Assembly: GCA_051362555.1 (NCBI GenBank)
Contig: CM120648.1
Location: forward strand, 6,382,587 to 6,446,586
DNA: 64,000 nucleotides
Reading direction: 5' to 3'
Origin: Lingula anatina
Taxonomy: Eukaryota > Animalia > Brachiopoda
Part shown: positions 1-64,000 of the stretch, piece by piece
How the letters are laid out: the number at the start of each line of letters is the position of its first letter
Numbering within the stretch: position 1 is the stretch's first letter
Notes under the pieces: model-generated
What the model saw: only the letters and a program-made list of their open reading frames with translations
Told to the model about the DNA's origin: nothing
Databases searched by the model: none
Made by a program: the position numbers and the translations under genes

Positions 1-520
1 AAAATAAAGATGCAAAAAAGGTCATTTTGTCAATTTTGATGCATTAATAAATAATGCTTATAATAGCACTGCCAGTCAACACTGAATTTTAATCATGCAC
101 AACAGGTAACATGGTCAATAACAGGAGCGGACCCTGAGATATTTTCTGACAGTATTCCAAAGTATCTATGTTGATCCATCCTCCACTTTGATGGTCTTCC
201 AACAGAAAAAAATAGATACCAGTCAATATAAACTTAATAACTTGACTGTCTTCCGGAAGACCCAGAAGATGGTCTCAATCCACCCCTTCAATAAGATTAC
301 AGTTTCAGGTCCATGAGAGACCAAAGTCGCACGATGAAAGTCTCAATATTTCAAAAATGATGAGAGTGAATAAAATAATATTACATAATGTTTAAAGACA
401 TAAAAACAATACAACTGCTTCTGTGGAAAAACGGAAAATTTTGCAGAGCCTCGAGCGGATTTGAGTTAAAAGTCACAAATGCAAGTGTTTGAGAAAAAAT
501 TATAAAGGAAAACATAACAA

Positions 521-740
521 AACTAGAAAAGCACTCCGAGAGTGCAGACCTCTGCCAAGGCAGCAATTGTTGATCATTATTGATTGATAATTGAGCCAGA
601 CCACCACCAAAACTAATCATTGGCCCACTTCTGACAGTTCCTGAAAATTTCAGCGAAAATCGGTCTATAACTTTTTGAGTAATGTTGATGACAGACAAAC
701 AGGGGTGAAAATATAACCTCCTTTGCAGAGCCTGAGGTAA
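521..740 (+). mobile_element. Short non-autonomous Helentron/DINE-like element (~220 bp)
   Basis: Starts AACTAGAAAAGCACTCCGAGAGTGCAGACCTCTGCCAAG and ends with ACAG repeats plus an imperfect terminal hairpin ...ACCTC...GAGGTAA. The paralogous block at ~2380-2450 lacks it, giving an empty site. Confidence 0.7.
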
Positions 741-1943
741 ATATAATTCCAATGATGCTGCTATTCAAACTTTTCATCTTTGTGTTTGATATATATATAT
801 ATATATATATAATTACCTGAATAATTTACCTCCATAATTATCACTGCTTCCTTATTATTAATCTAGCAGAGAGCTTAACCTTTGGGAGTTTACAGGGAGA
901 TATCAACAAGTGTGCTTTATGTAATTTTAATTAATATTAATAATCAATTAGGCAAATGACTTTATAACTCAGAGCTCAGCTAATTGATACCCAAGGGAAA
1001 TTTACAGACTGACCCTCTCAAAGGCCTTTTAGGCCCATAAGTCACATCTTAAGAAAAGCACAAAACAAAATAGGAGACTACCAATTCTGATGCATTAATA
1101 CATTATGTTTAACTGCACAGTCAACATCAAATTTTAATTATGCACAACAGGTAACACCAACTAAAGTAGGAGCATAAGGCTTCAGGCCCATCAAAGTTCA
1201 AGTTTATACTAAGATAGTGCCAGAATGAGAAAAATGAAAATTTCACACAAAACTGCATAAATTATTCAATAATAAACAATAACCCAATTGACCTGGCTTT
1301 CTAATTTGAACTGCATGCCAATCCTTGAAATCATACTTGAAAGTTAAAAATAATAATAAGTAACACAATTTTCTTTTCATAATGTTTGCAGTAGCAGTGC
1401 AAAAAGATTGTTGTCAATTTTGATGTAACATTACATAATAAATTGTAGAATAATTATCACCAATTTTTGATTATTGACTATAAATAGCATGGACATGTAG
1501 AAAATTTGATTACCATTCGCCTTCATGTCCATGGGAGCTCTGAGTACCACTATGAATATGCCAAAAAGATAATGAATATTTCACTCAAATGTATAACTTC
1601 CAGAAAAAGAAGCAAATTAGACTGCTTTTCCAACTCAGGCTGCATTTTAGTTCAGTGTTTCTTTTTTAAAGGTTTGACAGTCATAAGTAACACAGTTTTT
1701 TTATAATGGTCATCATGGCAGCAGCACCAAAAATTGTGTTTTCTTCTATTTTGATACAACATTACATAATGCTTTACAGCAAAATGACCATCTATATTTT
1801 AATAATAGAATATTAGTAACATGGACATTTAGAAAATGTGACAAGCAAAGGTCTTGAGGATCATGGAACTTCAAAGACACACCTTGAAAATGCCAACATG
1901 TGAAAAATTAAATTTTCACAAAAAACTGTTTAACTGCCAAAAA

Positions 1944-1951
<8 letters not shown>

Positions 1952-2012
<61 letters not shown>
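1952..2012. repeat. (TA)n microsatellite
   Basis: About 30 TA units, read directly. Confidence 0.95.
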
Positions 2013-2014
<2 letters not shown>

Positions 2015-4217
2015 GAGTATAAAATGAATATTTGCATGGATAAAATTGAGTTAAAAGACTGCTAACTGAACTTTAAAATTATTGTACTTAGGATAAAAGA
2101 CAGCATAATACTATTGAAAATTTAAAAGTGCATATGGAATAAGAGAGCATCGGAATCTGTCTGTCTTAAATTTTGGCACTTTGTATCTATTGTTAGATCT
2201 TAAAAGTATTACAGTTTCAGGACCAAATTCACACAATGAAAATCCCAATATCTGAATAATGATGACAGTGCATAAAATAATATTACATAATGTTTAAAGA
2301 CATAAAAACCAATGCAACTGCTTATGTGGAAATACAGAAAATGTGAAGAGCTTCAGGTGGATGGGAGCTGAAAATACCAGTGTCTGAAAAAAATAAATTA
2401 AAAAGAAAACACAAAAATATCCCATTAAAGCTGCTATTCAAACTTTTAATCTTGCTGTAATAACATGATATGAATAACCCCAATGTGTTTGAGGATAATA
2501 AGACACTGTTATTCATCTATTTTTATTGTTTTGTTTTGTTAACTTATTTGAAATATTAAACAACATTTACCTGCATAATTTTCATAGATTCCTAATTATG
2601 TGACACAGTTAAGAGAGCTTAATCTATGGGACTTTACTGGGAAGTCTCAGCGTGTGTTTTGTGTAATCTTATTTAATGGGCACTTGGAAATCAATTAGGC
2701 AAATGATTTTATAGCTCTGAATTTAGCTTGTGACTACCCCAAGGGGCAATTACCACCATCCATACACAGTAGCCCCATATAGCACTCTATAGAGCTACAT
2801 TGCTTCCAAAACAGAAAACAGTCACACTGATTTTCCAACACAAACTGCACATCAGTCTTACGAAACTTTTCAGTAAGTTTGAGTATCATAAGTAACATGG
2901 TTTTTCCTTCATGGTCATTCCGGCAGCCATTTCCAAAAGCACTGTTCTGCAATGGGTTTACTTCCATTTTTAAAACACTTTTTAACATAAAACAAAATAA
3001 ACAGTTTACTACCATTTGTATATGACCAACTAAGAAAATTGATGAGATGGGGAAAATATCAATAGAACAGTGTTAAATGATTAGTTTCCTCCATTCTGAG
3101 ATTCTGAAGATAGTAGATGATTGAATCTGACAAACTGCAATGATATGAGTTTATTTCCATTTTTGACACTTTATAACATAATACACAATAACAAGTTTAC
3201 CATCATTTTTACAGAATCAACTAACAATGTTATAAAGATGCAGGAAATGTCAAACAAACACTTTTACGTATCTTATTAGTTCAATAATGAGACTGTTAAC
3301 ATGCCTAACAATTGAATCTGAGGAAATGTGAAAAAACAGCATAATTTCTAAAATAATGGTCCGATTATGCTGATTTTCGCACTCATCCTGCGTTTTAGTA
3401 AGATTGACCAGTCCTGTAAGTATAATGACAATTTGCCCATCTGTTTTTCTTATATTGTGTTATCAGTGCTGCATATATGCTGAAAAAAGTGAAAAAAAAA
3501 AAAAACAGCATAACTTCCCTTACAATGGCCCGATCATGCTGATTTTCAAACTTGACCTGCTTATTATAAATATTCATCAATTCTGTAAGTTTCAAGCCAA
3601 AAGGTAAAACGGTTTTTCACTTATTGTGTTATCGGTGTTGCATATATGCTGAAAAAAGTGAAAAAACAGCATAACTTCCATAAAATTGACCCGATAGCTC
3701 TGATTTTCGAACTTGACCTGCATATTATGAATATTCATCAGTTTTATAAGATTCAAGCCAAAAAGTAACAAGGCAGCAAAGCTGTCAAATGTACAGACAA
3801 AGAACAGAAAATAAAGATGCAAATAAGTGAAAAATTAAATTTTCACAAAAAACTGTTAAATTGCCAGAAAAATTTACCAAACAGACTGCGTTGCCTATTG
3901 AAGCTGTATGTTAGACCCATGTTTCTTTCCTGTAAGTTTGAGAACAGTAAGTGACATGATTTCCCTTAAATGGTCATCATAGGAGCAGTGCCCAAAATAG
4001 GGGTTTCTTCAAATTTTGATGCAACATTACATAATGTTTAACAGCATAATGACAATCAAATGTTATTAATAAAATATTAGTAACATGGACATTCAGAAAA
4101 TGTGACAAGCAAAAGTCTTCAAGATCATGGAACTTTAAAGTCACACCTTGAAAATGCCAATATGTGAAAAATTAAATTTTCACAAAAAACTGTTTAACTG
4201 CCAAAATAAATAAATAA

Positions 4218-7200
4218 ACTAGAGGATCAGAGAAGCGATACCGCCTCCGAATATTGTACCACCAGCTGGAGTAAGCGCATACGTATAGACCCCCACATAC
4301 ACAAAATAAGGGACACAGCCACCAGTCTTGTGCTTGACAAGCTGTAAAAATGCAATCAACAAGAATTTTCAAAATATGCAAAAAATATATATATAGCTAA
4401 AAATGGTACAATCAAAGTTAAGTTCATCATAAGGTAGGTCAAAGGTCAATTTTAAGGTCACAGTAAATTACCAGTATATGACTTCCAATTCAACTTAAAT
4501 AGTAACTATGAACCTATCTCTGCCAGGTTTGGAGTTAAAAGAGAAAGAAATTAGCAGAGTTCAGTTCATGGTGAAAAGTTAGTCAAAAGTCAATTTTAAG
4601 GTCATATTTAGCTTGCCAGTATATGACTTCCTATTCAACTTCAATAGTAACTATAGACCTATCTCTGCCAGTTTTGGAGATAAAAGGGACGCAAAATTTG
4701 CGAAGTTCAGTTCATGGTGAAAAGTAGGTCAAAGGTCAATTTTAAAGTCACATTTAGATTGCCAGTATATGACTTCCTATTCAAGTTCAATAGTAACTAT
4801 GGACCTATCTCTGCCAGTTTTGGAGATAAAAGGGAAGCAAAATTTGCTAAGTTCAATTCATGATGAAAAGTAGGTCAAAGGTCAATTTTAAGGTCACATT
4901 TAGATTGCCAGTATATGACTTCATATTTAAGTTCAATAGTAACTATGGACCTATCTCTGCCAGTTTTGGAGAAAAAGGGAAGCAAAATTTGCAAAGTTCA
5001 GTTCATGGTGAAAAGTAGGTCAAAGGTCAATTTCAAGGTCACAGTAAGATTGCCAGTATATGACTTCCTATTCAACTTCAATAGTAACTATGGACCTATC
5101 TCTGCCAGTTTTGGAGATAAAAGGGAAGCAAAATTTGCAAAGTTCAGTTCATGGTGAAAAGTAGGTCAAAGGTCAATTTCAAGGTCACATTTAGATTGCC
5201 AGTGTATGACTTCCTATTCAAGTTCACTAGTAAGTATGGACCTATCTCTGCCAGTTTTGGAGATAAAAGGGAAGCAAAATTTGGAAAGTTCAGTTCATGG
5301 TGAAAAGTAGGTCAAAGGTCAATTTCAAGGTCACATTTAGATTGCCAGTGTATGACTTCCTATTCAAGTTCACTAGAAAGTATGGACCTATCTCTGCCAG
5401 TTTTGGAGATAAAAGGGAAGCAAAATTTGGAAAGTTCAGTTCATGGTGAAAAGTAGGTCAAAGGTCAATTTCAAGGTCACATTTAGATTGCCAGTGTATG
5501 ACTTCCTATTCAAGTTCACTAGTAAGTATGGACCTATCTCTGCCAGTTTTGGAGATAAAAGGAAAGCAAAATTTGCAAAGTTCAGTTCATGGTGAAAAGT
5601 AGGTCAAAGGTCAATTTCAAGGTCACATTTAGATTGCCAGTGTATGACTTCCTATTCAAGTTCAATAGTAACTTTGGACCTTTCTCTGCCAGGTTGAGAG
5701 ATAAAAGGGACAAAATTTTGAATAGTTCAGTTTATGGTAAAAAGTGTGTCAAAGGTCAATTTCAAGGTCACTGTTGGATTAACAGCATATGACTTCCATA
5801 AGTCAATAGTAACTTTGGGCTTATCTCTGCTAGGTCTGGAGATAAAAGGGAAAGAAAATTTGCAAGGTTCAGTTTATGGCGAAAAGTAGGTCAAAGGTCA
5901 ATTTCAAGGTCACAGTTTGACTGCCAGTATATCACTTCCTATTCAAGGTCAATAGTAACTATAGGCGTATCTTTGCCAGTTTTTGGGTATTTCCAGAATA
6001 AGAGAGGATTTTCAGTTTTGGCATCTAAGTAATGGCTGCTTCTCCCGTGAAAATGCACTGATTGAACCCAAACTCCCAAAGATGAAAGGAGTCCCCAATT
6101 TTAACCCCCCACTGTAATATAAGAGTAAAGTCTGTGTAGTTTCTGAAAATTGCCACAAACAAATATTTTTTTGCAGAAAATTCCCATTTTTAGACAATTT
6201 GTATAACATATGACTTCATCTTCAATTTTAACAGTACGTACTAGCGTATCTCTGCCAGCTTTGGAGATATGAAAATTGAAAAATTTGTAAAATGCAGTTC
6301 CTGCTAAAAAGTAGTCCAAATCAAATTTAAGGTCACATTAACATATCCCATTCAATTTCAATAGCCACTGCAGGTGTATATGTGCGACTTTTGAATAACA
6401 AATAGGTCAAAGGTCAATTTCAGGGTCAAAATAAGAATGAAAATATACGACTTCTTATTCAAGTTCAATTGTAACTAATGGTGTATCCCTGCCAGGTTGA
6501 GAGATAAAAGGGACAAAAATTTGAAAGGTTCAGTTTATGGTAAAAAGTGTGTCAAAGGTCAATTTCAAGGTCACTGTTGGATTAACAGCATATGACTTCC
6601 ATAAGTCAATAGTAACTTTGGGCTTATCTCTGCTAGGTCTGGAGATAAAAGGGAAAGAAAATTTGCAAGGTTCAGTTTATGGCGAAAAGTAGGTCAAAGG
6701 TCAATTTCAAGGTCACAGTTTGACTGCCAGTATATCACTTCCTATTCAAGGTCAATAGTAACTATAGGTGTATCTTTGCCAGTTTTTGGGTATTTCCAGA
6801 ATAAGAGAGGATTTTCAGTTTTGGCATCTAAGTAACGGCTGCTTCTCCCGTGAAAATGCACTGATTGAACCCAAACTCCCAAAGATGAAAGGAGTCCCCA
6901 ATTTTAACCCCCCACAGTAATATAAGAGCTAAAGTCTGTGTAGTTTCTGAAAATTGCCACAAACAAATATTTTTTTGCAGAAAATTCCCATTTTTAGACA
7001 ATTTTGGCCTATTTGACCTTGAAATAAAAGTCAAAGGTCAAATCCAAGGGCATATTTAGAATCTTTACATATGACTTTCGTTCAGACCTCTATGGTAATT
7101 TTTCCCATATTTCCTTCAGTTTTGGAGATATTTGGCATTGAATTTTCAAAAATTTTGACAAGGGTGCATTTTCATGAGCTTCACGCCCAGGCCAATGCAC

Positions 7201-7434
7201 CAACTGAGACCAAAAAAACAGGGGGTTCAAGTTGAGATTATATGTAACCTAAATCCAAAAGATGGGAGCATGGGTCCATACCGTCTAGGAGGAGAAGCGG
7301 TAACGGTGACTTGTATCCGGCGCCAGAACATGGAGCCGGCGGAGCCGCAGGAGCCGGCGGAGCCAACGGAGCCGTACGACACGGGTCGGGACTAAAACCA
7401 TGAGTACCGCCAGCGTACACGCTGGTGGTACTAA
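4218..7434 (+). mobile_element. Non-autonomous Helentron/DINE-like element carrying a 146-bp tandem array
   Basis: Starts ACTAGAGG. Ends with GGAGCCG(N) repeats and hairpin AGTACCGCCAGCGTACACGCTGGTGGTACT. It sits in an A-rich site, and the joined flanks match the uninterrupted paralogous sequence at ~3850-3900. Internal duplication 5688-6200 ~ 6491-7004. Confidence 0.8.
4420..5980 (+). repeat. 146-bp tandem repeat (~10-11 units)
   Basis: GACCTATCTCTGCCAG recurs at 4656, 4802, 4948, 5093, 5239 etc. Most units contain AGGTCAAAGGTCA. Confidence 0.95.
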
Positions 7435-10040
7435 TAAATAAAAATACCAAACAGACTGCATTGCCTACTGAAGCTGTATTTTAGTCCCATGTTTCTTTCC
7501 TGTAAGTTTGAGAACAGTAAGTGACATGATTTTCCTTAAATGGTCATCATGGAAGCAGTGCCCAAAATAGGGGTTTCTTCAAATTTTGATACAATATTAC
7601 ATAATGTTTAACAGCTTAATGACCATCAATTTTTAATTATAAAATATTTGTTTCACAGATATTCAGAAAATGTGACTAGCAAAGGTCTTCAGGCCCATGG
7701 AACTTCAAAGTCACGCCTTGAAAATGCCAAAATGTAAACAAGACAGCACTGTTCTGAAATGGGTTTATTTCCATTTTTAACACTTTTTTAACATAAAACA
7801 AAATAAACATTTTACTGCCATTTTATATGACCAACTAAGAAAATTGATGAGATGGGAAAAGTATCAATAGAACAGTGTTAAATGTCCAATTTCCTCCATT
7901 CTGAGATTCTGAACATAGTGGATGATTGAATCTGACAAACTGCAATGATATGAGTTTATTTCCATTTTTGACACTTTATTACACAATACATGATAACAAG
8001 TTTACCATGTTTTTTACATAATCAACTAACAATGTTGTAAAGATGCAGGAAATATCAAACAAACACTTTTAGGCATCTTATTAGTTAAATAATGAGACTG
8101 TTAACATGCCTAATAATTGAATCTGAGGAAATGTGAAAAACAGTATAACTTCTAAAATAATGGCCTGATTATGCTGATTTTCGAACTCAACCTGCGTTTT
8201 AGTAAGATTGACCACTCCTGTGAGTATGATTACAATTGGCCAATCCGTTTTTCTTATATTGTGTTATCAGTGTTGTATTTATATTGAAAATAGTGAAAAA
8301 ACAGCATAAATTCCCTAAAAATGGCCCAATCATGCTGATTTTCCAACTTGGCCTGCGTATTATGAATATTCATCAGTTCTGTAAGTTTCAAGTCAAAAGG
8401 TAAAATGGTTTTCCACTTATCGTGTTATCGGTGCTGCCTATATGCTGAAAAAAGTGAAAAAACAGCATAAATTCCCTAAAAGTGACCCGATCATGCTGAT
8501 TTTCGAACTTGACCTGCGTATTATGAATATTCATCAGTTCTGCAAGTTTCAAGTCAAAAGGTAAAATGGTTTTCCACTTATCGTGTTATCGGTAAAAGTG
8601 CACGACGGTGACGACTGCGACGACGGTGACGACTGCGACGTCGGCGACGACAGACGCAGATGATGGCTATATGTACAGACACATCTGTGTCTGTACATAA
8701 AAAGGTTTTTCACTTATCGTGTTATCGGTGTTATAATAACGCTAAAAAAATCGAAAAAACAGCATAACTTCCCTAAAAATGGCCCGATCATGCTGATTTT
8801 CGAACTTGACCTGCGTATTATGAATATTCAGCAGTTCTGTAATTTTCAAGGCAAAAGGTAAAATGGTATTCCACTTATCGTGTTATCGGTGCTGCATATA
8901 TGCTGAAACATGACAGCACTGTTCTGCAATGGGTTTACTTCCATTTTTAAAACACTTTTTAACATAAAACAAAATAAACAGTTTACTACCATTTGTATAT
9001 GACCAACTAAGAAAATTGATGAGATGGGAAAAATATCAATAGAACAGTGTTAAATGATTAATTTCCTCCATTCTGAGATTCTGAAGATAGTAGATGATTG
9101 AATCTGACAAACTGCAATGATATGAGTTTATTTCCATTTTTGACACTTTATAACATAATACACAATCACAAGTTTACCATCATTTTTACAGAATCAACTA
9201 ACAATGTTATAAAGATGCAGGAAATGTCAAACAAACACTTTTACGAATCTTATTAGTTCAATAATGAGACTTTTAACATGCCTCACAATTGAATCTGAGG
9301 AAATGTGAAAAAACAGCATAACTTCTAAAATAATGGCCCGATTATGCTGATTTTCGAACTCAACCTGCGTTTTAGTAAGATTGCCCAGCCCTGTAAGTAT
9401 AATGACAATTTGCCCAATTGTTTTTCTTACATTGTGTTATCAGTGTTGCATATATGCTGAAAAAACAGCATAAATTCCCTTTAAGTGACCTGATCATGCT
9501 GATTTTCGAACTTGACCTGCTTATTATGAATATTCATCAGTTCTGTAAGTTTCAAGCCAAAAGGTAAAATGGTTTTCCATTTATGGTGTTATCAGTGCTG
9601 CATATATGCTGAAAAAAGAGAAAAAATAGCCTAAATTCACTAAAAATTACCCAATCACGCTGATTTTCGAACTTGACCTGCGTATTATGTATATTCATCA
9701 GTTCTGTAAGTTTCAAGCCAAAAAGTAAAATGGTTTTCACTTATCGTATTATTGGTGCTGCATATATGCTGAAAAAAGTGAAAAAACAGCATAAATTCCC
9801 TATAAGTGACCCGATCATGCCGATTTTCTAACTTGACCTGCGTATTATGAATATTCATCAGTTCTGCAAGTTTCAAGCCAAAAGAAAAAACAGTTTTCCA
9901 CTTATCGTGTTATCGGTAAAAGTGCACGGCGACGACGGCGACAACAGCGACGACGGCGACGGCGACGACAGACGCAGATGACGACTATATGTACAGACAC
10001 ATCTGTGTCTGTACATAAAAAGGCAAAATACGGAGCCTAC

Positions 10041-11223
10041 CTGTGTCGATAGACATACGGTATCTTAAACTTGTGAAGATGAAACTGTTCTACACTATAC
10101 GGTATCTTGCTGGCACTCTTCCGATTTTCTTACTTATATACTCTCCCTGTGCACAAACAACGGTGCATATTGAAAACCCCACTGATACAACCCGAATGTA
10201 AAAAAGCATTTTATTGCCATAAATTTCACAAAACAGGTGCATTTATAATTTGACGTGAGAATTTAGCACGTGCAGAAATGAGAGACTGGTCTTATCTGGT
10301 CTGCACCAGCATATCGCAAACCACATGTTTTAACATTAAAATGAAAACGGTCCCATTTTGGGGGAGGGGGGTCAAAGGAATAGAGTTCTTCGTGGATTTC
10401 GCTAAATATTATCAACATTTCATGCATCTGGGGAAATAGAAAGTGACTCACAGGTAACGTAAATAACCAGTGGAACCCTCTATGAAGCTCCCATGGGGTT
10501 AAGGAAGACATCATTTTTATTGTTGACAAATCAGTTATCCATGTAGGTGAACAGCTAAACGTGTTCGTCAGATTTTGACAGCGCGTGTTATTTGGCGCCA
10601 AGAAGTCTGGGCGGTCGATCCCGCTGATCTTTCGGTCGATTGTAGTAAATGAAAGATCTTGCAGTGTTGACTTCAAGAACGTTTCCCCATCTGCATATAT
10701 CTTTCAAGAGAACTTGAAAATAAATTGCTTATTCTTCCCAAAATTTATTGCTAGCAAACGCTATATATATGGTCTATATGAAGGTGTTTACGACGTATTC
10801 TACCCACTGTCGATATTTGGTTTCATCTAGAATAGACCTTTTTTAACCCCCCCCCCTCCCCATGTACCGGTTTAATGAATCAGTCAGCGAGGGCAAGTCT
10901 GCTTAATTAGCACAATTTGTATGTCTATAAGCACTATTATTGTCATCGGGGACAAAGGGAATGACAGGTACGTCATGCTTCCAGATTAGATTAGATAACA
11001 GAAGATTTGTCAAGTAGAGATGGTTTTCCAAGGTCTATTCTGTAAAAGTCAGCTGGCGGGAAATTTCGCCGAAAGACGCACGTGGTAGCGCAGTACGTAC
11101 ATAAATTGTAGAACTGTGAAAGACAATGAATCCGTGCAGTATGGCTGAAGGTCCTCTCAACATCTCTCAACAATCTAATTCAGGAAATGACGTAACCTCA
11201 GAGGTCGCATTGTCCAATGGCAT
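10041..11223 (-). pseudogene. Decayed three-exon ORF of unknown function, probably internal to a long-TIR DNA transposon
   Basis: Exons 11223-11101 (ATG in gaagccATG; donor TAT|GTACGT), 10700-10452 (open frame; donor GTGAGT) and 10146-10041 (cacag acceptor; donor GTAGGC) join in phase 0. There are two in-frame stops: TGA at 11169-11167 and a TAG in exon 3. Confidence 0.45.
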
Positions 11224-11524
11224 GGCTTCTTTTTCGTAATGGTAGGTTATAGTGGACCAACTTAAACATCAGAGGTGGAATTTGGCTTTACGGTTTGATT
11301 GTGCACGGAATTTACAAACGAGCGACGGGATGATGTAGCCTGCAGTATTTGCGGTAAGCGTGCCAAGTTTTAGGCCGCTCCGATGCCCGGCAGTGTTTTA
11401 TTTTGATTATTATGTTGAAAATGTTTTCTTTTTGTTTCACAAGCTTACTCTATTTTATTGTCTCTATGGAGGTATATGGGGACTTTACGACATTCGGTTT
11501 GAAGGCTTTAACCACTTGTTATAG
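11168..11524 (-). mobile_element. Diverged partial copy of the 30-kb foldback element (spacer plus part of one arm)
   Basis: Aligns by eye to the reverse complement of ~30165-30533. Truncated at 11524, where the TCAAG-rich DIRS/Ngaro leader starts. Confidence 0.85.
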
Positions 11525-11525
11525 C

Positions 11526-11880
11526 TCAAGTTCAAGTTCAAGTCAAGCCAAGTCAAACTAAACAAAAAATTTCAAGTCATCAAGGTCAAGTTGCATGCCG
11601 TCAAATTCAAGTCAAGTACAAGTCAAATTCAAGTCAAGCCAAGTCTACCAAGTCTAACTAAACAAAAACTTTCAAGTCATCAAGGTCAAGTTGCATGCCG
11701 TCAAATTCAAGTCAAGTACAAGTCAAATTCAAGTCAAGCCAAGTCATACATATATGTCACTCACGATCTAACTCTGCATACAGTGCTATTCCAAGTAACA
11801 AGCACATCAAGTCAAGGCTAGGTTTATCAAGCTAAGTATATCAGCAATAACTCTATCAACCAGGTTTCAAGCACAAGGGC
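11526..11880 (+). repeat. TCAAG pentanucleotide-rich region with a 100-bp duplication
   Basis: (TCAAG)n runs; CAAGGTCAAGTTGCATGCCG at both 11581 and 11681. Confidence 0.85.
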
Positions 11881-12534
11881 ATGAATTTTCCAAGTTTACG
11901 TTTCACATGCACAGCCCCCAATCACACCACGTCAGCCATTCACCCACCATTAAGTCCATTCCATTTTAGGACGACCCTAATCGAACATCAAATTAAAATC
12001 AAGTTACGTACCAACAACCCACTACGCCTTTTTCCCACACAATCAAGCATATCAGATCAAGGCACGGCCAAGTGAACTAGCCCAAGCATCAGATACAAGT
12101 CAACATCACACAATCCGCTCTGTTTGCACCACGTCCCCCAACCATGGAAACGTTGACTCTACTACGCACCACCAACCTCATTCGTCCAACTTTTAAGCTG
12201 GCAGGGCTTCATTCTCTGCTCAGGGAGTCACCCTAACTTTCTAATTTCAGGTCATGGATCCCACCCCCCCCAGGTATCCCCACTATGGTGACCTCCGTGG
12301 GCACCATACCCACAGAATCAGGACTCTCGGTGCCTAGGTATACGGACCTAGGCCCGCACACGTTGACACACCAAACACCAGCCATAGCCATTGCCTCAGG
12401 GAGCGCGTCAACCTTTCAGCACAACGACACCACTGCCACTCAATCTGTCAGCCAAGGCCACACAACCTTCCATAATTGGGGGTACACGGGCCCCCCCACC
12501 CAGGTAGGCCAATTCACCATACCAACACCGAGCC

Positions 12535-13323
12535 ATGTCACAGGGGAACAGGCTACAGGACACCCAACCAACACAGGATGGCCCCTTGGGCCAACAGGTC
12601 AAACCCAACAAGGTAGGCACACTATATATACCTTACTCCCCCTTGGACCAGCATGTGTCTAGAACCTTGCGACAAAAAATATGGGACAATGAATACGTTT
12701 CGCTTCGAGATTTACTACCCCACACTTCAAACACTTTGACACCCTTCGACATCGTCGAGGACGAGCAATTCGTCCAACGAAAGAAGACAGACGCGGAAGG
12801 CAACCTGACCCTCATTTTGGCCCCAGTCACAAAAAAGAGATCACCACTAACCTTCACACAATGGCAAGTAGCTTTTAATATTTTTTCGGCCATTTACATA
12901 CAAAAATTTCCTCAGCAGTCACTCAACCTTCTACAATACAATAATCGCATAGTCGAGATGTACGCAAACAAGGGCTCCCTCTGGCTATCCTACGACGAAC
13001 GCTTCCGGGCCAACTTTAAGTCCATGGGATACAAGTGGGAGGTCCCCGACGCAGTGCTACTGGCCGAAATCACCTTTATCCAAAAAGCTCAGGAACAGCC
13101 CTTTCGCCAATCCAAAACCTGCTTCCGCTGGAACAAAGGCATCTTCTGCGATGCCAAGGCATGCCACTACGGACACAGGTGCTCCATTTGCAACGCCTCC
13201 CACCCAGCCAACGCATGCCCAAAACAACAAGCAGCTCAGGGGCACTCAGGCACCAACAACCACAGAGCCACACAGAGATTTCAACCCTACAAGCGTCCCC
13301 TACAATTCAACCGCAGGCGATAA
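12535..13323 (+). CDS. DIRS/Ngaro Gag-like ORF1, C-terminal part (N-terminal part probably frameshifted into ORF 12285-12662)
   Basis: KIWDNEYVSLRDLL, W..AF.IF..IY and YDE.FR motifs, plus the C-terminal Cys/His finger CFRWNKGIFC...CHYGHRCSICNASHPANAC typical of YR-retrotransposon Gag. Confidence 0.8.
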   Translation: MSQGNRLQDTQPTQDGPLGQQVKPNKVGTLYIPYSPLDQHVSRTLRQKIWDNEYVSLRDLLPHTSNTLTPFDIVEDEQFVQRKKTDAEGNLTLILAPVTKKRSPLTFTQWQVAFNIFSAIYIQKFPQQSLNLLQYNNRIVEMYANKGSLWLSYDERFRANFKSMGYKWEVPDAVLLAEITFIQKAQEQPFRQSKTCFRWNKGIFCDAKACHYGHRCSICNASHPANACPKQQAAQGHSGTNNHRATQRFQPYKRPLQFNRRR

Positions 13324-14953
13324 GACACTGCAGTCCCTTATCAGAGACAATTCACATGGTTCGTCCCTGTCCGATGACATCGTTACACCCATCCATGCCC
13401 CCAAACTCAACCTTGCACTCGACGGCTATCAGCAAGAAACCCGCACATTTCTAATAGACGGATTTGTTAACGGCTTCAAGATACCTTTTCAGGGCCCACT
13501 ACCGCCATCCACACTTAAAAATCTCAAATCCACCTACGATTTCCCTAATGTGCTGGCGGAGAGAATACAATCAGAACTAAATGCCAACCGGTTAGCCGGC
13601 CCTTTCACCAAACCACCTTATAGACACTACACCATTTCCCCAGTAGGCATCATTCCCAAGAAAACACCTGGCAAATACAGATTTATCCACCACCTGTCTC
13701 ACCCCCCGAATCTGTCAGTCAACGATGGCATCAGCCGAGAAAATTCAACCGTGCAATACAGCTCAGTGAATGACGCCATATCGATTATAAAAACATTAGG
13801 TCCAGGTTGTTTCATGGCAAAAACCGACATAGAAAGCGCCTTTCGCCTACTCCCGATCCACCCAGACTACCGCTTTCTACTTGGGTTCTCTTCCGCAGGC
13901 AAAATGTACTTCGACAAATGCCTACCTTTTGGTCTCTCCTGCTCATGCCAATTATTCGAAGTATTCAGCTCATCTGTGGAATGGATAGCAAAAGAAAAAC
14001 TGGCCATACCTCACATCATCCACCTCCTAGACGATTTCTTCATAGCAGCCAACACAAAAGACTCCTGTGAAGAACACTTATCCAAATTCCTGGACACGTG
14101 CAATGATTTAGGAATCCCCATGTCCAAAGAAAAAGCAACAAAACCGGCTACCACTATCTCCTTCGCGGGTATTGAGCTGGACTCTGTCGCATACGAAGCT
14201 CGTCTACCTGGTGACAAGATAACAAACTGCTTATCCCTCATTGAACACAACCGTACCAAAAAGAAGATCACACTTCAAGAACTTCAATCAATTATAGGGA
14301 CACTCAATTTCTGCTGTTATATCATACCTTCTGGACGTGCCTTTCTCCGCCGATTAATAGACTTAACAAAAGGCATAACAAAACCAAACCACAAAATCCG
14401 CCTCAACAAAGAGGCACGCTTAGACTTACTCATGTGGGACGATTTCCTACGCAACTTCAACGGCAAGGCTCTCATATACAACGAGGGTTGGGACAGCAAC
14501 ACTAGCTTCCAACTTTACACGGATTCATCCACCACCTTCGGCTACGGAGCAATCAGCGATAACGAATGGTGCTACGGCCCTTGGACGCCCCAGCAAAAAC
14601 AACTGAACATTACCACACTAGAATTCTACCCCATCCTCGCTGCGTTCCTTGTCTGGAGCAAGAAATTCACCAACAAAAAAGTGACCATTCATTCCGACAA
14701 CGAAGCCTTGGTATACATTCTCAACAAATGTTCCACCACCGACCCACTTCTTCTCACATTACTTAGGAAACTGATCCTCACCTCCATGCGTCACAACATT
14801 GCCTTCCGCTCTGTCCATATTCCAGGTGTCAAAAATACATCTGCTGACGCTCTCTCTCGTCTTAACTTACAGAAGTTCCACCAAGCCTCCCCGCAGGCAC
14901 TGCCATACCCCACGCAGATCCCGGCCCAATGGCTACCAAACGCCTTCATCTAA
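13151..14953 (+). CDS. DIRS/Ngaro reverse transcriptase - RNase H (ORF2)
   Basis: Intact 600-aa ORF. RT motifs PKK..GKYRFIHHLS, AKTDIESAFR, LPFGLSCSC, HLLDDF. RNase H motifs YTDSS, LE, HSDN, HIPGVKN..ADALSR. Confidence 0.95.
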   Translation: MPRHATTDTGAPFATPPTQPTHAQNNKQLRGTQAPTTTEPHRDFNPTSVPYNSTAGDKTLQSLIRDNSHGSSLSDDIVTPIHAPKLNLALDGYQQETRTFLIDGFVNGFKIPFQGPLPPSTLKNLKSTYDFPNVLAERIQSELNANRLAGPFTKPPYRHYTISPVGIIPKKTPGKYRFIHHLSHPPNLSVNDGISRENSTVQYSSVNDAISIIKTLGPGCFMAKTDIESAFRLLPIHPDYRFLLGFSSAGKMYFDKCLPFGLSCSCQLFEVFSSSVEWIAKEKLAIPHIIHLLDDFFIAANTKDSCEEHLSKFLDTCNDLGIPMSKEKATKPATTISFAGIELDSVAYEARLPGDKITNCLSLIEHNRTKKKITLQELQSIIGTLNFCCYIIPSGRAFLRRLIDLTKGITKPNHKIRLNKEARLDLLMWDDFLRNFNGKALIYNEGWDSNTSFQLYTDSSTTFGYGAISDNEWCYGPWTPQQKQLNITTLEFYPILAAFLVWSKKFTNKKVTIHSDNEALVYILNKCSTTDPLLLTLLRKLILTSMRHNIAFRSVHIPGVKNTSADALSRLNLQKFHQASPQALPYPTQIPAQWLPNAFI

Positions 14954-15826
14954 TGCTCAATGACACACTAAAAGCAGCACTTGCCCCCAGTACCCAAAGG
15001 ACGTACATGAAAATCGAACCTCTCCCGGACCAGTTTGCTGCAGATATAGGTCAACCTGCATTTCCCACGTCACCGTCAATTACAGCTCTCTTCGCTCAAA
15101 GCTTGGCCAAGAAATACAAGCCTTCTTCCATAAAAACTCTAATGTCGGCACTTAGCTACAAATACAAAATTAGAGGCTATGATGACCCTACCAGTTCATT
15201 CATCGTCAGGCAGACACTACACGGCCTCAGCCGACTCCAACCAACAAAAGACGATAGGCGCCCTCTCACTTTGGAGCAACTGCACCATCTTTTACAAACA
15301 GCGTCACAGCACCCCTTCTCACAATACCAGGCCTGTCTCTTTCGAGCCATGTTCACCACAGCTTTCTTCGGCCTCTTCCGCATCAGCGAAATCACCGGCG
15401 GTTCCAAAGATAACAACCATACCATACGCATACAGTACGTCAATCTGGACCTCCAAAAAGGAACCATTATCATCACTTTACCATCCTTCAAGCACTCGTC
15501 CAACACATCCAACCACCAAGTAACTCTCTTTAGACAAAATCCAGCAATATGCCCGGCACCTGCCCGCCTACCTACACATGCGCCCGCAAAGCTCTCACAG
15601 CGAGCTCTTTCTGCAACAGGATGGCTCACTAGTCACAAGACACCACTTCACGGACACTCTCAAACATTGCCTCCAAGCCACGGGGATGGATACAACCTTA
15701 ACAAAGTCCCACAGCTTCCGCATCGGAGGGGCCACTCTCGCAGCAAAATGCGGCATGTCCACCGAACAAATACGCATACTGGGAAGATGGCGCTCCTCAG
15801 CCTTCACCAACTATATAAGATTCTAA
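14929..15826 (+). pseudogene. Tyrosine recombinase (ORF3), frameshifted near 15556
   Basis: AFFGLFRISE and SFK lie in the frame of 14929. HLPAYLHMRP...SHSFRIGGAT...LGRWRSSAFTNYIR lies in the frame of 15578. The R-K-H-R-W-Y catalytic set is complete but split by an indel. Confidence 0.9.
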
Positions 15827-16546
15827 CCCACCTAATGCATTCGGTACTCGGGCCAATGCCAGGACAATACATATAGCTCAAAACCTCACACAGCTCATTG
15901 CTACGCGAAGCAGGATAGTAAAAGACTGTCTCCCTACATGCCGGTCAACTGGTTCCATTGACCAATCCGGCCATTAAACATTATATTAATCCACGTATGG
16001 CTAACAGCAATAACGGCACAACTTGATTATATACCTCGAGCATGATATAACGTTACAAGGACTATATAAGTAACATTGAGGAAACCACATGCCAAGCCAC
16101 AAACAATCAAGTATGCTATACGCATACTAAGTAGGCACATACCATTTACAACACTTAACACTGTTAATAAAACTTACTTATCCCTCACCATGTATCTTGT
16201 TGTTACGGAACAAATCATTTGGGTGGGGAGGAAGTCCGTTCTAGACGTCCTTCCATGGCATCTTTATTGACCCCACCTTCAATAATTGTCAACCTCGCTC
16301 AAGTATCCATCTCAGTATTTTAACAATTTACCACGCCGCTCAGTTATCAAGGTGTTATTGCTCGAGCATCACAGGATGACTCCCGCTCTCGCCACCAACA
16401 CCAACCAATTATTGAACCGAGCAAATAATTTCTTCCTATCTTCTCATATAGCAACTATAAATAACAAATTATTGGCGAAGACTATAATTTCATTTATAGT
16501 GCCATATACTGTCGGGAGTCTCTCTAGCTAGAGCAATAGCACACAT

Positions 16547-18032
16547 GTGGCTGCCAGACATACTGTCACCACTCAGCCCGCTGCGCGCAATCTTTACAAG
16601 AAATGCTTGCCATGCATTGTTTATGGAGCTGTAAATTTCCACTGCTACATCTTTTGTAAGAAAACCAGAGTGTACTCAGACCACAAGCCACTAGAGATTA
16701 TTGAGAAGCCTTTACCATCAGCTCCAATGAGACTGCACAAGATGTTACTACGTCTACACCTCCAGACCTGCCCTACACTGGAGTTGGTTGTGACCTATTT
16801 GACTATGGAGCAAAGAAGTAAAAACTTCTCATTGATTACTATTCAAAGCACATGTACATTGAGGTTGTACAGCTGAATGCCGCGACTACGACCACTGCAA
16901 TCAACGCTATGTAATATGTGTTTAGCTGTCATGGCATACCTCTTAAAATCAGAACGGACAAAGGACCACAGTTTAGTTCATGTGAATTCAGACAATTCTA
17001 CAAAGGAGAATTCAGACAATTCCACAAAGTGTATGATATTGAACATGTGACCTCCAGTCCCCAGTTCCCAATTTCAAATGGGGAAGCTGAGCGAGCTATT
17101 CAAATTGTGAAGAAAATGTGGGGAAAATGTGATGAAAAGTATCTTGCCTTACTAAACTACAGGACTACACCTCTGGAAGGCATAAACTTATCCCCCTCAC
17201 AACTGTTAATGGGATGCCGACCTAGAAACACATTACCTGCAGCTCGAAACATTTTAGAACCACAGGCATATAACCAACGCGAAGTGAAAAGTCATTTTAG
17301 CCTGGAGAAGGTAAAACAGAAATATTATTATGATCAAAGGAAAGGTGCTAAAGAACTGAAAGCTTTCAACCCTGGAGATTATGTGAGAATGCAGCCTCAC
17401 CCATGCTCGAAAACGTGGGCACCAGCCATATTGTTGTTACACATCATACACATCTAAGATCATACATAGTGGAAGGAAATGACTGTGTATATAGACGTAA
17501 TCGTCAACAATTAAGACTGTCAACAGAAAAAGCACATCACAATAGCCCAATTATGTTGACTTTGAGCGAAGTGATGAGCCATTACATCCATCTGTTAGGG
17601 ATCAGCATAAAATACCTGAGAAACCAGTGACACCGTCCATTAGTACTCTTAAGATTATAACAAGATCTGGTCGTGTGGTGAAACCGCCAGACAGTTTAAA
17701 TTTATAACTTATGTTTTATGAACAATTCAGTATTAATTTGATACTACATGTGTACTACATCTTTCTTTTCATTTCGGTGGACTGTTAAGGACATTGTCTC
17801 TGGAGCATAGAATGATTTTAAGTCAAAGTAAACATTTATACAATGCCTTAGATCAGAAACTCTGAATGCTCTCCTCTTATTGAACATTGAAGGACTTTAA
17901 GTTCAAGTGAACACTCACAAAATAATGTGAAAATAAAAGACTGAACTCATTTTAATTTATATGCCTATTATTTATTTTATTAATCTTATTTACATGTAAT
18001 TATAAAGAGGGAGATGTAACATATTTGATATA
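16547..18032 (+). mobile_element. Degenerate Ty3/Gypsy pol fragment (RNase H - integrase) with PPT and start of the 3' LTR
   Basis: YSDHKPLE..K....AP.RL (RNase H), GIP..IRTDKGPQF and HVTSSP.FP.SNGEAERA (integrase), and a TRSGRVVKPP C-terminus. PPT AAAGAGGGAGA is followed by TGTAAC at 18015. The rest of the LTR is probably 20439-20530. Confidence 0.85.
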
Positions 18033-20436
18033 CAGGGTTACTACTTAATATGGAATATATTATTTTTTGACGAGTGAATTTTCAACAAAATATTAATTTT
18101 TCTCACTAACTACTTTATATCCAAAACTGAGGTGACGCTCCCTGTGTAGCCAGGTGTGTTAGCTAATTACCACGCAACTCTCGAAACAACTGATGCATGT
18201 AGTTGCATGTTCTGTGGTTAGAAATGTGAGGGGTGGTATTTTCAGCAATTTCTGTCCATGTACAAAACGCATGGGTTTGGCCAATCTTTAGGGTGTATTT
18301 AGAAAAGCAACAAAGGGATCGCTCTAAAACTTGACAGGTACCTAAGAGAAAATATGGTTCGACAGCTAAGCAACGTAGCTTGCTATGGGATTCTTGCTCT
18401 CAGAGAAAATGGCCAGAAACGGATAGCCACTGCCAGGCAATGTAACATTTATCTGAAACCGTTAGTAAAGTCCTCCAAAGAAATGCTACAACAGGGGCAC
18501 CTACCCCAATACCTCGACCAGGGTTTCCACGTATCACACTAAGAAGACAGGATCGCTTTCTTCTTAGAGTGCGCCGTGCTGGTCGTAGAAAGACAACCAG
18601 TGTCCTCAGAAAAGAGTGGCAGAATGTCATTCAAACGCCCGTTTCAAGGCCCCTCGTGAACAAGAGATTACTGCAAGCCGGTTATTTTGCACGAAGACCA
18701 GTACTGAAACCACTGTTAACAGTAGGTCATATAGGCCTACTGTACAGCGACGTCTGCAATAGGCTGAGGACCATGGGCGTTTGCAGCCAAAACATTGGAA
18801 TTACGTGGTTTTCGAAGATGAGGCTATATAGGGAGTTTTTAGGGTTAACGGTCGAATTCGTGTCCTCCGTCGTGTACGAGAGGCATACGATGATTGTGCA
18901 CTGCCTAAGGTGTAAGCAGGGGATGGTAACGTCTCTGGTTGGGGAGCATTTCATGTCGGTGTCCAGAGCCGGTTGGTTTTTCAAGGAGGCATGCAACCTC
19001 TACCAGGGTTCCTACAGAGACATTCTACAGCAAACAATGCTTCGATTTGTAAGAGTCATCTTCAGAAACAACTTTGTGTACTAAAAGGACTTCGCAACCC
19101 TACATCGAGCTAGAGAATCACTGTTTTTCCTCGAAACCAATAGGTTCAGAAACTACCCTGGCCTGCAAACTCCCCAGATATGAAACCCAATTGAAAATCT
19201 GTGGGCGGAAGTAACTCACAGAATTAATAGCTATGGTCATCGGCCGGTAAATAGTGTAACAATTGACGAGCTTGTAACCCCATAACCTGCTGAGATTCCA
19301 TAAAATGGAAAATAACTCGCCGCTGATATCACTCAATAAGAGGAAGTTATGTAATTTAATTAAAATGATTCATTAACTGTAATTGGATGGCAATTCACAG
19401 CTTTTTTTAATTAATTGAAATTGACTTTTAGTCATGTTGTGCTTATAATTGCTGTTAAGGACACCATTATCTGGCCGGCTGAATTTTAGTAATTGACGAA
19501 CTGAAGAATGCCTTAATTTAACTCACAATCGAATATGGCACTCGCCCATATAAAAGGGGTCTAACAGCATCTTCCAGTATCAGACTCACCACACCTCTCA
19601 GTAGCAAAGCTCTGTAGTTATTAGAGGATTCTCTCGACCTGCATGGAAATACGCCGATGAGTCTAACCGAGCTGCGGCCGAGACGACCTTCCTGCCGGGT
19701 TTTTTTTAGAGCCGAGCCGGGCCTCCTGCAGAGACGGCTTTCCAGTCGGGTTTGTAGCCGAGACGACCTGCCAGCCAGCCGGGTTCCTAGCCGAGACAGC
19801 CGGGCATCCAGTAGATACAGCCCAGACAGCCGAGCAGAGACCGTGATGATCCAACATTTTCTGAGGGCCGAGTTAAGTCAACGTGCCCGCCACTTACCAT
19901 AAGTACTGAGAGCTGGACTCGTATTATAGGGAGAGAAACTAGGGAGAGCACGCTACAATATTGATGAACTGCGACAGACAAATATCACTGCGTGGAATGA
20001 AATCCCCATCCAAACTCTAAAAAACTTGTCACAGGGTATGCCATGTAGGATGAGGGCGCTGCAAGCGGCTGCTGGAGGTCATACCCGCTATTGATGACTT
20101 TTCATGATTTACGGTAATGAGTTCTTTAACTGTGTAACATATCACTGTCCGGAGGCTATCATATTCTTAAATTCTTGGCTTAAAATTAATACTGACATGA
20201 TATGGTTTTCTGGGGTTGTTCTTTGCTTTTGAGTGGCACCTTATGTCACTATTTATATTATTGACCAAAATATCTCACAATAGAAGACTGGATATTTTTA
20301 TCACTCAATGACATACTTTCGTAATGAATCAAACCAAAAAAAAATTTAATCAGCACTCAAAAAAAAAAAAAAAAAAAGGAAAAACAATGATAAAAATATT
20401 CCATATTTTAATATTAAATAAAAATTAGTAACCCTG
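18033..20436 (+). mobile_element. Tc1/mariner DNA transposon with decayed transposase
   Basis: TA|CAGGGTTACTA ... TAGTAACCCTG|TA ends. Transposase remnants: ARRPVLKPLL, W..VVF.DE, WP..SPD.KPIENLW, and AWNEIP...SQGMP.RM.A..AA.GGHTRY*. Multiple frameshifts. Confidence 0.9.
19255..19957 (+). mobile_element. Solo LTR (703 bp) inserted in the Tc1 transposase
   Basis: TGTAAC...CTACA ends, near-TSD ATAG/ATAT, TATAAAA at ~19549, and short GCCGAGAC repeats. The Tc1 reading resumes on both sides. Confidence 0.75.
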
Positions 20437-20530
20437 TAAGCGACCTTGTATTATTTGAGTTTGACATAAGCGGCATGAATAAAGATGCACATGTGAACTC
20501 CAGCATGGAAGCGTGACAAGTTTCGTTAAA

Positions 20531-20835
20531 TAAATGTCAAAGGTCAAATCAAAGGTCATATTTGGAATCTCCACATACATGTATGAATTTCCGTCACACT
20601 TCAATGGTACATGTAACTTTTCCCATAATTCCCTCATTTTTGAGGTGTTTTGCAGTTTATTTTCAAAAATTTTGACAAGGATGTGTTTCAACAAGTATTA
20701 CGTTTAGGCCAAAGCACCGACTGAGCCAAAAAAAAAAAAAGAAAACTGGCCTTGCAGTCTAGAAGTGGTAATGGTTACTTGTTTATGTGGAGGCGGCGGA
20801 ACCATATGAGACGGGCCAGCATAAAAACCATGGGT
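20531..20835 (+). mobile_element. Degenerate 3' fragment of the 4218-7434 Helentron-like family
   Basis: Similar to 7025-7405 (TTTTCAAAAATTTTGACAAGG, AGGCCAA.GCACC.ACTGAG, TAAAACCATG.GTA). Confidence 0.6.
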
Positions 20836-21399
20836 AACAACTTGGCTTGGTGTCAGTTTTATGACAATAGGCCGATTTTGCTATGCTGACGCGGATATTT
20901 TCGTTAGCATGCCAACATTTTTCTAACATTGGCCAAATGTTGAAAAGCCAATGACAACATACCAACATGGGTCTAACGCCAACCAAATGTCACCCATGCC
21001 AATGTTGAACCAGCGTTTATTTGCTGTCTTGGTGTATAACTCAACAGGAAGATATAATACAAGACAGAAGTTTCAAACTGAAGAAAGAAAAACTGCTAGT
21101 AATTGTAAGCTTCAGAATGAAAAATTACAGAGTGTAGGTCTAAAGATATTTTCAAGAACGAAGTAGCAAGGAATAGACACACTGGATTTTTTATCCTAGT
21201 GGTTTAAGCATAACTTTTCCAATGCAAACTGAAAATAATCATAAACAATTTCATACAACAAAAATCTTGTTATGGTTTTATGCATTATTCTAACCCACTG
21301 ATCAGAGACTGTCTTTAAATAATGTACAATAACACATTAACTGAAATACAAAAGAAATTAAATAAAACATCACTGATAAAAATAAAGAAAATTCCATAC

Positions 21400-21585
21400 C
21401 CTTCCTTTCATATTGTCAAACACAGTGACATCGTAATTTAAGGCTTTAAACACATTCTGGAGGTTGTCCCTGTCTAAATCAGTCCCCAATCGCTCCTCCG
21501 TGTGCAGCAAGCGCCTTGTACCTTGAAAGTACCTGTTGTTGATAATCAGGGCGTAGCCTCGTGGTTTTGATGTCATTTTATATAT
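21400..21585 (-). CDS. Caspase exon: start of the peptidase C14 (p20) domain
   Basis: IYKMTSKPRGYALIINNRYF...ERLGTDLDRDNLQNVFKALNYDVTVFDNMKGR; tttag acceptor, GTATGG donor. Confidence 0.92.
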
Positions 21586-24500
21586 CTAAATAAAATTGAT
21601 TGAAAGAAAATTTCACAATTCTTTGTGAAGGTCTGCCCCTGAAGAAAACTTATGATCCCTTTTTATATTAAATAAAATTTAGTACCTACAACAGCCTACA
21701 GTATTTAAAGGAGACAGTAATCTGACATATTGTGCTTCCACTACTGATATTTTGGCATGGGTTGATTTTAAATGTGACTGGCTTGTTTCCTAACATAACT
21801 TACTGCAAATTTAACAATTTTTATAAGACTAAAAAATCAACACACAATTTCCGATAAAAACACTGTTCTTTATAAATCGATTTAACTCTGTGGGGATTCG
21901 GGCTGAATACAAACAAATTAACAAGCCTCCTCTTTGCGCTGAGTAGAATACAGAAAAGTTGATGTTTACTTTGGGGGCGTCTCGATAGCCCTAAGGTTCA
22001 TTGGTCCGAAAAATGGTAACTTTTTCATCGTTTTTTTAAATCAAAGGTTCATTGGTCCGAAGGTTCTATAGCGAACATTCGCACCAATGAACTTTCAGAC
22101 TATTGGACCTTCTGAGTATTGCTACGGCCCCATTACTTTTGCAGGTTTGAAACAAGTCGAGGCAAGCTAAACTATTTATCTGATTCCATACTGTTTGATG
22201 GGTCTACACACAATGACAATTTCATTGGGAATGAGCCCTTAGTTTAATTTTTTCTAAAGATCTATTATATATATATATATATATTTTTTTTTTACTTACA
22301 AGCTCATCTTCTGGGTCATTCATGGGGAGCACTCTCTGTTGTAACTGGCCGGTAAACATCTGCATTGTTTGAGGTGAATCTTACCACATAAGAAAGTCCA
22401 AAAATTACAAATACTGTGCTTATATATAATGTTAGTTGGTTAACAAATAAGGAAAGAGGATGGAAATTGTGAATAACAACTGAAAATATTTAAAATAAAA
22501 TAAAACAATAGAATAATGTATTAATAAACCTTTTTTCATAATTCAAACCAAATCAAATATGAATAATAATCGTATCACTTCTTCACCATCTACCTACATC
22601 ACAGATCAAAGGTTTTTCATACATCTTGGCAAAAAGCTTTTTTTAAACCATTATGCAGAATAATTAACAGCTTACCTTTCAAATTAAATCCTGGATAAAA
22701 GGATGAGCCAGCATGATAATGGTTCTGTGAAACTCCCTTTTCATCTACTACCAGTTTTTTTTCTGAGTTCTTATAACATGCTTGAGATTGACCTGGCTCC
22801 TGTTTCAAACATTGCCCTAAACCACCTACAGCGGGAAAAGTGTTGCTATCATTCTCGGGCTTTGTTGCAATCCCATGGCCATATCTTGTCATAAGTAGAA
22901 CGTTTGTTTCCCCATGCTGAAAAGCAATATTTGGATGTGGCTGGAAAGGGGCATTCGGAGGAGGCTGGAAAGGGGCATTCTGAGGGGGCTGGAAAGTGAC
23001 ACTTTGTGGTGGCATGTTTATGCAGTCTCTGTAAGTGGGATCTGTATGTGGATAATCAGTCTGGGGGGCACTGTGCTGTAACCTGGAAATGGTAAAAAAA
23101 AGAAAAATTAAGAACAACACTAATACACTAGCACTCCTATTTCAAAAAGTCTTTAATCATAAAAAAGCCAAGTTTAAAAATTTATGAAAGGTACATGTAA
23201 CTGGTTAAAATACCATCATCAAGTGGATACTAGTACATTCATGTAGCACAGATGATAGGTTTTTTCAGACCAAGGCAATTAATCCAGATACGTGTACCTC
23301 TGGTAGCATGTTTGTTGGTATATACCCAGTAGCTGATATTGACAGTAATACGTTGGGCCAACTGCATCATAACAATATGTGTTTAAATATCGTAACTGCA
23401 ATGCACACTTGTTGGCCCAACGTTGGGCCAAGTTATATGCAATACACAACCCAAAAGTTGTTTCAAATGCGTTTTTTTTTTTTTCTCAAGTGAGAACAAC
23501 ATGTGCTACAGGTAATCTTTTGACCAGATAACTAATGGGTTGTGTACAGTTTTGGTGACGTTCACCCCATAACTGGCAAACTGTATTTTTGTTTTATTTT
23601 AGATATACTGAGTGGCTTTGATTGGTAAAGAGGCAGGTTGCAGGTTGCTTTTTGTTTGTTTGAATATTTTATTTTTTACACATTAGCACTTTCAGTGGCT
23701 TTTATATCCCTAGTTTTTCAGTGTCCATGTTACCTTTAGTACATAATGTAAGAGGGTAAGAGTGATTAATCTGTTTTAAAGCATTATGTAACAGTGCTCA
23801 AAATTGGCCAACACACTACTTGGTGCACTCCTGTCTTTGTAATGTCTGAACACGGTGCGCATGTTTGAATCTCTCCCGTGATTGGTAACTTGAAGGTAAA
23901 AATGTCCACTGTATAATTGGCTCTGATTGGTAAACGTGTACTATCTGACCTTGTATATAAGGTGTGACTTGAAATAAATCGGCCTCTTTTGGGGCTTCTT
24001 TGCGGTCTCTTTTGGCACTTGTGGCACTTGTGGCTCTTATTATTGACTTTGAGACACCAGTAAGTACATTGTTATTTGTACCTTCATAAGGCACTCGGCC
24101 GCAAAGGCGTAACAATATACAGCATTGGTCAAAAAGGTTGTCCCAGTACCATTTCCATGTACTTATATTTACAAATGATCACCCCACAGGTGTAAATTTT
24201 TATAAACGGTGCTTTTTATTCCAGAAACCATGTCTAACATGATAAATGGTTCAGAAAATACAAAATAGTGGTAAAAGTATACACATTTTATACCATTTAG
24301 TCAATTTTATAACAGGTACCCCCTCAAATCCAATGTTTCACTGTGATTTCCACAGATGTAAAGAAATATCTATTAAATTGAAAAGACTCCATCAAATGTC
24401 ACCAAACTTACACACAATTAGCATTAGAATATGCTCGTTAAAGGTCACGTCACGTGCCTAATAGCGTGTATGTCTACCGCGTACTGCAATTATCTCCTGT

Positions 24501-27500
24501 ATGCGGCGCGACAAGCCTTCAACAAGCGTAACAATTCTGTTTTGAGGGATATATAGTCCCATTCATCCTAAAGAGCGTGGCGGAATTGATCCAGATTATT
24601 TGTTAATTGGTTCTCCTCTGCATTGCACATTACAATTAATGCCAGAGATGCTCAGTAGGATTAATATTAGGGCTTAAAGACGGTTTTCCCATCCTCAGAG
24701 CCCTGTGTTTCTGCAACAAATCGCTTGCCAGACGAGAGCTGTGAGCAAGTTCGATGTCACAATGAAACCGGTAGCATCCCTGAAGTCACCTCTTGCAAAT
24801 GGAGTGAGATTCTGCTGAGAATGTTACAGTGAAATGCCCCAGTTACATTTTGTTCAAAAAGGAACAATGTACTTATACCATGGGCTGGGAATGTTCTCCA
24901 AATGCGGACTGAGCTAACACCTCAGGCTATATTATCCAGCACACACCCTTCCAAGAGGCATTTTTCAACATGTCTAGGGACCCTCATTTGACCATCAATG
25001 GGATACAAGAAATAACTTGATTCTGCATCAAAAGCGACTTCCTTCCAGTGATTGATGACCATGTTCAGGTGCCTGTGGGATCACTGAACGTAGCATTCTC
25101 AGCTGATATCTCACTCCATCTTCAAGAACTGATTTTGGGTTAACTCCAGACTTCATCATAGCTGCACATTAGCTCCCACCTCTCGCCTGGCAAGTGATTT
25201 GTTGTAGAAACACAATGCGCTAAGGATGGAACCATCATCTTTAAGCCCTGATATTAACCTTACTAATCAAGTTTGACATGAATTGGAGTGTGCAATGCAG
25301 AGTAGAACCAACACCATAAAAACGAGGATCAACTCCCCTAAGCTGTTTAAGAAGAATGTGACAATATCCCACAAAACAGAATAGTTACCCGTGTTGAAGG
25401 CTTGTCGTGCTGTCTACAGGAGGTAATTGTAGTATGCGGTAGATGCACACGCTAATAGGCACATGGACTTTAACGACCACACCCTAATGCTAATTGTGTG
25501 TGAATTTGGTGACATTTGATGGCGCCTTTTCAATTTAATACACATTTCTTTACATCTGCAGAAATCACAGTGAAACATTGGATTTGAGGGGGTACCTCTT
25601 ATAAATTTTCCTAAATGGTATAAAATGTGTATATTTTCACCACTATTTTGTATTTTTGAACCATTAATCATGTTAGATACGGCATCTGGAATAAAAAGCA
25701 CTATCTAGAACGATTTTAAGCTGTGAAGTTATCATTTGTAAATATTAGTACATGGAAATGGGGGTGGGAGAACCTTTTTGACCAATGTTATATATTTGAG
25801 TACATGATTTGAATTATGTGAGTGCTGACAGCAACATGGCCCAGGAGAGAGCAGCATATGTTTTGACATCGTAAGCAAGTAAGAAACTCTTGGAAGGGCT
25901 TTTATCTTGAAACTCACAGGAAAATGACCAATCTTACAGGTCAAGTTTAAAAATCAGCTTGATTGGTTCAGTTTTGATGAAGTTATGCCCATTTTGTGTA
26001 TGTAACACTAAGTGGTTTTTCCTTTTTTTAACCAATGAAGTCGCCTTCTATCATGAAGTACTACTAATAGCAGTAATGCTTATCCCATTGTGTGGTAATA
26101 TACTATAGCTATGAACTATCTTAAAAGACACATCTATAAATGTAAAGAAGTGTTAATTACGTTACAGATTAGAACTCTTTATAAACTATAGGTTTCTATT
26201 CCTAATAACTCACTATATATAGACAGAACCAATACAAATACAGACAGATTTTAAACATTAAACAATTTATATCTGCATATAACATCTTTAAAATATTCTA
26301 TTTTGTTCTAACATCCTAAAGGTATATCGCTTGGCCATAACTGATGACTTAATAATCTGTGCAATGTGGATTTTCCTTCAGTTTTATTTCAGGTAAAAAT
26401 ACATATAACATTTAACGTCTGCTGGGGGTTCATGTCCGATGTACCCATGTGAAAACTAATAAATCTGATTTTATAACATTTATAAATTTCAATATGAAAG
26501 TGGCCCTTGGTCTTTTACCCATTATCCCTCATTCTAAAAAAAAAATAATAAAAAGACCACTCAAATCGTTACAGTCACTTACTGTGTCAGTGTATCCTGT
26601 ATGGCATTGGCCAAGTGGTTCTGTCCACTTTTTCTCAGACACTTCACAAACAGCGGAAATGCCTCAGGGCCTCTGCGGGGCAAATCTGATAGCAACTGCT
26701 GCACTTTCTGGAGGCGTGTGGGATGAGACTGGAATTGACAACCAATTACATTAATTATAAGAGGCCATTCCCAATGAAACTAAGGGTCTATGTTGGTCGA
26801 TTCAACTCTGCAGAGACTTTATCTGAATGCAAACAGTTAGTAGATAAACAGGCCTCCTCCTGACGTATAGAATAGAAATAAACTGGTAATTATACAAGTA
26901 CATTGGAAACAATCGGAGGGGGGGGGGGGCTAATCTGTAACACTGATTGCATTCATCAAGAGAAGTCTGGAAAGTTGGAATAATTTATTAGCACATTGAC
27001 CCATGAAGTATATGGGAATAGGCCCTAAAAGTGAGAGAGTCTTGGGAGCCTTACAAGGCAGGTCTTTTAAGAAATACTATAACTTTCTGAATACAGTTTC
27101 TGGCTGTAAATTAAAGAAAACCTGCAAAATAAACCAATCACAGATTGAGAAGATCACAATGGGGACAGTGATCACAGTATTTAGTTATGTGCTTTAACTG
27201 ACCCACTTGTCAAGTCTAATTTATATCTTTGTTAATTAGCTCAAACAAATTCTCACATGTACCTATCCTGACGTCAAGACTACAGTTTCGAGCATTCAGT
27301 GTTGGGCTTCCCCTTTGACTGTAGCATGCTCGGTGTGTGCGTGTTTGTGTGTGCGTGTTTAGGGCTTAACATTAAGTGTTGCGTCGTTGTGTTTTGCAAC
27401 CACATCTTTACCAGCAGTTTTCCGACAGTGCAACTGGCTTCATTTTAAATATTTTTCATTTGTTGTGTTTTCCACTGTGTTTTATGGCATTGGCTACTCT

Positions 27501-28044
27501 TTGTAAACGTATACAGTAAAATTATTCAATTCTCTGTTCAACTCATTCAATTCTCTGTTCACTGTTATTCTTAAGAATTTTGAAAATTTCAAGCGCACGA
27601 CATGGTCAACATAAATGTTCACAGTTGTTGTTCATGTTGTTTACAATATTGCAGTAAAATAGTCATATATATATATTACGTTTTTGTAATCTTTTTTGTA
27701 AAACAAGCAGTGAAACTGGCATAAATTTTAATTGGAATTCTTTTTTGCATATTTGGGATATGCTCTCTCAGGAGGAATTTTTAAATCTGGTACATATACA
27801 ACAACCAAACCACTGGGCCTGGTTACAGGTACGTTCAATAGTAACCAAGTGAAAAGAGTCATGCCTGTGTGTGCGTGTGTGTGTGTGTATGTGTGTTTGT
27901 GTGTGTACGCACCATCACACTTTCCTCCATATGTTCAGTAAACAGCCCACATGCTACCAAATGCGGGAGTATTTCATCAACTAATAGGTCATTGGTCAAA
28001 TGAACACGATTTTTACGTAGCGCTTCTTTTTGTAAGGGATCCAT
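21400..28044 (-). CDS. CARD-containing initiator caspase (caspase-2/9-like), 5' part; catalytic exons not in window
   Basis: Five GT-AG exons join in frame (28044-27913, 26728-26583, 23082-22676, 22379-22300, 21585-21400; 317 aa): CARD, Pro/Gln-rich linker, then the start of the p20 subunit. Confidence 0.88.
21974..22131. mobile_element. MITE (~158 bp) in a caspase intron
   Basis: GGGGCGTCTCGATAG ... TATTGCTACGGCCCC ends; internal AAGGTTCATTGGTCCG repeats in both orientations; degenerate ~9-bp TSD (tttactttg / attactttt). Confidence 0.65.
22300..22379 (-). CDS. Caspase exon: end of linker
   Basis: DSPQTMQMFTGQLQQRVLPMNDPEDEL; phase 1/0 fits both neighbouring exons; GTAAGT donor. Confidence 0.7.
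22676..23082 (-). CDS. Caspase exon: low-complexity linker
   Basis: Phase 2/1 exon LQHSAPQTDYP...FQPPQNAPFQPPPNAPFQPHP...GFNLK with consensus splice sites. Confidence 0.8.
24120..25790. mobile_element. Tc1-derived large inverted repeat (two 5' halves facing each other)
   Basis: TA|CAGCATTGGTCAAAAAGG ... CCTTTTTGACCAATGTTA|TA. Arms ~24120-24840 and ~25078-25790 are diverged inverted copies. The centre reads HWKEVAFDAESSYFLYPIDGQMRV on the minus strand, a Tc1 W..V.FSDES...DGR.RV remnant. Confidence 0.8.
26583..26728 (-). CDS. Caspase exon: CARD C-terminal half (missed by the ORF track)
   Basis: SHPTRLQKVQQLLSDLPRRGPEAFPLFVKCLRKSGQNHLANAIQDTLTQ; ttccag acceptor, GTAAGT donor; LP.RGP.AF CARD motif. 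Confidence 0.9.
27913..28044 (-). CDS. Caspase exon: CARD N-terminal half
   Basis: MDPLQKEALRKNRVHLTNDLLVDEILPHLVACGLFTEHMEESVM; acceptor tttcag just before 28055; donor GTGCGT. Confidence 0.88.
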
Positions 28045-28201
28045 TGCATGTTGATCTGAAATATTTAAAAAAGACTTGCAATAAATGTTAACTGATTTAT
28101 CAACAATATATATGCTATAAATCAATGAAAAACTTAAACAAAAATATATAGTGAGAAAAGCAAAAAGCAAATCATTGGTTTGTACGGTTGCAAGAGGTGC
28201 C

Positions 28202-29220
28202 CTAGCTCCAATCACTTTTGATTCTCTTCAGTACAGAGAATCCACGTTCACAGTTAGCACTGGAAACAGGGATTGCCAATACTATTTCAACAAGTTTGAG
28301 AATATGCTTTAAATCATCTGCATGCGTGATGAATATTTCTTGCACAGTGGGTCTTGGATTTCTCTGCAGTCTCACTCCCAATATGGCCTTCATGCGAGAA
28401 CACTCATTGCGTATACTGGGAAAATCATACACTCCAAGATTCTGAAGAACAGGTCTGAAATGATTCACAAGATACTCTACACTGTCATTCCCATATCCTG
28501 CTAAGTTCTGGTGATCCAAAGGCCACTCCTGCATCCAACACAGCCATGGAAGGATCCTGCTCGTTTTCTAATCTGGTGATGACTTCATTTTGTACAAGAA
28601 CACAAACATCAGCAAGGTCTTGGTATCTCACAGGATTTTGCTCAATATGCTCCAGCTACACCCCCCCCCCCCCTAAACATCCCATATGCCTATGGAGGGG
28701 AATTGACCTCATCCAAAAAACTGCTGTATTGTATACCAGGGGTATGTTGCAACTCCGTAAGTAGCATGAGAGCAGTTTCATAGCTGTCCAGGAAATCAAC
28801 ACATGTACACTGTAGCTTTGCTGCACTGCATTGCAAGTGATAGATTAGATACCACTTCTAATATATCTCTAATGTGAAAGAGAAATCTCAACACTCTAAA
28901 ATCTTTCAGGTTTTTGGCCAGAAATGTTGCCCTTCCTTTCACCTCTATGGAATTGGATCCAGGTGGATATTCCACCACATGCTCAAAGTGTGTAGTAATA
29001 ACTTGGTAACTTGAAATCAGGACTTTTTGGGCCTTTAAAACATGGGGGACCCATCTGATTCCTTGCAGACAAGTTGGCTTGATAACCTTTTCTTCCATGA
29101 AGACAGCTATAGCTTGTAAGTCCCTCAGTGCCTTGGGGGAATAGTGATAATGTTTGTGTATTTTCTTCAAAATATCATTAACTGTTGCCATAAAAGCATT
29201 TTCCTTAATAACACCAAGGA
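28202..29220 (-). pseudogene. hAT transposase fragment (ZNF862-like), frameshifted
   Basis: HYHYSPK, P..LQGIRWVPH, and the hATC dimerisation motif LVEIVLAIPVSSANCERGFSVLKRIKSDW. Confidence 0.85.
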
Positions 29221-29960
29221 GTTATAACTAACAAACGAGATTTAAACGAGAGTAACAATTAAGCGTAACAGAGATAGGCATCCATTGTTTTCTGGGTTCT
29301 ATTCATTCCGACCAATGAGAGACCGTAATACGGGCTCCGCCCCCACGCGTGTAATCTCCTTCTGTTATAACTCCTTGATAGCACTGACCACTGCCAGTTC
29401 CAGACGGTGTGCAACACAATGGACCAACGTTATATACGGTCTTCCATCTTTCAATCGAGTACCCATGCTGTTGTTTGGTCCTAAGTTTACTGATGCAAGA
29501 CTCCAAGACTTCACGTATCATGCCCCAGCCCACTTTCTGGATTCCCAACCAGTTAAGAAATGCCCAAAACTGCAACTGACCACCACGTTAGCCACAAATT
29601 AAGATCAAGATTTTGGGCAGATGAATTTGTTAATCTCAAAGATCTCCTTCCCCCTGACTCTTTGGCACCAAGCAGGGAGGATAAACCTGAAAATTTCTCA
29701 ACACAAACTGAACAGAATGAGGAAGGTCAGATCACCATGATCCCCTCCCCTTCTTCCATGAAAACTGACTTAACCTCCCTTCAGTGATGACAAGTCTGGC
29801 AAATCTTTTCGGCCATTTATCTTCGAAAATTTCCTGACCATGCCACCCCCTTTTGGTATATGCCCACAGAGTAATCGCCATGTTTCCAAACAAAATTGCA
29901 AATTGGAGGGTATATGATCAGAAATTCCGACTAAAACGAGCTAGCGAAGGACTCCGTGGT
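29220..29960 (+). mobile_element. Degenerate DIRS/Ngaro gag fragment (second family member)
   Basis: TDHHVSHKLRSRFWADEFVNLKDLLP...QNEEGQITMIP aligns to LDQHVSRTLRQKIWDNEYVSLRDLLP...TDAEGNLTLIL of ORF 12535. Later WQIFSAIYLRKFP and WRVYDQKFR also match; several stops. Confidence 0.8.
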
Positions 29961-30023
29961 GTATGGACACTCTCTGGGAACCCCAAAATAAGATAATTTT
30001 CGTTCCCCCAAAATCTGTAAAAA

Positions 30024-30958
30024 CACGCTCGGCTGTCACCTTGATTGGATAGTAAACGATTGTCGTAAAATCGCTAAATGATATTAAAACCGGGTGCATA
30101 AACTTGAAAACCACCTACATCAACCTTGGACTGCCACATTAATCCAATACAATGCAAACATAAACTATAACAAGTGGTTAAAGCCTTCAAACCGAATGTC
30201 GTAAAGTCCCCATATACCTCCATAGAGACAATAAAATAGAATGAGCTTCTGAAACAAACCTGATCCAGTTCCAACAGAATAATCGAAATAAAATACTGCC
30301 GGGCATCGGAGCGGCCTAAAACTTGGCACGCTTACCGCTAATACTGCAGGCTACATCATTCCGTCGCTCGTTTGTAAATTCCGTGCATGGCATACGCACA
30401 ATCAAACCGTAAAAAACAAATTCTCGGGGTGTCGTTGGCCAGGTCCACTCTAACCTACCATTACGAAAAAGAAGCCATGCCATTGGACAATGCGACCTCT
30501 GCGGTAACCTCATTTCCTGAATTGGATTGTTGCGTGGACCTAGCCAACGACACCCCGAGAATTTGTTTTTTACGGTTTGATTGTGCGTATGCCATGCACG
30601 GAATTTACAAACGAGCGACGGGATGATGTAGCCTGCAGTATTAGCGGTAAGCGTGCCAAGTTTTAGGCCGCTCCGATGCCCGGCAGTATTTTATTTCGAT
30701 TATTCTGTTGGAACTGGATCAGGTTTGTTTCAGAAGCTCATTCTATTTTATTGTCTCTATGGAGGTATATGGGGACTTTACGACATTCGGTTTGAAGGCT
30801 TTAACCACTTGTTATAGTTTATTTTTGCATTGTATTGGATTAATGTGGTAGTCCAAGGTTGTTGTAGGTGGTTTTCAAGTTTATGCACCCGGTTTTAATA
30901 TCATTTAGCGATTTTACGACAATCGTTTACTATCCAATCAAGGTGACAGCCGAGCGTG
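30024..30958. mobile_element. Foldback (long-TIR) non-autonomous DNA transposon, 935 bp
   Basis: Arms 30024-30448 and 30534-30958 (425 bp each, about five mismatches seen) flank an 85-bp spacer. Ends are CACGCTCGG...CCGAGCGTG. 8-bp TSD TGTAAAAA at 30016-30023 and 30959-30966. Confidence 0.92.
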
Positions 30959-31991
30959 TGTAAAAACTACAACAAAGGGCATAAGGAAAGTGTTCCTTTA
31001 CCGAATGTCAGTCAGGATGGCACCTATTTAATTTTCACACGTTAACAAAATTACTTCCAAGCGGCACTTGTGAGACAGAATTAGGGGGTGCAACCTGATT
31101 GGACAGTGCCATTTGGTCTCTGTAAGACCAGCCAATCAGAGGCATATGAAGTCAGTAACTCAGGAGTGAGTGAGGGCTCTCCGCTCACATCTCTAGAAAA
31201 AAAATCACAACGTTCAGTAGTGCATCTTGGAAAAGTTATTCAAACCCAACCCTATCCCCCCTAATAACTTTTCTCTTAGCTTTTCGCTCTCAACGTAGGC
31301 CTACTTTAGAACGTGATCTTCTTTACGAAAGTCACCTTGTGGCCCCTTGTGGCCCATTTTTTCCTCCAACTTTGCTGAAACTTAAGATTATATCTTAAAA
31401 TGATTTACCATACATGAATATCATTCATATTATAATATTTAACTATATGTAATTTGAATTAGTAGTTTGTGTATTGATCAAAGTGCAAATGTCAATAAAA
31501 TAAATATTTTTTAGAAAAACATTGTTTCTATTGAGTCTGTTTTTTCAGTGCTTAATATTTTATGAACTTAATTTTGTTCGGCAATCTGTTTTCTTTAAAG
31601 TCAAAAATATCCATCTCTTTTATTAATACGTAGGCTAATCTTCATGCGTGATGGTGATCTTTAGCACACAATTAAGACCTCGTGTTAAAATGTTGTCCCA
31701 TTGTCCGGATCCGGCACGAAGGTCGCTGGCAGGTGGTCTGTAACCCTTTATTATCATCCAGATACCGAGAATGAGTTTTTTATAATTATTCAACATCTGT
31801 TTTTGGGCTGATTTAAAACACCGAAAAAAAACCTCGGCCTCGGCGTGATCACGTGGCTCGTTGACGACAATAGTGCCACCAGAGGAGAGAGCCAAGCAGC
31901 GTGTTTAGCTGTCAAACTGAGCTGCATCGTCTGCCTGTAAGATGACTTTTCTGACTTCTGATAGAAGTTCATACTCATTCAAACCTCTTAC

Positions 31992-32019
31992 CCGAGTGTC
32001 TAAATCCTTCTGAAGCCAT
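31992..32019 (-). CDS. Candidate first coding exon of the caspase (MASEGFRHS)
   Basis: ATG...TCG G|GTAAGA donor in phase 1 joins G|AT CAA CAT GCA ATG at the 28055 acceptor. A similar phase-1 candidate (MSSIITAALVE) lies at ~33393-33427. Confidence 0.35.
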
Positions 32020-32165
32020 GTAAAGCCATTTTCCCGTCTATTCAATTCTATAAGTAGCGTTTATTATGGTAATCCTAACTAGTATAAAATAGTGAATTCG
32101 AATGAATTTAGGGTACTTTTGATCATTCGATATGAGGTCCATGTTATTTGTGAAATTCAGTTCAA

Positions 32166-32204
32166 TTTATTAAACCCTTGCGCCCTACGGCTCATCAGAA
32201 TAAA
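32166..32204 (-). ncRNA. Degenerate minimal type-I hammerhead ribozyme-like motif
   Basis: TTTATT-CTGATGA-GCC-GTAG-GGC-GCAA-GGGTTT-AATAAA. Stems I and II pair, but the GAAA core reads GCAA and stem III is lost. Confidence 0.4.
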
Positions 32205-34425
32205 ATGCAATGAAAATGTGAACTCATAAGACAACAACAATACCACTAATAGTAGTAATGATACAATTTCATCAGACTGACGTGTCTCCAGTTCATTCCG
32301 TGCTCAAATCACCCAATCAAAATTTTTGTTAAGTAGATCTTTATAGCACGCTGTTATAATACAGTTTTTTCGAGGAGCGGATTTAAATCAATATTTAAAT
32401 AATCGTATCTTTAAACTTAAAAGGAGCGGTATATCCCGGTTTCATAACATACTAAGTTATGTACAATGAACTAAGTTATCACTAGGGTTCCTTTTTACAC
32501 CCAATATTCTTTTTAAAAATCCGTATGTGCCTTTCTTATTTCCCGAACCATGTTAAATCTCCATGCATAATTTAAAATATACTTACGTACAGGTACATGT
32601 ACGTATCAAATACTGCTTTAGTAAACACATTAAAGTTATGATTTTCTTAACATTTTACTAATAGTACACAATGCTTTTTTAACCTTGTTCTGCTAAATGT
32701 TTTGGGGTTTGACAAAACTTACAAATTTGCAAAAAGTTTTGCGTACAGACGCAGAAATTGCGTTTCAAATTGTAAAATTATAATTTTTTAAAGTATTTAA
32801 TATTTCAGTTGAAATACCCTTCAGAAGCAAATTCTCAAAGCACACAACCCTTAATGTCGTTAAACGAATTAGGAATACGAACCATTTTATTACAGCAGTT
32901 CCCATTCTTTTTCTTTAACATTTCCGCTCTTTTTCGAGTTTTTCCTCAGGCACGTTTTCTTCCACGGAGGTAATGCCTGGGCATACGCATGCCTCAGGAT
33001 ACCCTGAGATCAATCAGTCATTAATGTTCGCGACCCTGTTTGAACTCACTTGTTTAAATATCGATATTTATTCCTCTTCAAAATAAGTGGAAAATTAAAT
33101 GAAAAGATACATTTTTTGCTATGTATAATTACTTCAGGGACATAGTGGCGATATGGAGTGACCCAGACGACCCATTGTGAGTACGTCGAGCGCGAACTGC
33201 GTGTAGGCACGTATAGAGCTCAGTTGGAAATGACGTGATTATTTAAGGTGGCTGGAATATAGCGCCGCTAAGGGCTAGAAATGAATATAACAATAAATTG
33301 CTACGCGAAAGAAATAAGACGAAAGACGGAGAACAGAAAGGAAGATGACGGGGAGAGGGAGGGTGAGCGAAATAAAACGTATGACTTACCTACCCTCTAC
33401 TAGGGCCGCAGTTATTATTGAGGACATTTTTTGCTGAATCGAGAGCCAAAATGACTGTCTATTTATCTATAGACATATCTGTGAATATCTGTGGAAAATC
33501 AATATGTCGCCTTCGAAGATGGTATGACTTACCGATCTGCTTTTTTAGACGTACACGAAAGTTGTTTACGGATTGTCTATCTGAAGTTGATCGTTCTTGT
33601 CGGAGGCTGGGTACGATATGACCGTCTCTGCTAAGATTACATTTGTATCAAACGTCATTAAAAATACTAATAACACCCCATGAAATAAAAGAGATATATT
33701 GAAAAAATATTAAAGCCCAAAAATATGACAAAAAGCCCCCATTTCTATTTATAGCGTATAATGCGCAGTGTGTTCGAGCAATCAAATAAGTTGAGTATCA
33801 GGCACGTGACGATTCATCTACCATGTTGATAATGATATAAATAAATTACTGTTCCCGGTTTATAAATTAACCCTCACGTGTAGAAGCAACTAACCCGCCT
33901 TAACTAGAGAACAGACACAGGAAAAGCCCCATTTCAATTTATAGCTAGCTAACTTAATGCGCAGTGTGTGCAAACAATCAAATCGAGCAGTGTCATTTGA
34001 TGATATATCATAATCATCGTGTTGATTAGACTGAAAACGCACTTCTCTTCAGATAAACTAGAATTGACATAAAGCGCCCGAGCTCTCAGCTTGTGTGTCT
34101 TCCTCTGGGATTAAAAATAAAACTAATATGGTACACTTGATGTACTACAGGCCTTAACGAGAAAGGCACGCGAGGTCAAAATTGCGTGCTAAAGATTAAC
34201 GAAGATTGCGAAAAAAAAAAAAAAAAAAGACAAATATTCGTTAAAGTATATACACATATGTCTCGCGTATAGATAGTGATCCTTTTAAAATAGTGTCTGT
34301 AATATAGGCAGAGCGTGTTGGAATTTTGTTCCACCGTCGGGCATGCAGGTCGCTGGAAGGTGCTTCTGTTCTTAACTCTGCTGCGAAGAGGCGATATAAA
34401 GTCGTAAAAATAACAACAATACAAC

Positions 34426-36424
34426 TAGTAGTAATGATAAAATTAGGGGGGAAAATGGCCAAAGCGTGACACGTCGGATAAAAGCACCAAATTTTGCATG
34501 TGGGTACCTTTTGACATACTAAATAAAATTAGAGCCGTAGCCCAGGAAAAAATTACTGTTTGGCCAAAAAAATCCAAAATGGCCGCCAATTGTGAAATTC
34601 TGTAGAAATATATACATTCCTATGTTGATTTTTATCAAATAAAGTATTTTCCCAATGTTTTCCACATCCCTATTACCCATATTATGCATATATGTCAGAT
34701 AACAAACAAGTGTCCCTGGACTTTTTGAAAAATCAAAGATGGCCGCCGTATGGCATAGAAATACATGAGCATGTACAAGGATTTTCAACTAATGCCAACT
34801 AGGAAGATGCATTGCCAACTATCTAATTATTTTTTGTTTCTGAGTGCCTTATTACACAAATAATACATTTGTGGTGAGTAACTATCTTTTATTCTCAGGC
34901 ATTTCGAGAGAAATCCAAGATGGCCACCGTATCAAAGGAATACTAGTATACACATAGGGCTTCTTCTGCCATGGAGATATAATATTAATTGATAAATTAG
35001 GTTTGTTTCTGAGTATTTTCCACATCTTTTTAATCCACAAAATATATATGTGATGAGAATGTTATGTGTGTCCTTTTTGAAAACAAAACAAAACAAAATA
35101 TGGCTTCCATTAGCCACAGAATGTGTGGTTTCAGTTAATACCTGCAAGAGATAGGTTTCCATAAAAAATGAAGCTAAATTCAGTTTTTTTATTATCCCAT
35201 GATACATATCCGTTAGGTAATTAATGTCCATATTTGATCATTTTTATCAAAATACTTAAGGGTACACACTTGTTACCCACCAAATAGATATCTCAAAGTC
35301 CAAAAAGAATGTGGGAAATATCGAAAAACAAAATTCATTTTATATTAAACCCAATGTCTCTCTGGCACTAGTTGACTGTACTATTCCTATTGTGAATTGC
35401 AGCAATCTTGAATTTTCTCTAATACGCAATTGCAAGATGTACATTTGCTACACACCAGATTTATATAGAGTAAAGTTAATAAGGATGTCAACATGTTTGA
35501 ACATCAAACGGCTTTATTTCATGTTGGAAACAATGTCTGAACTGTACCATTAATTGACACCTCTGTGCATTTAAATGATATATTCCTATGACCACTGGCA
35601 GCTATATTGGGTTTTCTCCAAATAGTACTCAAGGATATATACACTTTCTACACACACAGATCTTTCATCAGGATAAATAGGATATGAAAAACATTTAAAA
35701 ACGATCTAAAGTTAACTACATTTAAATTGTACTCAGTGTATCTCTGGCATTATTAAATTACGTGTACAAATATTCTAATGACATCTTGAATTTTTTTTTT
35801 ACATTTTTTATAACATCATATTTTTAAAATAAACCCAAGGTAATGTAATTGTATAATGAAGTTATGCCTCTCTATCAGCAATTGACCTGGCATTAGTTCT
35901 AATCCTTTGTAATACTAGAAGTATTCCTATGACATATGGTGGCCATCTTGGATTTTCTCAAAATGCCCAATAATACATGTTTGTTACGCACCACATACAT
36001 ATTGTGTGGGTAACAAAAATCTGAGAAACAGACTTAATTTAATAGTGGACAACGTATCTTTTTAGCAGGTATTAGTTGTGCACTAGTATTCCTATGGCTG
36101 TTTCTATGGCATATGACAGCCATCTTGGATTAAAAAAAATCAAGGGAACTTGTTTGCTATCTGACATATATGAATAAAATGGGTAATAAAGGTGTGGAAA
36201 ATTCCGAGAAAAGAACTTATTTGATAAAAATCAACATAGGCATGTACATATTTCTATAGAATTCCATAAATTGGCGGCCATTTTGGAATTTTTTTAACCA
36301 AACGGTAAACTGTTTGAGAGGGCTACGGCTCTTATTTGATTTAAAATGTCAAAAGGTAAAAACATGCCAACTTCGGTGCTTTTATCCGCCGTGTCACGAT
36401 TTTCTTCCTTAAGCCACCGGACTA
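34426..36424. mobile_element. Old non-autonomous long-TIR DNA transposon (Academ-like)
   Basis: Imperfect TIRs over 300 bp (CGTGACACG.CGGATAAAAGCACC... / ...GGTGCTTTTATCCGCCGTGTCACG), TAG...CTA ends, and repeated CAAAATGGCCGCC/CAAGATGGC motifs. The superfamily assignment is inference. Confidence 0.7.
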
Positions 36425-36792
36425 ATACGCATGCTTCAAGATACGCGATTCAAGATACGCAGCAATCAAAGTCGTTGAGTATCAGGCACGTGATGATTCA
36501 TCATAATCACCGTGTTGATACTGATATAAATAAATTACTGATCCCGGTTTATCAATTAACCCTCATGTGTGGAAGCGACTAACCTGTCTTAACTAGAGAA
36601 CAGACTCAGAAAAAGCCCCATTTTTATTTATAGCTAGCTAGTGTGTGCAAACAATCAAAATCGAGCAGTGTCATTTGATGATTCATCATAATCACCGTGT
36701 TGATAGTGATATAAATTAATTAGACTGAAAACGCACATCTATTCAGTGCTTGATATTTTATAAACTAAATTCTGTTCGACAATCCGTCTTCT

Positions 36793-37100
36793 TTAAAGTG
36801 GTGTCTGCATGCAATGTCACTGGCAGAAAGCGTGTAAAATGTCCCACCGTCCGGCACAAAGGTCGCTGGCAGATGCGCTGTAAAGCTTTATTATCATCAA
36901 GATACCGAGAATGAATTTCTTTCTGCATCTTAATACTCAATAATGCATCTATCTTTGTGTTGATTCAAAACAGTGAAAAAACAGTGAAAATATACAGCCC
37001 CAGAAATGCACTGCATGACGTCACGCTTAGCCCACTGCGCATGCGTGCACTTTTAATGAGTTGCTAGACTGCCATAGGAAAATGAATGGGTTCGCGATTC
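36793..37100 (+). mobile_element. Dispersed DNA-transposon terminus (possibly Kolobok-like); related copies at 31660-31830 and 34285-34390
   Basis: Shared CCAC/TTGTCCGGCAC.AAGGTCGCTGGCAG...TTATTATCATC.AGATACCGAGAATGA; this copy begins after TTAA. Confidence 0.45.
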
Positions 37101-39548
37101 GTGGGTAATTCGTGAGAATTGACAAACTAACGACCTGATGCCGATAGACAGCAACGCTGTGCTATGCTTCAAGCAACTCCTGACCAAGTATTGCTAGGTT
37201 TTTTTTAATCCTGCTGTACACACGTACTAAGAAGTTTGCCATGTATTGCCTAGCCTACCCTGAGCAAAACGCACATATTTTCAGAAATAACTAGTGATTT
37301 TAGACGGTAGATTCACTCAGAAACAAAGGCAAACTAATTCGTTGCCGATAGCACCAGCAGATAGCAGCACCATACAGAGTCTGATTAAATACTTTCATGG
37401 CAATTGAAGAAATTTTACCACTGTACAATGGAGTCCAAAAAAAAAAGCACTTGGCCCAGTGCAAGGCCAATAATTCAATCAGTGTTTTCATTTATATTAT
37501 CAGATTCTACATAAATTGACTGACAATATCACTACTCAGTATAGTTACGTATTAAATATTCTCTTAATCCAAAATTCCTATCATCATTTAATAATAATGC
37601 AAAATTCTTCTTTCAGATTGCTATTTATTTTAAATTTTAATGCTGCAACTGTTCCAAAATAATCATGCAGTAAAGGAAAAATGCAAATAAGAAGTGGAAG
37701 ACCAATTTTACCCTCATTATTCAATTATTTAAATATATAAGAATAATAAGATCACGATTTAACAAATTAAAATAATATTTCATGAACTCTTTCATGAATA
37801 ACATATTAAACAAAATTTAAGTTATAAATTAGTGGTAATGGCTTTTTCTGGAATATATAACCTCTGCACATCATCAGTGCCTGACTTGGTACAGTATAGT
37901 TACTACTTGGATACAGAGTTAGATTTAATAATGTAACAATAAGAACAATATATATATTATGTAAAGCTTTCACTGCTCATCGCTTTCAGTATCTGTGTGA
38001 GTGCAAAGAAACTAGGTCATATTTAAGATTAGATTCAAAGACGAGATGCATGAACTACCTGTAGTTAACAGAAAAAGGGTTACATACAGTGTATAAGAAC
38101 AACGACTGTTTATTACTTCTTGGGGCTTTTTGTCCCTTTTTCACGGTTATATAGCAGTGATACCAAACAGTGTATTAGGTGAACTGCAAGCTGTTTATAC
38201 TGAATAGACAATAATCAACAGAAGACTTCTGTCGTTCTGAGCAGGCTAATGACATATAGAATGACACATACAATATGATTTATAAAAATAGAACACATAA
38301 TAAATACATCCATGACTATGAATGCGTCCGAGGCCTGTCGTTCGGACCCCCCCCCCCCCACCCTCCTTCAAATAATCCTGAATACGTCCCTGAATATCAT
38401 CCCTTTATGCGTTCAAACTCGGCAACTTCCTCCATAAGGACCATCAGAGTTTCAAGTTAGGCTCAAGTAGGCCTACTGGAGAATGAAAATTAAGGGTTTT
38501 TTTTTTTTGAAAGGCCATATCAAGATAAAGGCCTACGCTGTATACGAGCACAAGTACATGTACTGGTATAAGGACCTATTTTTGATATAATTTGAACTTA
38601 CTACGTTATGTCGAACTTGCGTCCTTGATCAGTCGAAATGTCCCTCGTTTTGGTGTGGACAGATCCCGGTTTAAAAAGGTTGACCCTCTTGTGTAGAAGC
38701 GACTTACAGTACGTACCCTTCTTAAACCTTTTTTACTAGATTTCAATATAGACTCAGGAAAAGCCCCCATTTCTATTAATAGCTATAGCTAGCTAGCTAA
38801 CACGCAGTGTGTTGCGAGCAATCAATGGCGAGGATTGTGATGATTCATCATAATCACCGTGTTGATCGTGATAAAAATTAATAACTAGTTAATAAAAATG
38901 TGCATCATTTCAGATAAACTAGAATTGGCATGAAGCGCCCGAGCTCTCGACTTGTGTGTCTTCCTCTGGGACAATAAAAAAAAAAAAAAAAAAAAAACTA
39001 ATAGCTTATAGTAGACTTGACGTAGAGATACCTATAGGCATAAACGTGAAAGACATGCTAGGTCAAAAATGCGAGCTAAGAAAATTGCGTAACAATAGAA
39101 GAGCCGATCAATATTAGTTAAGAAAACCTTTGTATCTATTGAGACTGTATTTTAGTGTTTAAATTTCTATAGACTGTTTCGTCTGTTCACTCTGACATGA
39201 CATACTAGGTCACAACTGAATATCCTGTTCAGTTGAAGGTGAACAGGTAATTAACTCAGTCTTGATCTATCTTAAATGAAAACTTTCTGGCTATCAAAAC
39301 TGAGATCCAATGAAACTTTTTTCACCTTTAGGGGATATGTCATATCCCCTGTTAAAACGTAAGAATGCGACTAAGGTATGAGATCTTCTTACGGGTGTAA
39401 TTTTATCTCTATCTTGGATTTGTTATATTTACACAAACACATTATTGCCCTGTATAGGACGTACTTGTGTACAGATAAAGTTCCTGCATTGGCTTAAGAT
39501 TAATTTGGCCTAGTCTGCCCAGGCTATATAGCTTTAAAACTTGCCGCG

Positions 39549-39859
39549 ATGTCCCCACCGACGAAAACAGCCGTCGTCTTGGAGGCCATGCTTGTATTAC
39601 TGGTGGCCCTCCATGGAGGGCAGGCCAGGGGCATGGAGGGCGCCATCGACACGACTCTTAACGCCACCCTGGCGTGCCTCAACATCCCCGGCTTAACGCT
39701 GGCGGTTGTCAAAGACGGGGAGGTGGTCATTTCCAAGGGTTACGGGGTCAAAGACGTGGTCAGCAAAGAGCCAGTGACCAATACTACACTCTTCAACATC
39801 GCGTCCTTGACCAAGGCGTTCGCGGCGACGGTTTTGGCTAATGTCATAAAAAAGAAAAG
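39549..39859 (+). CDS. Beta-lactamase-like exon 1 (signal peptide, SxxK)
   Basis: IPGLTLAVVKDGEVVISKGYG...TLFNIASLTKAF; donor AG|GTAAC. Confidence 0.92.
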
Positions 39860-42800
39860 GTAACATCGTTGCACAGTAACATGCATGTGCGAAGGTGTTA
39901 TATGCCAACAAATGAGATACACCGGATGTAAACCGAAAGTCTTGACTGGACCCCCTTGCTTGGAAATTCTTTAATTTCCCCGGAAACTAGGAAACAAATA
40001 CCGAAACTACGCCTGTGAAAAGTGATATTCGTTTTCCTTTTCATAGGATCGCTTTGAAATGTCAACCAGCAGCTGACGCTATAAGGTAGAAATTGTGAAA
40101 GTGTAGTCGGTTCCGAACGTGTTAAGGTGACGGTTTTACTGAAAAAAAAAAAAAAAAATCCGTAGCAGGAAGAAATTTCCTGTCTTTTCATTTTCTACAA
40201 TAATTTTTTGATTTCGTTTCCGAAATTTCAGTTTTTTTCTTTCAGTTATGACATAGACTCCCCTCTGACGACTTTCGGCGAACTCAAAGAGCTGAAATTT
40301 GTGAATGACCTTTTGACCTCTTACGTGACCGCTAGGGATCTTCTCAGCCACCGCACGGGACTCACGACGTACAACAACATCACAGCCCGGGAGCCACTGG
40401 TCTGCCGCTAGGTGGCTATTAAACAAACCGGAAGTTCGAGAATTTGAATTGGGCAATATTTTTTGAGATTTATAGGGTGTCATAAACGGTGTATTATCTC
40501 GGCTATTAACGTACTTGGGGTTACAATATGTACATTGTCATATTGAGAAATAAATTTCGAATAATGTGAGATGACCCAAAAGTTGATTTACAGCATATTT
40601 AATGTTGAAAAATGAGTTTGAAATCGAAATTTTATTAAAGCTATTACGGAAGTTCGTTTTTGATTTTGATTTTTGTACCTATAGAGGCCTCCGCACAACT
40701 TGAAATTACTACAAGTTGTGGAAAATTTATTCAGCTTTCTGTCAATGTAAGCATGTAAAGAACTTTGCCTTAAGCTGTGAATGGCACAAATCAATTCACG
40801 GCCATGTCAGCCTGAAAACTCTCACTTACGATATCCGCATATAAGCCTCGCTTTGACTTAGTGCTTTCTCATGAGCTTCAGTCTCGTTTTAGTTTTTCCT
40901 TCACACAGTATTACTTATATAGAGCAACTGGGTATTGGGGACAATGAAATAATTTTTTTCTTGGCACTTACCACGGTGCTAATACAAATGAACTTTAACA
41001 TTTTTTTTTCATTGTAGATAAACCTTTTTATTACATGAGGCCAACTGATGAGGGTATTCCTTTCATTAAATATGAAAAATAACAAATGAAAGACAATTTA
41101 CATTTAATCACATTGCTATATATTTTATTTTAATTTTACATAAAATTCAACTAGCCTGAAATATTTTACCAGTGAGACATGTACATTGCAAAATAGTTAT
41201 TTTACATTACATTGTACATTAATTACCCAGTAGGTGATAATTCAATGCTACTTTACTTGATTGGTACACATTTATATATATTTAACCATCTAACACACAA
41301 TTTCCCTTTACACAGTGGACCAGAATTTTTACAAATAATATAATTTCATAAATTTTCCCAAAGATGTCATGTTAATTTTCTTTCAGTGATACCAGGTATC
41401 AATCCATATTTGCATTTGAATAAACTTGTTTTACTTGTATTCTGATAAGTAGATATTATCTATAAGCTACACATATATAAAAAAACCTGCACAGTAAAAA
41501 TAAAACAATGTATTGTTAACTTAGTTGCACATACACTTTTAACTAACTTCATGTGGTTAAAACCTAAATTGATTTCACAAACTGCATTTCTATGTACTGA
41601 TAACCAATAACTATTTATATTAGCAAGAGCACATATTTTTCATTCCTTAGAAGTATCCAAGAGGTTGTGGTGTTCATTGCCACACAGCATTTGGAAATGA
41701 TGGGCGCTTTTGTTATGATAATTGCACGGCAAAAGGAATTATCCTGGTCCCATTCATGCTATTCAAGCCTAGAATAAATAATAGAGTTTTTAAAAGAATA
41801 TCATTAAAAAATTCTAACTACATTTATCAATTGCTCACACACATACACACTGAAATTAATCATAATTTATTGCAATCTTTGTAATAGGTAAACTGTAACA
41901 ATCAATCTTAAACAGCACTATATTTACAATCTTTACCTTAAACTGCACTATTTATACTTAATTCATAACAGTGATTATTAAAAAAACATTTGAAACTGAA
42001 CTTTGGGCAAAGTTGCACACCCATCATAATTCAAAAACCCAATTTGAATCAAGGCATGAAAAAATTAGAAAACACATGCAAGTCAGAGCACCACATCACT
42101 ATCATATGCCCTCATCATTGAAGAGCCTCTTTCATTTAATGTACATACACACATACATATATAATTCACCTTTTTTAAACTTGCATTTTTATGACATTCT
42201 TCTCCTCAAAACCCCCAACCAATGCAATAAAACTTATTTTGTCTTTACATGTCTTTTTTCTAAAAAAATTAACACAATTGATACATTTAACCCCCCCCCC
42301 CCCCCCCCCGCCCCCAGCAAAAAAGACATAATTTACGATTCATATATTTCAAAACATGCCTATGGTTAGTTTACAATACTGTATCTTTCACAACTACTGG
42401 TACCAATGCCCCCCCCCCCCCTCCCCACCGCTTTGCAAACAAGTATATACTGGTACACCACGATATGCACATACGTATGTACGTGTATGCAGGTTGGATG
42501 ACAATGTTATTTCGCAATCCACTTCATCCTTTTCACATTAAAACACGAAGAAATTGCATGAGAAGCCAAGATTCAAACATTTCACTTATACGGTGACATT
42601 CATTCCATGCATGAGACCAGAAAGCCACTGCCATCACTCGATCAACTAAATGATAGGTACGCAGTACCCGGCACGGTGAATATACAGCTTGTTGGAAATG
42701 TTGAAATTCTACAAATTACAGACCATCGCACATCTTAAAAATTTGATATGTTCAAAAAATATTGCCAAACTATGAAAAAACAGGAACAGATAAAGAAAAA

Positions 42801-45800
42801 AACCCTTAAGCTGCATTTGGCACAGTTCAAAAGTCAATGTTTACAATGACGTTTTGTGTGCGGCCATTTTGCTAATCGCCAGTAACTTTAGAGAATACTC
42901 AGTGAAATCGTTACACGAAGACTTATTCGGTGTATAAAATGTAACTTAAGCATATACTGTATTGTCCCGTCAAATTCATTAGTATTTAAATCTACTGTTC
43001 ATTCCACAAACACATGTACAACTTACCTGTCTCTATGCCTTCGTCTCCCGCCAAATTTTTTTGGGGCTACCACTCCACGTTTTGAAAACGAGGCCAAATC
43101 TAATATTTTCCAAAATAACCGTCAAATCAGCCAGTGGCTCCCGGGCTGTCAGACTGCAAGATGAATTGTCTTTGGAGATTATCGGCAGGTATGTTGGGAA
43201 ATTTAAAAAAAATGTTCAATAGTATACGACTATACCTAAAAATAAACACTCTTGCAGAGATTGCAGCATGTGCGTTGTGATAGGCTTGATAACTTTTATT
43301 TTGATAAAAAAAAGAAATAGGTGCCACTTATTAATTAAGGATGAAGTAATCGATACACACGAATGAAATCCCTCCTCTGCTATCAATTTAATTTCTAAAT
43401 GTTTCGACAACTAACATTTCTGAACAACTTTTTTCTCCAGCAAGCTGCAATTCTTCAATACAACCTACCCATTTAGAACCCGCTATCTCTACAACAACAA
43501 CATGTACGGACTGGCCGGTTACGTGACCGAACGCTTGGCCGGTAAGAAGTGGGAGGACGCTGTCCGGAGCGAGATTCTCATCCCCTTGGGGATGTCCAGT
43601 ACCTCCTTTGTGACCACTGCGGACTTTGGCTCATTAAATGTGGCCACACCATATTTCTATGACGACGCCAGTCCAGGGGGGCTTAGGAAAGGGTCGTTTG
43701 ATCTTATAAGGTGAGGGCGTTAAATTATATATATTGTAACGCCCCCCCCCCCCCCCCTCCGTTTTGCATTCCAATACAACATTTTCACCTAATCTCTTCA
43801 GAAATTCATTTTGGAAGGGTTAGCGGTTGCGTACCTGCCCTCCACCTTTATTTGGTCCCCCCTACTACAATTATTTCCGTCAATTGCAAGAAACTTTAAT
43901 CTAAAGATGACAAAAGGACCGATACAGTGCATCGACGATGCATGGAAGCCGCCATATATGCCACTTCATGCTGATCTACGCCGTACGCGAAGCTCGTGCT
44001 TCGCGCGACTGATGACGTCGCCGCGTCAGAGTATAAATAGAGTGGCGCGCTGTGTGAAAAGGAGCGTTTTACAGATTCGACAACAGTGGGAGCGTTTTAC
44101 AGATTCGAGTAAAGTGAGAGCGTTTTTACAGATTCAAGTACAGACTGAGACCGGACTAAGAAGAGACTTATCAGTAAGCGTCAGGGCAGCCCCTAGGGGC
44201 TAGCCCGCTCCATTTTCTTCTCATATATTTTAGGGGGGGTCTTATTTTAGAGATTTAAATGTTTGGTAGATTGAACGGTAGATTATAACCGTTGCTAGAT
44301 TGACGTAGAAGTTTTACGGAAACTTTATTCCCATGTAGCCCCAGTTTTCATTACTAACTAGAACAGTTTATACTGAGTCCGATTATGGACACAGACTAGT
44401 TAAGTTTGTTATTGCTACTGCAGTTGTTTTATTGACAGCAGTAACTATTTAAGTTCGTTATTTTCACAGCCGTCCATTCCTTGACAGCAGTGAGTAGTTA
44501 AGGCTAAGCGTAGGACAGTTTTTATTTATCATTTCATTTTCGCTTATTTTCCTTTCTAACCATTCCATGTTGTCATAAAATGACCACGTCATTCCAGTCA
44601 TAGTTAAGTCATGTTGGCCTCGGAGACAACGTCAATTATACTAGGTTGTCATCTAGTGACCACGTCATTCCAGTCATAGTTAAGTTTGGTTGTACATGTC
44701 TTTTAGGGACAACGTCATGTTGTCGTCAGAGACCACGTCAGTCATTCCATCTTGTCACCTAATGACCACGTCATTCCAGTCATAGTTAAGTTTGGTTGTC
44801 TTTTAGGGACAACGTCATGTTGTCGTCAATGACAACGTCAGTCATTCCATGTTGTCATCTAATGACCACGTCATTTCGGTCATAGTTAGGTTGGGTTGTC
44901 TTTTAGGGACAACGTCATGTTGTCGTCAATGACAACGTCAGTCATTCCATGTTGTCATCTAGTGACCACGTCATTCCTGTCATAGTTAAGTTATGTTGTC
45001 TTTTAGGGACAACGTCATGTTGTCGTCAGAGACAACGTCTGTCACTCCATGTTGTCATCTAATGGCCACGTCATTTCGGTCATAGTTAAGTTAAGTTATC
45101 TTTTAGGGACAACGTTATGTTGTCGTCAGAGACAACGTCCGTCACTCCATGTTGTCATCTAATGACCACGTCATTCCAGTCATAGTTAAGTTAGGTTGTC
45201 TTTTAGGGACAACGTCATGTTGTCGTCAGAGACAACGTCAGTCATTCCATGTTGTCATCTAGTGACCACGTCATTCCAGTCATAGTTAAGTTAGGTTGTC
45301 TTTTAGGGACAACGTCATGTCGTTGTCAGAGACAACGTCAGTCATTCCATGTTGTCATCTAGTGACCACGTCATTTCAGTCATAGTTAAGGCATGTTGGT
45401 TGTTTTAGGGATAACGTCGTAGGGTCATATTTCTCACTTATAATTAAGCTTAGTTTAACTACAGCGTAACTTAACTCTAGGTCCTTGTTTTGAGTTATCT
45501 GCTAATGGAATCAGTGTTCAGTGTTACACTGGTATATGGGGGTAGGATTTCAGTGTACGAAAGATAAGTTGTTACGATAGTATATGGGGGGAGAGATTTA
45601 ACCGAATTTATCTAAAGTTTAAAGACTGTGTACGGGAGGGCGGTTTTTAATGAAATAATGTTATGCACGCCGGCGAGCTATGTCGGCTATGGATAGACAA
45701 GGTCGGCATAGTGAGTCTTTCAGAGGGAGTTAGGGACCTCTTTAAATTTCTCTAGCTAGTGTAGGCAATGCTAAGATATAAAACCATTGTAAGAAGTAAA

Positions 45801-48800
45801 TTTCATAGTTGAATAATCAGTGTTTAGCACAGTGCATAGTGGGAGAGTTACTCTCCGGTTAAGGTTACTAATCAACGTGATTTGAGTTTCTTTGAGTTAA
45901 CAGTTGGCTGGGCGGAACCTCTTCAGTGTCTTCCGGGCCATGGGCTTATGCAGCATAACGGTCTGGGACCCCTTGGTAGAGCTGTGCCAAGGATGTTGCA
46001 ATTATTGTGTATGACGACCCCGGGTGAAAAGCCGGCCGGGTCCGGGGCGCCATAGTAGAGCGGACGTCCACTTGGGTCTGATGCCGAGTTCCAGCCCAAG
46101 AGTGTTCCTCCCGTGTGAAGGGAGTCGAGTTACCCCGTGTGAAGGGGCAGATTTTGCTTTTGTTTCTTTAGTTCAGTGTGTCCATCCGGAGGAGTCGAGT
46201 GGATGCCAGCCGACTGTGACCTTAGAAACGGAGACGTGGTGAAGATTGTCCAACCCCTGCCACGGGACGTAAGGCCGTAGCGGGCCGATCCCTTACGGTG
46301 CTTCCCTGCGAACCCCCGTCCCCGCCCATGCGAGTTCGGAGAATTCACACGGAACAGACGGTGCTCAGGGAGTGGAAAATGTGGGCTTGTGATATGCGAA
46401 GATTAACCTTGCTCTTTCGGTGCCAACGATCACTGGTCCCGAGTCAAAGGGTTTCAGCGCCGCCAAGATCTCCACTGATTGGTTTGAAGGCCGCGGCGAT
46501 CCCCCGCGCCCTCGTCACTGGTGACCGGAAAGATTGTCAGTATTGAGTTGGTATCACTTGACCCGCACCCTTGCGCATTTCTGGTAGAGAGTATCGCCGC
46601 ATCCACATCAGAGCTGGTGAAGCTGGAATCGGGCTGTCGGGAGAGGGTGCACACCGAGAGCTGACTTGGATTCCCCTAGCGACTGCGGCCGTGCGATGCG
46701 GTATGAACTCCCTACCATGAGGACATCATCTTGAAAAGAGAATTACAGAACGGACAGCACCACGGAGATGAGTGACACTACGCGAGTCACGACGCTACCA
46801 TAAGAAGACTACGGACGGTAATTCATATGAGAAGATACGCGATCTACGGGAACCGCTGAGCTACCCATAAGAAGAGTACGCGAGCCACGACGCTACCATA
46901 AGATTGACTACGTACGATAATTCATATGAGAAGATACGCGATCAACGGGAACCGCTGCGCTACCCATAAGAAGGCTACGCGAGCCACGTCGCTACCATAA
47001 GATTGACCACGTACGATAATCCATATGAGAAGATACGCGATCTACGGGAACCGCTGAGCTACCCATAAGAAGAGTACGCGAGCCACGACGCTACCATAAG
47101 ATTGACCACGTATGATAATCCATATGAGAAGATACGCGATCTACGGGAACCGCTGCGCTACCCATAAGAAGACTACGCAAGCCACGACGCTACCAGAAAT
47201 GTCTTCGTTGTCTTCGTTTTACTACCCAGATGCTGTCGTCGCGCGCAACATTTGAAATTTATGAACTTTAATGACCATAAGTCACGTCAAAGGATACTTG
47301 AAAATGCATGAACTATTGTGGCCATAAGTCACGTTTATATTGCATGAATTTTTGTATTCAATGTTTGGAGATTTAATAATCATATTGGAAATGTAATGCA
47401 TGTCTTTTTATTTCCGAAGGTTGGGGATAGACTTTCCCCAAGGTACAGGCAACATCAATCCCACACCGCGTCGGTGTGTCGTCGCCGATTCGAGGCGGAC
47501 GGCCGCGTCGCGTTACATTGGTGGCAGCGGTGGGATGTACCAATTACCTTCGGAATTAAGGCATGTAAGCTTGCGTCTACAAAATTCAACTGAATCAATT
47601 CCTTTAATCTCAGAATTCCAAACAATGGTATTGAATAACAGAAGCCGTACTGCAGATCGAGGCTGTGGAGAAGACCTGGGAAAAACCCATCCAACGGGAA
47701 GGAGCACGTGGTATAGAATGACGATTCGAAACCATAGATGAAGATGGCATGAAATGAAGTGTGAGGCGGAAGTTTCCCTACTCCTCTCTTGGTGTCACTC
47801 TGTCTTGCTCAAGTTACCCAAAGCTCTCAGCTCCCCTGAGGGTGGAGGGCGAGGCGAGCTATCCAAAAGTCAGGGCAGCCAGGCCACTAGAAACTTCGTT
47901 TTCCTTAGAGCCCGGACGTACCGGAGAAGCCCCTACTGGTGGAACGGGATTAAAGATGGTATCAAGATGGGAGGCGTGAGATCGTCCGCAACAAGGAAGA
48001 AAGTCAATGAATTAACAACTAAGCCTTACTTTGATTCGGGAGAATCAAATTTAAAAGGTTGGGGGCAGTGTAACGCCCCCCCCCCCCCCCTCCGTTTTGC
48101 ATTCCAATACAACATTTTCACCTAATCTCTTCAGAAATTCATTTTGGAAGGGTTAGCGGTTGCGTACCTGCCCTCCACCTTTATTTGGTCCCCCCTACTA
48201 CAATTATTTCCGTCAATTGCAAGAAACTTTAATCTAAAGATGACAAAAGGACCGATACAGTGCATCGACGATGCATGGAAGCCGCCATATATGCCACTTC
48301 ATGCTGATCTACGCCGTACGCGAAGCTCGTGCTTCGCGCGACTGATGACGTCGCCGCGTCAGAGTATAAATAGAGTGGCGCGCTGTGTGAAAAGGAGCGT
48401 TTTACAGATTCGACAACAGTGGGAGCGTTTTACAGATTCGAGTAAAGTGAGAGCGTTTTTACAGATTCAAGTACAGACTGAGACCGGACTAAGAAGAGAC
48501 TTATCAGTAAGCGTCAGGGCAGCCCCTAGGGGCTAGCCCGCTCCATTTTCTTCTCATATATTTTAGGGGGGGTCTTATTTTAGAGATTTAAATGTTTGGT
48601 AGATTGAACGGTAGATTATAACCGTTGCTAGATTGACGTAGAAGTTTTACGGAAACTTTATTCCCATGTAGCCCCAGTTTTCATTACTAACTAGAACAGT
48701 TTATACTGAGTCCGATTATGGACACAGACTAGTTAAGTTTGTTATTGCTACTGCAGTTGTTTTATTGACAGCAGTAACTATTTAAGTTCGTTATTTTCAC

Positions 48801-51800
48801 AGCCGTCCATTCCTTGACAGCAGTGAGTAGTTAAGGCTAAGCGTAGGACAGTTTTTATTTATCATTTCATTTTCGCTTATTTTCCTTTCTAACCATTCCA
48901 TGTTGTCATAAAATGACCACGTCATTCCAGTCATAGTTAAGTCATGTTGGCCTCGGAGACAACGTCAATTATACTAGGTTGTCATCTAGTGACCACGTCA
49001 TTCCAGTCATAGTTAAGTTTGGTTGTACATGTCTTTTAGGGACAACGTCATGTTGTCGTCAGAGACCACGTCAGTCATTCCATCTTGTCACCTAATGACC
49101 ACGTCATTCCAGTCATAGTTAAGTTTGGTTGTCTTTTAGGGACAACGTCATGTTGTCGTCAATGACAACGTCAGTCATTCCATGTTGTCATCTAATGACC
49201 ACGTCATTTCGGTCATAGTTAGGTTGGGTTGTCTTTTAGGGACAACGTCATGTTGTCGTCAATGACAACGTCAGTCATTCCATGTTGTCATCTAGTGACC
49301 ACGTCATTCCTGTCATAGTTAAGTTATGTTGTCTTTTAGGGACAACGTCATGTTGTCGTCAGAGACAACGTCTGTCACTCCATGTTGTCATCTAATGGCC
49401 ACGTCATTTCGGTCATAGTTAAGTTAAGTTATCTTTTAGGGACAACGTTATGTTGTCGTCAGAGACAACGTCCGTCACTCCATGTTGTCATCTAATGACC
49501 ACGTCATTCCAGTCATAGTTAAGTTAGGTTGTCTTTTAGGGACAACGTCATGTTGTCGTCAGAGACAACGTCAGTCATTCCATGTTGTCATCTAGTGACC
49601 ACGTCATTCCAGTCATAGTTAAGTTAGGTTGTCTTTTAGGGACAACGTCATGTCGTTGTCAGAGACAACGTCAGTCATTCCATGTTGTCATCTAGTGACC
49701 ACGTCATTTCAGTCATAGTTAAGGCATGTTGGTTGTTTTAGGGATAACGTCGTAGGGTCATATTTCTCACTTATAATTAAGCTTAGTTTAACTACAGCGT
49801 AACTTAACTCTAGGTCCTTGTTTTGAGTTATCTGCTAATGGAATCAGTGTTCAGTGTTACACTGGTATATGGGGGTAGGATTTCAGTGTACGAAAGATAA
49901 GTTGTTACGATAGTATATGGGGGGAGAGATTTAACCGAATTTATCTAAAGTTTAAAGACTGTGTACGGGAGGGCGGTTTTTAATGAAATAATGTTATGCA
50001 CGCCGGCGAGCTATGTCGGCTATGGATAGACAAGGTCGGCATAGTGAGTCTTTCAGAGGGAGTTAGGGACCTCTTTAAATTTCTCTAGCTAGTGTAGGCA
50101 ATGCTAAGATATAAAACCATTGTAAGAAGTAAATTTCATAGTTGAATAATCAGTGTTTAGCACAGTGCATAGTGGGAGAGTTACTCTCCGGTTAAGGTTA
50201 CTAATCAACGTGATTTGAGTTTCTTTGAGTTAACAGTTGGCTGGGCGGAACCTCTTCAGTGTCTTCCGGGCCATGGGCTTATGCAGCATAACGGTCTGGG
50301 ACCCCTTGGTAGAGCTGTGCCAAGGATGTTGCAATTATTGTGTATGACGACCCCGGGTGAAAAGCCGGCCGGGTCCGGGGCGCCATAGTAGAGCGGACGT
50401 CCACTTGGGTCTGATGCCGAGTTCCAGCCCAAGAGTGTTCCTCCCGTGTGAAGGGAGTCGAGTTACCCCGTGTGAAGGGGCAGATTTTGCTTTTGTTTCT
50501 TTAGTTCAGTGTGTCCATCCGGAGGAGTCGAGTGGATGCCAGCCGACTGTGACCTTAGAAACGGAGACGTGGTGAAGATTGTCCAACCCCTGCCACGGGA
50601 CGTAAGGCCGTAGCGGGCCGATCCCTTACGGTGCTTCCCTGCGAACCCCCGTCCCCGCCCATGCGAGTTCGGAGAATTCACACGGAACAGACGGTGCTCA
50701 GGGAGTGGAAAATGTGGGCTTGTGATATGCGAAGATTAACCTTGCTCTTTCGGTGCCAACGATCACTGGTCCCGAGTCAAAGGGTTTCAGCGCCGCCAAG
50801 ATCTCCACTGATTGGTTTGAAGGCCGCGGCGATCCCCCGCGCCCTCGTCACTGGTGACCGGAAAGATTGTCAGTATTGAGTTGGTATCACTTGACCCGCA
50901 CCCTTGCGCATTTCTGGTAGAGAGTATCGCCGCATCCACATCAGAGCTGGTGAAGCTGGAATCGGGCTGTCGGGAGAGGGTGCACACCGAGAGCTGACTT
51001 GGATTCCCCTAGCGACTGCGGCCGTGCGATGCGGTATGAACTCCCTACCATGAGGACATCATCTTGAAAAGAGAATTACAGAACGGACAGCACCACGGAG
51101 ATGAGTGACACTACGCGAGTCACGACGCTACCATAAGAAGACTACGGACGGTAATTCATATGAGAAGATACGCGATCTACGGGAACCGCTGAGCTACCCA
51201 TAAGAAGAGTACGCGAGCCACGACGCTACCATAAGATTGACTACGTACGATAATTCATATGAGAAGATACGCGATCAACGGGAACCGCTGCGCTACCCAT
51301 AAGAAGGCTACGCGAGCCACGTCGCTACCATAAGATTGACCACGTACGATAATCCATATGAGAAGATACGCGATCTACGGGAACCGCTGAGCTACCCATA
51401 AGAAGAGTACGCGAGCCACGACGCTACCATAAGATTGACCACGTATGATAATCCATATGAGAAGATACGCGATCTACGGGAACCGCTGCGCTACCCATAA
51501 GAAGACTACGCAAGCCACGACGCTACCAGAAATGTCTTCGTTGTCTTCGTTTTACTACCCAGATGCTGTCGTCGCGCGCAACATTTGAAATTTATGAACT
51601 TTAATGACCATAAGTCACGTCAAAGGATACTTGAAAATGCATGAACTATTGTGGCCATAAGTCACGTTTATATTGCATGAATTTTTGTATTCAATGTTTG
51701 GAGATTTAATAATCATATTGGAAATGTAATGCATGTCTTTTTATTTCCGAAGGTTGGGGATAGACTTTCCCCAAGGTACAGGCAACATCAATCCCACACC

Positions 51801-53900
51801 GCGTCGGTGTGTCGTCGCCGATTCGAGGCGGACGGCCGCGTCGCGTTACAATATGTTTTATTTTTTTGTTTATTTTTTGTGTATCAATACAACAACAACA
51901 TACTAAGATAATAGTAGACTGAAATCTTATGCTGGATCTTACGCTGAAACGGAGATAACGACGTTTCGACCTTATCACAAGGACTTCTGATAGTGAGTTG
52001 TCACCGGTGTGAACCAGTGGCGTAAAGACTAATTGTTTAATACTTTAGGTTATTTTTTCTGCTGGTAGACATATCATATTGTGTTAGGTGTGCCAAATGC
52101 ACGTATAATTTCCCCATCAGGAAGAACTGGCCGTAGCTGAGAGACGTGCTTTTTTCAGTCATAAACTGCTTAAAGCAACTTAAACCTCTTAGAGATTTTC
52201 AGCTAGTTTTTCACAGAAATGCCGTTTTAAAATGTTTTAGCGTTCGTTAATGTTAAAAACCAAATTTTTATCCGTTTAATAACGTATAATTTTAGAGTTT
52301 AAGACCAGTGTCGTTTTCTGGGCCGGTCAGAATGCAATCTCCTGCAAACTGTCCTATCAGCAAGTATATGTAGTACAATGGTTTTTCAACTAACAATGTT
52401 ACATAATTTTAATTAAAAAAAAAACGAGATAAAAGGAGAGACGCACGATGCTCAACGATTCAAAAATTCACCATAGTTTTCTAAAAAAGGTTTCAACAAC
52501 TTTCAACAATATGTTTTCATTCTAGAACCTGGTTCCGCAACTCACCATCCGGAGCCATTCTCACCAACGCCGCGGACATGTCCAAGTGGCTCAAGTTTCA
52601 CCTGTCTAAGGGAAAGGGTCCTGACGGGTCCCAGGTGGTGCCGAAGTCGGTCCTAGAAGACACTTACCGTCCCCAGATTCCAGCCATATCGGGCCAGGAT
52701 GTGTACCTCAATCGGCCCACCACTCCTGTGACCTTTGATTACGCCGAGTACGCATGTGGGTGGCGTACAGGGTTTTACAGAGGTAATTTTTGTATTTTCA
52801 GTTATACCATGTAGGCCTACGTTTGAAAATGTCTCAAAATCACTTTTTTAATGTCTGCATATCCTGCAAAACTACAATTCAGACCGTGAAAAAAAGATAA
52901 AACTAAATTATTACAACTTAGAAATATTGATTCGTGTGTTTAGGAAAGTTGCTTTTTGTTATGGCGCAAAAATAAATCCCGGAAAGGATGCATTTGACCC
53001 TTTGTCAGTGCCTTCCACAATGTTGCATGTCTGTTCAATCCATTTCATTGGCATTTTATTATCATTATTATTTTTAATGGTTTAGTAGTAATTTTGAAAG
53101 CTAATTCTTAGTGAAATAAGACTCGCAAAATAAGAATTAAATGACTGTTCCTTTTTTAAAATTAGGATAATGTCCGTCAGTGACATTTGTGATCGTTGTT
53201 CATATCGCCAGTGAGTGGTTTCACTGTATTTCTAGGGTATCCCATCATCACTCATACTGGGACATCCTGGGGCTTCTCCTCCATGCTGGTTCTCCTTCCT
53301 GTCAAGGACATCGGCGTCTATTTCACCTTCAACACCCGGGAAAACGGCAGCCTCACGCGACGGGCACTAATGTCTTTCATCCTCGACGCGGTGATGGAGG
53401 AAACGCCGTGGCTAAACGCGTCAACTATCTGTTCTTTCCCATCCCCGTTTCGACCGCGACCGACCCAGGCGCCAACTACTAAGACGCCAGGCACGGCTGC
53501 CCGCCCTTTGGAAAGTTACACTGGAGTGTACGAGCACCCCCTTTTTGGGAAAATAACGATATCTCACAACGATACAGATACGTTTCTTACAATGGCGTAC
53601 GGCGCTGTTACAAGATGGCGGTTGTATTCAGACGCTTCCGCCGAGGTGTTTTACGGTAGAGGTGACGGGGACGCTTGGTCGTTTCCGATCTCTGGTATGA
53701 CATTTAAGAGCATTTACAATAAAGCTGGGGATATCGATAGCGTCACAGTACCTACGTTTGAGGCTAGAGATCCTCCGACTTTTGTTAAAGAGGGAGCAAG
53801 GCCGACATCAACCTCTTCGTCCGGGGGTGAAGGACTTCCACGCACCCAAGCAGCAGTTTTCCTTGTCATAGTGTTAGATTTACTCACTTTTGCCTTTTAA
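39549..53900 (+). CDS. Secreted serine beta-lactamase / peptidase S12 family protein with DUF3471-like C-terminal domain and probable GPI signal (gigasin-6/flp-like); exon 2 disrupted in this haplotype
   Basis: Exons 39549-39859, 40246-40382 + 43152-43188, 43441-43710, 52526-52782 and 53236-53900 total 1677 nt (558 aa) with consistent phases. Motifs: SLTK (SxxK), LLSHRTG, YNN (YxN), HTG. Hydrophobic N- and C-termini. Confidence 0.9.
40246..40382 (+). CDS. Beta-lactamase-like exon 2, 5' part
   Basis: ttcag acceptor; YDIDSP...TARDLLSHRTGLTTYNNI; interrupted by the TIR element. Confidence 0.9.
40383..43148. mobile_element. 2766-bp TIR DNA transposon inserted in coding exon 2 (PIF/Harbinger-like TNA TSD)
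   Basis: Perfect 18-bp TIR CAGCCCGGGAGCCACTGG / CCAGTGGCTCCCGGGCTG; TSD TCA at 40380-40382 and 43149-43151. Removing it restores YNNI-RLQDELSLEIIG. No transposase ORF recognised. Confidence 0.92.
43152..43188 (+). CDS. Beta-lactamase-like exon 2, 3' part
   Basis: (R)LQDELSLEIIG then AG|GTATGT donor in phase 2, matching exon 3. Confidence 0.88.
43441..43710 (+). CDS. Beta-lactamase-like exon 3 (YxN motif)
   Basis: KLQFFNTTYPFRTRYLYNNNMYGLAGYVTERLAG...ILIPLGMSST; donor GTGAGG. Confidence 0.92.
44009..44140 (+). promoter_or_regulatory. Putative LTR promoter: CRE-like TGACGTC, TATAAATA (44032), then three GAGCGTTTTACAGATTC repeats
   Basis: Motifs read directly; function inferred. Confidence 0.55.
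44565..45420 (+). repeat. 100-bp tandem array inside the LTR (copy at 48898-49753)
   Basis: TTTTAGGGACAACG at 44701, 44801, 44901, 45001, 45101, 45201 and 45301. Confidence 0.95.
46776..47196 (+). repeat. 99-bp tandem array inside the LTR (copy at 51109-51529)
   Basis: CATATGAGAAGATACGCGATC at 46824, 46923, 47022 and 47121. Confidence 0.95.
47519..47536 (+). other. Primer-binding site complementary to the tRNA-Leu 3' end
   Basis: TGGTGGCAGCGGTGGGAT, 1 nt after the LTR end, is the reverse complement of ...ATCCCACCGCTGCCACCA (tRNA-Leu, NAG anticodon class). Confidence 0.9.
48031..48068 (+). other. Gypsy-type 3' hairpin and polypurine tract
   Basis: TTGATTCGGGAGAATCAA hairpin, then AAAAGGTTGGGGGCAG abutting the 3' LTR TG. 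Confidence 0.8.
48069..51850 (+). repeat. 3' LTR (3782 bp)
   Basis: Direct repeat of 43735-47517. Confidence 0.95.
52526..52782 (+). CDS. Beta-lactamase-like exon 4
   Basis: TWFRNSPSGAILTNAADMSKWLKFHL...YACGWRTGFYRG; consensus splice sites. Confidence 0.92.
53236..53900 (+). CDS. Beta-lactamase-like exon 5 (HTG triad, DUF3471-like domain, hydrophobic tail)
   Basis: YPIITHTGTSWGF...YTGVYEHPLFGKITI...SSSGGEGLPRTQAAVFLVIVLDLLTFAF*. Confidence 0.92.
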
Positions 53901-54419
53901 AGGGGCCATATAAAAAGTTTATATGAAGTCTGAAAGTTGAATTTCTTTATCTTTTAATGCCGGCGTGTGGTAGGCCTATCAAGCCCACTAAGTAGGCCTA
54001 CTGCGCATTTTTTGAGTGAAATTGTTAAATTTTATTTTTAGATTTATACTAGATGAAACAGAAGCTGTTTCCTTGATTAGCCAGATAAACCTCAAACACA
54101 TAAAAAAGATAAACACACTGGTTTTTATTAGTGTTGTCAATACAATACAATTTATTTGTTAAAATGTGCATATAGAATTAAATGTGGTCTGAGGTCTGCA
54201 CTCAAATAAAATTGATTCGAAATTAGGAGTACAGTGATTGCAATAAATTAGGTGAGTTCAAAAAGATATCTACAGGATATCCGCGTTTTTATTATCCCCA
54301 GAACATAGAATTGGCCTTATCATGCATTAAAATAAAGCAAAGATTAGCTACAACACACTTTGAGCAAGTCGTACACAACTGAATTCTCATTGTGTTAGTT
54401 GTGCCCACAAGCGGCACAT

Positions 54420-54600
54420 CTGATTTCGCGCATGCGCAATGATAACTTCCGTAAGAAGCATTGGAAGCCTGCAGAAGCAAACAAAACTACTGTGTTGTTG
54501 AGGACTTTAAAAAATCTTCACCAGGTACTGCATTCAAAAGCGACATTTTGGATAACTTTTTGGATACCATTCCGGTCTTGTGGAAGTGTACAAGGTAAGA
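54420..54600 (+). promoter_or_regulatory. Probable promoter and non-coding first exon of a downstream gene
   Basis: NRF1-type GCGCATGCGC (54428), ETS-type ACTTCCG (~54445), local CpG enrichment, and a strong donor CAAG|GTAAGA at 54594/54595. No coding exon recognised through 64000. Confidence 0.45.
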
Positions 54601-56579
54601 AAGACGCTGGCAAAATGAATGGCAATTGTTTGTTCCTGAACATCGATATTTTGGTGCCTGACGTTTCAGGCCATGCGTGAAGCGTTTAAGTTGACGGAGA
54701 AGACGTGAAAAAGAAACGCTTTTGATTTGATTTTGTTCTCTCATAAGCATCAGAATCAGTCCACTTGCTTTGCTAAAGTGCAATCTTTATTGGTTTTGAG
54801 CAAACAAATTGATTTTTGCTGTAAGTCTGACACAATGATTGCCCTGAAGTGATAAGTCGCCAGTACAGCAGAGGCCCACCTTAACACCTTGGGTCAAGCT
54901 GTGCAAAAATGGATCGCTGATGTACAGCAATGATGACCATTCATAACAAATGCTACAGTCCCATTTGACATTTGTAGATCTATGTGAATGCATATTCTGA
55001 TCACTTCACATATATTTGCTTGCATGTGGATTACAGTGATTTGACTGAACATTGGGAAAAGTAAGACCCTGGCCTGAAACCCTCGTACAGTATAGGTATA
55101 TTGACTTAGAGAAACCCATTTCCACCATCAAAATACAGTTAAGTTATAGCAAACTAACAAATAAACTGTAAAATTATTATCCTGACCTTTATATTCAGTA
55201 TACACACAGATGGCTTGCAGTATCAGGTTTTTTTTTCGTCAGACTGGTAAGAGTTTTACCATGAAAATTGATCTTAAACAGTCAGTTCACACTGCATCTC
55301 AGATAGATCGGTTTGGACAGATCATGGCCCTGACATAAGAGTAATTATTGCAATCAAGTTGGTATGCAAGCAGCACAGTGATCAGGAAATTTACTTTGAT
55401 TACATTGTGACTAAGGGTTACCAAGCCAAACTGGCTTAATTGCTTTTTAACTCTTAATTTGGGGACTTTGTTGGTTCAACCCCAGTCTTGTGTAAATGCG
55501 CCTCGGAACTTTGAGATGCGACTAATTTGGCTGTCTATTCTAGACAGCCTTTGGAAACTTCTTCATTTCTTTCTGCTTGTTGAATCAATCCAAGTCCATT
55601 TGAAATGTTGAAAGCAAGTTTGGATCTGATTGATAAAGAGGTGATGCAGCATCTTTTGATCTCTGAACCGCGTGAGACGTGATCTGTTTGCATTATGCAA
55701 GACACGAAAGATGTATGTGGCCACAGGGCCATTGCTGACCACTGGGGGTGTAATTTTACAGTTTGTGTGATGTCTGCTAGATAGGTTTTCTTTTCAAACT
55801 GACCATTATTCTGTGTCGGATATTTTGTCAGTGTTAAGTGCATGGTTTGAAGTATGCCAAGGGTCAGTGATACTTTTGACCAGTGGGCATTATGTATTTC
55901 TGTTGAAATTTTTTCGCGTTGCTTTAATGTTTAACCTTGCGTGCAGGTCTGTCTGAGTGAAAGTATAGAGGTTGGACTGTGCATCAGTTGTAAGAAGGCC
56001 TCTGAGTGGGAAAATTTGACTTACGCCTGTTTTTTATTTTTTCATGAAAATTTATGTATGACGTAAATTTAGTATTCGTCAATTAAAGTCCCTCAACCAC
56101 AATGGTAGTGGAAGCTTATACAAGTAAATTATAATTATTGTATGTCATTATGGAAATTGCAACTTGGTATCTTGTTAAAATGATTGTTTTGAGAAAAAAA
56201 AAGGAGAGATGAACAAAACTGAATGATTTATTTTGATTGCCCTGTTGATTATAATGTTTTTTTGTACAGTTGGATAGAAGAGACAGTAATTTATCCATAG
56301 ATTTTCCTTTTTTATGAAAATGAGTGCTTAGAAAGCTCTTGTATTTCGAATGAGTTGTTCAGAAAACTGTAAATTGATGGGTGGGTTGGGAGGGGGTGGT
56401 GTTCCAATTTTAGCACTCTCTTTCCAAACCTAGACATATATGTAATTTAGTTAGAGGATGCCATATGTGTTGCATGTATTGAACTTTTCATGGTATCAGA
56501 CTGTGAGCAGAGGCGGCATGTGTATTGATCTGTGTCGAATGTACAAGAGAAGGCCATTTTATGAATGAGTCATTGATTG

Positions 56580-56581
<2 letters not shown>

Positions 56582-56660
<79 letters not shown>

Positions 56661-56680
56661 GAGAAGGAGGTAAGAGAGAG
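56582..56680. repeat. (GT)n(GA)n compound microsatellite
   Basis: Read directly. Confidence 0.95.
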
Positions 56681-57974
56681 AGTGTTGAGAAGTAAAACAG
56701 GGATAGTACTGTAATGCACCACAATAAATCAAACCTAAAAAGTTCCAACAATTCCTGTCTTTAGGAAGGATGTAGGGAAGGAAATCCTGAATAAAAAAAG
56801 TCTCCCGTTTTATACTCATTATCCTGTCTCTTATGTAGCTACACTGATAAGAATATATCTTTACTATTTCCTTCACTGGTGTGGATTATCCCCAGTCAAT
56901 ATTTTCATATAACAATGTCTGCCTACTTGCTCAGGTCAAGAATATGTCACCAGTTCAAAAGGAAAATTCAGATACAATCTCTTTCCACTTTTCTCCTCTT
57001 TCGCACTTGGTGTACGATTCTATTACATCTCATTTTTGTAGCATGCATAAAAAACCTTGTGATCTTGGCATTGATAATACAGCTCGGACAGAAGTGTCTT
57101 TTCTTCTGAGATACTGAGGGTGCACATTAGGGCTGTTTTAAGCTACCATGACACTGTAAACTGCTTTGTTCAAATGATTGTTTTGCTACCTTAACCAGGT
57201 GATTTATGGTCAAGCTATTTCAGCTATTCAGAAGATAATAATAGTGGGACTGCAAAGATGTGATAGAAGAGACGGGGAGAGAGAGAGAGAGAGAGAGAGA
57301 GAACAAAAACTTAAAACCCTAAGTGGGTGTAAGTTTAAGGATAAAATCAATTAATATAAAACATTGAACCCATTTTATGGAAAGAAAAATGTAAACTACT
57401 GTCAAATATCCATTTAGTCACTTTTAAAGTTGAAGTGAACTACCGTAAGAAAGATTTATTCTGAAATGAAATATATAGACCAATAATTTCGTAAAAGATA
57501 AGGCCAACATTTGTCCCCGGGTTATTTTGTAAAGCAGACCCCTGTAGTGCTGGTGTTGTGGCTTAGTGTGGTGTGGTTTTCTAAATACTGGGGTCCTGAA
57601 ATGTTGTTATAATGTCAGGCTGTGAGAGAAATGGGCAGGAAGAATGTAAATGAAAACATTGCTCATAAAACATATTTCATTATTTGGCATGAAGTGGGGT
57701 TATTGCTGACAGTTCAGGTTAGTCATTTTCAGAGTTTGAAATCTTTCTGTTGTAGGAGACTCAGGGTGTAAGTGTTTTCTGTAACCCAACTCATCTTTGT
57801 TGGGTCTTTCAAGGTACCCATGCAGTTTTGGTGGATAGCCCATGTTTCCCGACCAGGAGATATCTTACATTAACCCAAGGTTGATTATATTGCCTGTTTG
57901 ACTATTTTCACGATTTTCCTGGAAACTGAAACTCAGGGTGAAGGAGTCCCTTGATGTATTAATAAAGAAATTTA

Positions 57975-57990
57975 AGGGATGGAAAGGGGA

Positions 57991-58023
<33 letters not shown>

Positions 58024-58125
58024 CAGAGAGAGAGAGAGACAGGGAGAGGGAGAGAGAAAGAGGAAGAGGAAAGGGAGGAGAGAGTTGGGAGGAGGCGGAG
58101 AAAATATAGAGAGGAGGAGGAGGGC
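57975..58125. repeat. GA-rich purine tract
   Basis: Read directly; it explains the spurious ORFs here. Confidence 0.9.
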
Positions 58126-60487
58126 TATCATCAGCAAAAACAATTTGTCTTCACTGCAGTGAGGTCTCTGCCAATACACCATTCTGTACTGAGAACCCCC
58201 GTGAGCTGGGGTCAATCAGGGTGCATGCAGTGTGTAATCTACACAGGTTAAGGAATCACCTACGTCTAGATAGAGAGGGAGATAAGGCACCCCAGACCAC
58301 CGGTGTATGTCACCTCTGAGTGTACAGAGAGTGAGGGACAGATGACATACAGGATTGTGTACACTATAAAGAGTGCTCTAGATGTGGGGGCTGCCTTGTC
58401 ATGGGCTACTACCTGGTGACTGACACACTTTCCTCACAGCACCTGCCACAATAAGGGATGTATTGATAATGGGGTGGAGGCAGGATCTGGTATCTGCATG
58501 TGGCAATGAAATCTAATTTTCTTGCTTCAGTATTGCATACCTGCTTTAATATTTTTGCATCTTTACATCGTTCATCCTTCTTTGATACAAATGGTCTTGG
58601 TTAGATTTGTACAGTAAGGACCTATATATATTATTTACATTTGATACGAGATAACGTACTAGTGCACTAGCTCATGTTTGGTGAGAAGAATATGACCTCA
58701 ATGATGAGGAGGTTGATAAGATATCTGTCTCAAACCTCAGTAATATATCATATGTTATGAAGGAAAAACATGGTGGCCGTGTACGCATTCCAGACATGCT
58801 GTTCAAAACTAACTATCAGACAATTAGACTGGCACTTATGAAAAATTTTCCTGGACTGATTGTAAATACGAAAAATAATGTCTCATAAAATTGTTGGTGA
58901 TTGCTTGGACTGGCTGAACAGAATTTTCTTCTGATCCTTGGAAATTGTATATCAGTCATAACCAGTAAGTTGGAAGTTCTTGATGAATTTAAAAAGGTCA
59001 TCACTTACAACTTTGCAGTTTTTTTTTCAGACTGGCATGTTATAAAACGCCCAAATAGGAATGTTTCATATTTTTAAAGACTGCCAGGTCAGGTATTTTA
59101 AAGATAAGAGAAAATGATATACAAGTACTGTATATAGCTTTAAGAAAAGTTTTCTGTAACATATGAAAATTTTTGCTGTTTGAAGCTGTTTGCCTCATGC
59201 TAGCCTATCGCCATATTTTCTTAATGTGTTTGTGCACCAGTAATTAAATTATAGAGACATCACTTGTGCCGCATGCTGCAGGTTGGTTCCCTTCAAAAAT
59301 TTGCCTTTCAAAACTGGATCAGTTGACCTAAAATTTGTGCAAATGCCTACAGGAAAAATAATCAAATGCGAACATTATGCAGTTTTAAAACTAGGTCGTC
59401 AAGTGAAATTAACTGGTAATTTACTCGCTGTAACTGGTACATACAGTGTTAGTCCCGACTTGTAACAATGGGGTCGCTTTCGTGAAAAGAACTTATACAT
59501 TAAAGGCAAAAGTTGGTCCTTATTTTTGGTCTATTTCAATCTAGGGTAAAATATGGTGTAAGCCAAAGGAATGTATTATAGTAATTGCCAATAGAAATAA
59601 AAAAAGAAGAAAAATAAATATTTTGTACCTGTTATTTAATAAGATTGTGTATGAAATTGTAAAACAGACAACTTATTGAAGCAGACCAGCAGTGATTCGA
59701 CTAAGGGTAAGGTAGGCGTCAATTTTCAGCTTGATAGAAATTAGTTGTTTTTTTGTAAAACTTCAAGGGGCTGTCGATTTGGTTGCCAAGTAACAATTTT
59801 TTTTCTCCATATATGCTAAAAAATAGGTAAATATGATCAAATAATTTTTCCTGGCCAAATATTGAACTAATTATATATGACAGAAATTTGCTAATGAGGT
59901 CATAAAGACTTTGCCGTGTATACCCTGAGTGAGTTGTTAGGAGTTGTTCTTCAGACATTAGATCTTCCTCGTTAAGGTCGGTTATAAATTCTTGTGGCTT
60001 AATAGCAATAACAGAGGAATCCCTGTGTAAATAGACAGATCAGTATTTTATAAACCTGTCAAACATTTTTAACCTCTGTGGTCTGGAGCATAACCATGAC
60101 AGATGTCAGGATTTGGAGTATTAAAAAAATTTTAAACAAATTAATAGGTTAAAAGTAAGAGATTTTTCATTAAGAAACTATTTGCTTTTGTATACTTTCT
60201 TATATTTTTAACGGTATAATCTTATTCACAATCACCATCATCAAACAGGTTACAAACTATGTTTTTATTGATTGTTTTACTATTCTCCTACTTCAGCTTC
60301 AATACCTAGACCATATATAATTTATAGATGTTTTTAAATGAACAGGTAAGGTTAGTATACAACTGGAAAGAGGATAGATCTGTGAAGTGAAGATGAGATG
60401 GTTATCAGAGCAGAAATATCCTAGCATTGAAAAGCTCCAGAAATTCTTATAGTGCACTCTGGGTGGAGAACACTTTTATCATAGTTT

Positions 60488-60560
60488 GGGGGTGGGGTGG
60501 GGGGGGGGGGGGGGAGGAGGGGGGGGGTAAAGGGGGCACCTGGTGAGAGGGGGAGGGGTA
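60488..60560. repeat. Poly-G / G-quadruplex-capable tract
   Basis: Runs of 4-16 G. Confidence 0.8.
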
Positions 60561-63500
60561 AAAAGGTATGGTGTTGAGGGCGAGGTGATAAACATATCTT
60601 TGAAGTAATAATTGTGGGAGGTGGGGGAGGTCAACTTCCAAAATCGGGCCTAGTACTAGCATCTAGTACTAGTCATGCAGTAAGGTGATGTTACTAGCAT
60701 ATAGCAACAAAACTGTCTTGGTGATAATGATAACAGAAGAACAGGGTCAGCTGAGGTGATGGGACGGGGACATAATTCCCATAGGAAAACAATCAGACAT
60801 GTATAATAACACGTCAGGATGTGCAGTGATCACATTCCATTGTAATGATACCTGGGAGCAGTGATGTTAGAACATTGTGGAACATGTGTAATATGGGGCA
60901 CAGAGGAGTTGACATGTACTTAAAAGACACATACGGAATCAAAGGAGCATATGCACACCTGAAAATGATTTAATAAACCAATATACATGCAGATTAATGA
61001 GCATGAACATAAAAATACTTGCAAAAACATTTATTTGTTCATTCTCTCTCTTTCTCTCTCACTACCAATCACATGTACCCATGTTCTCATATATGCGCAC
61101 AATTCATCACATCATAACACATGCATATGTATAACACACCCTCGCCCTTTACATGTACCCAGTTGTTAGTAGCCACGCCTTTTTTTTACCTTATAATAAA
61201 AGAGAAAGAGGACCTATAAGACCCATGTCAGAATGGCACTAACCCACTTAAAACATTCTTCACTCGTTGTCTGGGTGTATTTTCACTCATATTATTATCA
61301 TAGCAGACATTACAGGCAGCTAAGTGATTGTTTGCCTATGGAGTTCTCATGATTATTTAATGATTTTTATAGAAGGGTAATTGGGTTCTTTTAACTGCTG
61401 TAAGTGCTAGTGGCTGTGTTGGAGAGGGTGTCATACTAGGTGAACTTACCCCCCTTTTGCCTTCCTCCCCCCCCCCCCCCTCAAAGATTTTTTTTAGCTT
61501 TTTTCTATTTTTTAACTTCTTCTTTTCTTCATCTCATGTATTGAATTATAGCTTAATTTATAAAACTTAAGTTAGATTAAAAGGTGATATTTCTTCATCA
61601 TGTGCAAGGAATTTTTTATTGAAGGGGGGTTGGGTCACTTAAATATTCTTGAAAATTGAACAAAAAGTCAAAACATGCTTATTATTTTAAGCGTTTATTG
61701 ATGTATTCAGTAGTTTAATAGTGACACGACATTTAGAACAAACATGACGCGATTAACAAGTACGAGGTCGTCGTCTGGCTGTGTGTCTGGGGGTGACGGC
61801 TCCATCATCATAATGTACCACCTCACACAGGTGAATGAGTAGCAAGGTTACCTGTTACCTACTAGTATGTAATGATGTCACGTGTGGTAAACATAGAACC
61901 GCTCTATTTAGTTCATCGATCGTCATGAGTTTGTTTTGCTCTTGATGTCAGCACTATAATTATAATAAAACAGTTACAGTTTAGGTGTTTTCCTGGGTGT
62001 TCTTATCTTACCTGACAGATGCGTGACCTCAATTATAGGTCAATGTATAATATGTATAATTAAGTGCAACTTCAGTTACAGTTAATGTAATATTATATTT
62101 CTTGCAAATTATATTAGAATGCGGGTAGTTGTTAAATTATACACATTCTATATATGGGCCAGATATGAAAAAGTTGTTACCTGCTGGTATCATTAACTGA
62201 CCATTTATCTGGAAATAAAGAGAATTTGATTTTGTCTTACAGTTTGCTTTATATAGCAGTTAAACTTGTACTTGTTTTTAACTCTGATAAAAAGAAATAA
62301 TAAAGGGCATGCAGTCAGCAATTTCAAAAAAAAAAAATTTTTTTTTTTTGAAAAGTGGACCTTTTCACCATGAAACCTCTAAATACATGTACATAGAGCC
62401 TGGATGAAATTTTGAGTCCAAGTGGATCTTTTCCTGGCCAAAAGGCTGTTTTTACCTGAACTACCTTTGAACCACCTTTGTCTGTAGACCTCAGTTTTCC
62501 AGGTTATTTGGTTCCCTCCCATTTGACGAGAGGACAACTCTGACATCACATGAACTCTTGTCTCAAACCCGAAAAAACACAGCATGTATACCTCTGTGTA
62601 TTTACTCATCACACCCCCATATTTGAGTTCAGAGATTAGATGAACCTGTCTATATAATCTGATTAGTAGGTGCCACATCTTGTAGTAGTCAGAGGTCGCT
62701 GTTGATACTGTTGTAGACCGAAGCATATTTAAAGCTGGAGGACAGGGTTGCCCTCAAGAAATTAATCAATGGTTAAATGAAATTAGTTTAAATGGAATGA
62801 ATTAAAGCAATAAGTATAAGGGCAACTAAGAAAAAGCATGGGAACTTTTTTGTGCCACTGGACAAATTCAATTAAAAAATAACACTTCCATTGTGGATGT
62901 ACGAGTACTTGACAATATAAACCTTACACACATTTATATAGATTACGGCTTCTTGAGTCGGAATCCTCAATATTCAATCCATAATTCCTGGAGAATGGCA
63001 TCCTAACCCAGAAAAATGTCAATATCTTCACAGACACTTATCAGATAATGCAAACATTGGCGGCATTGCTCGGAATTCTTCTCATGTGGGAGTCTCTCTC
63101 AGAATATGTACTATTGGAGTTAAATGAGGAATCTCATTGAAATATATTATACTGCAACATGTGGAATAAAATCCTTTTATATTTGACTCCTAATACATAA
63201 CAAGGAGTGGAATGGCATTTAATCTGAAAATAATGTCAAGACCAGGCTGACGATTCTGGCATTTAAATCCAATATTTGAGGCCAGATTACAAGACCTGGT
63301 AAGAAATTAATGGCATCTCATCCAAGAACAATATCCAATTAAGGACCAATTATTAAGCCCTTGCTGTTCTTCCATCTGCTGCTCTTTTGTGTCTCCGGAA
63401 GTCGGTGATTCTGTCTGAGAAATTAGGGGTTTGATTTTTTGGAGCATTGATGTTTTACTGGGTTTTTATAACACAGTTATTGGTAAAAGTATTCTGGGGT

Positions 63501-63894
63501 ACCGCTAGCAATTTTTTTCGCATAGCCAAATCACCACTTTTTTGTCAATTTGTTATCAAAATGGTTAAAATTTGACCAAAACAAGTCAAATCAAGCCCAT
63601 TTTCTTTAGCCAATTAAGGCCAGTTTTAGCATCTGCCTTTCTATATAGCTGTTAACTGGTTTTCTTAAGCTGGTTTTAACTGTTTGATTTTGGTCAGTGA
63701 AGTCCTTTCTGTCTAGGTTATTGGTTACATTGTTGAGAAATGTAGAAGATATGTATAAAATTTGCAAATGTATATTTGCTTTTATTTTTTGTAAAAACGT
63801 ATGGTAATGGTGCCATAAATGTTTCTGTAGAGTATGTGTCAATCAGTTGGTCTGCAACGTCAGCATAACTTGAATTCACTTGACCATCTGCTTG

Positions 63895-63906
63895 CTCTCT
63901 CTCCTT

Positions 63907-63940
<34 letters not shown>
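63895..63940. repeat. (CT)n(CA)n microsatellite
   Basis: Read directly. Confidence 0.95.
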
Positions 63941-64000
63941 GCGGATATGTGCTTGTATAACACGTGTACGTATGCACATAGAAACAGAGAAAAAAAGAGA

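What the first reader, a model, noticed from the sequence alone, without database searches (positions are those of the whole stretch)
43735..51850. Very young, almost all-LTR retroelement: two 3.78-kb LTRs around a 551-bp core
Seen: TGTAACGC/GCGTTACA ends, ATAT TSD, an exact 18-nt tRNA-Leu PBS and a PPT. The LTRs appear identical apart from one C in a homopolymer, and no gag/pol is present. Known: TRIMs have short LTRs and a short core; LARDs have long LTRs and a long non-coding core; both are described mostly in plants. This element pairs LARD-sized LTRs with a TRIM-sized core, so about 93% of it is LTR. Inference: a recently mobile non-autonomous parasite of a Gypsy partner that keeps its information (promoter, two satellites, a structured RNA domain) in the LTR. 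It may be an undescribed class in animals.
Basis: partly seen in the sequence, partly recalled or inferred. Interest (0 to 1): 0.85.

Follow-up and report, generated by a model that had tools for sequence, protein, structure and literature searches.

The report
Giant-LTR protein-less retrotransposon in host intron
An 8.1-kb jumping gene with no recognisable protein gene, 93% of it two near-identical 3.8-kb end repeats, sits in an intron of an invertebrate gene; it likely spreads by borrowing another retrotransposon's enzymes, and the same build is already described in sugar beet, so it is likely only the animal example that is new.

Summary
LTR1 is 43735-47517, the core 47518-48068 (551 bp) and LTR2 48069-51850. 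The LTRs differ by one C in a C-run; the ends are 8-bp inverted repeats; an ATAT duplication, a Leu-type PBS and a PPT are present; no gag/pol was found. The element lies in an intron of an open-frame beta-lactamase-family host gene. Contigs from two other DNA runs hold the short core as one piece at about 2-3 haplotype depths, one variant 1.3% different. The short form is therefore likely older than this insertion and was copied, not deleted in place. The LTR has roughly 11-43 copies and other insertions also abut ATAT. Gypsy elements share the end and PBS motif, but the partner was not identified. The claim of an undescribed class fails: 11 sugar-beet families have 3.35-4.6-kb LTRs around 331-593-bp cores (PMC13570524). 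I found no animal report this extreme in 9 searches. The only strong non-repeat fold straddles the LTR end and PBS, not the LTR middle. Spanning long reads and an empty allele were not shown.

The parts
43731..43734 (+). Left target-site duplication (ATAT), 20 bases into the host intron
43735..47517 (+). 5' LTR, 3783 bp, 8-bp terminal inverted repeats
44032..44039 (+). TATA-like box; candidate promoter (inferred, start site not mapped); a second candidate lies at 45777
44062..44140 (+). Tandem array, 28 bp x 2.8
44608..45418 (+). Tandem array, 100 bp x 8, 90% matches; folds better than shuffles (z about -3 to -4) through its repeats
45900..46776 (+). GC-rich LTR middle: no unusual fold, no unusual open frame, no family match
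46777..47195 (+). Tandem array, 99 bp x 4.2, 93% matches
47400..47565 (+). Predicted long stem pairing the LTR end with the PBS and leader; forms in the 5' LTR context (z about -6), not in the 3' context (z -0.5)
47518..48068 (+). Core, 551 bp; no Pfam or protein-search match; one frame has a single stop in 183 codons
47519..47536 (+). Primer binding site, Leu-type
47807..47888 (+). Block shared with a more abundant relative that goes on differently on both sides; 47888 is a likely deletion or recombination joint
   Evidence: tables 3, 4, 7
48031..48068 (+). PPT-proximal block that other internal regions also join; includes the purine tract 48053-48068
48069..51850 (+). 3' LTR, 3782 bp
51851..51854 (+). 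Right target-site duplication (ATAT)
43445..43710 (+). Host exon upstream of the insertion (beta-lactamase family, PF00144); splice donor at 43711
52526..52784 (+). Host exon downstream of the insertion (end approximate); continues the upstream exon in frame
53229..53900 (+). Last host exon (DUF3471); best protein hit is a brachiopod protein, 44% identical

Best explanation
This is a protein-less LTR retrotransposon with 3.8-kb LTRs and a 551-bp core, inserted in a host intron, and it likely belongs to a small non-autonomous subfamily that is likely copied through RNA by the proteins of an unidentified Ty3/Gypsy partner. Shown: the anatomy, the intron position, an LTR family of some tens of copies, the short core as continuous DNA in two other runs in two variants, and other LTR ends abutting ATAT. 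Inferred: the core is what remained of a longer internal region after one or more deletions or recombinations (leader next to the PBS, a middle block, the PPT end); a Pol II transcript starts in the 5' LTR and ends in the 3' LTR; it is packaged in the partner's particle, primed by tRNA-Leu, and integrated by an integrase that prefers ATAT and makes 4-bp duplications. Predicted: the stem that pairs the LTR end with the leader forms only at the 5' LTR and would present the PBS and mask the 5' copy of the 3'-end signal.
For: LTR pair with 0 substitutions in 3782 bases; upper 95% age about 40,000-400,000 years or generations at assumed rates of 1e-8 to 1e-9. X2 contig 47655-47984, 0 differences, depth 106.9; X1 contig 47714-48021, 4 differences, depth 117. 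Host-flank contigs have median depth 44 (X1, 6 records) and 47 (X2, 5 records, merged ones left out), so the core stands at about 2.6 and 2.3 haplotype depths. Four differences in 308 bases have P about 1e-4 if X1's core were an allele of an insertion as young as this LTR pair. LTR depth about 14-43 (X1), 11-25 (X2), 16-39 (X5) haplotype depths. LTR-end contigs that read through ATAT and then leave the window: 3 in X1, 2 in X3, 2 in X5. LTR-to-PBS joint present in X2, X3, X5. 25 metagenome loci share the LTR end and PBS motif; 3 of 3 pol frames scanned have the RT-RNase H-integrase order of Gypsy. Fold z about -6 in the 5' context against -0.5 in the 3' context. Same build in 11 sugar-beet families.
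Against: No read or contig spans both LTRs, and no listed contig shows this locus's junction or an empty allele (tables were cut). The depths are summed contig means, which the tool says are no copy number, and 2-3 haplotype depths would also fit one homozygous locus. X2 and X5 carry a flank haplotype identical to the window and may not be independent of it, which leaves X1 as the one clearly independent holder laid on the core. X1's core could be an older allele if the LTR pair was homogenised by conversion or polishing; against X1's own flank divergence (0.43%) its four core differences give only P 0.045. No autonomous partner was found; the 25 loci share only the 25-base motif. RNA support is thin: 10 and 15 reads, and these could be host pre-mRNA or other copies. 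Of 9 variant sites mapped on the predicted stem, 2 keep a pair, 3 break one, 3 are unpaired and 1 is an insertion at a paired base.
Confidence: 0.75

Rival explanations
1. A full-length element inserted here, lost its inside once by deletion, and the short form never moved.
For: Other members with different internal regions exist (loose ends at 47807, 47888, 48031). Core depth of 2-3 haplotypes fits one homozygous locus. Internally deleted single copies with 2-kb LTRs are listed for Culex (cqgypsy_2.2).
Against: X1's short core differs by 4 in 308 bases while the LTR pair differs by 0 in 3782; two of those four letters are shared with the longer relative and two are not, which points to two sub-lineages of the short core.
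Confidence: 0.09
2. The element is real but older, and LTR identity comes from gene conversion or from assembly polishing of two similar repeats; in the extreme the short form is a collapsed assembly.
For: No spanning reads were available. At several LTR sites all contigs laid from X1 and X2 carry another letter than the window, which shows how much the contigs collapse variants.
Against: The short core is continuous in short-read contigs of two runs; both LTRs share minority letters and full array structure, and CpG is not depleted in the LTR (observed/expected 1.07 against 0.61 in the rest of the window).
Confidence: 0.07
3. A new class of animal element whose working cargo (an RNA or small protein) is carried inside the LTR.
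For: 3.8-kb LTRs against about 150-790 bp in the three motif-sharing Gypsy families that could be measured; a 136-codon open frame at 43793-44203 (P 0.018 in its region, uncorrected for five regions); one core frame with a single stop (P 0.01).
Against: No Rfam match, no Pfam match, no protein relative of the core frame, no fold in the LTR middle; insertions and deletions in other copies do not keep the core frame (table 4); 35% of the LTR is plain tandem repeat; the build is known from plants.
Confidence: 0.05
4. Short-core copies spread at the DNA level (unequal crossing-over, tandem arrays, segmental duplication), not through RNA.
For: Tandem LTR-linked arrays are common in such families (table) and occur among the motif-sharing loci (L010, L022).
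Against: This copy has two identical LTRs, exact ends and a 4-bp duplication in unique host sequence, the marks of integrase insertion.
Confidence: 0.04

Closest known systems
[quoted passage not shown]
   Same: LTR 3352-4600 bp, core 331-593 bp by subtraction, length/(2 x LTR) 1.05-1.08, no coding domain, TGTA/TACA ends, 1-18 full copies, no partner found. TRIM-120 is 3852/8297; this element is 3783/8116, ratio 1.073.
   Different: Plant host, Met-type PBS; here an invertebrate host, Leu-type PBS, 4-bp ATAT duplication. No sequence comparison was made; likeness is of build, likely convergent.
ta-TRIM of taeniid cestodes with candidate partner lennie (PMC4558846)
   Same: Animal, non-coding, Leu-tRNA PBS that begins with the same letters, core about 590 bp, mostly 4-bp duplications in Echinococcus.
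   Different: LTRs about 198 bp; old and massively expressed, whereas this element has 3.8-kb LTRs, is young and gave few RNA reads.
Osvaldo-lineage Gypsy elements and their deleted copies (Culex, PMC3286476); Woot of Tribolium
   Same: Long LTRs in animals (997-2137 bp); cqgypsy_2.2 is 5491 bp with 2054/2057-bp LTRs, 75% LTR. Woot's 3.6-kb LTRs are recalled; only its citation was seen.
   Different: Osvaldo PBS is invariably Lys in that paper; the deleted copy keeps coding fragments and is not shown to be mobile.
LARDs (for example Dasheng, Sukkula) and classical TRIMs, including biv-TRIM, Helenus and Ajax
   Same: Non-coding, LTR-PBS-PPT, moved in trans; animal Helenus makes 4-bp duplications and is tied to Gypsy partners.
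   Different: TRIMs are under 1 kb with 100-250-bp repeats; LARDs are over 4 kb with a long inner domain (recalled). No tRNA or 5S part was found in this LTR.

Membership tests
Non-autonomous LTR retrotransposon (broad sense, PMC13570524) | Two matching LTRs with TG...CA ends and target-site duplication | tested here: met
Non-autonomous LTR retrotransposon (broad sense, PMC13570524) | PBS behind the 5' LTR and PPT before the 3' LTR | tested here: met
   Leu assignment of the 12-nt motif
Non-autonomous LTR retrotransposon (broad sense, PMC13570524) | No gag/pol coding capacity | tested here: met
Non-autonomous LTR retrotransposon (broad sense, PMC13570524) | More than one independent insertion of the same short form | tested here: inconclusive
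   Short core in two variants in other runs at 2-3 haplotype depths, but no second copy seen with its flanks
Non-autonomous LTR retrotransposon (broad sense, PMC13570524) | Moved in trans by an autonomous partner | not testable with these tools
   No genome held; partner not found
TRIM (classical) | Total length under about 1 kb, repeats of 100-250 bp | tested here: not met
   8116 bp, LTR 3783 bp; definition
LARD | Total length over 4 kb, non-coding | tested here: met
   8116 bp; definition
LARD | Long, conserved non-coding inner domain (recalled from the original description) | tested here: not met
   Core is 551 bp
TRIMp3 (Cassandra, Helenus, Ajax) | tRNA- or 5S-derived sequence in the LTR | tested here: not met
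   No Rfam match at E up to 1; no tRNA
Osvaldo lineage | tRNA-Lys PBS | tested here: not met
   Leu-type PBS against invariant Lys
Ty3/Gypsy superfamily | pol order PR-RT-RH-INT and RT phylogeny | not testable with these tools
   The element has no pol; only motif-sharing loci show the order

The most novel reading that the evidence does not exclude
It is the first animal counterpart of the plant giant-LTR, mini-core retrotransposons: a long-lived parasite lineage whose 3.8-kb LTR is its own and is not shared with its helper (relatives share only the PPT end and first LTR bases), transcribed from the TATA box near the LTR's start to a 3' end near 47350-47400, giving an R region of about 3.3 kb whose 5' end signal is hidden by the LTR-leader stem.
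Probability: 0.25. Interest if true: 0.58.

Novelty: new member of a known kind. Interest (0 to 1): 0.38.

Why it matters
It extends a build described in a plant in 2026 to an invertebrate and shows a blind spot: protein-based searches miss it, and finders that demand 5 kb or more between LTRs drop it (such a filter is stated in PMC13524379). A young copy in an intron of an open-frame gene, growing that intron from 695 to 8815 bases 20 bases from the splice donor, is a handy test case for presence/absence polymorphism, splicing effects and solo-LTR formation. It also offers a direct test of how a very long LTR avoids ending its own transcript at the 5' copy. It does not reveal a new mechanism of mobility.

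Tried and rejected
Exact-pattern scans of viral contigs found nothing. None of the 25 metagenome loci matched LTR or core beyond the motif by blastn, tblastx or tblastn. The core's nearly open frame found no relative among longer proteins (weak test) or among 1.84 billion representatives. Rfam and ARAGORN were blank. Structure in the LTR middle was rejected; coding remnants in 45419-47517 were rejected. The two long arrays are unrelated to each other and LTR plus core match nothing else in the window. No RNA holder was listed, which is no evidence either way. The empty allele and this locus's junction were looked for but the listed rows (24 of 93 loose ends, 32 of 260 pieces) did not show either; nothing is concluded. 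The bacterial promoter scan is irrelevant. The Atlas gave no answer for the host exon. The Woot paper is not held and a text search for its LTR length was blank. Earlier scan notes held nothing on this genome or sequence. Osvaldo membership was considered for the long LTRs and dropped on the PBS type.

Full report
1. Observation. Self-comparison of the window gives one 3783-column match, 43735-47517 against 48069-51850, with no substitution and one gap, a C in the C-run after the first seven bases. The core is 551 bp. The ends are 8-bp inverted repeats and ATAT stands on both sides. An 18-base PBS starts one base behind LTR1 and a 16-base tract with 13 purines precedes LTR2. The 12-base start of the PBS is typed as tRNA-Leu in 10 of the 12 supplement rows of PMC13524379 that carry it, each with one mismatch to that paper's reference tRNA, and as Thr in 2. 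LTRs make up 93.2% of the element. Each LTR holds three tandem arrays, 35% of its length. None of the 6 element frames among 13 proteins scanned has a Pfam match; Rfam and ARAGORN are blank.

2. Setting. The element lies on the sense strand in an intron of a host gene of the beta-lactamase family. Five exons match one brachiopod protein in order at 41-58% identity, which points to an invertebrate, likely lophotrochozoan, host (inference from a single hit). The donor is at 43711 and the acceptor ends at 52525; the two exons continue in frame without a stop. The intron is 8815 bases with the element and 695 without it, and the duplication begins 20 bases into the intron.

3. Is the short form mobile? 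No genome is held, so I used public runs. Nine DNA runs of one organism, from three studies, hold 54-60% of the sampled words of flank plus LTR1 plus core. Laid on 47200-48890, X2 has a contig over 47655-47984 with no difference at depth 106.9, and X1 a contig over 47714-48021 with 4 differences at depth 117. Both bridge 47807 and 47888, where a more abundant relative leaves the core. Host-flank contigs have median depths of 44 in X1 (6 listed records; the 61.2 record and the other-locus record left out) and 47 in X2 (5 listed records; three at 77-98 left out as merged), so the short core stands at about 2.6 and 2.3 haplotype depths and the LTR at about 11-43. The tool warns that such sums are no copy number, so these are rough. 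The stronger point is presence: a short core 1.3% different exists, while this element's LTRs have not diverged at all. If X1's core were an allele of this insertion, four differences would have P about 1e-4. The short core is therefore likely older than this insertion and was copied into it. Limits: X2 and X5 carry a flank haplotype identical to the window and may be kin of its source; conversion or polishing could hide LTR age; against X1's flank divergence of 0.43% the core difference is only mildly high (P 0.045); no listed piece spans the element, this locus's junction or an empty allele.

4. The family. Contigs that end the LTR, read on through ATAT and then leave the window number 3 in X1, 2 in X3 and 2 in X5; at the bare LTR end X2, X3 and X5 list only the PBS (24 of 93 loose ends shown). 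This indicates other insertions and a preference for ATAT. Depth falls from the PBS into the core (X1: 427 at 47573, 230 at 47631, 117 beyond 47714), other internal regions join at 48031, a variant of 47807-47888 stands at depth 208 in X1 and 812 in X2, and one contig per run shares the PPT end and first LTR bases but goes on with another LTR. So the core is likely a mosaic remnant, members with other insides exist, and a relative with a different LTR shares its PPT end. Which of them encodes pol is unknown. Whether all LTR copies are 3.8 kb was not tested, as only the LTR ends were laid.

5. Partner lineage. The LTR end plus PBS motif occurs in 25 metagenome loci and in no viral contig. Of 10 frames from 5 loci scanned, 3 of 3 pol frames have RT, RNase H, then integrase, 2 have a gag zinc knuckle and 5 have no family. 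Their LTRs, measurable in three families, are about 150-790 bp, and none resembles this element beyond the motif. A Ty3/Gypsy helper is thus likely but unnamed.

6. RNA and structure. Two RNA runs gave 10 and 15 reads from about 6 in 100 of each run, nearly all in one direction, which is the element's sense strand if the libraries are of the common stranded kind. They may be other copies or host pre-mRNA. A sliding fold finds one strong non-repeat signal, at the LTR end: 47400-47565 folds at z -5.9, pairing LTR bases with the PBS and leader. The same LTR bases followed by host DNA at the 3' LTR give z -0.5. The GC-rich middle gives z +0.34. Natural variants give no clear support for the stem: 2 keep a pair, 3 break one, 3 are unpaired, 1 is an insertion. 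One core frame has a single stop in 183 codons (P 0.01 over six frames), but it has no protein relative and length variants in other copies do not keep it; it is either chance or a decayed remnant.

7. Mechanism. Most likely (0.75): transcription from the 5' LTR through PBS, core and PPT to the 3' LTR; packaging by a Gypsy partner; tRNA-Leu priming; integration at ATAT. These steps follow from the standard LTR cycle (as set out in PMC4558846) and are inferred, not shown. The start site is unmapped. If it follows the TATA box at 44032 and the RNA ends near 47350-47400, as a handful of X15 reads hint, R would be about 3.3 kb and the 5'-only stem would be a way to skip the first end signal; this is a prediction.

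8. Comparison with the known. PMC13570524 (abstract, sections 3, 25, 42, passages, and parts 1, 3, 4 of 43 of supplement 1; its second supplement was too large to read) states that short inner regions are common in families with LTRs of 2.1 kb or more and lists 11 families, TRIM-116 to -126, with 3352-4600-bp LTRs and ratios of 1.05-1.08, plus TRIM-95 and -97 at 2.1-2.3 kb. This element's ratio is 1.073. The authors call TRIM and LARD ends of a continuum. In animals: ta-TRIM has a Leu PBS and a 590-bp core but 198-bp LTRs (PMC4558846, passages); biv-TRIM, Helenus and Ajax are short (PMC6934838, passages; PMC10886601, abstract and passages); Culex has long-LTR Osvaldo elements with a deleted copy that is 75% LTR (PMC3286476, passages). 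Long LTRs with a short inside favour solo-LTR formation (10.1101/710657, passages). Woot's 3.6-kb LTRs are recalled; only the citation was seen (PMC2397513, passages). Nine searches showed no animal family with LTRs over 3 kb around a core under 1 kb; the library lacks most subscription papers and Repbase, so this is weak evidence of novelty.

9. Verdict. Real, young, likely mobile, and a new member of a known kind: works like a non-autonomous LTR retrotransposon; not a classical TRIM, not a LARD in the strict sense, not Osvaldo, not TRIMp3. Interest 0.38.

Noticed in passing
window 12508-15876: DIRS/Ngaro-like retroelement: gag-like frame with a weak CCCH match, a 666-codon RT-RNase H frame and a 336-codon frame that looks like a tyrosine recombinase (last label recalled, no Pfam match).
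   Followed up: partly
window 18446-19084: Tc3-type transposase remnant.
   Followed up: no
window 30023-30959 and 24114-25796: A 937-bp self-complementary repeat (94%) and an inverted pair of about 710 bp (81%); the first resembles 11168-11532.
   Followed up: no
window 4413-6786 and 8257-9917: 146-bp and 160-bp tandem arrays, possibly Helentron-borne (label recalled).
   Followed up: no
window 39594-53900: Five-exon beta-lactamase-family plus DUF3471 host gene, collinear with a brachiopod protein at 41-58% identity.
   Followed up: partly
window 53314-53507: X1, X2 and X5 each list two versions, one near the window and one with 11 differences: a paralogue or widely shared haplotypes.
   Followed up: no
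window 51945-51988: A short high-copy repeat in the host intron that breaks contigs in all four runs.
   Followed up: no
L001:6503-7978, L002:8440-9537, L025:5638-6909: Leu-PBS Gypsy elements carry an extra frame of 366-492 codons behind pol with no Pfam match.
   Followed up: partly
L009 and L020: Two loci with the same LTR end: in L009 the PBS is followed directly by integrase pieces (internal deletion), in L020 by an unrelated 185-codon frame.
   Followed up: no
window 43735-47517: The LTR has no AATAAA or ATTAAA on the sense strand, so its 3'-end signal is non-canonical; X15 reads pile at 47200-47313 and fade by 47427, a weak hint of the RNA end.
   Followed up: partly
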